Source: Takakia lepidozioides
Taxonomy: Eukaryota > Plantae > Bryophyta
DNA: 64,000 bases
NCBI GenBank assembly: GCA_030704615.1
Contig: CM060731.1
Coordinates: 20,832,001-20,896,000 of the forward strand
Reading direction: 5' to 3'
The notes beneath the pieces are model-generated. The model was not told where the DNA came from, made no database searches, and worked only from the letters and a program-made list of their open reading frames with translations. A program made the translations under genes and the position numbers. Positions 1 through 64,000 of the stretch are shown here, piece after piece. Numbering within the stretch: the first letter of the stretch is position 1; each line of letters begins with the position of its first letter.

Positions 1-266
1 ATTTAGCCTCTGAAACTTTTTCACCAAATAGGCACTCGACATCTGGCTGCGGAAGAAGTGTGCCCCAGGCATTCAGGGCATCCAGAGGTGTCCCTCACTT
101 TACTGAGGATTTTTATCACATGCATTCATGGCAAAATTGAACCAACTACTCTCTCACCATCTGAGTCTGACCACTTTACCTGGTAAATCAGGGAATATAT
201 GTCTACATGAAAGGCTGCACAAAACAACCAGTGGCACAGATACAGAAACCTACAGGGAGCACTTAC

Positions 267-1485
267 ATCAAGACCCGCTTCAACTATAAAATCCGGCATC
301 ATCTGATCCCCATGTACAGAAAGAGTTCTCTGTACAGGTGCAATATTGCCTTCATCCAATGGAATGTCTTTAACAACAGCCACATTGCTTTCCTCCTGCA
401 ATAGACCAAGTGCAACAGGCTCACAGTTTGCAGTTCTGACATCATCATTGTCTTTTGTTGCATCAGCCTCACCTTCACCTGCCCCATCAATCTTCAAGTC
501 CCCTTCTTTCCTACTTGCTTCATCCAGGGCATCCAGACACGGGATAAGGGAAGAAATTGTTGCAGGCTGCGTTCCATCTGGCAAAACCTGGTTTAGCAGA
601 CCTCCTATGCCTGTTAATTGCAAGTCCATCCCTGATGAAAACTTTCCTTCAACTTTCTCTGGGTCACCCAGTGTGGCCCCATCCTGCTCCTCTCCAACGC
701 CAGCATTGTCTAGGAACTGGCCAGCCACAGTGGCTAACAGCTCAAAGAATCCTGTGCGGTCCCCAAAGTTGGACTGTCGTTGTGCAGCTTCTCCTCGCCC
801 CTACAAAAAAGGGAACCGCATGCAACATTTCACAGGAAGGACAACCAGCTCGTGCTCGCAATGTAACTCAAGTAACACATCTGTGTAACCGAAAATGAAG
901 GAAGCAAACTTAAAATATCCAGCCATTTACAGAGCCCCAAGAGGAAGCAACAGCAACTCAAATCTAAACACTCCACCATCCATTGCAGGCAGTAAATGTG
1001 AAATTGCTGGAGGCAGTTACTAGGGAGAAAACATTTCTCCGATCTGTTAAACCAAAGCTTTTCCTTTCACATAGGCAAATTTGAGAAGCATGCGAGCTTG
1101 ATACGAGTAGAAACTGTGCTAAGGATGCTTCTGTGGTGAGATCACCAATCCAGATTCGCTGCAGCTCCTGCAGGAGCAAGATTTGGCATGACCTGGACCA
1201 CAATCTAGAGAAGAATTTTGCCAACACAAATTCCATGTATCAATGCAGATCCTATAGAACAAGAAAATTATGCTAGCATTTTAAGTGCACAGGCTGCCAG
1301 TTCTATGGCTCATATAATTCACCGCAATAAAAAACAGATCCCTCCATAAAAAGCAGAAATGAGAAAATATGGACAGAGAGAATGTCAGCAAAAGTCCATA
1401 CTCGAGAAGAGCGCATTGCTCGAGGCAGGGCGGGTCCATTGTAGCCAGGAAAATCACCTACTACCTTCCGACCTTGAGCATCCAT
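267..1485 (-). CDS. Telomere repeat-binding protein (TRP/TRFL family), 5' exons join(1402-1485,267-800); gene continues toward or past the window start
   Basis: Exon 1 MDAQGRKVVGDFPGYNGPALPRAMRSSR ends at a GT donor (1401). Exon 2 follows a tttttgtag acceptor and reads GRGEAAQRQSNFGDRTGFFELLATVAGQFL, matching the TRP N-terminal motifs 'GY.vP..PRA.RS.R' and 'FdLLATVAG.LL'. It ends at a gtaagt donor (266). Downstream exons and the Myb domain are not resolved. Confidence 0.75.
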
Positions 1486-4400
1486 CCTTCCTCACATTAC
1501 CCTTGCATGCAACCCATATCCAATCTCCCAGCAATCTGACAAACTTTGTACCAAAATCCCTGTGCCTTAGTTGACACTAAAACAGTCTTGCCAGGTTTGC
1601 AAAAAACCTTCAGTTCCCTCTTAGCATACTGATATAATGAGGGCCTTCATTGTCCTTCAAATGAGTGCTCCCTGGCACATGCAACGCAGTCTGGGACCAA
1701 ATAACATGCCAGATTAGTATGTAGTTCAATCAAAACATTCTGAATACGTCAAAAGCCTTGCAATTGATCTCACTGAAGCTCCCAATGCTGACCCTTACCT
1801 GAGAAAATAGTAACCTCTCTAAGAACTCTCACCATGATCAGATGCAGCCTCTATACAACGAGCAAACATCAGAATGTCTACACAGATATAAATGAGAAAA
1901 TTAGAAATCACTCCTAATAAGAAAAATCGAAAACCCTGGACAAATCATAGTCATGCTTCTGAGACTCATCCAACACAAGGCTCTGGCAAAATCCTTGTTA
2001 TGCCAATGGGCCAGCCAACTGCCAACCATGTCAAATTGCAATTTTGAAAACCAAACTTGAACATGTAATCAAAACCTCACTGAGACAGTAAACTTCCTGG
2101 TACCCATGTTTTCATCTTTTGATAGTTCTTCTTTACCTTGGATTAGCTATCTCATTAATCTTTGGTTCCCAACCCCAGCACACCTCAATTCGTATAGGAA
2201 ATGTCCAGCAAAAATGCAGGACACAGAAGTACATTTTATGGTCGATTCATTAACACTGTCAACAAACTCTGCACTAGACCCTGCCAACTGGCTATCTATC
2301 CAATATCTATGACACGGAGTGCATTCTTGGGTTTTAGTCATCTATACTGTGGCAAACATCCACAACACACAATTTAATATATGTCACAAATACAGCAACT
2401 AGACCAGTGAGACCACAATTTGCAACAAAGATAGGAGCTTTACCAACATGACACTTGCATCTGATTGAAGATCTCAAGAGATGGCAATAACCACTAACCA
2501 ACTGTATTCAAACAGCCTCCACCCTCACATTCTCCAAATACCAACCATCTCCAAGGATTTCAAAAGCTCGTCAGTGAGGTTGCAAAGTTGCATAGCCATG
2601 GAACCACTCCTGTACCTTCATCTGATATGTCGTCAGTATCTACAGAGTTTCCCGAAGTGATCAGTTGCAAGAACTGCCACGACCTTCACTGCTGAGATCA
2701 AATTGATCGTGTCGCTTCTGCCCTGGTGCTACAGCTTGTCACAATGCTCCCATGGAAGGGAGCCATATGAACCACAGACTAACTGGCTAACCGCTGCAAT
2801 GCAGAACCTTATACCAGGAAAGAATGGTACTTGCAGGCCAGCAATCAAATCAGTACCAGAATTGGCAGGCGACCACGGTATTCCTCAAATGATCAATCTA
2901 AATATCAAAATCTCATGCGATGGAAGCTATAAATTTCACATATAACGAGTTATGTGAAAGAGATCCACGGATGGCAAGAAACAAACGGAGAAAAGTACTT
3001 GCATAACCGCCAATTTGCACCAAAAGAATCACTAACACTCACCATCGATTGCACGAAGTTCGACCCCTCCACCATATGCCTAATCCTACTTGTCATGAAT
3101 GCCATGACTTGCATAATTGCTAAACCCTTGCTGATGAAGCACCGCTAAACCCTCTCCCGTGGTACAAGAACTAGTCTGAACCCCCCTAAAATCGCACCTT
3201 TCCATGCGCTATCCGCAGCGAACACCAGATAGATTCCCGTATTGTCAAATTGACATAAGCATTCTCAAGTCACCGTCAGATTCCAGCCTACAGACTCTGT
3301 CACTCAATACAGCGATACAATCCCGCCTAGAGCTCAGAAAATAAAAAATTCCGTATCCCAAAGAGAATTACTGCCTCCAGTTGGCCAAATTACTCCTTCA
3401 CGATGCGCAGCGAAAGCGCCAGGAGCAAATAGCAAGCGGAGAAGAGAGGAAGGAAACCGTGTCAGACGCAACAAGGACCGAGCTCCAACCACTCACACAA
3501 CCCCTGCTCACCACACTGCACTGTCGCTAACCACAACCGAACTACGAGCCACGTGTCTCTATCTACCGTCCACTTTGACTTGTAGACCAACCCTCAATTC
3601 CCACGTGTCCAAGTGCAAGTGTCTTGTTCATGGATCCATGAATTCTTACAAAAAATAAATTAAAAAATAAAAATCTTACCAGCAGCCTTTGCTTTTGAAC
3701 TTAGCAGAGGCTTAAACGACGAGCTATCTTTTGGTGGGCCCACTAAAAAAGAATGCACACCCTTATGGATGAGGGTGTAACTTTTTACCCCATTCATCTA
3801 TGGGGATGAACGGATGAACCTTATAATTATGTGCATATTTACTACATCCACGTCGTCAAAAGTATAGGCAATTTGACCATTGCATTTGGAAGATTTTTAC
3901 AAATGGTGTACCCGGGTTTTAATTTTTCTCCCCTCAAATAAGTCTAAATAAAATTTATCCAGGGCCTCTTTACTCCCCTGTCTAATAATAATAATAATAA
4001 TAATCTGCCCCAATTTGTAAATGTATTCAAAAATTGCATGGAAAAAATGCAAAATTCAAGCATCGAGTTGAATTTTCCCAGATAATCTGATTATATGGCA
4101 CATAAAGGACTGCCTCCCCCAAAAGTCAGACCAAAATTCCAAATATTGAGAATTATATGTGAAATCAAGGGGATAAATTGTCATGGTTTGGCAAGTTCTT
4201 TCCTAAGTTACACCCATGAAGTCATATTTGTTTCTAATTCCTCCAGTAAGCAAGTGCACAGGAATATTTCATTGTGCCTTGTCCAAAAAATTTGACATTC
4301 TGATCAATTCTCAACCGTAGATCTTATTTACAATCTTGCCCATTTGGCCTACCACGTGGGCGTGCTCAACAATGGATTTCTTGACCCATGGCACTTTGCA

Positions 4401-5744
4401 AATTTCTAGGGAACAGAGCTTTAAGAATTTTAGGGCGTTGTAAATTACCACATGTGAACATGTACAATTTATCTTCCGGGTTCACTTACATCCAGACCAA
4501 GGAGGAAAATCCATGAAAAAAAAACAAAAAAACACCAGGTTGGGAGGACTAATGGCGTTGTCATATTGAACGTCGAGGGACTAGCGGACGTGATGAGTGT
4601 GGGGGGGCATCACATTGTCAGAGGGGGTTGTGGGGGGCACAGGGCGGCCCGGCTTGGGGTGGGGCTCGGGGGTCGGGGCTCGGGAGTCACTCGCACATGC
4701 CTCGTGCGTGTGGATGCATTAGATTAATCGACAGAGGCTCCTTAGTCCTTACAAGCCGCGCATAAACGACCGGTGACGAGATTGCGGGGGTTAAAAGGAC
4801 CAAAAAAACAATAAAAAAATAAATTGCCAATTCTTTCCGTACCCTTTGGACTTGGTCTTCAGGGAATGTTCATAGTCCTAAGCATAGGTATCATCAGCTC
4901 CATTTTGTTGATGTATCACCTCCACCTATGGACCGGCGAGCTTTACAACCAGATTTGGCCGGCGATATGTTCCAAAAAACCATTCAACAGCCATTCACTT
5001 GATTACCAATAAAAGGAAAAAGAGATTTTAACCTCTAAAGGATGCGACCCATCAGAATTTGCCACGATCCAGCTTTCATGGATGATAGTGCCCATTCCAT
5101 CCCGATGTGGACGGCCACGATCGCCCTCTACTATTTCAACATTTGAAATCCATACTATCTAATCTTCACTACTATAGGTTATACATCCAGACGTCCATTA
5201 AGAGTATGAATGCACATCATAATCGTCCACAAATTAGAGCGGCTACATCTCAAGCATCCGCCACCTATCACATAAACAGCCGCCTATCATGACCTAGGCT
5301 TCTGGCTAATTGAACCCTCTCTTCATGCATGCCCTTGCCCGCTGTGTTTCCCATGTTATTGCACAATTGCATCTGCAGTTTGTATTATGGTGTCACGAGC
5401 CACATCAAATACACACAATGACCACCTCTACGCCAAGCCTTGCAAGTCCCAAAGAATGAACCATTCAAGCACATGAGCTTGCAATGGGTCCCAAGCACAA
5501 CAAATGGTCATAATGGTAATTTTATGAGTAGTGAGAAAGCGTACATAATTTGGAATCGTGTACCTAACTTTATGCAAGGGGAGAAAACTAAGGTTGAGGC
5601 TCCCACACACTTCTACAATATGAATAGCCTCAAAAGCATCTGCAGCAAGGGAGTCGAGCAGCTCATAGAGCAAACACCTTCCTTACCACCATCATGTTTG
5701 CATTCTCCCCAGACCCTATTGTTGGAATGGTATTATTGAGAATG

Positions 5745-6495
5745 CGGTTTGTTTATCTCTCACCAGTGTCTTCCTCTTCAAAATGTGCTTGTTCTCTCAA
5801 AGTCCATGTACAAGCTGGACCTTTTCATGTTCACAATGACATACTTGTTTTATCGCTCAGAGTCCATGTACAAGTTCAAGGTTTTCATGTTCACAATGTG
5901 TGTTTGTTTTTTTCTCTTAGAGTCCATGTACAAGCCGGTCCTCGTGTTCACAATGTGCTTGCTTTCTCTCTAAGAGTCCATGTACAAGATGGTCCTCATG
6001 TTCTAAATGTGCTTGCTTTCTCTCTCATAGTCCATGACATGTAAGCGGTATTTTTCATGTTCGGAACATGCTTTGTTTTTTCTCTTAGACAAATTGGTCC
6101 CAATCCTCTTCAGAATGTGTTTATCTCTCTCATAGTCAATACAATACAAGTTGGTCCTCCACTTCAAAATGTGTTTGCTTTCTCTTTCAGAGTCCATGTA
6201 CAAGCTAGTCCTCCAGTTTAAAATATATTTGATTTTTGCAGAGTCATACACGTACAAGGTTGTCCTCTATTTCAAAATGTGCTTGCTTTCTCTCAAAGAG
6301 GGTCATGTACAAGCGGGTCCTCATGTTCACAATGTGCTTGTTGTCTCTCTCAGGTACAAGCTAATAATTTTCATATTCACAATATGTTTGTCGTCTCTCG
6401 CATAGTCCAATATGTACAAGCTCGTCCGCCACTAATTCAGAATGTGCTTGTTGTCTCTCTCATAGTCTATGTACAAGCTGGTCCTACACTTCAGA
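5745..6495 (+). repeat. Degenerate minisatellite, unit about 45-48 bp (about 15-16 copies)
   Basis: Consensus approx. ctctcagagtccatgtacaagctggtcctcatgttcacaatgtgcttgtt repeated head-to-tail; it produces the repetitive RVHVQAGP ORFs. Confidence 0.9.
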
Positions 6496-6710
6496 CGAGG
6501 TTTAGAAGGTATCCAATCTTTCGAACACATGCTCAAAGTGTTATTTAGGAGCTGTCGTGCACTTCAGGATCATGCTACAACATACATTGATATCCAACCA
6601 CACTTCCTACCACACAATCCTAGAAAGCTATGCCACAATATTCACATTAAAGAACAAATCCCAGTTCTTCCAAGTGAAATCTCATTCCATCACATGAGGC
6701 AAAATGACAC

Positions 6711-7032
6711 TGTCAAGTTATTTCCCCACTAGTATGAAACTAGCTAGGAAATAGCTAGCTTTTACATATTGACATTTGGGATTGGCCCAAGTATCAATCC
6801 AGGGGTCAAGCAAATTTAGCCCTGGAGTGGTTTATCTTCACGCAAGCGCGGGAGGCTCATCTTTCTCGAGTTGAGCCTCACCGCGCCTAGCTATGGCGCA
6901 TAGTTGGGATTCCCCATGGCGTGGGGGTACACTGGCTGACTTGTATTTGAGTGACGAGTTTATTATGCATGAGTTTATGCTTCAGCTTTGTGAGCTCGCA
7001 TGAAGCTTGGGCTTGTATTCTTCTTCTTATCA
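6711..7032 (+). repeat. E1 5' terminal repeat A1 (TGT...ATCA)
   Basis: Begins tgtcaagttattt and aligns closely with 27849-28167. Contains the hairpin gaggctca-(tctttctcgagt)-tgagcctc. Confidence 0.9.
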
Positions 7033-7914
7033 CTCGAGAAGAGAGCTTGTATCTGTGAGTGCCAGATACGAGTTAGTTGTAGCACTTGTGGTTTTTGCTT
7101 GAGAATGAGAGAAACCAGGTTGTTATGCAAGGAGCACCGTGGAGCTCAACTTCAACCATAGACTAGCATGTGACAAGACAAGGAAGGAGGGGTGAAGCTC
7201 ATGTTTCATTCCCTTTTGGCTTAAGGTTTTGTGGTGATGGGTTGATCAAGCAAGTGATGCTTATGTGGAGCATGCTTCCAATATGGCTTCCAATTTCAAG
7301 CTTGAGGAGAGCTAGAGGTAAGGGGAGCAAGTTGATCCCTTGTGTATGAGGTGATGCAGGTGTGGAGCATGCTTTGGCTTGAGCTTTGCAATTTCAAACT
7401 TGAGAGGAGTGGCTCTTAAGAACTAGGCAAGGTAATGGAGCTTGAAGACCAAGGCTTGAGAGGAGACAAGGCTTGGTGGCTTGGCCAAAGGAGGTACAAG
7501 CTTGATTTTGAGTTCCAATGAGAAATTGAGCTTGTTGTGTGGCCAATGCATTGCTAGTTTAGTTGGAGACAACTTGAGTAGCTTAAGTTGAAGAAGATCA
7601 AGGGAATTGCCTTGGTACCCCATAGAATTCATGGATGCTTGAGGGGATAGCATAAGGAGCACAAACCTAGTTGGTAAAGCTAAACTAAAGGAAATCAAGG
7701 GGGAAGTGGCTAAAGCTTAGGGGAAATGGCTAAACCCGAGGGGGAAATGAACTACTCTATGAGAGGGAAATGGCTATTCCTAAGGGGAATACAAGGGGAA
7801 TACATATAGGCCCAGGGGAATATTCGGGGAATAATATGGCATATTCTCCTGAATATTCCTAAGGAACTTTGGGAACCCATTGGGAACGCATTGGGCACAT
7901 GGTGATATAGGAAG

Positions 7915-8110
7915 AGTCCTTGGAGGACCATTTGGAGGACCATTGGCAGTCCTTGGAGGACTGTTTGGAGGACCATTGGGAGTCCTTGGAGGACTGCTTG
8001 GAAGACCATTTGGGAGTCCTAGAGGACTGTTTGGGGTCCTGGAGGACCATTTGGAGTTATTGGAGGACTAGTTGGGGGGTCCTGGAGGGCCTATTTGGCG
8101 AGCTTGAGGA
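7915..8110 (+). repeat. Short tandem repeats (ttggaggacca/ctg) in the E1 leader
   Basis: Repeated 12-mer-based units give the LEDHLEDH and SSKQSSK low-complexity ORFs. Confidence 0.8.
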
Positions 8111-10549
8111 GTCTTTGGCGATTTGTGTGAGGGACTATTGGGGTCCTCGAGGGCTAAGTTTTGGCAGGCTCTTGGGGCCTTGGTGTACTGTTTTGGAGTC
8201 CCATCGTGCAAGGATTGGGAGCCTTAGTGAGATTGTTTGAGAGACATATTCTTGAGGGCTCCTGGAGAGTTATTTGAGAGACCCTTGAAAGGTAGTCTTG
8301 TCTATTGTTCAAGCAAGAGAGTGTGGAGATAGGGTAGTGGGATGAGGGCATGCTGGGATTAGGAATTGCTTTAGTCTCTTTTCCTTGTAGTCTTTCACCC
8401 TCTCTGTAAGCCAAAACATTTCCGTAGGTGGAGGCAAGAGTCAGTCCGGGTTTGGGCTGGGGTGTCATTGCAGGAGCGACACTGTGGAGTTGTTTTGGTG
8501 TGGGGGAGTTGTCGTCTTGATTTTCTTGTGTTTGGATCACCTCCCCAACTACATGCTTGACTGTGCGCCATGTCAGCTTTCACTACAACAAATTGCGGCT
8601 TTTACGTCTCTGTGTTATGACTGCAAATGCAGTCATGGAAGCCATTTACGACTTCCTGACTCTGCAAACGTAAAGACCTAGTCAGTGTGACATGGCAGAT
8701 ATGACTCTCCAGGCTGGCTGTCACGTGGCGCCAGAGCAGCTGGGGGGGGGGTAGTCATACACACTGGTTACTGAATGACTGAACGGACAGTGTAGTCCAT
8801 GTCAGTGGCTGTGCAAGAGTGGCACGTGCTCGATGCAGGAAATGACACGTGGTAGAGTGTTTAGCTCCCATGATGCGAAACTATGACTACGGGTGTGCTA
8901 ATCCGGTTGCAACACGTGGCCGCGTTGCAGTTTTTACACGTGGTCCATCAGCAGATTGACATGTGTCATGATGGGTGTTTTTTTGGGTATTTGGGGTGTA
9001 TTGCTATTTATTTAATATTGTATTTCTGCCACGTGGTGTAGTACTATTGGAGAGTGTGAAAATAGATGTAGTCATTATTATGACTATGATAGCGTCATGT
9101 ACATGTCTATTACAACAAATGAAATATAATATATAATACAAAGAGAAACAAGGCAGCAAGACATAACTGCAACAAGCTGAGAAAAACCAAGAGATTGCAT
9201 ACCATCTCTATTTACCAATCTATTTATCATTATCATTTTTGTTGCGATCTAAAAATACATTAAATAGTCGCATGTTCTCATGTGAATTATTTGGTCTAAC
9301 TATAACACTTTGAAAAGTGTTCACCCAGAATCTTCTAACTACTCATGGTATTCCATCAATCTGCAACCCATAAAAAACGGCTTGCATGGCTTGAAGAAAT
9401 TACTACAGCAAGGACATTTGTTGTTTTCCAAGTTCTTGCATAAGATGCACCAACCAATATTGCATTGTGAGACACTCACTCGAGTCCAGGGAGGGAAGGT
9501 CACTGAGCAACCTGCCAAGCGGAAACAATTAAGAGAATTATCTAATACCATGTATGAAAAAACCAATGCCAGTGGTTTATGGTAAACTTCTCTCCCAGTC
9601 CTAAACAAACCAAAGCAAAAAACGGTGGGTATTGGCGAAGTCGTCAGATACTTCACAAAGAAACATGCACTAAAAATGAAAACCAGGATGATAGGAAGGT
9701 CACTCACGTTTATATAAAGACATCTTGCCCATTGCCCAGCACCCTGCATCAACCACACTCTATCTCTATTCCTTCAGCTATCCATGCCTCTGCACAAATC
9801 AAGCATTCAGCGTTGCTGCTAGCAGCTGACAATGACAGCCTACATTTGTTCTAGGAAACACCCAACTCAAGTGTAGCACACTAGTTCCTATGCTGAATGC
9901 ACTGCTACTCTCTGAAATGTAACAGGCATTCACCTTTCTGCAGCCCGGGGAACCCCCAACTCAGTGTAGCACACTAGTTCCTATGCTGAATTGCATCTGC
10001 TACTCTCTGAAATGTAAACAGGCATTCACCTTTCTGCCCGGTTGACCCATCAGTGACTGGGCTCAGATAAGTATTCATTCCACAGCTTCTCCTCATCTCT
10101 GTTACCTATTTTTTGACACTTTCCTGTTGTATCATATCAAAGTCACTCCAAACTAGATTCACTCAACCAGCTAACTTGCAGAATTGAACATGTAAATTTA
10201 GGGCCGATTCTGATAAGAGGGAAAAACAGGGTGAAATGTGTTGAAGAAGATGCCTTCATTAGCAGTGCCTGATTTTATCACTTGTGCGCTGCTCCAGTTG
10301 ACCATCTACCCATGCAGGTTTCTTGTAGCTATTGATCCACAGGGAATCACATGTAAATCTTGTGCTTGAAATCTGGCCTTCTTGATGAATCTGGACCCAC
10401 ACGAAATCCCTGCTCCTTCAGCTATCATGCCTCTGCACAAATCATGCATACATCCTCGCCTTGCTGCTAGCAGCTGACAATGACAGCCTAGAATTGTCAA
10501 AGCAAACACTAGCAGGGAAAACAGGGTGAAATATGTTGAAGAAGGTACC

Positions 10550-11170
10550 TTCATCCTTTTCTCCATCATTTTGCTTTCAGGTGTCCAAAGCCCCATCCCG
10601 CGCTCCTGCTCTGCACACCCTTCAAGCATCGCATTCCACGACACCGCATCCAGTTCAGCCATAGTGTTGAACACTCCCTTGGCATCCTCAATGCTCCCAC
10701 ATTTAGCATACATGGCCACCAGAGCCATGTTCAGGATGACATCTGGTACAATTGCAGATTTTGATGATGTCACCAGGGATCTCTTTGCCCTTTTCCAGGG
10801 CTGCAGACGCACTGCAAACGCACACAAACGTTATGTCGGCGGCCTTCACCCCTTCCCCCATCATTTTCCCAAAGGTTGGAGCCTCCATCCCGCACCCCAG
10901 CTGTGCATACCCAACAAGCATCGCACTCCACGACACCACATCTCGTTCAGCCACAGTGTTGAACACTCCCTTTGCATCCTCAATGCACCCACAATTGGCG
11001 TACATGTCCACCAGGGTAGGGGCAGTGTTCAAAAGGACATGTGGTAATTTGACAGGCATTCACATCCTGACTTGGCTATTCCCAACCCATCCTGCCATTG
11101 GCAAGAGATTCCACAGAAACTGATAGTTGTCTGTTTGACTGTATAACTATGTATCTCTTGCTTTCTTACA
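10550..11170 (-). pseudogene. Captured PLS-class PPR gene fragment (frameshifted)
   Basis: LVDMYANCGCIEDAKGVFNTVAERDVVSWSAMLVGYAQLG and LVAMYAKCGSIEDAKGVFNTMAELDAVSWNAMLEG lie in two frames inside the CACTA element. Confidence 0.88.
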
Positions 11171-12749
11171 GCTTGTACTGTGACACGCGTAATGCTCTTG
11201 TTGTGTTGAATCATTTCACGCCTTCAGGTTTCAGAACAAACATTACCGTCTTTCTTTATCAGACATGTGCACCAAGACAGAATCTCACCAAAAGATTGTT
11301 GGTGTTCAACAGTACCATACATGAAGATAACTAGCACCAAAAGGGCATATGAAGCTTATTCTGCTCTCCACTGGTATTAACTTGCACCAGGACTTTCAAT
11401 GGCTGTCTTCCAGTCCACCCACGGCCCGCTATAAATGGCTTGCAACCTACAGATTTTCAAGAGAGCTGATTACCATGAAAATTTCAAAACTGGCTTTACA
11501 AACCTAATAATTCAAGCATAATCAGCATTCAAGCTAAGGAAGCTTTACAAGCATCGTGTTGCGAGTAAAGCCTTGGCAATGTCACCAGGAAATCCCTGGC
11601 TGAATGGATGACACTGAAATAATGGAGCTTGAAATCCGGCCCTCTTGGACGAATTTGGGCCCACACTCTATCCCTGCTCCTTCAGCTATCTATGCCTCTG
11701 CACAAAATCCTTCAGCTATCTATGCATTCATCCTTGCCTTCCTGCTAGCAGCTGACAATGACAGCCTAGAATTGTTCCAACAAACACCCCCAACCCTACT
11801 TATCAACGAGCAATGAGCTAACTTACAAAATTCAATATGCATCTCAGGGCGTCTGATGAGAGGGCAAAACATGCTGAAATAGGTCGAAGAAGAAGGTGCC
11901 CTCACCACACTGTCCTTGACCTTGTGTCATGACCCATGGAGGATTTGACCTTGTGTGTGATGCTTGTGTCTGTAGTCAGGTAATGTCGGATTGGTCAATG
12001 AGAACCTGCACCACGGTGCAGCTGAGCAGGCAGACTTTGAAACACGGTCTGCTAAGACCAAGCTGACTCTCCCAAAAACCTTGTAAAACATCAGGAAGAA
12101 TATCAAATCATGGTACTAACAGGAGCCAACAACCCACATTTGCAGGATAGACAAAATTCTGCACATCGTACATTAAAAAAAAACAACACCTTGCGATTGC
12201 GGTCGCACCCTCGTGAGGGATCTTAAAAAAACTCATGCCAGCTCTGCTCCATGATTCAAATTCAGGGCTGAGTCTGATGAGAGGGCAAAATAGGCTGAAA
12301 TAGGTCGAAGAAGAAGGTGCCCTCACCACATTGTCCTCGACCTTGTGATGAACCCAAGATGACCTCTAGTGTGTGCTGCTTGTGTCTGTAATTAGGTAAT
12401 GTCGGATTGGTCAGTGAGAACCACCACGGTGCAGCTGAGTGGGCAGAGATTGAAACACGGCCTACTAAGACCAAGCTAACTCTCCCAAGAACCTTGTAAA
12501 CATCAGGAAGAATACCAAATCATGGTACTAACAGGAGAGCCAACCCACATTTGCAGGATGGACAAACTTCTTCACATCGTACATTAAGAAAAAGCCACAC
12601 CTTGCGATTGCGGTTGTCCCACCATCGTGAAGGATCTTTTAGAAACTCATGCCAGCTCTGCTCCATGCTGTAAAATCAGGGCCGAGCGGGTAGAGATTGA
12701 AACACGGCCTGCTAAGACGAAGCTGACTCTCCCAAGAAGCGGGCTCCCA

Positions 12750-12835
12750 GCCGAAACCTCCTCGCACACATACCCTAGCGTTTCTAGGGTTGCTTGCTCC
12801 AGATGCGAAGGTTGATCCAACTGCGGGCCTCCCAT
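12750..12835 (-). pseudogene. Captured importin beta-1 fragment
   Basis: MGGPQLDQPSHLEQATLETLGYVCEEVS resembles the conserved importin-beta HEAT segment 'KQATLETLGYLCEEVS' (recognised from memory). Confidence 0.7.
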
Positions 12836-12986
12836 GCATGTTTGCCCTCTCTCCCGCTCGCTCGCTCTAAGTCCCAACCCTCTCTCTCTCTCCCTCCCGC
12901 TCGCTCTAAGTCTGTTCACGCTACTGTGATGGGCAACTTTTTAAGTTTTTTAACCTTTTTGTAAACCCTAAAAGCCCCTTTTTTGA

Positions 12987-13190
12987 TTTTTTTTTTTTTT
13001 TTTTTCTTAAAGGAAACCACAAGCCCTTGAGGAGGGGGAAAATTCACCCGCCTTCATTTATGGGCCATAAGACCTACAGGACGATCAACGTCAAGACATA
13101 CCTCGAACAATCCCACACACGGGATAAGGGCAGCGGGTTTGAACCCCAAACCACAAGGACGACACACTGTGCACTTACCAGCCGATGTGA
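12987..13190 (-). mobile_element. tRNA-derived SINE inside the CACTA element
   Basis: Minus strand has a B-box GGTTCAAACCC, a body shared with 46900-47110 and 39970-40065, and a poly(A) tail. Probable TSD tgattttttt. Confidence 0.75.
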
Positions 13191-13952
13191 TTTTTTTTTA
13201 ATCTTTGTTTTTTTTGGGTTTTTTAATTCATTCTAGTGGTAAGAGTCTCCGTTTTTTTAAGATATAAATACTCATATATTATATATATAACCAGAAAAGC
13301 ATGTGTCGACACGTGTAGTCATGTAGTGATTCATCCATGTGATGATCTGGCATAATGCATTAGAGTGAGAGTCATGAAGTCATATGTCTGTCTTGCAATA
13401 TGCACACGTCATTCTAGTGTAGCCATGACCGTGACTGGTAGTCATATCTGCCATGCCAATATTCGTGGTCAAACATGTTTGACCTGTGTTGCGCAGAGTC
13501 CGATGCCATGCAGTCGCATATACGCCTTCTCCAGACCTGCATTATGACTTCAAAAGCATTTTACGACTGCAAATGGCATTTCTGCCACAAATCTGTCATG
13601 ACTGCGCATCCATGGGAGTCATAAAAGCCGCAATCTGTTGTAGTGTTTGTGTGGGCGCTTGTTTTCATAGGAGGTTGGTCCGGATTTGATCACCGGTCAA
13701 TCCTAGAGAGTGCTGTCGGTGGTGAGGCTGGGGTGATGACCAGTCAGACCATCATTGTTTCTCTTATGGTGAGGCTGGGTTGATGACCAGCATACCATAG
13801 GAGTGCTTGCGGTGGATGCAGGTGCAGGTTTATGTTACGAACCTAGTAGTCTAAGCCATAAGCTGCAACAGGTTCTCTACCCGGTTACCTTGTGGAAAGG
13901 GGGATTAGAGACAGGTTTACAACAGGTGTGGTTGTGAGTTTTTATCACGGAG

Positions 13953-15506
13953 GTGCCACCAATTGCTGATGAGAGTGCCGGTAGAAGCACCAGCGATACT
14001 AGTGGGTATACAAGACGAGGTGTGCGGTTTAGGCCACCTTCACCTTCAGTGTCTTCTGAGGAAGGTTCAGACTCAGAGTCAGGAGGATTCTCGCCGAGGG
14101 TGCAAGTCATTTCCGTGCCATTGTTGTGGGACACGATGGAGGAGATGTATGGAGCTACCAAGGGGCCACGTAGGTACTCTGGAGCTGTGGGCACCATCGA
14201 GCTTAATGACTTCATACAAGAGTTTGATAGTTGGTGTGATTTGCAACAGATGCGCAATCCACAACTGTTTACGCCTTTTATGGCGTGGAAGGGGTTGTTT
14301 CAGCACCTTGAGGGGCCGCCCATGGATGACTACCATGAGTTTAGGCGGGGACATGAGGTGGAGATTGAGGAATGGCGGGTGTATTAGTCACCTGACTATG
14401 TCTCCATCACTAGAGGCACAAGGGTAGTAGTGACACCGACAGCTTCTGCAAACAGCAGTGGGACGTCAAGTGGAACAGGAGCTGGGAAGTCCACCCAAGC
14501 TCCTGCTGCAGCACCAACACCCGTGCTTGCCTTTAACCCAGTTGTGGAGTTCTTCGAGGAGTTAAGGAGAAACTACCAGGGGATAATGACGGAGAAATTG
14601 CGGAGTTTGCAAGAGTTCCAACGAAAGCCTGCCGAGAGTTTAAGGGAGGCTTACACGCGCATGAGGCGCTTGATAAACATAACTCAAGGGGTTACAGAAG
14701 CTCAAGTAGTCCAATTTTGGTATGGGATATTGGACAAGGAGTTGAAGAGAAGGGTGTGGGATGCAACTCTCCTACAAGTAGCCCAACCCACCTTAGCAAA
14801 CGTGTTTTTGCTGGCAGAACAGATAGAGCTCAATATGGTGGAAGAGCGAGTGGTCATGGTGGGGTTCAGTAACGAGACACAACGAAGTGGGGCTCCTAGC
14901 CAACAACAACCACTACCCCGACGTGCTCAAGGCAAGAAATGGGCTCAGGCGAAGCCCAGGGAAGGACATAGAGGATCTCAATTGCAGAGGTCATTTCCTT
15001 CATTCTAAGAGCAACAACAGTCGGGAGTGACATGTTGGGATTGTGGAGGACCCCATGTTAAGAGAGATTGCCCGGAGAGAGGCAAAGGGCCGGCACAGGC
15101 ACAACCTACACAACTACAGTGTAGGCATTGTGACAAGTATGGGCATGAAGAGACCCATTGTTATGACTTGCATCCTGAGCTACGGCCAGGCCAGTTCCAA
15201 GGGAACAATAGACAAGGCAATGTAGTCCAGAGAGGTAGAGGAGACAGAGGTCGTGGTGGAGGTCGTAACCAAAACCAAGGAGCACAGGGTCACGGTCAAG
15301 GACATGACCAAGCCATGGTAGATAGGCTTGCCCAACTAGAGCAACGTCTTGCTACCATGGCCACTACTCATGTTGCGCCAGCTCCAAGGCTTGAGGTTCA
15401 AACCCCACCTGCACAACCTCCTATGCCTAGGGAAGACCAGATTGGTATGGGCTTCATGTGTGGAGCCGCACTTGCACATGTGGACTCTGCAACTGCTGTC
15501 ACTTGA
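13953..15506 (+). pseudogene. Retrotransposon gag (E1) with two CCHC zinc knuckles, interrupted by stops
   Basis: Capsid-like region (ESLREAYTRMRRL...FWYGILDKEL), then CWDCGGPHVKRDC and CRHCDKYGHEETHC. Stops at about 14385 and 15006. Confidence 0.88.
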
Positions 15507-15604
15507 GCAGTAACGCGTGCTCTTGAGCCAAGAGGAGGGATGAGGATTTTGATCCACAAAGAGGGGAAGCAAGTCTATAGACAAGGCTTCCACAGTCTTT
15601 CACA

Positions 15605-16723
15605 TTGGCTGAGACAGTGCCAACTATGCCATCGATAGCACCCGCTCGCCCAAGTGTGTCAGAGGTAGAGCCACGTGTGCCATTGGGGAGAGTTGGTATG
15701 GCTCGGGAAATGCCAATGGGTGGTACTGCAAAGCAAGGTGCAACCAGTACATTGTTGGGGGCGGCTACGGCCATTTGCCAAGCTCCATTGTTTTATGCCA
15801 CGACAATTGCAATGCCGGGGATGCGGCCAGCTGCAGTGTTTAGATTGGCAGCTGCACACTGTGAGAGTGGTGATGCATCGACACTATTTGCGGGGATAGC
15901 GGATCAGGTGCAGTGCATGGATGCCCTGGATTCAAGGGTGAAGACAGCCACAGCTGCGCCATGGCAAGCGACAGCTGCAAGGTTGAAGGAGTTGCTAGCT
16001 AGACCAGCCATTGAGCGTAGTATGGTGACTTATAGGGTAGTCCTGGTGGACAATCAGGATGGTGTGTTTCAGTTGGGTGGCCTAGCCGGGAGGAGGTATA
16101 GGCCACTGCAGGTCTTGTTGGACTCGGGAGCACAGCCATTGATATTGGGGAGAGCAGCAATTGCAGACTTGGGCCTTATAGAGGCGGATTTGGAGCCTTG
16201 CCCTTTCCAAATTCAAACATCTTTGGACGGTTCAGAGAAGGCACGAGGGATTACATGCCATGAGCTCTTCATTCGATTGGAGCCAGATCATGCTACAGAT
16301 GGCTCTGTCATGAGAGCTAAAGCCATTGTTACGGACGTGGTGTCTTATGATGTGCTTGTTGGTGGGGCTGTGTTATACCCGATGGGCTTTATTTTGGACT
16401 TTTGGGAGGAAACGACATCCTATAGGCCGGAATGGCAGTCAGAGGATGGTCGACGTGCACTGCTCCCAGTGCAGTTTATTGGGAATGTAGCGGTGGATCA
16501 TAGGAACATGATGCCCACATTGGCTGCATTCTCAGGGGTGGTGGCTTGGGGTGGTGAGCTCTTGGAGGGCAATAGCCATGCAGATGATAGGCCACCACTT
16601 GATGAGGACAAACAATTAGCATACAAGGCTGATTTGCTTCCTCATGTGCCTGTTCATATTCCACTGTGGGGTACAATTGGGAATTTGCATCGAGTAGCAA
16701 GCGAGTGTGTGCACCAAGCATGA
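15605..16723 (+). pseudogene. pol: aspartic protease region
   Basis: VLLDSGAQPL catalytic motif (about 16111-16140) and downstream YDVLVG motif. Confidence 0.85.
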
Positions 16724-16834
16724 CATGAGGCATATCCATTGGTGAGTGAGGGGAGTTCAGTGACATCACCTGGATCTCCTCAGTTAGCTCCTTTGGACAC
16801 AATGCCCATTACCTGACAACCACCTGACTCAGGG

Positions 16835-17800
16835 ATTTGTTTGCTAGACATGTTTGGAGGTATGAGCACTGGGCTTGCAGGAGTGTTGCAAGCAGAGATT
16901 AAAGTAAACAAGTACTTGTATGTGGAGAAGGATGAGATAGCTCAGAGTATTTCTATGCGCCACATCGCCTTGCTCACACACCGGTATCCTGAGTTGTTGC
17001 CTCTCTCAGCAATTCAAGGGTATCAAAAAGCCTTGCCAGCAGACATTACCTTGCTGGGGGCGGATGATTTGAACCGGCATGGTGCCATTGACTTGGTGAT
17101 AGCTGGATGGCCTTGCCAAGGACACTCTCCCGCAGGTCATGAGAATGGCTTGCATGATGCACGATCGCATTTGTTTTGGGAAATGTTGCGAGTGTTGTGG
17201 GACTTGTAGACGAGGCAAGTGCAACCTCTAGGCTATATCTTGGAGAATGTTCCTCTTATGGGGGATTCTCGGGCCAGGATAATGGCCAGTGTGCATCACG
17301 TGCGGTCTTGGATTGGATCGGCGGTGCTATTGGATGCAGCAGCGGTGGGATCACGCGCGCATCGACCTCGATTGTGGTGGACCAATCTTGCACCACCGGA
17401 GCTGCTCAAGAGAGCATATGATTCCATTCAACGGCCACCCAATCTCACGGTTGAGGGCATTTTGGACCAAGGGAGGCAACCACAGAGGGTGCGACATGAT
17501 GACCGTCCACCTCTAGCAGTGGTCAATCGAGTGGGGCAGCCACATACAGCCTTGCCTACGTTCATGAACTTTCCCTCGTCTCATGCTTTTCGAGACAATG
17601 GTCCTGGGTTGATTTGGGACAGTGTGCTACAACAATTGGTGGAGCCCAATGCGGATGAGCGCGAGCGGGCAATGGGGTTTGCCACGGGCACTACATCTAT
17701 GCCAGCTCTATCAGAGGCATCACGACGTCGTGTGTTGGGTCAGACAATGGATCTAAATTGCTTGACATGGATAATTGGCTTATGCATGGCTGAGCAATGG
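16835..17800 (+). pseudogene. pol: C5 cytosine DNA methyltransferase domain between protease and RT
   Basis: Motifs in canonical order: I LLDMFGGMSTG, II YVEKD, III ADIT, IV DLVIAGWPCQGHS (catalytic PC), VI YILENV, VIII AHRPRLWW, IX PNADERERAMGF, X RRVLGQTM. One in-frame TAG at 17207 separates two same-frame ORFs. Confidence 0.92.
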
Positions 17801-18339
17801 AGATTGCAAACATTGATGGCTATTTCTACACTCCCATTGGATGGTGCATCCTCCCTGTCCACCCGGGACGGTTGAGACAGTGAGTGGGGGCGAGCACAAG
17901 ATCGTGGGTTGCAAACACCCATGGCAGATGTGGGATGAGATGTGCAAAGAGAGAGTCATTGGATCTCTCAAGCAGCAGTATGAGGAGTGGGGATAGCCAT
18001 GAACTGAGGATCAGTTGGAGGCCAAGGTAGCCAAGGTTTTTGAAGAGGTTGAGAATGTTTCTTGCTCAGAGGATGTTCTCAAGGTGGCTATGGCGGAGCA
18101 AGTGGAGGCTACGCCACAGTCAGAGGTTGCTATCTAGCAACCAAATGATTCGTCTCCTACCTCCAAGCCTGGTGTATCCAAGGTTGCAGTCACTGAGGAC
18201 AATTGGGAACCAGATGTTGGACCTACAGTCACCGGAGGATCCAGCAATTTCTAAGGGCTTATAGAAATTGCTTTGCCTTCGGTTTGAAGGATTTGGGGAG
18301 TTTGAAGGGTTAGGAGATTCGTATTGATTTGGCAAGTGA

Positions 18340-19510
18340 CACGCCAATCTTTCGAAGGCCCTACCGGTATAGTGACATGGAGAGGTCATTGATCCAGTCA
18401 CGGACTATGAAGTTGTTCGAAGCTGGATTGGTGGAGTTGTCAGGCGGGGAGTATGCCTCGACAATGGTGATCCCAGCTAAGTAGGATATCTATGGCAATT
18501 GGACAGAAAGAAGGATGTGTGGGGACTATCGTCCTGTGAACCGTCAGACTAAGTCCGATAGATATGCCATGCCAATTCCAGAGAAAATCTTTGATGCCAT
18601 TGGGCATGCGAAGGTGTTTAGCACATTGGACTTGCGATCCGGTTACCACCAGTTGCCAATCAAAGAGGCTGACAAGCAAAAGACGACATTCTGGGGGATT
18701 GACCAACATGGGAAGGATTGCTTGTACCAATGGAGTTTCCTACCGTTTGGGCTGAAGAATGCTCCTACAGAGTTTCAGAGGGTTATGGATGGGATTCTCG
18801 CGAGGCTAGACTTTGCCTGGTGTTACATTGATGACATCATTGTCTTTAGTGCTACGGTTGAGGAGCATGAGAGACACCTTCAGGTGATGTTTGAGCGCTT
18901 GAGAGCGCATTGGTTGAAATTGCACCCTGAGAAGTGCAAGTTCTTCCACAACCAGATTGAGTATCTGGGCCACATGATATACCCTGGAGGATTGGGTGTT
19001 CAAAAAACGAAGGTGGAGGCCATTGCACGCATTCCACGCCCCATAGATATTAGCATAGTTCGTGCTTTCATGGGGTTGGCAAACTACTATCGACGGTTTG
19101 TCAAGGGATTTAGCAGCATTGCAAAGGCTCTTACCAAGTTGACCAAGGTGGGTCAAGAGTGGCAATAGGAGGAGGAGCAGGAGGAAGCCTTTGAGGAACT
19201 CAAGGCTCGATTGACTTCTGCACCTATTCTGAGGCGGCCTATTCGAACAATGATGCCGAGGCGAAGTATAGCTCATATGAAGGGGAGTGTCTAGCTATGA
19301 TATGGGCAATGACACATTTCAGATGCTACCTCTATGGCAACCTCTTCACCCTTATCACGGATCACCAACCATTCAAGTGGTTGATGGAGTCAGACAAGTT
19401 TACAAATAAGCTTGCACGGTGGGCACTTATGCTTCAAGAGTACGACTTCCAGGTGGTGCATCGAGCCGGTATAGTCAATCGGGATGCAGATGGGTTGAGT
19501 TATAATCCAT
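18340..19510 (+). pseudogene. pol: Ty3/Gypsy reverse transcriptase and partly deleted RNase H
   Basis: RMCGDYRPVN, FSTLDLRSGYHQ, LPFGLKNAP, YIDDIIVFS, YLGH, FMGLANYYRRFV. RNase H C-terminal part: YSSYEGECLA...TDHQP...NRDADGLS. The N-terminal catalytic segment is missing near 19245. Confidence 0.93.
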
Positions 19511-19869
19511 GCAAGAGCGAGCATGATGATATTGGAGCTCGGTGGCATGGTGAGACGGATGAGGAGATGGTGCCAGGATGGCATGCATCTGCCTTTTTGT
19601 GCATCCTACCAATGGGAGCTCAAGCTGGTCCATCCCATAGCATTGGTCATGTAGATGGTGTGCATGACAATCCGAAGATCAGTGAAGAGCTTAGTGGTGC
19701 TAAGGATGTGCATGAAGATGCAGCAGTGTTGGCCTACCTTTGTACTAGAGAGACAACAGCCATTGTGACTGCTAAGGAGAGAGATCGGATCCTACAACGA
19801 GCTAAGAGGTTCAAGTGGGAGGGGACTCGCCTACTCCGAGTATGGGAGGATGGACGAGTGAGGATTGTG

Positions 19870-21140
19870 CCTCATCTAACACAACGAGCGCGATTGGTAC
19901 GCCATGCCCATGAGGAGTTGGGACATTTTGGGGTGTGGCGCACTCATAGTTTGCTGCAAGGACAGTACCGGTGGCGGGGCATGCACACGGATGTGCAATA
20001 GTTAGTGGCAAGGTGCCTGGTGTGTGATAGAGTGCGGGCTTCTTTCAATGCACCTACTCCACAATTCAATCCTTTATCCATTATGGGTTTGGGCTATTGT
20101 TGGAGTCTTGACTTTGCAGGCCCATTGCCACTAACGATTCGCCATAACAAATATGTGCTGGTGATGGTGGAACATTTCTCCAAGTGGATTGAACTGGTGG
20201 TATTGCCTGACAAGGCAAGTGAGGAGGCTGCGTATGCATTCTTAGATTGAGTGCTTAGCCAATTTGGTGCTCCAGCCGAGGTACTCACGGACCAGGGGAG
20301 AGAGTTCTTGGGGGAGTTTCAGGCTTTGTGTGAGCAAGCCTTGATAGATCACCGCACAACTTCTCGGGATCATCCCGAGGCTGATGGCCTGGCAAAGAGG
20401 GTTGTACAAACAGTCAAGCGAGGCTTGCGTAAGTATGGCTTGCAGAAGGGACACTTAGGAGATTGGGACCTTCAGCTACCTTGGCTAGCCATGGGCTACA
20501 TGTTTAGCAAACAATCATCATTTGCCTCGTTCTCGCCTTATTTCCTTCTCTTTGGCCGAGAGCCAGATTTGCCTGCATCTATTCGCAGGGAGACTGTAGT
20601 AGTCCTCAACCTTGATGATCCTAGCCGATATCCCCCTCCACGTACAGTGGCATACCTCAATGTGTCTCGGTGTTGGGCAATAGCAAGGTTCTCAAAAGCC
20701 ATAGGCATGACTCTCTTGAACAACTCTGCCCGCTGGGCACATGCTTGTGTCCACACATCCGTTTCCACCCTGGGGACTATGTGTATCTGTAGCAGACAGC
20801 GCCTACGACTTTGGATGTCACAGCAGGGCATGTGATTCTAAGGGTCCGGGAGGTGTTGCATTCAGGAGTGTTGATTCTGGAGGGTCGAGATGGCATGGTA
20901 TGGAAGGACCATGTACGCAATTGTGCGCCATGTCACCTTCCACATGTGGATGGGAGGATAGATCCCAACCTTGCAGTGGTACCTGCAGGGTTGCGTTGCA
21001 TGCTATGCGGGCATGCTGGTGGTGCCGCGACCATGTTGATGTGTGACAAATGCTCAAGGGGGTGGTACATGGGATGCTTGACACCACCACTTGAGGAGGT
21101 TTCTAGTGAAGAATGATTGTGTCCACGATGCCTTGGATAG
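19870..21140 (+). pseudogene. pol: DDE integrase with C-terminal PHD finger (E2-derived 3' part)
   Basis: HHCC (HEELGH...CLVC), SLDFAGP, LTDQGREF, ADGLAKR (E>K). PHD CMLC...CDKCSRGWYMGCLTPPL...*LCPRC at 20997-21131. Confidence 0.9.
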
Positions 21141-21402
21141 AGGTAGTGGGGCATGACAGTGGTGAGGTTGACAAGTGATTCAAGATCTAGCTAATGGGAG
21201 TTCGATGCCATGGACACCCAATTGAAGCCATGGATTGCAGGAAGGCGAGTAACGATGGGGCTACTTTTGCACCCAGCCTCTTGATCTATTGACTTCAGAT
21301 AGTGGGACTTGGGCGATTGATGACCAAGCGATGATCTTATTGGGATGGATACTTGTCAGCTATCCGGTATTAGAGGGACCTAATCACCAGCTAGGGGGGT
21401 GA

Positions 21403-21940
21403 TTGTGGCATAGCTCTAGGATTGTGTGCTTAGATTGTGTGGTGGACAGCGATGTATGTTGTGGCACGATGCTTAGGTGCACGACAGCTGTCATGGTTTT
21501 AGTCATGGTTAACTAGAATTACCTACTTCTAGTTAACTAGTACATTTTGGATATTTATATTTGTATTTTGTGTGTTGGGACTTCATTTGGTCTCATATGC
21601 CAAGTGAGGTGTCAAACCTCACTTGGGACACGGGGATGGGTTTTCCCCTTGTGAGCGTTGAGGAGGGCTCATCTTCTTGTAGTTGAGCCTCCATGAGCCT
21701 CTTTCACCTCCATAGCTCTAGGTATTGAGAGGGAGTGTGTTGAGGGCTTTGTAGGGTGGATTTCCTTATCAAGGGTGCCCTTGGCTTGACTTAGTTTATG
21801 TGATTGAGTGGATTCAAGAGTGGAGTGTTTCCATTGTGTTCACTTTCATTATCATTGTGGCATAGCTTTCTAGGATTGTGTGCTTAGATTGTGTGGTGGA
21901 CATCGATGTATGTTGTGGCACGATGCTTAGGTGCACGACA
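21403..21940 (+). repeat. E2 3' terminal block B1(21403-21486)-GC-A2(21489-21854)-B2(21855-21940)
   Basis: Follows PPT aggggggtga. B1 matches B2 (ttgtggcatagc...gtgcacgaca), and A2 is the reverse complement of 26709-27074. Followed by TSD ctcc. Confidence 0.92.
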
Positions 21941-22249
21941 CTCCGAACCCCAGGACGATATCCTCCACCACGTATAGTGGCATACCTCAACGTATCACGG
22001 TGCTGTGCAATGGCAAGGTTCTCAAAAGCCATGGGCATGACTTTCTTGAACAACTCTGCACGCTGATCACATGCACGTACCCACACGTCTGGATCATCAA
22101 GGTTAAGGACTTGAGCAATGTCCATACGAATGGCTGTAGGCAAATCCGACTATCGGCCAAAGAGAAGGAAATATGGTGAGAAAGAGGCAAGTGATGCTTG
22201 TTTGCTGAACTTGTAGCCCATGGCTAACCAAGGCACCTGAAGATCCCAG
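21941..22249 (-). pseudogene. E1 integrase fragment, inverted (left flank of the E2 insertion)
   Basis: WDLQVPWLAMGYKFSK...LNLDDPDVWVRACDQRAELF...RGGGYRPGVR, which continues as RFSPGDYVYL at 27075. Confidence 0.85.
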
Positions 22250-23800
22250 ACTCAGGAGCAAGAGGTGGACCATCCGGCCTTGGAGCCGGTACCACCTGAG
22301 CTGTAGCCATGGTAGCGAGCCTCTGCTCTAGCTGCTGAAGCCGGTTGGCCATGCCTTGGTCAACACCCTGACCTCCGCGTCCTTGGCCATGTTGAGCTTG
22401 CCCTTGGCCTACACCTCGTGCCTGGCTACCTCGTCCTCTCTAGGCTGCCCCACCTTGCCCCCGGCCACCATTGTTCCCTTTGAACTGGCCTGGGCGCAAC
22501 TCAGGATACAAACCATAACACTGGGCCTCTCCATGCTCGTGCTTGCTACAATGCCCACACTACAACTGTGCAGGCTGTGCATATGCCGGCCCTTTGCCTC
22601 CCTCTGGGCAATCCTTCTTGACATGGGGTCCTCCACATGTCCAACATACCACCTTCGCCCGTTGTTGGCCTGCAAATGAAGGGAGAGACCTCTGCATCTG
22701 AGGTCCTCTCTGTCCTTCCCTGGGCTTCACCTGGGCCCTCTTGTTGCATTGAGCACGTTGAGGTAGTGGTTGGCTAGGAGCACCACTACCCCATGGTGTC
22801 TCCTTAGCAAATCCCACCATGACCACTCGTTCCTCCACCATGTTGAGCTCTATCCGCTCTGCCAGCAAAAACACATTTGCTAAGGTAGGTTGGGCCGCTT
22901 GTAGGAGAATTGCATCCCGCACCCTTCTCCTCAGCTCCTTGTCCAATATCCCATACCAGAATTGGACTGCCTGAGCTTCCGTAACCTCTTGGGTTACATT
23001 TATCAAGCGCCTCATGCGAGTGAAAGCCTCCCTCAAGCTCTCAGTAGGCTTCCATTGGAATTCTTACAAGCTCCGCAACTTCTCTGTCCTCACCCCTTGG
23101 TAGTTCCCTCTCAACTCTTCGAAGAACTCCACAACAGGATTGAAGGCAGGCACGGGTACTGGTGCTAGTGCGGTAATGGCGTGGGTGGACGTCGTAGCTA
23201 TGGTACCACCAGTCCCACTAGTCTCACTGCTGTTTGCTGAAGCTGCCAGTGCAGCGGCAGGTGTAGCCACTGCCCTCGTGGCTCTAGTGCCCCTAGTGAT
23301 GGAGACATAGTCGGGTGACCAGTACATCCTCCACTCCTCGATCTCAACCTCATGCACCCGCCTGAACTCATGGTAATCATCCATAGGCGGCCCCTCAAGG
23401 TGCTGAAACAACCCCTTCCATGCCATGAAAGGCGTAAATAGTTGTGGATTATGCATTTGCTGCAAATCACACCACCTATCAAACTCTTGGATAAAATCAT
23501 CCAACTCGATGGTGCCCACCGCCCCAGAGTACCTTCATGGCCCCTTGGTAGCTCCATACATCTCCTCCATTGCGTCCCACAACAATGACAATGAAACAAC
23601 TTGCACCGCCGGTGTGAGTCCTCCTGATTCACAATCCGAATCAGAACCTTCCGTAGAAGACATAGGAGGTGAAGGTGGCCTAAACCGCACACCTCATCTC
23701 GTGTACCCACTAGTATCGCTAGTGCTCGAACCGGCACTGTCCCCAGCAACTAGTGGCACCTCCGTGTTGACAAACTGTCATTCAACCGGTCATGAACATG
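22250..23800 (-). pseudogene. E2 gag (paralog of 13953-15506), decayed
   Basis: GTIELDDFIQEFDRWCDLQQM, REAFTRMRRL, CWTCGGPHVKKDC. Ends abruptly at the deletion junction near 22250. Confidence 0.88.
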
Positions 23801-24439
23801 TCCCTAACCCCCTCTCCACAAGGTAACCGGGTAGAGAACCTGTTGCGGCTTATGGTTTGGAATACTAGGTTCCTAACATAGCCTACACCTGCACCTGCAT
23901 CCACCGCAAGCACTAATATGGTTGGCTGGTCATCACCTCCAACCTCACCACAAGATAAACAATAATGGTCTGACTGGTCATCACCCCAGCCTCACCATCG
24001 ACAACATGCTCTAGGATTGGCCGGTGATCAAATCCGGACCAATCACCTATAAAAACAAGCGCCCACACAAAACTAACATGGCGCACAATCAAGCATGCAG
24101 GTATGGAGAGGATCCAAACACAAGAAATCAAAACGACAACTCCCCCACACCAAAAACAACTCCATGGTGTTGCTTCTGCAAGGACACCCCAGCCCAAACC
24201 CGGACTGACTCTTGCCTCCACCTACGGAAAGGTCTTGGCTTAATGAGAGGGTGGAAAACTACGAGGAAGAGAATTAAAGCAATGCCTAACCCCAGCATGC
24301 CCTCATCCCAACACTTTTTTTCTCATCTCTTCCCTCACTTGCATGACCATGGGAATATCATGAAGATACTCCTCATACCGCCCTCCACGAGCTTCAAAAT
24401 TCGGCCTACAAGACCACATGTCAGTCCTTAGGCAGTCCA

Positions 24440-24945
24440 CCAGTGCCTTCACGAGTCAGCACAGGCTGTCCACAGGTCAACACGGGCCACCACAGACCAG
24501 CACAGGCCCACACAGATCACTGGTCACAGCCATCACAGCCCCACACAGGCCACAGCCCGTCACAGCCCGTCACAGCCCCAAAAGCTACAGGTCACAGTCT
24601 GTCACAGCCCTACACAGGTCACAGGGTCACAGCCCCACAGGCCACAGCCTGTCACAGCCCTACAAAGGTCACAGGGGTCACAGCCCCAAAGGCCACAGCC
24701 CGTCACATCCTGTCACAGCCCTACACAGGTCACAGGGGTCACAACCCCAAAGGCCACAGCCTGTCACAGCCCCTCACAGCCCGTCACGGCCCCACAGGGC
24801 ACAGCCTATCACAGCCCCAAAGGCCACAGGGCACAGCCTGTCACAGCCCCACATGCCACCTATCACAGCCCATCACAGCCCTACACAGGTCATACGATCA
24901 CGGCCCTATATGCCACAGCCCGTCACATCCCCATCCATGGCCACT
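24440..24945. repeat. cacagcc/cacaggt tandem array in the E2 leader
   Basis: Dense 8-10 bp (gt)cacagccc units; these produce the low-complexity HS/QP ORFs. Confidence 0.85.
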
Positions 24946-25419
24946 CATGGCAGTTTAGCCATTTCTCCAAGGGTTTAGCCACGCCAAGCTAGGGTTTGTG
25001 TCTCTTGGACTCTAGGCTTCTTTGCACCGAGCTATGGCGGCTGTGAAGAAATCAGCAAGGTATTCTTGCTCTTTCGGCGCCCACACACCACCAATAGTAG
25101 CCATAAGCCATGAGGAAGATGGTTGCCACAAACCAAGCCTTCTTTCTCACTTAGATTCCCCAAACACGCCACTAAACTCAATGGGAAACAACCAAGCTTT
25201 GCTGGTTTCCAGCCCTTGTGAGCACTCATTCAAGCGTTTTCCTTGGCCATAGCATCTGTCTTAGAGCCTATTCCAGCCCCCGACACCTGGCACTTCAAGA
25301 GCCATGCTCTATCTAGGCTTGAGGTTGAAACCCCACCTCACATATGCCCTATAAATGCTTTTCTTTCACCCAAGTGGGAACCAGCCCTAGCCCTTCCGTT
25401 CTAGCTCTCTAAAGCTTGA

Positions 25420-25790
25420 AAACAAGAGACTCAATGGGCTGAAGGCATGCTCCACACATGCCCCACTCTCACCATAAGAGAATCAGCTCCTTTGCTTCAT
25501 TTCTTACACCCACAAACCTGAAAATACAAGCTTCAACGGGCTGAAAGCATGCTCCATACATGCCCTACAGGGAAACCAGCCCCTTTCTTCCTTTCTTGCA
25601 CCCCCAAACCTGAAAGTACAAGCCTTCAATAGGCTGAAAGCATGTTCCACACATGCATTGCCCTCACATAAGGGAAGTCAACCCTTCCCTCTTCCTTGCT
25701 TGCCCTCCAAGCTTGAACATGGAAGCTTCAATGAGCTGAATACATGCTCCACACATGCAACCTCTTCACACAAGAGGTATCAGCCCCCTA
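25420..25790. repeat. Degenerate tandem repeats (ctgaaagcatgctccacacatg core) in the E2 leader
   Basis: Core recurs at about 25440, 25541, 25634 and 25736. Related gtggagcatgct motifs occur in the E1 leader at about 7265 and 7362. Confidence 0.7.
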
Positions 25791-26708
25791 TCTTGGCTCC
25801 TTGGCTCCTTGATGCTCTCTAAAAGCACTCCACAGCCTTTGCCAAGCTCCTGAAACCCTAAGGCTTAAATTTCCAGCCACAGGACACTCCTATTGTGGTG
25901 CAAGAGCTCTTCTTCCAAGCTCTGAAACCCTAGGTGCACATTTCATGGCCTTGCTGCACCTCTTAGCTTCTATTCCAGCCCTGCTCTTGCCATGACAAAA
26001 GCCCTATCAATGTTATGCATACCTTGAGCCACAATCTCTTTTCTTCATGAAGACCACCTCCAATGATCTCCCACATGTGCTCCAAGCTCTTCAATGCTCT
26101 AGGCTTGGTTTCACATCATCATGGATAGAATTTTCACCCATATGCTTCCCTTCAAACCTCTTGAGTTTCCTAATGCTCTCCAAGTGTTTGCCCTTGTTGT
26201 CTTCAAGCCCAAGCCTATATAGCTCATTGGCTTCTCTTCCACAACATCCACAATTGAGCTTGCTTAACCCTAGATTGATAGTGACATGAGTACTAACAAT
26301 CATTTAGTTGCTCTCCACAAGCCATGGCACACACCATTGACTCCATAATGCATTGAAAAGATTCTCAAACCCTAGAATCCATGCTTCCACACACAAAGAC
26401 TTCCCTCTTGCAATCCTTGCAAATCTTGTGGCAAACAAGCTCATTCTTGAGCTCCCCAACACCTTGGTGTAACACCACAAGTACCTTTCCTTGCAAAAGC
26501 TTGTGATCTACAAGAGCTCCATTTTTGAGCTCTCCACCTCCTTAGGGCAAAGCAATATCTCTCAAAGCCCTAACACCACAAGGATTTTCTTTTGCAATAT
26601 ATGCAACACCTTGCAACACAAGAGCTATCTTCCCAAGTTCTTCAACACACAAGTGCTAAACTAACCCTTACACTCCGCACTCACAAGCATAAGGTGATTT
26701 TCTTGTAG

Positions 26709-27074
26709 TGATAATGAAAGTGAACACAATGAAAACACTCCACTCTTGAATCCACTCAATCACATAAACTAAGTCAAGCCAAGGGCACCCTTGCTAAGGG
26801 AATCCACCCTACAAAGCCCTGAACACACTCTCTCTCAATACCTAGAGCTATGGAGATGAGAGATGCTCATGGAGGCTCAACTACAAGAAGATGAGACCTC
26901 CTCAACGCTCACAAGGGGAAAACCCATCCCCATGTCCCAAGTGAGGTTTGACACCTCACTTGGCATGTGAGACCAAATGAAGTCCCAACACACAAAATAC
27001 AAATATAAATATCCAAAATGTCCTAGTTAACTAGAAGTAGGTAATTCTAGTTAACCATGACTAAAACCATGACA
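26709..27074 (-). repeat. E2 5' terminal repeat A1
   Basis: 366 bp, reverse complement of 21489-21854. Starts TGT; the outer flank ggag (27075-27078) is the TSD. Confidence 0.92.
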
Positions 27075-27457
27075 GGAGGTTTAGCCCTGGTGACTATGTT
27101 TATTTGCAGCAGACTGCTCCTACGACCCTGGATGTCACTGCAGGGTGTGTTATTCTGAGGGTTCGAGAGGTGTTGCCCTCAGGAGTCCTGATCTTGGAGG
27201 GTCGGGATGGCATGACTTGGAAAGACCATGTGCGTAATTGTGCGCCATGTCACCTTCCCAATGTCGATGGCAGAATTGACCCAAACTTGGCAGTGGTACC
27301 TGCAGGTTTGAGGTGCATGCTCTGTGGGTCTGCCAAAGGGGCAGCCATCATGCTGGTGTGTGATCGATGCTCAAGAGGTTGGCACATGGGATGCTTGACA
27401 CCACCTCTTGAGAAGGTTCCTGATGGAGATTGGTTGTGTCCACACTTCTTGGGATAG
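27075..27457 (+). pseudogene. E1 integrase C-terminus with PHD finger
   Basis: RFSPGDYVYLQQTAPTTLDV...CMLCGSAKGAAIMLVCDRCSRGWHMGCLTPPLEKVPDGDWLCPHF (C4HC3 pattern, last Cys replaced). Confidence 0.9.
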
Positions 27458-27695
27458 TGACAATGGATATGACTAGAGGCCAAGCTCATATGAGTCAATA
27501 CACAAGATCCCAGGTTCAAGTTCACAGGTTGCAAGACGGCGACTAACGATGGGGCAACTCTTGCACCCGGCCTCTTGATCTATCGAGTTTGAGTGTAGTA
27601 AGGACAGTGGTGGAGGACTTAGTGAGGCTACGGTCATTATCACATCTTGTGGCTACCTGGACTTAGAGGGACCTAAGTACTAGCTAGGGGGGCGA

Positions 27696-28290
27696 TTGTG
27701 GTGGACTAGTGCTTGCCATAGTGGGCAGCCTAACGACTGACTAGTGGCAGCCTAGTGGTTGGACTAGTGGTGGACTAGTGGTATACTAGTGTGTGGTGTG
27801 CACATGTGTTGTGTGGTTTTGGACAGCGATGTAGTTGTGCACTACAGCTGTCAAGTTATTTCACCACTAGTGTGAAACTAGCTAGGAAATAGCTAGCTTT
27901 TACATATTGACATTTGGGATTGGCCCAAGTGTCAATCCAGGGGTCAAGGCAAATTTAGTGGTTATCTTCACAGCAAGCGCGAGAGGCTCATCTTTCTCGA
28001 GTTGAGCCTCACCGCGCCTAGCTATGGCGCCGTAGTGTGGATTCCCCATGGCGTGGGGTGCACTTGGCTTGACTTGTATTTGAGTGACGAGTTTATATAT
28101 GCATGAGTTTATGCTTCAGCTTTGTGAGCTCGCATGAGCTTGTGCTTGTATTCTTCTTCTTTATCTATTGTGGTGGACTAGTGACTGCCATAGTGGGCAG
28201 CCTAGCGACTGACTAGTGGCAGCCTAGTGGTTGGACTAGTCGCTGGACTAGTGGTGGACTAGTGGTATACTAGTGTGTGGTGTGCACATG
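27696..28290 (+). repeat. E1 3' terminal block B1(27696-27846)-GC-A2(27849-28167)-B2(28168-28290, truncated)
   Basis: Follows PPT aggggggcga. B is rich in actagtgg units, and A2 matches 6711-7032. Confidence 0.88.
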
Positions 28291-28515
28291 AGAGAAAAAA
28301 CAAATACATTGTGAAGTAGAGGACCAACTTGTACATGGACTATGAGTGAGACAACAAAATAAATGACGACACTTTATCTAAAACCAAGGCTTAAAGCTAC
28401 CTTTTATGAACTAGGAGACTTTAAAACTATCAGCTCCTTAAAGCCCTATTGAGTTCTGGCTTCTAAACCAAGGATCCATGCTAATAACCTGCTGTGGCCA
28501 TCTATTAACGGGGTA

Positions 28516-29122
28516 CTGTTCGCGCAGGTTGGTTTCGGCACACAGCTGCTGAATTAATTAATTTTTGAGACCTGGGTGCTTTCGACACATGGAAAGTAAT
28601 TTCCAGAGTTTTCGGCACTTTCCGTGGCTATTTTTTTAACATTGCACAAGCTACTCTCCTCCAGTATGTTCATAGTCAATAACTCTCCACCATATTGACA
28701 TAGTCCATAACTCTCTACCATATTGACAGTGATTTTTTCCGCACTCCAAGCCTGTCCTTCCCATCCATATCCACTACGTCGTCGATGTCCATTATGGCAT
28801 TGTTGCTCGTTTTTTTTTTCCAAAAGCTAGTGAGGTTTGTTATAGACTGTGTGCAATCTTGCACTTGCTTGTAGTGCGTTCATGAGAGGAATCCTGACGT
28901 ATACATTAGCACCAAGCATTGTAAGTGTGTGTTGAAAACTTATCGAGCTTTATCACTTGTAGATGCAATCCGAGATAGGGCAATCCTTCAATTTTTTATT
29001 AATTCGGACATTGTGAGCTTGGAATTTCTCGAATATTTCAAACAAAATAGTTCAAATTTCTCCATATTTTTGGACAATGCCGTTTTTAATTAATTATGTG
29101 CGAAACCAACCCGCGCATAGGG
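28516..29122. mobile_element. Putative MITE (Tc1/mariner-like, TA-flanked)
   Basis: Imperfect TIRs ta-ctgttcgcgcaggttggtttcggcaca and tgtgcgaaaccaacccgcgcataggg-ta; AT-rich non-coding interior. Confidence 0.5.
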
Positions 29123-29343
29123 TAGTCTATCTATAGTGAAGACGCGATGCAACCGAGGAAGGTTTCAGATGTTTCTAGTTAATGTCCATGTCGAATTCGG
29201 GGGACATTGTAGAGGGGGGTGCACTGGTCTCTCCAGGTTGCAGGAGGGAGCTAGGTCCAGGCACAGTGGTCGGGCGAGCCAGTGAGACAGATAAGACCCT
29301 AGTTACTCCAATTGTTTTGGAAGGTTGCATGGATTGATGCCGC

Positions 29344-29531
29344 TTCCCTCGGTTTGCACTTGATTTCTGCACAACATTTAGCCCACACTTTCCTAGACTC
29401 AGTTCCCATATCATAGAAAACACAAGTGAGCAGGGTGGCTTCCCTCGGTTTGCGCTTGATTTCTGCACAACATTTAGCCCACGCTTTCCTAGACTCAGTT
29501 CCCATATCATAGAGAACACAAGTGAGCAGGG
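29344..29531. repeat. Tandem duplication of about 96 bp
   Basis: ttccctcggtttgc...acacaagtgagcagg occurs twice with few mismatches. Confidence 0.85.
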
Positions 29532-30658
29532 AGGATACTGTAGTGGAGTCACCAGAAAAGGTTTTTTTGCAGCGGGCTTTCCAAAGATGCCGCAACGTTG
29601 AGGCCTGAGGGTTTCAAACACCTGGCAGGTTAGAGTCCGTATCTTGGAAACTTTGTCATAGTTTATGAGAAGATCAGTAGAAGTCAGAGGTCTTGGGTTC
29701 CAATTTTTTAGCTATGACCATCATATTCGCATGTACTATTGTAAAATATTAGTAAATTGAAACATGTTTATAACGAAAACAAAGTAATATTTGAAAGTGC
29801 TATAACATTTATATTGAGTATGTGAAGAAATGAAAGAAAAAAAAAATAGAGTAGATTTGACAAAATTGATTTTCATAATTCTTTATTTTTTCCCGGGCAA
29901 TCCGGGCAACTTCTAGAATGTACATTGATGATATGGCCGAGTCTCAGACGTGACAGAGATGATGTCTTTTTTAATTTTTAGTTATTAATTTTTAGAAATA
30001 GGGCAGTCCGGGCAGATTTAAACCAAATGATGCCGATGATGTGGCTGATGATGACATGGCGATGATGATGTGGCGCCATGTCACCCTATTCCTGCTCTAC
30101 GCTAAAACGAGTCTCCCACCTTCTGTCGTCACTAGAACTATGCAACATAGCAGAGGAATGCTCGCCTAAAAGAAATACGTCAATAATACTCGAGCCAAGG
30201 GTTTTCGGATTTGAGAATCTTGGTCGGAGGGCGGGAGCCTGAGGGGGATTCGAAAATGTGGGAAACGAGCGTGTTGAGTACGATGGAATGTATGGGGCAA
30301 AAGCATGGGATCCGTGGAACTTTGGGGTTACCCGACAAATTTAGTAGGGAGAATCAGCTAGGTTTTGAAGTACCATACTTAACCCTCATCCAGAATTATG
30401 GTGACGCAACCGGCAGCCAGCATCAAAGAAAACCGATGATCCCCCTTGTTCCAGCGATGGGAGAACAGGAGAGGGCCGAGGTGGAGGCCAGACAGCGAGA
30501 AGATGAGGCATTCCAAGTACAAATCGCGGTTGAGATCAAATAGAGGCATGTTGTGTTATGTTCTAAATTTGTATGTGTTGAACGTTTGGTAGCAGAATCT
30601 AACTTTGTGTTAGAAGCTGTACCTTGAACCTTGCATGTAGTAGTTGAAAGAAGCCACC

Positions 30659-33600
30659 ATGCTAAGCAGTGGTGGTCCCAGGGAGCTTCAAGCTGGAGAT
30701 GGTTTCCTCTCTCACAAATGTCTGCCTCATTCCGTCACTCATTATTCAAAAACTTTCACCCGAGCTCCTACACGGCCTCTTAATCCCAGGCGCGGGCAAA
30801 ATGGCCGGGTGCAACGCAGCAAAATTCAATGCAGAAGTCAGTCGATTTGTTGTAGCTTCTGCAAACATCAAGGCGCTTTCCAAATCTATGTGTCAGCAAA
30901 TACAGCAACGGAATTGCAACGACACTGCTTCCGATTTGCTTGTAAATCCCGCCCCTTCAATTCAACCAATTTATCCCTTTCAAGTCGTTCGCTCTGGAAC
31001 CAAACCCTCCCTTCCCGCACCAACATGTCGATTGCCTTGGCATCATGGCGCGAGGCATGGAAGCTTAGCGATGGCAACTCTCCAAACCATTGGCGAATGC
31101 GGAGGGGAGAACGGCCTCCGCTGTCTGACGAGGGAGCTCGCCGTGTGATCCAAGAGAGAGAGTTGTACGAGCGACTGTTGCGAAAGGCGCAGGGACCAGA
31201 GGCCAGCAGCGGCCACAAATGGATTCGGCGAACGCCTGAGGAAATGGAGGAATTTCTTGCTGATGGGAAGTGGCAATGGCGGTGGCAGCGTCGCTACACC
31301 CGCACCGTGGAGGAGGCCATAACTACAGTGCGCCAGCTCTCATCAGTTCCCCAAGATTCTGTCAACATGCGCAAGGTGAATGTGTGGTAATGTTGCAAAC
31401 ATACAACATAATCTTCTTTAGTGATTGTTGCAGTTTGTGAAAACGAATGCTGATTGGATGTTTTTGGTCCACTCAAACTGCATGCCTTGAAATACTGGCA
31501 GGGCTATTGCTACGCAAGTGAAGACTAGGTTCCTTGTGGTCATAATAAATTAGCTGAGTTTCTCTGGTCTTCGATTTCCAAAGCACTGCTAGTGTGCAAA
31601 AAGGGAGTGGCGGGGGCGGATTTGTTGGAGCATTGTCGTCTCCCGAAGATTCATGGTTTATGGGGGAGCGGGAATTTAGGTACCCAGCACAGGAGGATTA
31701 ACAAGCTATTGAAATCTTTGCAGGTAATGATCCCTTTTATCAACCGTCTCTCTTTTCGCGACATGTGTGTGGTGCTCAAAGAACAGCGGGGGTGGCGACA
31801 AGCGCAGGGATTCTTTGAATGGATGAAGATCCAGTTGCCTTACACCCCCAGCATTTTTGCCTACACAATTCTTCTGTCAACTTACGGTCAGGCTGGCAAA
31901 TTGAGCCTCGCTGAGGCCACACTAGCTGAGATGCTTGATGTTGGGGTGGAGCCAGACGAGGTGACCTGTGGCTGCATGATAGTGGCCTATGCCCGGTGGC
32001 AGCGTTATGATGATATGCTGGAATTCTATGGGGTTATGCGCCAAAGGCACCTAATACCATCAGTGTCTGTCTTCACGACTATGATTGACGCACTCTACAA
32101 GGCTGATAAATGCTCTGATGCCTGTCTCTTGTGGGAGGATTTTCTGGAGGAAGGCTTGGAACCCAGTCATATACTCTACGCTCTGGTTCTCAATGTGCTA
32201 CGGAAAGAGGAACGGCTGGAAGAGGCCATACAGGCGTATGAGAATATGCGGAAGGCAGGACATTTGCCTGACGAGGTTCTGTATAACATGGCAATCTCTA
32301 TGCTGGGGAAGCTTGGCAGGTCACCTATATTTTTCCCTTAAACCTTATTATGGTAGGATTAGAAAGGAGGGCTGGAAGATCTGAGTTTTTCAATGCTGAA
32401 GCACATCTTCGCCAACTGTTTTATGGGGTTTTCAGACTAGTTTTGTTCTCTGGGGTTTACTTTCCTTGTTCTTAAACCCTGAACCCGGGGTGTACTTAGG
32501 ACCCTTGGATCTGCCATATCATGCATAACTTCTAAATGGCATTTGATATTTTAGCAGGTTTAAAGAGGCAGTGGCTGCATTCCAAGCGATGAAGGACCAG
32601 GGCATCATCCCCAACAAATTTGCATATGCGACTGTGATGAATGTTTGCTCAAAAGCGGGGGACTACACATATGCCGCTGAAGTCTTTGCTGAGATGCAAA
32701 AAAATGGATGTGCTCCCGATGAGGTTGTGTACAGTACAATTATCAGTGTCTATGGAAAAGTGGGTTTGTATGAGGAAGCAGAGAAGGTTTTCAGAGAAAT
32801 GGCAGACAATGGGCTTCTCTCTAGTGAGAAAACATACACAGCAATGGCAAATGTGCGGGCAAAAGCTGGTAACTACAAGCAAGCTTTGAGGATCTTTGAC
32901 GAGATGCAAGAGAAGGGACTGCCACTGACACGGGTTGCATGTAACACCATTCTCCACTGTCATGTGAAGGAAGGGGACACTGCCCTTGCCACTCAAGTGT
33001 TCAATGACTTGGTTGCCACCGGAGTTGCTGATGCTGTGGCGTATGGGAACATGATCAACCTGTTTGCAAAAGTAGGGATGGTTGAGGAGGCCCAGGGTCT
33101 GCGGGCCCAAATGCTAGCAGCAGGTGTAAAGCCCGATGAAGAATTTTATGGGACGATGGTGAAGCTTTACTGCAATGCAGATCTGGTTGAAGATGCAATG
33201 ATGGTGGTTAAAGAGATGCAGCAAGAGGGCTTGCTGCCTGACCAAGTTATCAAAACTACACTGATGCAGGCAGGGTCACTAGAACCCTGCTTTCTTGGAA
33301 ATGTGTTCATTGTTGCATTCTCCTCTTTGTTGTTGTTTCTTTTCCTTGAGGTTTAGTTGTCTCAAATGCCTGGATGTGGCTAACTTGTTATCTTCCATTA
33401 TCTCTCAAATATGAGTTTAACAGTTTACTAGGCCCTCCCTTGAGATATAGTTTCTGAGTCTTCGATCATCCACGAAAGCTTGTGGAGGACAATCTGGTCT
33501 TTTGTGGGCAGCAACCCTTGGTCCTTGTTGTTTGGTGGTAAGCATCCATTTCCAACAACTTCAGGACCTCCATTCACTTTTCTATGGGATCCTACTTGTT

Positions 33601-36600
33601 GCTTGAACTTATTCATGTTTACAGTCCGGGCTACTGGATTATGGCAAACACAGGCCTATGGACGGGCTGGGAAGCTTGAAGAAGCTGAGCAGATATATCA
33701 CAGCTTGGACAATGCTGATGCAGTGGCCATCACCACGATGTTTAGCCTGTATGAAGGATTCGGAAAAGAGAAAGAAGCTTCGGCTTTGTCTCAGCGGTTG
33801 CTGCAGTCTGGGGAGTCTATGGACCCTCACATGCTCAATCAGCTAATCATCAAGTTTGCCAAAGCAGGTTGGTTCATACCCTCTAGATTTTTATTTAACA
33901 TCTGGTGATGAATGAGGGCAATTCTAACCACCTCACAATGAAATTGCTTATTCCCAATGCTTCATAATGTTTATTTCAGTGCCATGCTTTGAAGTTGAGG
34001 GTCCAAGTAAAGACCTATAGTCTGTATTGCAAGGGGTTTTCTGGCAATCCTTTGTTATCCCGTTGTTAAAAGCTACACAATTTTTGTTCATAATTCCCTG
34101 GCCCCAGCACTTCGCAGCCAGCCTCCAAGAGTGACAACCCTTACCCAGTTGATACTGGTGGAGTATCATAAGCTAGGGGAAAAAGGGTATTACCACACAG
34201 TGGGTTTTGGGAAGTAAATTCTGCCTCAAATTCTCGTACCTGCCTCACTGCCAAAATTCTTATTCCCAGGTGAGCTGCGGGGAGCTGAGGGCCTGTACTC
34301 TCAGATGGTTGAAAGGGGTGGAACTCCTGAGGAACAAACAGTAGCTCTTATGATTACCTTGTATGGCCGAAAGGGGGACTACGGAAAAGCCAGGAATTTG
34401 TTTGTGGCTGAATGGCAGACGGGTCCCACCCCCAGCCTGTATCTGCACAACACAATGCTGAATGTTTGGTCAAAATGTCAGCAACTTGGAGAAGCAATGC
34501 ATTTGTTCGAGGAGATGGAGGAGAGTGGGGTAGGGTATGATGACGTGACTGTTAGTATCATGGTGAATGCCTACACCAAAGCAGGTGTGCTCAACGCTCC
34601 AGCTTTTCTGAAAACTTTCGGCTTTACTGGAACAGTATTCATAGCAGCAATCTCTTAACCATTCTCCCCAACGAGATTTGATTGAGTTCTCTATGTAAGA
34701 GAGTTCACTTAGCCTGACATGTGCATTTTTTTAATCTCTTGTCTTGACCTAGATACGAACAGGCTCAAGAGTGGGTTGAATGAATCTCAAGTGGGCAAGT
34801 ACTTACTCTGCTTGTATCAGATGTATCTCTTGAGAATACTATCATGATGAACAGGTGTGGGACTGGCAGGCATGCACAGCAATGCTGCTGCACTTGTGCA
34901 AAAGGCAAGGCAAGCAGGCTTTGTGCTGGACACAATTGCCTACAACACCATCTTGAAGGCAAAGCTGGAGGCAGGTAGAATACTATGTGAATCTTCCTCC
35001 TGGTCATGGGCTCCTTAATGTACAACGGCCACTATGGAAATAGCAGTTAGGGGGAGATAGGAGCAGGGAGTCATAGATTGCAGTGCTCTGCAGGCACCAG
35101 TATTGAGAAGGCCCCAAATGACCTGATAGACTTGAAACATGAGCTTGCAGTTGAAATATTAGTCATGAAGCTCCAACAGTGGATGGTTAGCATTATGTGT
35201 ATGTAGGACATTTAAGGTCTTCGTGGTCAGATTTGGCATATAAGATTCCGACAATTTCGTAGAGCTAGGGCTTTTGTCATTATGAAAAGAAAAAACCTGA
35301 GAAGTGTCACATCCTCGATCTCCACCTCTTGCTCTTACCTGCCCCTTTTCCCATTTTCCCACTACATTGTGGCTGGCCATGAATCCTTTTCCAGATGGGT
35401 ATCTCTGTTAAGTAGAGGTCTATATTAGAATTTCTGTAATCAACAGTCCACTTAAGCATGATGTTAATGAAGCACTTGATGAATCAGCCTTGTTGCCAGA
35501 GCTTTGTTTGTGTATGCAAGCCTGATTATTGAGCTCCGTTTGATATTCGGGTGGGTGAAAGTCTCACAAACAGCTGGGTGGGTTAGAATCCTCGGGACTA
35601 AATATATTGGCTTCCAGATGTATTGACATGTTTTCATGGATTCCTTAGTGTAGTGTTAGACCTCTCCATCAAATTAGTTGTTCCGAGATTGAAAGCTGCG
35701 ATGTCTGCAAGATGGTTTTTAAATTTAAACACAACTCCAAAGAGGAAGGACTTTGGTATCTGACATGAAATTATGTATGTCGGGTGATTGGCAGGTCGAT
35801 TGAGAGAGGCTATCTTTCTATTTGAAGAGATGCAGGCAGCAGGTGTTGCACCGTCGATGCATACATACAGCACCATCATCAGGTAAGAACACACCTTCTT
35901 TTTCGCTGGTGAGGCACATGATCTATTTACTTGTTTGTTTCTCACACCTACTTGCTATTTGAAATTGCAAATTGTGCTTGTTGGTCAAATACTGTGGTGA
36001 ATTGGATGACAATGCACACTATTTCTATGTTTGATCATGGCTGAGCTCTATGTGGTCTCCACTGCAAGTGAACTCATGGATAGTGTTCTTAAGGAGATAT
36101 TCAAGATTTGACACGAGTAATCTGATGTCGTGTTGATTTCCAAAGTTGACCAATTTTATTGCAGTAATGGTAGTGAATGAACTAAGATTCTAATGTGAGT
36201 AAGCTTACAAATTGTGGGAATATCGGGAGCAGACTCAGTGTGGATTTGGGTGCAGTGTCTTTGGGAAGACTGGAGAGATTGAGAGAGCAACAGAAGCATT
36301 TGAAGCTCTAAAAAGTTCAGGGCAAGGTGTAGATGAAATGGCTTACAGTCACATGATACACTGCTATGCTACTGCAGGTTCTTTCCCACATTTCTCTTTT
36401 GTCTTTCTCATCTTCTCTCATTTACAGTCTTTTCCATTCTTTCCCTCTTTCTTTTCTTTCTTCTGTTCAGAGTGGGTTCCCACAACCTACGGGTAGAGAC
36501 TGGCAGATGGGAAAACCTGCAACGGGAGGACCGTCTATGTCCAGCTTGCATAGGGCGCAGCCAGGAAATTGAAACTGAAGAACACTTCTTCTATTGCCCT

Positions 36601-38112
36601 CTATACTACGAGATCCGTGGGAGTTTCCACTGTTTATTCCGTGGAACCCAATCTCTCACTGAAGTCTTCCACTATGAGGATCAGAAATGCTTGCCATCAT
36701 ACCTGCACGAGGACTTCCCTTAGACAATCACTTGAACAGTAGTTCTTATTCTTGGCTTTGGTTTTGTTTTTCCTCTCTCATGTTTTCTTCCATTTTGTCC
36801 CATAAGCTCTATGAGCTTTCCGCGGACGTTATAAAGCACCATTCATTTCTATTCATTTCTGTGTACCCACTTCACCAGAGGATTTGGCATGTTTGGATTA
36901 TGGTTTTCAATATGTCACAGATTTGATGAGATAGAAACTATCAGACTGACTGAGGGTGTGGGATGAAGGCTGGTATGAAGCTGCGGCAGGGTTGTTCCGT
37001 GAAATGGAGCTTGAGGGTCTCAAGCCTCATGAGGTACTGTTGCCCTAGCTCTCTCTTCCTTCAAGCATTGCCACCATGTAGCATGGGGAAATTATCATCC
37101 TTGGCACGTTTTCCTAGGATTAATGAGACACCTAGATCTGTCCTCCCAAATTTCACGTCTGATTGCCTTCTGTAGGTCATTCTCCCACTGTTAGTCACTC
37201 AGCAAACAAACCAGTGCCTCTAGCAATGAGGCGCCAGCTGGTTATGAGGCTGGGGCTATTCACATGTCGTCACATGTGTCAAAGCAGGTTATAAGCCTTG
37301 GTAGCAGCGAGTTCAGTCTGTTGCTGGGCTATATTGTGCACTATAAAGTCGTTCACTTTTGTTGAGCTGAAGAGGCATTGTTCTATCCCTTCTGTCCTAA
37401 GTTGTCTCTAGTAGCTAACCTTCTTCACTTCAAAATTCACAAGTGTAGCTTTCATTGCCTATGTGACCAGGTGACATACAATAACATGCTTGATGCTTAT
37501 GCGCGAGCGGGGCTGTTTGAAGATGCCAAGGCACTTTTACGAGAGATGAGTGCTAAAGGGCACCCCCCCAATGCTGTCACATATCTCCTGCTTATATCCG
37601 GATATGGGACCCAACATTGTGGAAAAGAAGCTGAAGCTGTCTTGCATTACATGTGCGAACAGGGAGTATACCCGGACATTCGCCACTACAATGGTGTTGT
37701 CGTAGCTTACGGTAGACAGTGGAAGGTTGATGATGCCCAGAGGATATTCTCCGAGATGAAGTCAGCGGGTTTGAGGCCTGACCTTGCATTCTACCGAACC
37801 CTCATGAAAGTTTTCCTTGATCGTGCTTACTTTGAGAAAGGGTTAGCCTTGTATGAGGAGGTGCGTGGGGAATTCAAGTTAGATGGTAATATATATAGTA
37901 TCATTGTTGATTTGTTCATAGGCGCTGGGAAGACCTTAGAGGCTGACCAAATGCGAGCCGAAATGATGAGTAAGGGCTTTCAATACAGAAGTAAAAGAAA
38001 TCTCCCAACTGTAAGGGTTTGGATGCAGTCAGCCCATGCCCCTGTTGCTCAAGCTGTAAAGGTTTGGAGGCGGCCAGACCACATCACTGTTGCTCAATCT
38101 TTAGCAGTTTAA
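30659..38112 (+). CDS. EMB976: P-class pentatricopeptide repeat protein, At5g27270/EMB976-like; exons approx. 30659-31375, 31724-32319, 32558-33269, 33654-33867, 34270-34584, 34870-34974, 35795-35882, 36256-36377, 36969-37033, 37471-38112
   Basis: Tandem 35-aa PPR motifs and a transit-peptide-like N-terminus. The segment LSFRDMCVVLKEQRGWRQAQGFFEWMKIQLPYTPS...EPDEVTCGCMIVAYARW matches At5g27270 as recalled. Splice phases are consistent. Confidence 0.85.
36466..36730 (+). mobile_element. Non-LTR retrotransposon 3' fragment (RTE/RTEX-like C-terminal zinc finger) in a PPR intron
   Basis: RVGSHNLRVETGRW...REDRLCPAC...ETEEHFFYCPLYYEIR motif. Confidence 0.75.
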
Positions 38113-39969
38113 ACATAACTTCAATCTCAGGTTGATGAAGTATTGTATCCTATTTTCTGCAGAACATCATGTGTGAATGTTGTATAGCCATGAGTTAGAT
38201 GAAACCTAACCTAGGAATGACTGCCTGTCAGATCACTGCATAGCTTTCACAAAATCCTCGTATTTATCTCTTCCCTTCTTAGTACAATGAAAAGAAAGTA
38301 GTTCTATGATTGCAGATATGGTTCCAACTTTGATGTGATTTCCCACATATCATCCTCTCTGAACCGTAATCCTGCCATTTTACTATTAGATCCTTGTCCT
38401 TCCCTCTCCTCCAAGATGCAGATTCTGTGCAGGATTTATGACTTCTTATGTCCTTCAATGGTTGCTCCCTTGGAATGAAGAGATGTGGTTGCGAGTCACT
38501 ATTCTGACATAGTTTTGTGTTGGAGTACCAGGCCATCGATTTTAAGATTCTACTGGACGTTCTCTTGCTGTGCTGGGCTTGTTGATGAGCACTGTTGGAT
38601 GGAAATCTCCACTTCACCTACTGACACACAAGCCAAGTTTTATGGGGTTGTGATATGTCTGCAGAAGCCAATATCTACCTTGGGGGGTTCAAATGACACC
38701 CGGTGTCATGAATTTTTATCTTCTTACAGTGCCTAATTGAGAACTATTTTTAGGGCCTAACACTTGCAAAGCTTCAGAGCTTCAGATCTGTTGGACATTT
38801 TTACGGTGTAGCTCCTTTGCACTCAAAGATGAAGAAACTTTATCTTTTTATCTATCCCAGTGTGAGAAGCCATTAACTATCTACCCCAGGAATAGAGCCC
38901 ACCCCCGAAAGGGAGCAGAACCGCAAGGGGAATAGGATCTTATTCACGCTAACTTGGGTCGGCTCGGTTGGCGTTGTGTGCGTCTCTCTCTCTACCACTG
39001 GTCAACCAACCTAAGGGGATGGATGAAAAGATTCACCAATGGATGACTGACCTATCCCAGGCTGAGCCCCATGTCTGACAGATTATTATATGGGAGTTGT
39101 TTTTCAAATAACCCCTGCAGAGGTGAAGAGGTGGATGTGAATTAGTGCTGTCGCAGAGCGCCACATCAAATGGAAGACCTAGCTGAAATTCTGATTCGTC
39201 CTTTTGTGTTCTCTACTCTCTTTGTTGGCTCCTCTTTAGAATATTAAAGAGGAGACTAGGCATGTGTGTCAAAAATCGCTAGCACTTGTTCCTCCTCTTG
39301 TGTGGCCTCGTCGTAATGAGGCTGGTCAGACGATGGGGCCCGCCATCTCATTAATATAGGAGCAAACTACCTTCATGCGTAGAGGATTTAGAATTTTTTT
39401 GGCATATGAAATTTACAACTACCTCCATGCAGGTAGTTTTAGGATTTTCTATATGAAGGTAGTTGCAAAACCAAGCTGAAACTACGTGCATGAGAGTAGT
39501 TACATACCACCTCCATGAAGGTAGTTGTAGGCGGCGCCTACCACCGGAACCACGTTCAGGGAATGGAACCCCAGTCCTGCATCGCCACATCACCACCGAT
39601 ATGTAAGAGAAACAGGGGGATAGGGATCGTTTAAATGTAGCGGGCCCGGCTGTCAAGTCCTTGTCCCCTCTGCACCATGCGGCCTCGTTACAACTAGGCC
39701 ACACAAAATTCAGAGGCCTCCCTTTCTATGGAAACTACTTCCCTGATGAGCCTTCTTTACCTAACACCTCCCTCAAGTAACATCTCTATCAAGCGGCTAG
39801 TCGCATAATGGCCCTAATTACAAAACTAAAATGCTAGTGTTGGCGGTCCTGATTTTATTGAAATCAAAATAATAAATATTTAAAACATAAAATCGGAACC
39901 ATCAGCACTAACAATAATAACGGTTAATAAATAATTATGATTTGTTTTTAAATTTAGAGAATGAAAATA

Positions 39970-40065
39970 TTGTCATGTAGGCCTCATGGCCTATAAATGA
40001 AAGGGGGTTAATTTATTCCCCTCCTCAAGGGCCTGAATTGGGCTGTCGCTCCTAGGTTTCCTTCC
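39970..40065 (+). mobile_element. 5'-truncated copy of the SINE family
   Basis: tgaaagggggttaattt...cccctcctcaagggcctgaattg...gtcgctcctaggtttcc is shared with the other two copies. Confidence 0.6.
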
Positions 40066-40999
40066 TATATATATATATATATAAATATAATATTTTCACC
40101 TCGCTAAATAAAAATAAATAAATAAATAAAAATGCAAAGAACAAATGCGAAAAGGTAAAATTGAATGTGGAATTGGAGGGATAAATCTCAAGAGAACTGA
40201 ATATACGTAATGGATTTCAATGTGATAAAACTGCATATAATGGAAGTTTTTTTTTTTTTTTTTTTTTTAAGAGAAAGGGGGACAGAGGCTCACCAAGAGA
40301 AAACATCCCTGTGTGGAAGTCATTCTGATAAAACTAAGAGAAAATGAATGGAATAGAACTGAAGGGATAAATCTGAAGGGAACTCACTCACCGAGTTATG
40401 AGTGAATTGGTAACAATGGCATGAGAATCTAGAGTACCGTAGAGGCCACTCTATTTCGACGGACCCTGTTGGAATCATTAAATACATGCAGTTCGGCAGG
40501 CTAAATGACAATATTAATTATTTTATTCAGCTTCATCCAATTTTTCAGGAAATTCGGCAGCCCTTGGTACTTTTCATTAAATTAGGTGGGTCATATCAAG
40601 ATTCACTTACAGTTGACATTCTATGTGGCAAGTCATAATTATGGTTAGCCATAACTTTCTGGCAAGCCATACTCATGGTTAGTGTTAAACATTAATAAGT
40701 CTCAAATTTTGTTTTGTTTTGTTTTTTTGTTTTTCCAAACTTGACGTTTAGGAGTTACCAGCTACCTTTTGTTTTCAAAGTTCATCTTTTTAAATGCAGA
40801 TTATTCTCATATTTCGTCTACTCCCAGGGCAGAATTTTAAAATATTCGTTCTCTCTTAAAGTGAATTAATTAAAGACAAAATAGGCGACCTCTACGGTAT
40901 ACTGAAAAATGGTTATTTATGGGGAAGATATGATCCTAATAGGTAGGTATTAACGTATTAACAAGAGAAGGAACATTAGGAGAAAACAATTCATGCATG

Positions 41000-41950
41000 G
41001 TCTCTCCTTAGGGATGAGCGTTACTGTGAATGGGGCTGGTTTCATGTTATTAAGACCAAGCTTCTGCCTTAATTGGTCTGTCATGATATTCACTCGCGAG
41101 CCTCCATCTATCAGTACATCAGTCAACTATGTGCGTCCAATTTTCAATTGGATCACTGGCATGGAGTCATCAAAGTCCATGATAGCTTCTCGCCCTTCAG
41201 GCTTCACATTATAGCTTGTCACCTTGCTACACAGGTCTGTACTTTCTGTTACACGAGCAATCTGATTGATTGCTTGATACAGCATATGTCTACAGTGGGG
41301 CGTTACAGCCAAATAGCTGCCCAATTGTAATCTTTGCTTTGGATTGGCATATTACTTCAGCTAATGTCCCTTCAGTATTTATCACCTATGAAGCATCATG
41401 CTTCAATGTTCCTTTATCTTCATCTTCTTCATCTCTTTCTTCATCTCATTCTTCAGAGTCTGTTGACTCTGCTATAGGGATATCTGTCTCTTTCTACATT
41501 TCCCTTATAGTTTTTGCCACTTCATTGTGCAGATCCTTCTCTTTCCTCCAGGCTTCATCATCTTCAGGCACATCACTGTTATCCTTACTATCTTCTTCAT
41601 CTTCATCTACATGAGGCAATAACTTAGCCTTACTTCTGGTAACTATCATGGTACTCACTTCTGATACAAAACATGGCATTACCATGTGTGCTGCCACTAC
41701 TGGGCCTTCATTTGCAGGAATTCTCATCTCTTCCTGATGTCTTGTCTAGAAGGAATGAATTTCAAAGTTTATTATGAATGAAGGTAGATTCCACTACTTA
41801 CAAAGAGGAGCCATGCACGACTAGTCGCTTATTCTGTTTCACTTTATGCCCTACCCATACTTTGTCTCTCCTGTTACCCTCGGTTTTCTGTCCTTGGTTC
41901 GGGGTGGTATCCCATTGTAAGCCTTCATGGCCTCACATGGTTATTTTTTC
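41000..41950 (-). mobile_element. Degraded Gypsy gag/protease remnant from a different family
   Basis: MPVIQLKIGRT*LTDVLIDGGSRVNIM...KLGL..MKPAPFTV aspartic protease motif; upstream 'IVTRSKAK' linker. Confidence 0.7.
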
Positions 41951-44900
41951 CATGTCCTTTCAATGCTTTTGAAGAAGGAAAAAATTGAAAAGCAAAAACT
42001 TTATTTGAAGAGGGTGAAACATTTCCTTGCCTTTTTTGGGGCCGGTTGCCTGCTTACTGGGCTGCTAAGGTATATACTTTAACCCTTAATTGCCTACAAG
42101 GTACGAGAAAAACACAATGAAAAAATTGCACCCACGAACAAAAAAAAGAGGATGCCAACACGCTAGCTTTCATCTAGAAAATTGACCATATACAATGCCT
42201 ACGCCTATTGACATTGAAAATGAAGATCTATCGGTCCAAATCGAAACATAGGAGGTTGAGACCAGTGTTGGGCGGGTATTACTTTTTGAAATACTAGCCG
42301 AGTCCTGGTATTGACAAAAAATTATTTTTCAATACCAACCGGTTCCATAGTATTAGAACATTCACTAAATTTTAATATCCGCCGGCTCTCAATAGTAGTA
42401 TGATCTTTTATTTGCGGACGTGTATCCGATATGACATGTATTCCAATTGTAATACCAGGTTATCAACTTAGGTATAAGTACTTAAAATTAAAATAACGGC
42501 CAAATTGTTGATATTCCTTTAGTTTAGATGTTTAGATGCATACTTGATTTCCCAAAGAAATTAAATATTTTGTTGCAATGTTCGAGCAGTTTCGACATTA
42601 CCTATGGCTCTCCCTACGTTGCGGCTCCTCAACGTAGTACGACGCGTCCTTGTTCGCCTTTGTTTTTGGGAGAGGAGACTAACCCCATCATTTTGAAAAA
42701 TATGAAACTCATTGGCAAAAATAAAATAAAATTGGATTGGGAATTTGATCCGTTGTTCAGATTCCTGAAGAAGTCTTGGCCCAAATTAAACATGAATATT
42801 TACGCTTGCAAAGAATCCTCAATCTACATGAGTAGCAGCCTATGGATGAAGACATCGTCATTACGAATACTTCATGAATGCCATCAGAAGGGAGTTTGAG
42901 ACAACCACCAACATGACTTCACTTCAGTGCATACAATTAGAAGACAATTTTTTGAATTCACAACATCAACTATGTGCTATGACTGAAGACTATGCCTCGT
43001 GGAAATGTACCATTCTCCCGATTTTTGATATCAAACAACTTGTTTTCAAGGCAGAAGTATGAGCTGACAATCTCTAAGCATCCTTGCAACTATGGTGTCT
43101 GGTGATAAAGAGGTTGCGCATATTTTGTAAGGGAGAATATCTCATCAACCCACTTTGGCTTGATTTTTTTGTTCGAGGGCTGGGAGCTTTGTTGTTACAT
43201 GCTATTTATTTTTGTACTACTGTTTCGCTAGATTGTCAAGTATCCTACTGTGATTTTTTTCATGGCATGAGTGTTGTGGAAGGAAGAGCTGACAGAGCTA
43301 ATCTAATAGTCCACCCTGCCCGAACGTTCAAGGAATGAATGGATACTGGCACCTTCAACGTGGTTATCGCATAGTAATTGCCCTTTGAACTCAATGCTAA
43401 TGCTTGAATGGGGATCTCATATTGTACATGTGGATTTTTGGTAGAAGACTCCCAGCACATGGTAGTTCTTAACGGCTGATGATTACCAAAGTGATGACTT
43501 TTCATTACTCCGAATCAGCAGCACGAGAGTGTGGTAGTTTGAACACGAATGGACCCCCTGTCTATTGTAATCCCACGGACAGAAGGATGGGCACCAATGG
43601 ATTCAGAGAAACAAGAAGATTAGCCTCGCCCCATTCCGGGTATTGTTAGTATATAAGGCCCATCTCCACCTTGCTTGTTTGGTGTGGTTTTGATGAAATG
43701 CCTAGCACTACGAAATCTTGATTGAGATCGAGCTTTGATAGGCTAATCATATACACATCCATTAGAAGTTGCTGACGTTTACTATGTAAGACATCAAGTT
43801 TGAAGTTCCAATTAATCCTAATCTGGGGAGTGAAGAGGAACGCATAGGTACTTCCAATGACTTTACATCGCCAAAGATTGAACCTCAGTCCACAAACCCG
43901 AGAGTGTCTCCCACTGTGGGACAAGTCCTTGATGGTGTTAATCCTATGAGACTTAAACTGGGTGTGGCCTAATCAACACTACCTGCTTATAATGAGGGTA
44001 TCCGTGGTTGAGTGAGGTCTTGGAAATCTTGGCCAAATGGCCGTCCTTACTAAAAACCTCATGAATCAAGCCATTGCGATGGATGATGCTTAGACGCTGG
44101 TTGCGGTAGATTAATCAATTTAATTAACTCTACGGATTCGTTCTCGGGGAAAGCATCCAAACAACCCCAAAGAAAGCTATATCATAATCAGATTGATCCT
44201 AATCTATATATTAATAACTTCTTCATCACCTCTATTTCCTTTCTAATTCTTCTACTCTAATCTTGTTACCAAAATTTCTATCTCACTCTTCAAAAAATAC
44301 AGACTATCCATCAAATATTCTATGTTAATATCCAGACCAACTCACGTCTCCACTAATCCCATATATAAATATATATGACAATGTATACTCTCAACATGTA
44401 ACACATTCAAGTATGTTGTTTATTTTTACAGCAGAAGAAAGAACGTGTCCGACATGATAGATGCATCATTCCGACGATTTTGGCGGGAACCGACATACAA
44501 CGCATTTTCATGTTGTTTTGCGTGTCGTAAAATGGGCGATCTCTTGTAGTGTAATGAACTGGCAAATTCTAGATCCAATCAGTAAGATGATGAGTTTAGC
44601 AGCTCTTTGCGAAAATAGTGATGATGGTCTGCTATCATTGCGATAGTCTCTACATCACTACTAGGAAGCTTGCGGCACCATTGTTCCAATGCGTTGAAGG
44701 GTGGATTGGAACTCCAGGACCATTCGCGTCTCCACACAACTGGAAAAAGCGGGACACCACATAAGCGAGTAAGCGTGCCCCGTATCTGAGAATAACTGAT
44801 ATGATGGGAACTGACACATACCATCATGTGAACCCATCACATTATAGCGCCTTGATTTCGAAGTCAACGGTCAGAGACATGAGAGGATAGGACAGAACTT

Positions 44901-46899
44901 ACATTCCATCGTGGGGCGCGCTGAGCTCAACTCTATCTATCATCTTCCTCCTCGTCCTCGCGTGGTCGCTGCGAGCAATCTATGGCGGAACCCGAAATCA
45001 AGGAGTGTTGTATCTGTTTCGACGAAAATTCGCCGGAGCCGCTCGACAACCTTTGCGGGTGCAGGGTAAGTAAGTTGGTTGTCACTTTGTGTTGTAAGCT
45101 TGAGATTGTTGTGTTGGAAATGTATATCATAGACATTTGAGGAAGTTTGTGAATAGGTAGGCCTTCATCACTTCTATTCAGGTGTGTTCTCATAGTGGCA
45201 AGGTTCTTGGACTCGTGTGTCACCGAAACAATTGTAACATGCAATCTTTAATTTTACGGATTTTCGAGAGCCTCTTACAGTCGTGTTACTAATATTGATA
45301 TGCTACATACACGGAGAGATGAGTTCTTCATGGGATGGGAAAGAAGAAAATACAAGATATGTGCCACGAGCAGGTGGATGCTAGCGACATTCAACCATAG
45401 CCTCGTGGTCTTTCCATATTGTGATAGCTGACAGTAATCGAGAGCTCATTATAGTTTAAGTCGTCTTCATGAGATGATTCAAAAGTTTAGCCGACTCTTT
45501 CTAAGTGAGCCGCCAGTTTAGTCTTGAAAGAAACATACTTTACATAAAATTGAAGTTGTCATGTTATTGATTGTGCTTCGGCGATTTGGTCTAAGTACTG
45601 CAATCACGTAACGAGTCTTCAAACCACATCCAAACCTACGCATCGGTCAAAATAGGTTGGAAAACACACTCCAAGTATTTGCCAACTGATAGGCAATGGC
45701 CTCTGGTTAGATTCATTGACCACCTCATGAAGAGTCTCGTGAAAACCATGAACTCCATCGATAGTTGATGAGCAACCACAATCTCTTTATGCTCAAATTT
45801 CTAAACTCGGTAGGCATATAGTATGGAACTGTTTATAAAAAAAATCATCAACCGAACAAGGTCACAAATTGCATAACAAGCTTCATGAAGTTTTGCCAAG
45901 GCATTTTTTCCAGGGCTGCCATACATTGCAAACACAAAAGAACGTGATATGGTCGGACTTCAAACCTTCCCATGTCATTTGCTCGTATGTCTTCCAAACA
46001 AGTTCTTACCATATACACTTATGCTTGTTAAATCCTCCATCATAATATTCTTGTAATCAAACCCTAAACTTGGCGTGCATCGACAATGTTTCCGATCACT
46101 CCTACACTCCATATCACACACCTCATTTCACACTTAACAACACCCTCTCTTTCACTTCACACTTAGCAACGTCCGTCTTTTTCACTTCCCCACCTCTGTA
46201 TATCTTCTAATCATAACATGCCACAACAAATTTTAAATTTCAAAATTTATAAGGTTTTGAATCTTCATTGCTGAATATTACACGTAATCATGTAATCAAA
46301 ATATTTCATAAATGCTAGTTGCACAACGAATGATTAAAATGAGTTTTATTTTTTTGCCTAATTATGAAACACATAATAAAAATTTAAACTAAATAAAAAT
46401 ATAAATGTGTAGTCGCAACTCAAGTAACTAAAACAACTCATAATTTCTGTAATTTTTAATTGTTTTTGTCGAATATTTGAAGAAATGACAAAAAATCGGT
46501 GCCAAATCCGGAGTCGTGCACCCGACTTCTTTCGATGCCAGCGTGACAAAAATTTGTATGTTGTAACTCGTAGTCACAAGATGAGTGCTTTTGGACATCC
46601 AGTCGCATAGAGACCGGTCCAAATAGACATGATTCCTACTAGTGTTTGGTGGGTGGTGTCCCATCCTTGTCATAAGCTGTGTACTTCCTTGGCACTGCAA
46701 CCTCTTTCTGTGGTAAGATGTGTGAAATATATTTTTGTCATCCTAATATTTGAGAGTACAGCTCTCACCTGTAATCCATCTTCCTTTATCAGTCAAAGCA
46801 TTCAAGTCACACAAAAGACCCTAGAGAATACACTTGAATTTAACATGTAACTATTTTTGGAAACTTTTGCTTTGTCACTTTGGCAAATACCAGCACATA

Positions 46900-47110
46900 T
46901 AGTGTGTCGCCCTGGTGGTTCGGGGTTCAAACCCGCTGCCCTGCCTGGTGTGTGGATTGTTCGTGACCGGTTGGTCTGGTGGTGACGTTTCCCACCTGTG
47001 TGCCTAATGGCTTATCTGAAAGGGGGTTAATTTTCCCCCCTCCTCCAGGGCCTGAATTGTGAGCAGTCGCTCCCAGGTTTTCTTTAACCAAAAAAAAAGA
47101 AAAGAAAAAA
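46900..47110 (+). mobile_element. tRNA-derived SINE
   Basis: B-box ggttcaaaccc, shared body, A-rich tail. Confidence 0.72.
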
Positions 47111-48059
47111 CCATACCCCTTGCTGATGGCCGATGGCAGATATAGAAAAAATAACGGATCCACCAAAACATTGAAATACGAAACATGTTGAATTTGAAAC
47201 AAACTGTTCAATTTAATATTATACAAGAATTCGCAGATGAAATAATTTAAACCTAACATCAGAAACATACCTGGAAAAATAAAGAAGACGAGTAGGAACA
47301 ATGAGATTCATTTAGTGCAAGAGCCCCTTCCATGCAGCACTTGTGCTGCCTCTAGCCCTAGTTTACAATCCCTTTCGCGGCCAACACCATCAATATCATT
47401 TTTCCAGCACATGCTGATTGTGCTTCACCCTCTAATCTCTATCAACTTTTTACTTTTACTTTTACTTTTTATAAGGAACAGGGGATAGAGGCCCTGATAA
47501 TTTTATTAATAAAGTAAGGAAAAAATAACCTTACAAAGCCATGAAGGCTGAGAAACGAGACACTGCTCCGAGCCAAAAGTTTGGAAGAATGTCGTAAGGA
47601 GAAGAGCTGTAGAAAGCACCGGCCAATATTTGCGGGCCTAAGTTAAGACATTAATAAGTCTGAGTGAACCCCAAACAACACTTTCTGCAAACAAGGAGCA
47701 GATTTTGTTTCTTCCAAATTCTTATTGCCTCAAATAAAATAGAAGTACCCTTCACAAAACACTATTGAACTAGTTATTCCATCTCAAGTTACAAAAGATT
47801 GTGGAAAATTTGCAGGGGGCTAAGTTATGTGTTCACCAGACAAACGTTGCAGGCCTCGCGACCTTACCATTCCAAGGTCTACGTACATCAATGGTGTCTT
47901 GTCCATAGAATCTGGACTACTGCTATAGAAGCTGCTTTCTACGCTTCGTTGTCTACTTATTAGCTTACCACACGAAGCCCTTTGACATGTTTAGTCCAGA
48001 TGAGGTTGAAGAGACTCTCGGCTGTTCATTTAAGCATCTGAGAAGACAATACACTTGTT

Positions 48060-48650
48060 CAGAAAAACTGTGGTAACAACCGGTGATAGTCACAATGCTG
48101 TTGGGGGATAATCACACAATGAGGGAATCCTTCTTGTCTGTAGGATGCATGGGTACCGGTAAACACTTGGCATCCATCTTTTGAAACTCCAGAAGAAGGA
48201 CGTCTGCCTGCTCCATTGACTCCCGAGCCAACTCCACAGCTACCAGGTCCACGTCTTGCAGATGCAGATGGAACGGTGGACAAAGTACTGCTATTGACGG
48301 CTACACCCATGTTTCCGGGTGTGCCCATGTCAGGGTTGCCCCTTAATATGACCCTGCTGGGGTTCTGGCCGCATGCAAGGGTGTGGAGAACAAGGGCATC
48401 TTGGGGTGCGATGCAGGCCACTTCTCTTTTGCTTTCTCCAGGTCCATTTCTGATCCACTCTCTGGGAGTAGTGGGTTTTTTGAAGTGAGCCAGTTCACTT
48501 TGATGTTGGTAGCATATTTAACCCCTAAAGGACTAGAGGTGTTTTTGGGTTTTTGGACAATTCCGGTCACACGTCATCGGCTACCTGCCCACCAACGTTC
48601 ATCCATGTGGATGAACAGTACAAACTGCTTCCTACCTACCAGATGCACAA
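48060..48650 (-). mobile_element. Possible Mutator-like transposase N-terminal remnant
   Basis: SKDGCQVF...FPHCVII..QQHCDYH weakly resembles a GC-x-F...H-x-H zinc DNA-binding domain; frameshifted. Confidence 0.3.
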
Positions 48651-50569
48651 GCCCCCCAAATTTAGGGAGATTCCACCGTGTAGTTTGGGAGACTATAACA
48701 TTTGAAGACGGTGCATTTTTTTGAAAATGGAAAAAACAAAGAAAAAGTTCATGTTTGACCAAGCAAATTATCCATGATCCCAAATTTTCCTGGGAGAAAA
48801 AGTGCTATATTCCTGTGAAGTGCACAATCCCAAACCCTCACACCAAATTTCACCCCAATCTGCCAAAATGAAAGGGGGGGGTGCTTTGTATGTGACTGGA
48901 ATGGGGGTCCAAAAAGAGAATTTGCAAAGAAAATGGTATAGGCCCAATTGGGACCCCAAATTCTCCTTCATTTGGGAATTCCAAGGGTCAATCCCTCATA
49001 GGCCAAGAACTACACAAGCCTGCCCAAGAATTTCCCAAAAATTCCCTAAATTGCATTTGGGATGTGGGATTTTGTGAAATTTCCGGCCTCCTCCAGGTCA
49101 AGCAATCGATGGCCGGAATTTCGCCTGAATCCGGCGACGTTTTCCGGGCCATGTCGAGGTTCCCCATTATTTGCCAGGGCCAGCTCATTCGAGCCGTCCC
49201 CGTGTTCCTCGGCGTTTTGGGGAGGGCCTCACAAGCCCCCGACTCCGACCCTTGCATGCCCCCCTCAGCAAAATCCCACCCGCGTGGCCGCTGCCACCTG
49301 CCATGTCGACGGTCAACTGCAGTGCCCCCCCTCCACCCAAAATCCAGTAATTTCCAAACTTCAAAATATTCCTGACGGCGGAGTTTTTCTTTGTTGGGGG
49401 CACCATAAAGACATGCGTGTGCAGCTCGTTCCGCGCTACATTTTTCGTTCAAGCCGCTCGTTCATCGGACTTCATCCGTGCATGCTACGGATGGATGAAA
49501 AATCGGGCCGATCCGATTCGGGTCGGCTCGTCGTTTAGGGGTTAATCAACCTTTTTGAAATATCGTTTAAGTTACTTTCTCTGTTCAGGGGCGCATATAT
49601 TATATTTGTAGTATCACGCCAGATATCACAGTCAGCCCTTCTGGAGCCTTACAAGTTAGTTCTGTATAATTTCTTGTACTGATTTATAAGATTTCTTGCA
49701 TGTGCAAGGGTTGGTCCCATAAGGTTCAGTAGAACTTGATATGGTGTGTGGATATGAGACTCTTGGAAGACCACTTGTGGATACAGTCGAAGTTATAAAA
49801 TTGACCTTCCAGCCCCTTGCATGTGGAGAAGGGCTTCCCCCATTCTTTTGGAGAATGGAGACTCAGACTGCACAATGCTTTTCGCATCTGTCAAGGTGGT
49901 ATAGGGAGAGCTGAAAAGCCCAAGTTCTGCATAGTGGCAAGTGATTTGTCATGCATTGGGGAAGCCCATTTAACGGGGATACCAGTACAAAATTGCTGGT
50001 TCAATCTTGCCCTCGACTTGGAATTACTGAGGTAGCAGGGGGTGGTTGCTGTGTTCACACAGCTCTTCATCTTCCAGTGGGCCAATGCCATTGTCTGTAG
50101 CCAGGCACCAACACAGAGTTTCATCTTGCTCCTCCTTGCCTCACCTCCTAGCATCACCGGATGCTTTGCCACCTCCTAATGGTATCTCAGGATTGATGCC
50201 AAGTATGCAAGCAACAGCACCAGGTGGAAGCAACATTGCATGCTTGGGAAGTGAAGAAGAGATCGCAGTGGACTGAAGCTATGGATCAGGAGGAGGGAGG
50301 GGGCACCAGTAACATTCTCATCACATGTAACAGTTTTTTTGTATGTCTACCTACCCTCCCGAGGACAAAAGATCATAAAATGTGTGCAAACTGCAAACGC
50401 CCGTGTATGACATGACTGTTTGGTGTCACTTCACAACATTCGTGTGCGTCGAGCTAAGATTGCAAGCTCTCGAGCTCAGATCCTTGAAGACCCACCAACG
50501 CCTTTCAGCAGTATTTGCGAGTCTAGATATTGCAATGTGGAAGCAGATGGTGTCGAACCCTTCAACCGC

Positions 50570-50650
50570 CCGTTACGTTGACGATGCCACGTAATTCAGT
50601 ACGTGGCATACGATAACAGAAATATCGACACAAATCCCCAGCACGTGCCG
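50570..50650 (+). promoter_or_regulatory. Cluster of ABRE/G-box ACGT elements
   Basis: ttacgttg, gccacgta, tacgtggc and cacgtg within about 80 bp upstream of the repeat-protein gene. Confidence 0.55.
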
Positions 50651-50983
50651 GAGAGAGAAGCAGAAGCGCCGCAAACGTTGAAATATGCGAGGGTTTGAGG
50701 AGGAGATCGGTGTAGCGTATCTTCTTGGGACAGAATCCGAAGTCTACGCTGTCTGAGAACGATCAGAGAATGCGAAATTGGAGTTTGTAGAAGGTCGGTG
50801 GTATAGTAATCTTCGAGTTTCTGACGTTCTTGTGCAGGTTGTAGAAGGGATTTGATTTCACTGGAGAGGGGATAGGACGGAGGGAGAGGGAAAGAGGCCT
50901 GATGCCAAGTAGTACTTTGGTAAGGTTCCGAATAAATCGCTCTGTAGACTTCGTATCAATCTTTGGACTCCTTGCGGTATATC

Positions 50984-52155
50984 ATGAGCATGGATCTATT
51001 TCAGATACTCCGGGATAATATTGTTGAGCAACTGCAACACAAACACGGAGAGAAGATACCACCGGAGACAGTTGCTAGCCCAAAGGAAAATGACAGTCGC
51101 GCAGACAGACCGCGTGATGAGGCTGATCAGATCGTCGACTCGGAGGATGGAGAGAAAAGCATCATTCGCGAGATATTATCCCTGTCCGCCCAGACTGTGA
51201 GGGAGGTTATAATTGGAACTGGCCTAACTGACAGCGCAGTCATTCCGAGTGAAACTTTGGGCGACATTACCCGTGACAGTCAGAGAGACCCTGAAAAGGA
51301 GGCTGATCACATTGTAGGCTCGGCCCCAGATTCGGCTGAAGAGGAAGGAGAGAAAAGCATCATCGAAAGCGTTGCCGAGAAACTATCTCTGTCTGCCCGG
51401 ACTGTGAAGGAGGCTGTTCTTGGAAGTAGTCACATTGCCAGTTCGCCTATTCCTGCTGATGACATGTTGGGTGACATTGCGTCCGATAGCCAGAAAGAAC
51501 AAGATAATGCGGCTGATGCCATTGTCGACAACTCAACGTCAGATTCAACTGAGGTAGGTGGAGAGAAAAGCAATATTCAAAGCCTTGGCGAAAAAATATT
51601 TCAGTCTGCTCAGACTGTGAAGGACGCCGTGCTTGGAAATGGGCACATTGCGAGTGCACCTCCTCCTGCCAATGCGAGCGAAGCCGCCATTGCGCTGGAC
51701 AGTCGGAAACAGCCAGATGATGAGACTGATCATATTGTGGACAGCTCACCCTCAGTTTCAGCTGAGGAAGGAGAGAAAAGTATAATCCAAAGCGTTGGCG
51801 AAATAATATCTCATTCCGCCCAGACTGTGAAGGAGGTGGTTCTTGGAGATGGTCACACTACTGCGAATCCTGGTGAGGTTTTTCTTGCATTCCGTTTGCT
51901 GTCCTTGAAATGTCAACTTGACGTTCTCTGTCATGGACGTCGGGTGTCTGATCGTAGAAGTCCCCCATTGCTTGCTTGTCGGGCGAGTAAATTATGCGTC
52001 GCAAGTCATCTCGGTACTGTTTGCATTCATGATTCATGTTGCCACGGAGTATTGCTAACTTGACCTCTGTTCGGTTTTTGGTGTTTGCAGATATTATAGA
52101 TGAGTCAGGGGAGACACTACCGATGATTCTTGTGCACTCGATTGTGCATGACTGA
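50984..52155 (+). CDS. Acidic hydrophilic protein with four repeats of about 70 aa (LEA-like); join(50984-51872,52091-52155)
   Basis: Repeat core D.IVD...EEGEKSII.S..E.LS.SA.TVKE.VLG. gtgag donor at 51873, tgcag acceptor at 52090, TGA ending at 52155. Confidence 0.7.
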
Positions 52156-54027
52156 GGCCTCGTTAACGAGTGTCTAGTTACAGGCTTCCATACTTGTATA
52201 TACAATAAGTGGGTTCTCATTCTTCCAGCGGGTCGTGTACACTGTAAGGTTCCTTCAGACAGCCTTCCTTGGTTTGACAAGCATACAGAACGTTCGCCGA
52301 ACATCCCTGACATAATGACTTTATTAGGCTTGTAAGCTTACCTTAGGTCGCCCTCTGACGCACACATATCTTGCGACTTTGTGCCAGGGACTAGAAAGAC
52401 GAAGGCAATTCTCTGACAGATCTGTAGGGACTTGGATAGACCTTGAGCTGACATGTAGGTATGAAGTGGTTGATTTTTTGAATGCCCTACTTTGTGAATA
52501 TGACTCTTGATTCTTGATGACCACTTGTGGACCTAAAACAGGTGCCCTAATTTTGTGGAATATTGGAAGTGAGCAAAGTGATTGCAAGTGATTGCAAAGT
52601 AGGGGTTTGCAAGAGTGTCTTGGCCCTTGCCTTTGCTCATTGTAATAGGTGTAGCCTTGGGGATAACTTGGTTGTCCCCAACTTGCTCTGGCATGGTCAA
52701 ATTCTGTATCCTGTTGGGTCCGTTACCTGCCCCTCTGCAATCTCCTGCACTTCTTGCTCTTGCACTGCTTGATTGGCTGCTGCTATCTGCTTTGCCTTTG
52801 CTTGAGGTACTATGAAATCCTTTGTCTTACATAGTGTAATGTGTGGTTCACTAGAGAACTACATGATGCCAAACTTAATTCCGATCCAAAGTACAACCCA
52901 AACAAAATACAAAAGCAAATGTCCATATGTATAATCTAATGTGCGCATACAAATGTATAGTATATGAAAATCACAAATTGTGCTAAAAAATATTGACTTT
53001 TGATGTTATGCGTACCAAACCGCACATGAACCATCAACACCCTTTAGGAGCCATCAACAGACCATACTCAGCTTGGATATTATCTTCCTCAAGATGTGCT
53101 TTGAGTGTGGGGGTATAGTTGTGCTTGTTTGGCGGGGATGGGAATCTCACTTAGGACTCTGTTCACATCTCCTTTCCACCAGAAACATTATTCCTTCCTG
53201 TGTCTAGGTAATAGACCCACAGCATAACACCACGCATAGTACACCTTACCCAACACCAGACATACACCAAAGACCACCTTATATTCATCTTCTATGAAGC
53301 CACCATGGAAAACCCTATGATGAGGCCACAACAGTCTCCACGACAGTCCCCATCCCATCTCAGCCATAGAACAACATAGCACCAAGAATGTAACTGCATA
53401 GAAGAGCAGCATATGAATCAATCATGTTAGGCATATACATATGCTACAGCAATGTATTTCTAGGCAGTGGCAGCAACATTTGATTTCTCTATCCAATTCC
53501 ACAAAGAGGCCATTAATCATCTGTCAGGCCACGCTGCCTCTAGGAGATATAGGGCCAACACATTTTTCAAAAACAAAGTGCATGAAAAAAACGTATGATG
53601 ACCACATCTCAACTCTCCAGAACCAACCTCATAGCAGAGTCACATGTTGCTGGCTAAAGTTCAAGATGCGCTTTGAAAACCATCTTTTCTTAAATTTAGG
53701 AGCCCATTGAGACAAAAACCAGTGGAGAACTATAGCCCAAGGCCTCCCAATCCACAATGTGGGCTTTGGGGACTAGGACATTACCAGTTTGGGTAGAACT
53801 GCTTCTAGTATCACACCACACCAATACCTCCCCACAGCACACATTATCATAATACTTGTAGATATTATGCATAATGTACATACCAACTCAGCACAACTCG
53901 TGCTGCCAAGAAAGACAACACCATAGGAGGTCAACACAATAGGAGGTCTCTAAGTGCCCCAACCATGTTTAGAAGAAGTATCACACGCCCAAGAACATTC
54001 TGAGAACTTTCTGTCAATGAGGAAGGT

Positions 54028-55759
54028 TCACAGCTGGCCACCCTGTAACTTATTCTGCAGTTTGTATGCCCATTCAAGACCAGAGCAGTAGTGGAGAGGC
54101 GGGTTGAAGCGGCCATCGGTCATGTCAGGGGGCAGAAATGCTCCGTTCTCAAGGAGGAAACGGACGGCTCTCTTGTTCTTCTCCTTAGCGGCATTGTGGA
54201 GAGGAGTCCCTGCATCAAGCACCATTCTTCAATATGAATCCACACTGAAACTGATGCCACGAAGATGCATCTAGATTCGTCTAAAACAGACTCAGAATTA
54301 AACTCATTATCATCTGCACATACGTATCAGCATGACATCCCCATAGCTAGATCCATGACTTTGTGCAGCTACAGGACATCCCTTCTTGAGTTTTAGGCTA
54401 TGGAATCCCCCCTAAGCTGTCTGTATTGATCACAGACTAGACATACCCAAACATTCCACAAACTCTTTACAGCACAGAAACAACCCAAAGCAACAATGTG
54501 CTAACACGAATGATTCCTCCTGACATGCACAACAGTGCAAATACAGTTGAAGTCTTACATCTTGTGAGTGCACCATAATTTCACATAACCATGTTTTAGA
54601 CTAATTAAACATGCATTCCTACAAGGCACAGATGTTTATTGACATCCATCCCATCAACCATGCATCTACATGTGCCAAGACAGCTAACCCACTTGGAGAG
54701 TGATGAAAACCTCATGTAGATACAGGGCAAGCAATCAGCTTCCTAATTTGCAGTTATGAACCAGAAATCACCATCCAAGATTACCGAACTCAAAATAGAC
54801 CCAAAATAAAGCTTAGATTCTATGAATCTGGATGAGAAAATTTGAAGCAAAATAGGGTTTAGGGGTGTGATCAAGAAGACTGGTAAAAAACCCAAATATG
54901 CAGCATCTCAGGACATAATCCATCATATGCTCCAGGCCACCCAATAACAATCAGATGCACACACCACCCAGCTTAACAACCTTAACCTAACAAAGAGGGC
55001 ACTTCAGTCTTGCATCAATTTGGCATTGAGGAACAACAATGGCCAACCAATAAGGCAATAGACTACAAATAACAAAAATGTTACATAAATGTGCCTGGAT
55101 TCAGAGCGCTTACATCCACAACCACCCTTTGTGCGGGCCTCAATGTTGGCACCGCCTTCGAGCAGCTTGTCCATCACAAGTACATGACCCCCTGCGGCTG
55201 CAAGGTGCAGAGGTGTGGCCCCAGGTGATTTGGGGCCTACTGATGGCGCATTCACATCTGCCCCTTCGTCAATTAGTCTCCACACCTAAAAGAGATTATA
55301 TGAGGGTCAGAGAAAAGCGCGACAGTTCAATGGGAACATAATGGAACTCGAAAGTATCAAACCAGGGGACAACCCTGGATATCAAACAATTTCCGATCAT
55401 TTGCTATTAAATATCAATGCAAGTACTACCTGAAGTTGCCAAAGGAATTCCTGGTAGCAGCAGAACCGTTATATCATAAGACTGGCGAGCAGAATAAAAC
55501 AGTTGAACAAACATCTCATCAAATGTATGATGGGAACACAGGCACTCCCGGCCAGATCATACCCTTCTAAAATGCAACTTTACACAAGTCCAAGAAATGG
55601 GCAATGGAAACAGACCTCAGAAATGTCGCCTATGTGTGCTGCAACATGGAGAGGGGTCCAACCCCGGTCATCTCGAAATCCAAGGTTGTTGAGTGAGTGA
55701 CGGCGAGACAGCTGGCGTGCCGACCCCATTGCCTGGGTCTGCACTCCCACACTCATCAT
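54028..55759 (-). CDS. PIA2: Phytochrome-interacting ankyrin-repeat protein (PIA1/PIA2-like); join(55616-55759,55114-55285,54028-54209)
   Basis: RDDRGWTPLH, EGADVNA..GPKS.GATPLHLAA.GGH, GWTPLHNAAKE, GAFLPPDMTDGRFNPPLHYCSGLEWAY; GT-AG phases consistent. Confidence 0.85.
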
Positions 55760-57242
55760 GCTGACAAAATTTGTCATGTCAGGGAGAAACAAGAAAATAA
55801 AATAAAATACAAGGATGGCAATAACTGAACAAACAACGCTCGTACAAGAGGTGGTCTTTTCATTGACCAGGCCTCTACTCACACATTTTTGGTGAGCAAG
55901 GTGGGGAGAATTTTGTCGGTGATCAAGTGAAGCGCTAGAAGAGACATCACGTGATGTCCTAGATGTAGAGAACGAGACAGAAGCAGACTGCGGTTCTCTC
56001 TTTAGGCCATTACAGTGTCCATACAAAACTGGAGCTTTGAAGCTCTTACCCCATGTCCTATGCACGTGTGTCCTCCTACGATCCTGCATTAAGTGCGCTG
56101 AATATATTGGTACTGTGGGTTCGTTCAGAGCATGTCTAGAAAGCTGATACTTTTCCTTGCCACTACGATAACCCTTTCGAGTGATCGATGGTGTGGAGCT
56201 CCTGCGGCTAGAACATGTCTGAGGAGGAATTCACTAAGTCTCCGAAACGACAAGGAGACCACGGCGTTCTCATGCCCTACGGCTTTCGTCTGCCCCCGGG
56301 CATCTTCATGCAACAGTGAGCAAACTAGATAGACAAAGCCAAAGCTGAACTACCGTCGAACTCTGTCCGTTGTAAGGCTTTTTCTGAACCTCTCATCATC
56401 TCTACTATTTGCAATGTTCTATCCTTGCAGCCGTCAATTCAGGTCTATAGACCCCGATGAAATCAAACGACATCCACTCACGCATACAATAAACCCATCC
56501 AGATTTGACTTACAACAGATTATCTGGCAGAAAAAGTGCGCTCTTGTGACTCCTCCCTACTTGGTGACGTCTTCTCGTCTCCTGATCAGCGGATTCCCTT
56601 GAAAACTTGAGAACCACAAATCTGAAGCAAAAACAGAAACCTCTGTTTCTGTCTCCACTCCCCCAGGGAAAATAGTACTCCTGTACGCCTTGAAGACCCC
56701 CTGCTTCAAAGACAAAAACCACACCAGAGTGATCTATGGCTGAAATAAAGCCATTATACTCGACTTATGGCGACACGAAGGCAGGCGTACACACACAGCG
56801 GGGGAGGAAGCAGCACATTCCAGGCCCTGGGACACACATCTCTGTCAAAAAAATGAGAGAAGGAAGAATTTTCTGATCAGCAGAAATCTTCCGGGGGGTG
56901 CAGAGACAGAACAAGTTCCTACGCAATTTGAATGCCGAGAGATGCAACAGGGATGCCCTCAGAGAAGAGAAAAAGAGAAGATGACACAGAGACAGACACG
57001 AAGGCAAGCAACAAGGCAAGGCGAACCTTGAGGCTGGTTAGAAGTTAGCCGCGGTTTTGCTAATCATAGTTAATCCGAGAGCCGAAAATCATCTCTAACA
57101 CTACGTGTTGAATTCTGGGTGGCTGGATTTTCCCTTCGGGATCTCACTCCAAGTCTTGACATGTGGAGAACCACAAAGCTGGCCGAAGCCCTAAACTTCT
57201 TTCTCTTTCTGCGCTTGCACGGCGGATAATCGAAGGGCGGCC

Positions 57243-58470
57243 ATGGCGGAACGCAAGGGAGAGCGCGTTAGGTGACTTCTTCCTCCTCTGTCTTGATGGT
57301 TTTGGCCCTCCATGACTGTTAGATGTTCCGATTGCACTTTCTGCTGGCAACGGAATTATTTTGCGCTCTCTTTGTGGACGACTGATCGTGTATATTCTTG
57401 TCTTCTCCTTGGTCTTCTTTTGATTTCTCTATGACTGTTTGATGTCGAGTATGTCAAGCAAGTACAGGGAGTTTGGTTGGGCATTTGACAGAGGTTTATC
57501 TCCCTGTTTTATGTGACGTTGTCATGCCTTGCACATGCAGACATTGTCAGTTAATGTAGGTGTCAGGTTAGACTGAACGGATTTTGGTCAAGGAAAGAAT
57601 GCTAATTGAGTTTCCTACTTATTTCGCGACCCTGTCTTAAGGAGGCTTGAAGAGAAGCTGTCAATATCTATGGTGAAAGTTGCATTTCTGCCATCCTTCT
57701 GAAGGGTTGGGCCAGAGACTGATGAGACTAGATGTTCACGTCACTTCAGCATTTCTTAGAGATCGACATAGGTATTTGCAATATTATTTCCTTGGTGGAT
57801 CCATGCCCTAGTTTCGTGCAGTGTTCTTATCCGTGCCTGGGGCGTTTTGTGCAGGTTATATGTCCGTGGAATCATTCTTGGGTACCGAAGGTGTGTGAGT
57901 GTCTCTTGCTGTCGCACTTGGAAGCAGTCAGATCTTGTTGCTACTCTGTGACGACGTGCTGGGCATTGTGTTCTATTCACAATTAGGAGTTTTAATATGG
58001 CTTGTGTTCTCTTCCTTACAAAGTGATGGCTATGCAGGTCAAAATCTAACCAGTACCCAAGTACATCACTCCTGCAAATTGAAGGTGTGAACACACCAGA
58101 GGAAGTCAAATGGTACCTTGGGAAGAGGCTAGCTTATGTCTACAAAGCTAAGACCAAAAAGAATGGATCTCTTTACCGATGTATCTGGGGAAAGGTGGCT
58201 CGGCCTCATGGCAACAGTGGCATTGTTCGTGCTAGGTTCCGCAAGAATCTCCCTCCGGCTTCCTTGGTACTCGATTTACCCTTTGTAGTGGCATCATTAT
58301 TTATTGATCGAGTGTTTTGGATATGCATCTCCAAGACTAAAACCTCAATTTACTATGTGGAACGGGTCAGCTGAATGGATACATTTTGCGACATTGCTGG
58401 TCCTAAGTACTTTATTTTTGTGCCATAGGGTGCGAGAGTGAGGGTGTTCATGTATCCAAGCCGCATCTAA
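57243..58470 (+). CDS. RPL35A: 60S ribosomal protein L35a (eL33); join(57243-57271,57855-57890,58038-58266,58429-58470)
   Basis: [29 protein letters not shown]...[12 protein letters not shown]...[13 protein letters not shown]. Confidence 0.96.
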
Positions 58471-58600
58471 GCTGGTGAGTTCTGTGACTATGCTTGAAAG
58501 TGCGGAGAGATACTACTGTAGTTTGAAATTCTGGGATGCTTAATGTTGATTCCAGGCTTAAAAGGGGAATTTTTTGCAGTCCACTTACAGTAGTTCGGTT

Positions 58601-58657
58601 ACACACACACACACACACACACAGGACCCCCCCCCCCCCCCCCCCCCCTCCCCCCCT
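58601..58657. repeat. (CA)n microsatellite followed by a poly-C tract
   Basis: Directly visible in the sequence. Confidence 0.95.
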
Positions 58658-61600
58658 TTCCTTCTTCTGTGTAAGTCTGCTGTTTTCTATGATCTGAATG
58701 CTGAAGTATGTCTGGCTTGGTCTTCCCATGTTGACACAGAAACTGAGTATGTCTGCACCCTCTGTCAGGGCATTGATGAAGTCGGTGAGGAGATATAACA
58801 GCTCGTCACTGTTATTCCGGACATAGTTGCTTCGTAGAATCTCTAAGTCATGAGACAACAGTCTCTCTGGTTTCCTTCCTCTTTTTATTGTTTCTTCTTT
58901 CGCGTGACTTCCTTGATGTTTATCGCGGTGCCCATGTTTTCGTCTTTTGATGGTTCTTCTTACCTTGGATTAGCTATCTCATTTACCTTTGGTTGTCAGA
59001 TGTGAGTTCACGGATTACTCGGCTCTCACATGGTCCTATATAACCAGTACTTCAGCTGCTGGGCCTGTTGGACATCAAGTAGTGGTGTACATTTTAGCAC
59101 TTTTGTAGCTGCAGTGCTCTATTTAACTGGCTGCTTGTGCTTTGTATAGATTATATTGCACAAGCAGGTATACCAGGACTTGTGGGAAGAATAAGGTTTT
59201 GTACACTGGGCTCTACAGTTTGGTGGAGTTTGAATTTTAGAAAAAGTCCCACATATGAGTGTCTTTGAGCTAAACTTGGAAAATTAATTGAACTCCAATG
59301 TTGAGACATGCACTTCCAAATTTGGAACCTCAGCCAAGTTTGGGGGGCTGCGCACCTTTCCATGCAGCAGGTGCTCACGCAGCTAGGGGGCTTGTGTGAT
59401 GGGCTGTACTGGCAGGGCAAGCACATCAGCCATTAGTAATGAGGTGTAGTTGGTACACATGCGTAAGTTCTGGCACGTGCCGGTTCAGCTGGTAAGTCGC
59501 CCTGTGAACAGCCAACTCGCCATATTGTGTGGAGGTTTGGCTGGAAGTACCCTTAAACAGGTCACAGGCACATTGGAAGAAAGATCAGAGGTCCTTTGGG
59601 ACCCGATTTCTCCCTATGTTATGTCAGAAGACGGTCTCACCTGTCAGTCTTGCTGGGAACAGGTTGTAAGCAATTGATGGTTTCGTGTTCTAGATTCTTT
59701 GAACCAAGAGTAGTGCATCCCCATTGCATAGAAAGTAACAATCTATAAGGATAAGTTTTTGTTGATATAACCTTCTGGCAAGAGTAAGCATCTGGCATGG
59801 CTCAGGGAAATGTAACCGCATAGTAAAGTGGCACTCTCAAGGATCAGTTTTTGCTTATATAACCTTTTTGGCTCCTTGAATAGAAGTGATGGTGGCTTGT
59901 CACTACCACACATGTTCTTCTTCTTGGTCCATGGATTGGTGAGAGACAATCACCAAGCCATACCGCTATTCTCTGTGGGTTAAATATCAATATGAACCTT
60001 GTTGTTATGTTTGCCTTTTTCTTTCTTTCTTTTCTCTGCCTCTTTTCTTCTCGCTTTGCTGTTTGTTTCTTGTTTTCTCTTCCGAAAATCACTCTTAACC
60101 ATAGATCAGATCTTCTCGGTACTTTTTTGGGTTTACCTTCAACTGGTTATATGTATACATCTAGATACTTATGAGGATATTGATCTTGTTATGAACAGAT
60201 ATAATAGATAGAAATCATTGAAATCTTCTCCTATATCAACCATTCTGATACAAGTTCAATCTTGCAGGACATGGATGGGTCACAGACTCTAGGAGAGGGA
60301 CCGCTGGGCAGCGGACTGGCAGATTGGAGGGCAGCGGACTCATGGGCGGGTGGGATTGGAAGAAGCTGTTTATGGCCGCCAGCAGATATTTCTGCATGTC
60401 CTCAGAGAGGAACAAATATTGAGAGGACTGCATGCATGTCATCTCCCTCTTGATCTTGTAATAGAGCTCTTATTTTGGGAGGTTTCAATGTGCTGTGGCT
60501 TTTTTTAGTTGGGTTGGCCTGTGTTGGAGCTGCTGTAATTCAGTTCTTTTTGGAGTGGTAACTCTTTGGATTATAGCTACAGTGGGCCAACTCGGCTAAG
60601 CGTATGCTCAGTCAGTTCGCAAGTGTTCTCCTGTGAAGAGAGAGGCCAAATCTCTGCAGACCCAGCGCATATCTTGGTGTGGAATACTTGCTACATGTTC
60701 AGGCAGTAATGGGTATAGGCTGTTGTTATGTGGAGGAGAGCGAGTTAATTAGTCTGGCCTGGTAAAATTTCAAATAAGAGTTGTCCGAAATAGACGGAAC
60801 CCTTAGCAAGTTTGATTTTTTCCAAAATATCCATCCTTGTGCAGAAAAAAAAATAGAAAACCTTGAAAACTAGAACATTTTTAGATTCTGACAGCACATT
60901 AGGTGCGTACCTACCTGCTGCAGGGGGCTACCAATTTTTTAGGCCGATCAGAGTCAGATCCAGAAAATGCAACCGTTGAATGTGAGCAATAAAGGGTGTT
61001 GACTTCCCTAAGTAGGCTCTCAAAAGTTCAGCAAAATATTTAGTCCCTTCAATCTCATCTATCATTCCTTCGCCTTAAGGACGTTGTCCAGTTTTTATCA
61101 GCATTAGTGTAGTCTTAGCTGAAGTTCCAAAGAAAGAAAGAACATTTTGTACAAGGTGTAGCTAGATCACCATGAAAGTTTGGAAATCTCGCCATTTTCT
61201 GAATTTCCGTGTCCAACGTCCTTCTCTATGCATCACGAGCAACATCTACATGACTATCTTGAGATGAAACAGATGTGGAAGGAAATCTTTTCCTATGGGA
61301 ACTCCTGGTATTCTTTGTTCCCCTCACAAAATTTCCATGAGTGCACCTTTAGACTGGCCAACATGAGTCTGTCTTGGACAGCTCTTACCTGGATTTTTAC
61401 TAGGACAAATTGATTGGCATGCTGATTCTCCTCCAGATAACTTAATATTTGTTTATGCCAGTTCTTTCACAATAGCATGTATGCCATCTTTTATCGTTGC
61501 TTGGAGTCATCAGAAATCCGTTATTACTAGCAGGACTAGGAGCACCGGTGTTTACGCTCTACACCCTTAGCTTTATCAGCCATTACAACTTGATTTGCAG

Positions 61601-62086
61601 GTAAAAATCAGTAGCCACCACAACCATTTCAATACTCCCTAATTTAGACTTAAAAAGAGAGCTTCCACTCCCGTAAGTTAATTTGCTCATGCAAATCAGG
61701 TCCAACAGTTCTGAACCGTGCTCTGATACCAAATGTTGACTGTTGGTCTTTCTCAGAAGGTTGAACAGTAATTCAGCCGTTTCCTTATTGACAGGGCTTG
61801 CATGTAATGCAAACATTTGTTTGTACACTTGTTCTCTGTTTTTCTTCTGGTTTTCTCTTCTTAAATCCCTCTTATTGCTCATCAAATCTTCTCTTGCAAG
61901 CATTGATACTTTTAAGGATATTTTATCGACAGGTGGGAGGCTTGAATCACCATGGAAACAACATCCAGTACAATTCCGGCCGAGGGAAGAGGCCCGTTTC
62001 CATTAACAACCAAGTTATCAACACATTTTACTGTCTTGGATCTGAAACATTTGAAAGTCTTCTTTAGGCATTAGAGTTATCCGTAA

Positions 62087-63121
62087 AGGGTCCCAAACTC
62101 GCATGAGAACCCTGAGTTTGTCCAAAACTCGGTATGAAATTCGAAACTCAGGATCAAGCGGTACGACTAGAAAAAAACACGGGACCAAACTGCCAGGACT
62201 AGGAAAATGGGGGTGGCAGGAGTTTGGTGCCGAGTTTTGTTAATCGTCGAGGTGGAGGCGGTCAGCGGTTGCCCTCATCCCCAGTTTATGATTTGGTGCC
62301 CTCTTTTCTGACTTCGTGCTCAGTTTTCTGCACTTTCCGGATTAACTCAAACTCAGGATGAAACCCATAACTCGGGTCCAAACAGGGTACCAAACTCAGG
62401 CTCACTTTACGGATAACTCTATTAAAGTTATCCTTAAAGTCATGCCCAGTTTCGTCCCCAGTTTGGACCTCTATCTTGTGTTTCATCCCCAGTTTGAGTG
62501 CAAACGTAAAGTCAGCAAAATTGGGCATGAGTTTGCTAAACTGGGCAAGAATTTCTGAAATTAGGCATGAGTCCTACTCCTTGACATGATGTGATACCCT
62601 GAAAGGGCAAGAAAAAGCAGGGAGGTTTTTGTTGGAGGCCCTTCACCTTCGTGATGGACTCTCCAAGTAGCGACGAGGAGTTGTCTTCTTCAAGCAATGA
62701 TGAAGAGCTCGATATGGAGAGGGAGGCACAGACGATTTTTCAATGCGCAGTTGCAGCTGCAAATTCTGTTGACGTGTTTAATGCAAACGAGCTCAATGAT
62801 GAGTTTCAGCAATCAATCGATCCCACTGGAGGTGCTCAAGACGTTTTGACTACTATGAGAGCCACCCTCACGCCCGTGCAGACGTCTCGCAGCTCGCTCG
62901 GCGTTACGGGGCGTGCAGCTCGGCAAAATCCGAACTCCAAAGTGGGTATGAAACTAGTTTGACCACCAGTTTTGGTGAGAAATCTAGTTTCATCCCGTGT
63001 TTTTTTTCCTTTGTATGAGTTGGTCCCCAGTTTCTTAACTCGTCCCCACTTTTGGCCGCACTGGGGGTAACTCGTCGCCAGTTTTTGGCCAGTTATTGCC
63101 CTGGATGAGATTTAGGGGGTC
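62087..63121 (+). mobile_element. Putative non-autonomous PIF/Harbinger-like element
   Basis: TAA-flanked, weakly inverted G/C-rich ends. Subterminal aaactc repeats on the left and cagttt/gagttt repeats on the right. Truncated acidic ORF 62651-62962. Confidence 0.4.
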
Positions 63122-63909
63122 TAATTACATCCGTGAGAGAAAGACTCTGGCTGAGCAGGATTAACTAAGGCTGGGAACTCAATGATCAAGTTCAATACGT
63201 ATGAAGATATCTCATTCAGTAATACAGCAAAAGCTATGTGGTCATCCGATAACTTAGTGCACCTCCATTGACAGGTACCATTTTAGCTTGGCCGGGTCTG
63301 CAAGATACTATTTACTTGTCCTCTCTTTCCTGGGAAAGAAGAAACCCCCATGCTTTTCGAATGACCCCCCGACTGAGATTGTGGGCGGACAAGGAGGGTG
63401 ATAATGAAGATATCAGCCTCATTCACAGTGTCAAATTTGTCCTTCAGACATTCCCTCACATGTTGAGCCTGAAGAGCCAGTTCGTGGAATGAGAAACTGA
63501 ATGTATCCTTATTGAAATCCTAGATTGAGAAGTACTGCATAATACAGAGCTACAATTGATTAAGTTAGATACCTTGTAGACATCAAAGCACAGGAAGATA
63601 GGGAAAAAAAAGTTAGACAAGTGGGCTGAAAATTACTCCTGACAAGTGAGCTTCTGTACAGCAGTGCTGCGTCAAATCATGACCACACTTTTGCTAGTTC
63701 TCGATACAATTAGACACATGCCTCAAAACCAAGACAAGGAGACGTGTCATCTTTTCCGTTCATCTTGAAGTCAAATGATCACACAACTATACAGAGACAG
63801 GTGACGAGGTAGCCAACTGCAAAACACCGTTGAGAGTTTCAACAGAATCGGACCAACAGCTGGCTAGCCTGGCTGAAGCACATTTGAAATACTTTTGACT
63901 ACAACCTTC

Positions 63910-64000
63910 CTACGCAGCAGCTTCCTGTTTGGCAGCTTCCTCAAATGTGTCGACCTCCACCAAGTCAGGAACATCATCATTGTCCTCATCATCAGCCCCA
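63910..64000 (-). CDS. BTF3: BTF3 / nascent polypeptide-associated complex beta, C-terminal end (partial)
   Basis: GADDEDNDDVPDLVEVDTFEEAAKQEAAA* matches the NAC-beta C-terminal DDDVP.LV..TFE.AA motif. Confidence 0.8.
   Translation of the reverse strand, partial: GADDEDNDDVPDLVEVDTFEEAAKQEAAA

Follow-up and report, generated by a model that had tools for sequence, protein, structure and literature searches.

The window analyzed here, a stretch of 64,000 nucleotides from Takakia lepidozioides (GenBank GCA_030704615.1, contig CM060731.1, positions 20,832,001 to 20,896,000), carries a Ty3/Gypsy retrotransposon with a DNA methyltransferase. We confirmed that positions 16817-17800 (plus strand) encode an unrearranged DNMT3-type C5 cytosine methyltransferase (DNMT) between the protease (PR) and the reverse transcriptase (RT) of this element, and that the domain is a conserved trait of a Ty3/Gypsy family rather than a single capture. 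The DNMT does not lie inside pol, as an earlier note on this DNA had claimed: a family-wide stop codon at 18135-18137 cuts it off from RT, so that it closes the Gag-PR frame. The explanation that we favor, with about even confidence in the whole of it, is a family related to KnitGypsy-Dnmt3 in which a Gag-PR-DNMT frame is followed by RT, RNase H (RH), integrase (INT) and a PHD finger expressed by readthrough, and in which a DNMT carried in the particle would likely methylate the cDNA before integration.

Identity of the methyltransferase domain

The C5-methyltransferase motifs reported in the earlier note at 16835-17800, with one stop among them, were found again. When this stop was read as X, the translation of 16817-17800 matched PF00145 with E 5.3e-12 and 46.2 bits (cut-off 22), which is the profile check that had been proposed for the repaired reading frame; the first half of the domain alone gave E 7.3e-10. 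The translation contains, in this order, DMFGG, YVE, GWPCQ, ENV, RAHRPR, ERERAMGF and LGQTMD, which we take to be motifs I, II, IV, VI, VIII, IX and X. Among solved structures DNMT3A was nearest to the window DNMT (E 1.8e-12), followed by DNMT3C and DNMT3B (3e-7 to 7e-5). DRM2 reached only E 5e-4, and a DNMT1 or CMT chain was absent from the 50 structure matches at E ≤ 1. For the relative P0002, modeled with AlphaFold (pLDDT 79.6), Foldseek ranked DNMT3A and DNMT3B first, with E 6e-17.

The window element is a dead copy. Besides the single in-frame stop within 16835-17800, at 17207-17209, it has two further stops between PR and DNMT (16721-16723 and 16814-16816) and frameshifts near 15.54, 17.86 and 18.24 kb. 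The stop at 17207-17209 is specific to this dead copy. In contigs of the host's public runs, which provided the only view of its genomic copies, that stop was missing from 97% of the contig depth, and the two stops 5′ of the domain were missing from 98% and 89%.

Organization and ends of the element

The domain order gag-PR-RT-RH-INT with a DDE integrase is the canonical Ty3/Gypsy order, and all coding features of the window element lie on the plus strand. Gag (13938-15536; Retrotrans_gag-like with a Cys/His knuckle region, PF03732, E 0.004) contains copy-level stops and is 47-50% identical to the N-terminal part of the Marchantia proteins Mp_4g09160 and Mp_8g17980. The aspartic protease (LDSGA, about 15980-16480) matched PF13650 weakly in this copy (E 0.07) and at E 3e-6 to 4e-4 in the relatives P0138, P0139, P0143, P0148 and P0151. 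RT (YIDD) was found at about 18452-18994 (PF00078, E 7e-33). The coordinates of protease and RT, both obtained by tblastn, agree with the earlier placement of the DNMT between these two domains. RNase H (19234-19452; PF17917, E 1e-20) has lost its N-terminal part and is about 35 residues shorter than in P0157. The DDE integrase (H2C2 and rve, 19870-20760; PF17921, E 5e-8, and PF00665, E 4e-5) has stops, and self-comparison showed a small inversion inside it at 20626-20759. It is followed by a PHD finger (20997-21110; PF00628, E 2.2e-5) and by the polypurine tract (PPT) CTAGGGGGG at 21391-21402, immediately 5′ of a repeat termed B. The same tract motif precedes B in L071, L074, L082 and a sister element in the window.

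A DIRS, Ngaro or PAT identity was ruled out by the rve and H2C2 integrase matches, the lack of a recombinase match and the presence of target duplications. In those groups a tyrosine recombinase replaces the integrase and no target duplication is made.

Two full, equal terminal LTRs are absent, and split repeats stand in their place. At the 3′ end of the window element the repeats are arranged as B-A-B (21403-21940, plus strand), with the B-A joint ACA-GC-TGT at 21484-21491 and the end ...CGACA at 21940. The 5′ repeat A, starting with TGTCA, lies on the minus strand at 26709-27074 and matches the 3′ A (21489-21854) at 354 of 366 bases. Its orientation is best explained by insertion of the element into the sister element and a later inversion. 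The 4-bp target-site duplication CTCC falls within the integrase of the sister element, at 21941-21944 (plus strand), and its second copy is at 27075-27078 (minus strand).

Two sister elements are thus nested in opposite orientation over 6711-28290. The outer one is internally deleted; its 5′ repeat A (6711-7028, plus strand, starting with TGTCA) is 92% identical to 27848-28161. An inverted integrase fragment, gag and leader occupy 21941-24310 on the minus strand, and the integrase end, a PHD finger (PF00628, E 3e-10) and B-A-B repeats occupy 27075-28290 on the plus strand, with the joint ACA-GC-TGT near 27845. An inversion between the two leader/gag regions best explains this layout.

Related loci have the same kind of ends. 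L071, L073 and L074 show the complete arrangement A-coding-PPT-B-A-B, starting with TGT (TAT in L073) and ending with ACA. The inner B-A joint reads ACA-NN-TGT, and this joint also occurs in L003, L011, L013, L057 and L082. Duplications of 4 bp were exact in six of the seven cases that could be read (window, L018, L048, L071, L073 and L074), while L040 agreed in three of four bases; those of the sister element and L060 were unreadable. L018, L040 and L048 have a short form, A-coding-B, with the 4-bp duplication, and about seven more loci end in a single B. This short form can be the product of a one-LTR circle, of recombination between the B repeats, or of assembly collapse. Inspection by eye for the TGG start of a tRNA primer-binding site after repeat A gave none in the window, L071 and L074.

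Taking B+A as the true LTR, one would expect A...B-A-B from a two-LTR circle that opens at the B-A joint and A...B from a one-LTR circle. Both forms are present among the loci. The permutation A-B-A-coding-B, which a symmetric two-LTR circle predicts, was found in none of the 14 loci whose 5′ A could be read. Integration from a cDNA circle that is cut open at ACA-NN-TGT is put forward tentatively, at somewhat less than even probability. A DDE integrase acting on circular cDNA would be unusual for LTR elements.

A conserved stop codon between methyltransferase and reverse transcriptase

In the window, the Gag-PR-DNMT frame ends at an in-frame stop in a readthrough-type context, TAG CAA CCA (18135-18143, plus strand). 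The corresponding linkers were compared in the 55 of 81 sequences in which DNMT end and RT start lie within 1.2 kb (26 were dropped); 47 of them were distinct at <97%. One aligned column holds a stop in 42 of the 47 linkers, TAG in 30 and TAA in 12, and CAA directly follows in 40 of these 42. At any of 1,489 codon columns of the domains, the stop fraction was at most 0.35, with a mean of about 0.014. Since about 39 of the 47 linkers come from one subfamily, with the context CAA CCC (a partial CARYYA) and then ATG, six subfamilies count as independent cases: L003-type, L005, L056, L060/L069, window and L082. The exceptions are L072 and L077, which are unaligned at this column, L030, where it is deleted, and L051 and L078, which have a sense codon. 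Among contigs of the host's runs, a variant at ≥4% was not found at the 18135 stop (232 contigs in X1, 158 in X2, 16 in X5 and 3 in X8).

Translation of RT-RH-INT-PHD by readthrough of this stop is quite likely, because the stop is conserved, an intact copy exists, the CAR-YYA context is present and fused relatives are free of the stop. The intact copy is L082, which naturally encodes Gag-PR-DNMT, then TAG CAA TCA, and then 1,047 in-frame codons of RT-RH-INT-PHD; its sole stop is the conserved one. Full CAR-YYA follows the stop in the window, L005, L060, L069 and L082, and this is the readthrough signal of TMV as given in the consulted part of PMC2194720. In the distant relatives P0222, P0157 and P0261 the two parts are fused, and no stop intervenes. 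In Marchantia, Mp_4g09160 (1,278 aa) and Mp_8g17980 (1,248 aa) are stop-free Gag-PR-DNMT proteins, and both terminate about 95 residues past the MDLN motif. RNA folds 3′ of the stop, viewed by eye in four copies and without shuffles, had no obvious common structure.

TMV (CAR-YYA), MuLV gag-pol and SIRE1, the readthrough cases described in that part of PMC2194720, resemble the window family in having a stop, CAA-YYN and a downstream enzyme frame. They differ in that the window family has a protease and a methyltransferase ahead of the stop, and in that its readthrough is inferred here. The same source reports that the gag-pol stop of Candida Tca2 gave no readthrough in S. cerevisiae, which would suit an alternative in which splicing, internal initiation of a message or reinitiation yields RT-RH-INT-PHD, and Gag and the DNMT are still expressed together. 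The largest subfamily indeed has an ATG two codons past the stop. However, this ATG is missing in the window, L005, L056 and L082, CAA after the stop is kept in six subfamilies despite dissimilar flanking protein, and the frame is preserved on either side of the stop. We consider this alternative unlikely and retain readthrough as the preferred reading.

Distribution, conservation and selection

With the DNMT as query we obtained 191 homologues of similar length, of which the best 120 were listed, and 61 longer proteins. Matches listed included proteins of Marchantia polymorpha, M. paleacea, Riccia sorocarpa, Calypogeia fissa and Sphagnum troendelagicum with 54-69% identity, so the occurrence in a land plant suggested by the earlier note extends over several genera. 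A homologue from S. fallax was 46% identical, and more distant relatives came from Closterium, Hariotina, Monoraphidium and JGI Chrzof1. A vascular-plant name was not found among the listed matches; this is weak evidence, as ORFs of such elements often go unannotated. Cluster look-ups of 30 proteins gave no vascular-plant or Klebsormidium name on element proteins, most clusters being unnamed.

A profile search returned 528 clusters at E ≤ 1e-30, and neighboring retroelement domains were present in 103 of the best 150 cluster representatives. Of 264 candidate stretches from metagenomes, 165 encoded a relative. The 80 stretches that were kept all have the order gag-PR-DNMT-RT-RH-INT-PHD as far as the contig extends, in line with the conservation of PR-DNMT-RT across copies that had been named as a check. 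These loci were picked by their DNMT, and members without it would have been missed.

In the host's own runs, of which X1 and X2 may be from the window's own sample, 13,467 contigs aligned to 3.7 kb of the element. Their summed depth was 50,000-690,000, compared with about 65 for single contigs, which suggests roughly a thousand copies in the host; summed depth is not copy number, and the figure is a rough order of magnitude only. Run X10, only guessed to be RNA, gave 17 partial contigs with <95% identity.

The DNMT domain is under purifying selection. Between subfamilies, where dS is near saturation, its dN/dS was 0.12-0.20 in five pairs with computable dS (four more pairs were saturated); the protease gave 0.26-0.47, and RT and integrase gave 0.06-0.15. 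Within one subfamily of decayed copies the DNMT values were 0.5-0.6, blurred by the decay, so that dN/dS stayed below 1 at both levels, as the earlier note had expected. Among 67 distinct copies out of 81, decayed as they are, the catalytic Cys is kept in 56 of 60 that cover the site, the Glu of ENV in 63 of 66, and the Phe of motif I in 54 of 55. Across algae and bryophytes the SAM-binding and catalytic residues are all kept. A DNMT tree of 38 rows placed the window in a clade of 12 rows (100/98) together with L005, Calypogeia, Sphagnum and Marchantia, and a quick RT tree of 19 rows gave the same order for L082, L056, window, L005 and Marchantia/L003; both trees were built without host enzymes and K. 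nitens sequences and have no true root.

These data bear on the possibility that a host methyltransferase gene was captured once and has evolved neutrally since. The window copy is dead and some dN/dS values within subfamilies are near 0.6, which would fit such a history. Against it, the DNMT has an equal position in the loci and the Marchantia proteins, introns are lacking, the trees are congruent and the 528 clusters at E ≤ 1e-30 form a large group; moreover, the match to DRM2 is far weaker than that to DNMT3A, and the motif order is unrearranged. We regard a single neutral capture as extremely improbable.

In GTDB, L082 (1-9285) and L083 (122-9919) are whole, intact DNMT retrotransposons within two cyanobacterial MAGs, where they are most likely eukaryotic contamination. 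L083 has a second ORF of 713 aa after the polyprotein. A prokaryotic or viral origin was rejected, as IMG/VR yielded one distant phage-type methylase (33%) and the GTDB matches were whole retrotransposons. The Atlas clusters ranked second and third are phage methylase, a feature-level likeness only.

Relation to known elements

Of the elements described so far, KnitGypsy-Dnmt3 of Klebsormidium nitens (de Mendoza et al. 2018, PMC5890265) comes nearest. We set it beside the window family by its published description, and its authors called it an acquisition in the K. nitens lineage. Both are Ty3/Gypsy elements whose DNMT3-related domain is unrearranged, free of introns and under purifying selection (Ka/Ks <0.2 as published), and both have A-coding-B-A-B repeats. 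In KnitGypsy-Dnmt3 the DNMT is part of the Pol polyprotein ORF, whereas in the window lineage the conserved stop separates Gag-PR-DNMT from RT. The window family also differs in that it lives in land plants and appears to have far more copies. A PHD finger, target duplication, ACA-NN-TGT joint and readthrough go unmentioned for KnitGypsy-Dnmt3 in the portion of PMC5890265 that was available. According to the same portion, SymbioDIRS-Dnmt3 of Symbiodinium is likewise a retrotransposon-borne DNMT3 with A-coding-B-A-B repeats. It has a tyrosine recombinase, in contrast to the DDE integrase and 4-bp duplications of the window family.

Chlorophyte elements (Hariotina P0219, JGI Chrzof1 P0173 and L083) share with the window a homologous DNMT (35-41% identity) and a C-terminal PHD finger. 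Their order is RT-RH-DNMT-INT-PHD in a single long ORF, where the DNMT stands between RNase H and integrase and would therefore be made at Pol level. No literature on elements of this order was found. Among the best 150 representatives (P0227-P0367), 90 place the DNMT after RNase H and before integrase, or hold a fragment of that order; in 13 it comes before RT or after the protease, and in 47 it stands alone. The DNMT domain has moved within the polyprotein.

The EpiLTRs of Cymbomonas and Euglena (bioRxiv 10.64898/2026.05.21.726589) resemble the window family as LTR retrotransposons that encode a DNMT together with a chromatin reader. They differ in having a DNMT4-related enzyme, a chromodomain and an extra Dam methylase, and in the text available their authors set them apart from Gypsy-DNMT3. 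There and in the corresponding text of PMC12344493, Gypsy-DNMT3 is treated as a group of streptophyte elements, citing the 2018 work. An opinion article of 2019 (PMC6338049, part of the text) stated that land plants such as tracheophytes lack transposons coding for a methylase; the bryophyte members narrow this absence to, at most, vascular plants. PHD, methylase and Marchantia do not occur in the accessible text of the REXdb paper (PMC6317226), and that of PMC10952607 mentions only host DNMT3. Literature on land-plant members, a leaky stop or target duplications was not found by a search that had most subscription journals outside its reach. The earlier note's remark that it knew of no well-characterized land-plant case stands as far as this literature goes, but the element is related to a published family and is not a new kind. 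It is a land-plant variant of that kind, and what it adds is the Gag-level placement of the enzyme before a stop that is probably leaky, along with ends whose structure hints that circles are integrated.

The function of retrotransposon-borne DNMTs has been open since 2018, when the known hosts were hard to work with. The stop-free Gag-PR-DNMT proteins Mp_4g09160 and Mp_8g17980 are annotated in Marchantia polymorpha, a genetic model. In addition, DNMT genes of such elements inflate the DNMT counts in bryophyte annotations.

Proposed role of the methyltransferase

In the mechanism that we propose, the main product would be Gag-PR-DNMT, and stop readthrough would give the full polyprotein with RT-RNase H-integrase-PHD. 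With the DNMT ahead of the stop and RT made by readthrough, the DNMT would therefore be packaged at near-Gag amounts. The protease would free it inside the particle, the enzyme would methylate new cDNA ahead of integration, and the PHD finger would guide the integrase to chromatin. The likely benefit would be that a new insert is already marked like host DNA on arrival. Methylation of cDNA was already proposed for DIRS-borne DNMT3s in the available text of de Mendoza et al. (2018, PMC5890265), where SymbioDIRS-Dnmt3 was found to methylate CG de novo in yeast.

Judged from their sequences, live copies are probably catalytically active. A DNMT domain kept for DNA or RNA binding, for base-flipping or as a decoy of silencing factors, with little methylation, would agree with the report in that text that the Klebsormidium Gypsy enzyme did not methylate yeast DNA, a result its authors deem inconclusive, and with the CpG footprint not being seen in the element. 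The retention of all SAM-binding and catalytic residues across algae and bryophytes counts against a role in binding only, since binding alone would not need those residues, and we hold such a role to be very unlikely. For CpG, the observed/expected ratio of the window element (0.45-0.59) did not fall below that of the flank (0.55) or the host PPR gene (0.36), and the intact L082 had 0.78; neither CpG nor CHG depletion pointed to self-methylation in the element.

If the enzyme is active, its main target may equally be the element's own cDNA or something else. Brought along with the PHD finger of the integrase, an active DNMT could work chiefly at the level of chromatin, either where the element inserts or at copies already present, and so lead to self-silencing or a local heterochromatin niche. 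The PHD finger accompanies the DNMT in both architectures (both occur in 49 of the best 150 representatives), the readthrough product would hold DNMT and PHD in one chain, and the host family is very numerous, with the 13,467 contigs over 3.7 kb. However, a DNMT ahead of the stop would be in excess over integrase-PHD, which fits particle cargo better, and the protease would likely separate the DNMT from the PHD finger. An action mainly on chromatin is thus rather improbable, more so than methylation of the cDNA within the particle.

The leaky-stop layout predicts amounts and location of the enzyme. If the proposal is true, the Marchantia copies make self-methylation and circle integration testable in a model plant. 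The widest version of it, an old PHD-bearing Ty3/Gypsy lineage from streptophyte algae with an active particle DNMT3 made via a leaky stop, cDNA methylation and circle integration all combined, is speculative, and we would sooner doubt than accept it in full.

Surroundings of the element in the window

A CACTA-type DNA transposon lies in the leader at 8581-13645, with the ends CACTACAAC...GTTGTAGTG and a 3-bp TTT duplication. It holds repeated PPR gene fragments at 10.3-11.1 kb and is thus a gene-capturing CACTA element. The PPR fragments of the window are presumably of the PLS type, a kind specific to land plants. Short tandem arrays at 7914-8130 and 24481-24953 differ between the two leaders, and an array of roughly 54-bp units lies just outside the sister element at 5770-6500, with a related inverted unit at 28288-28358.

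Host genes follow downstream. A multi-exon P-type PPR gene (31100-38112, plus strand) is 38-49% identical to a Pteridium protein and 31-41% to one from Striga; a close orthologue was not found in the protein search. Together with the PPR fragments and L35a, this gene indicates a land-plant host, which the Atlas placed no more closely than Streptophyta. An ORF at 50948-52063 (plus strand) encodes acidic repeats of about 70 residues without a Pfam match. An ankyrin-repeat exon of a host gene lies at 55580-56230 on the minus strand, and the host gene for ribosomal protein L35a was found at 58027-58371 on the plus strand.
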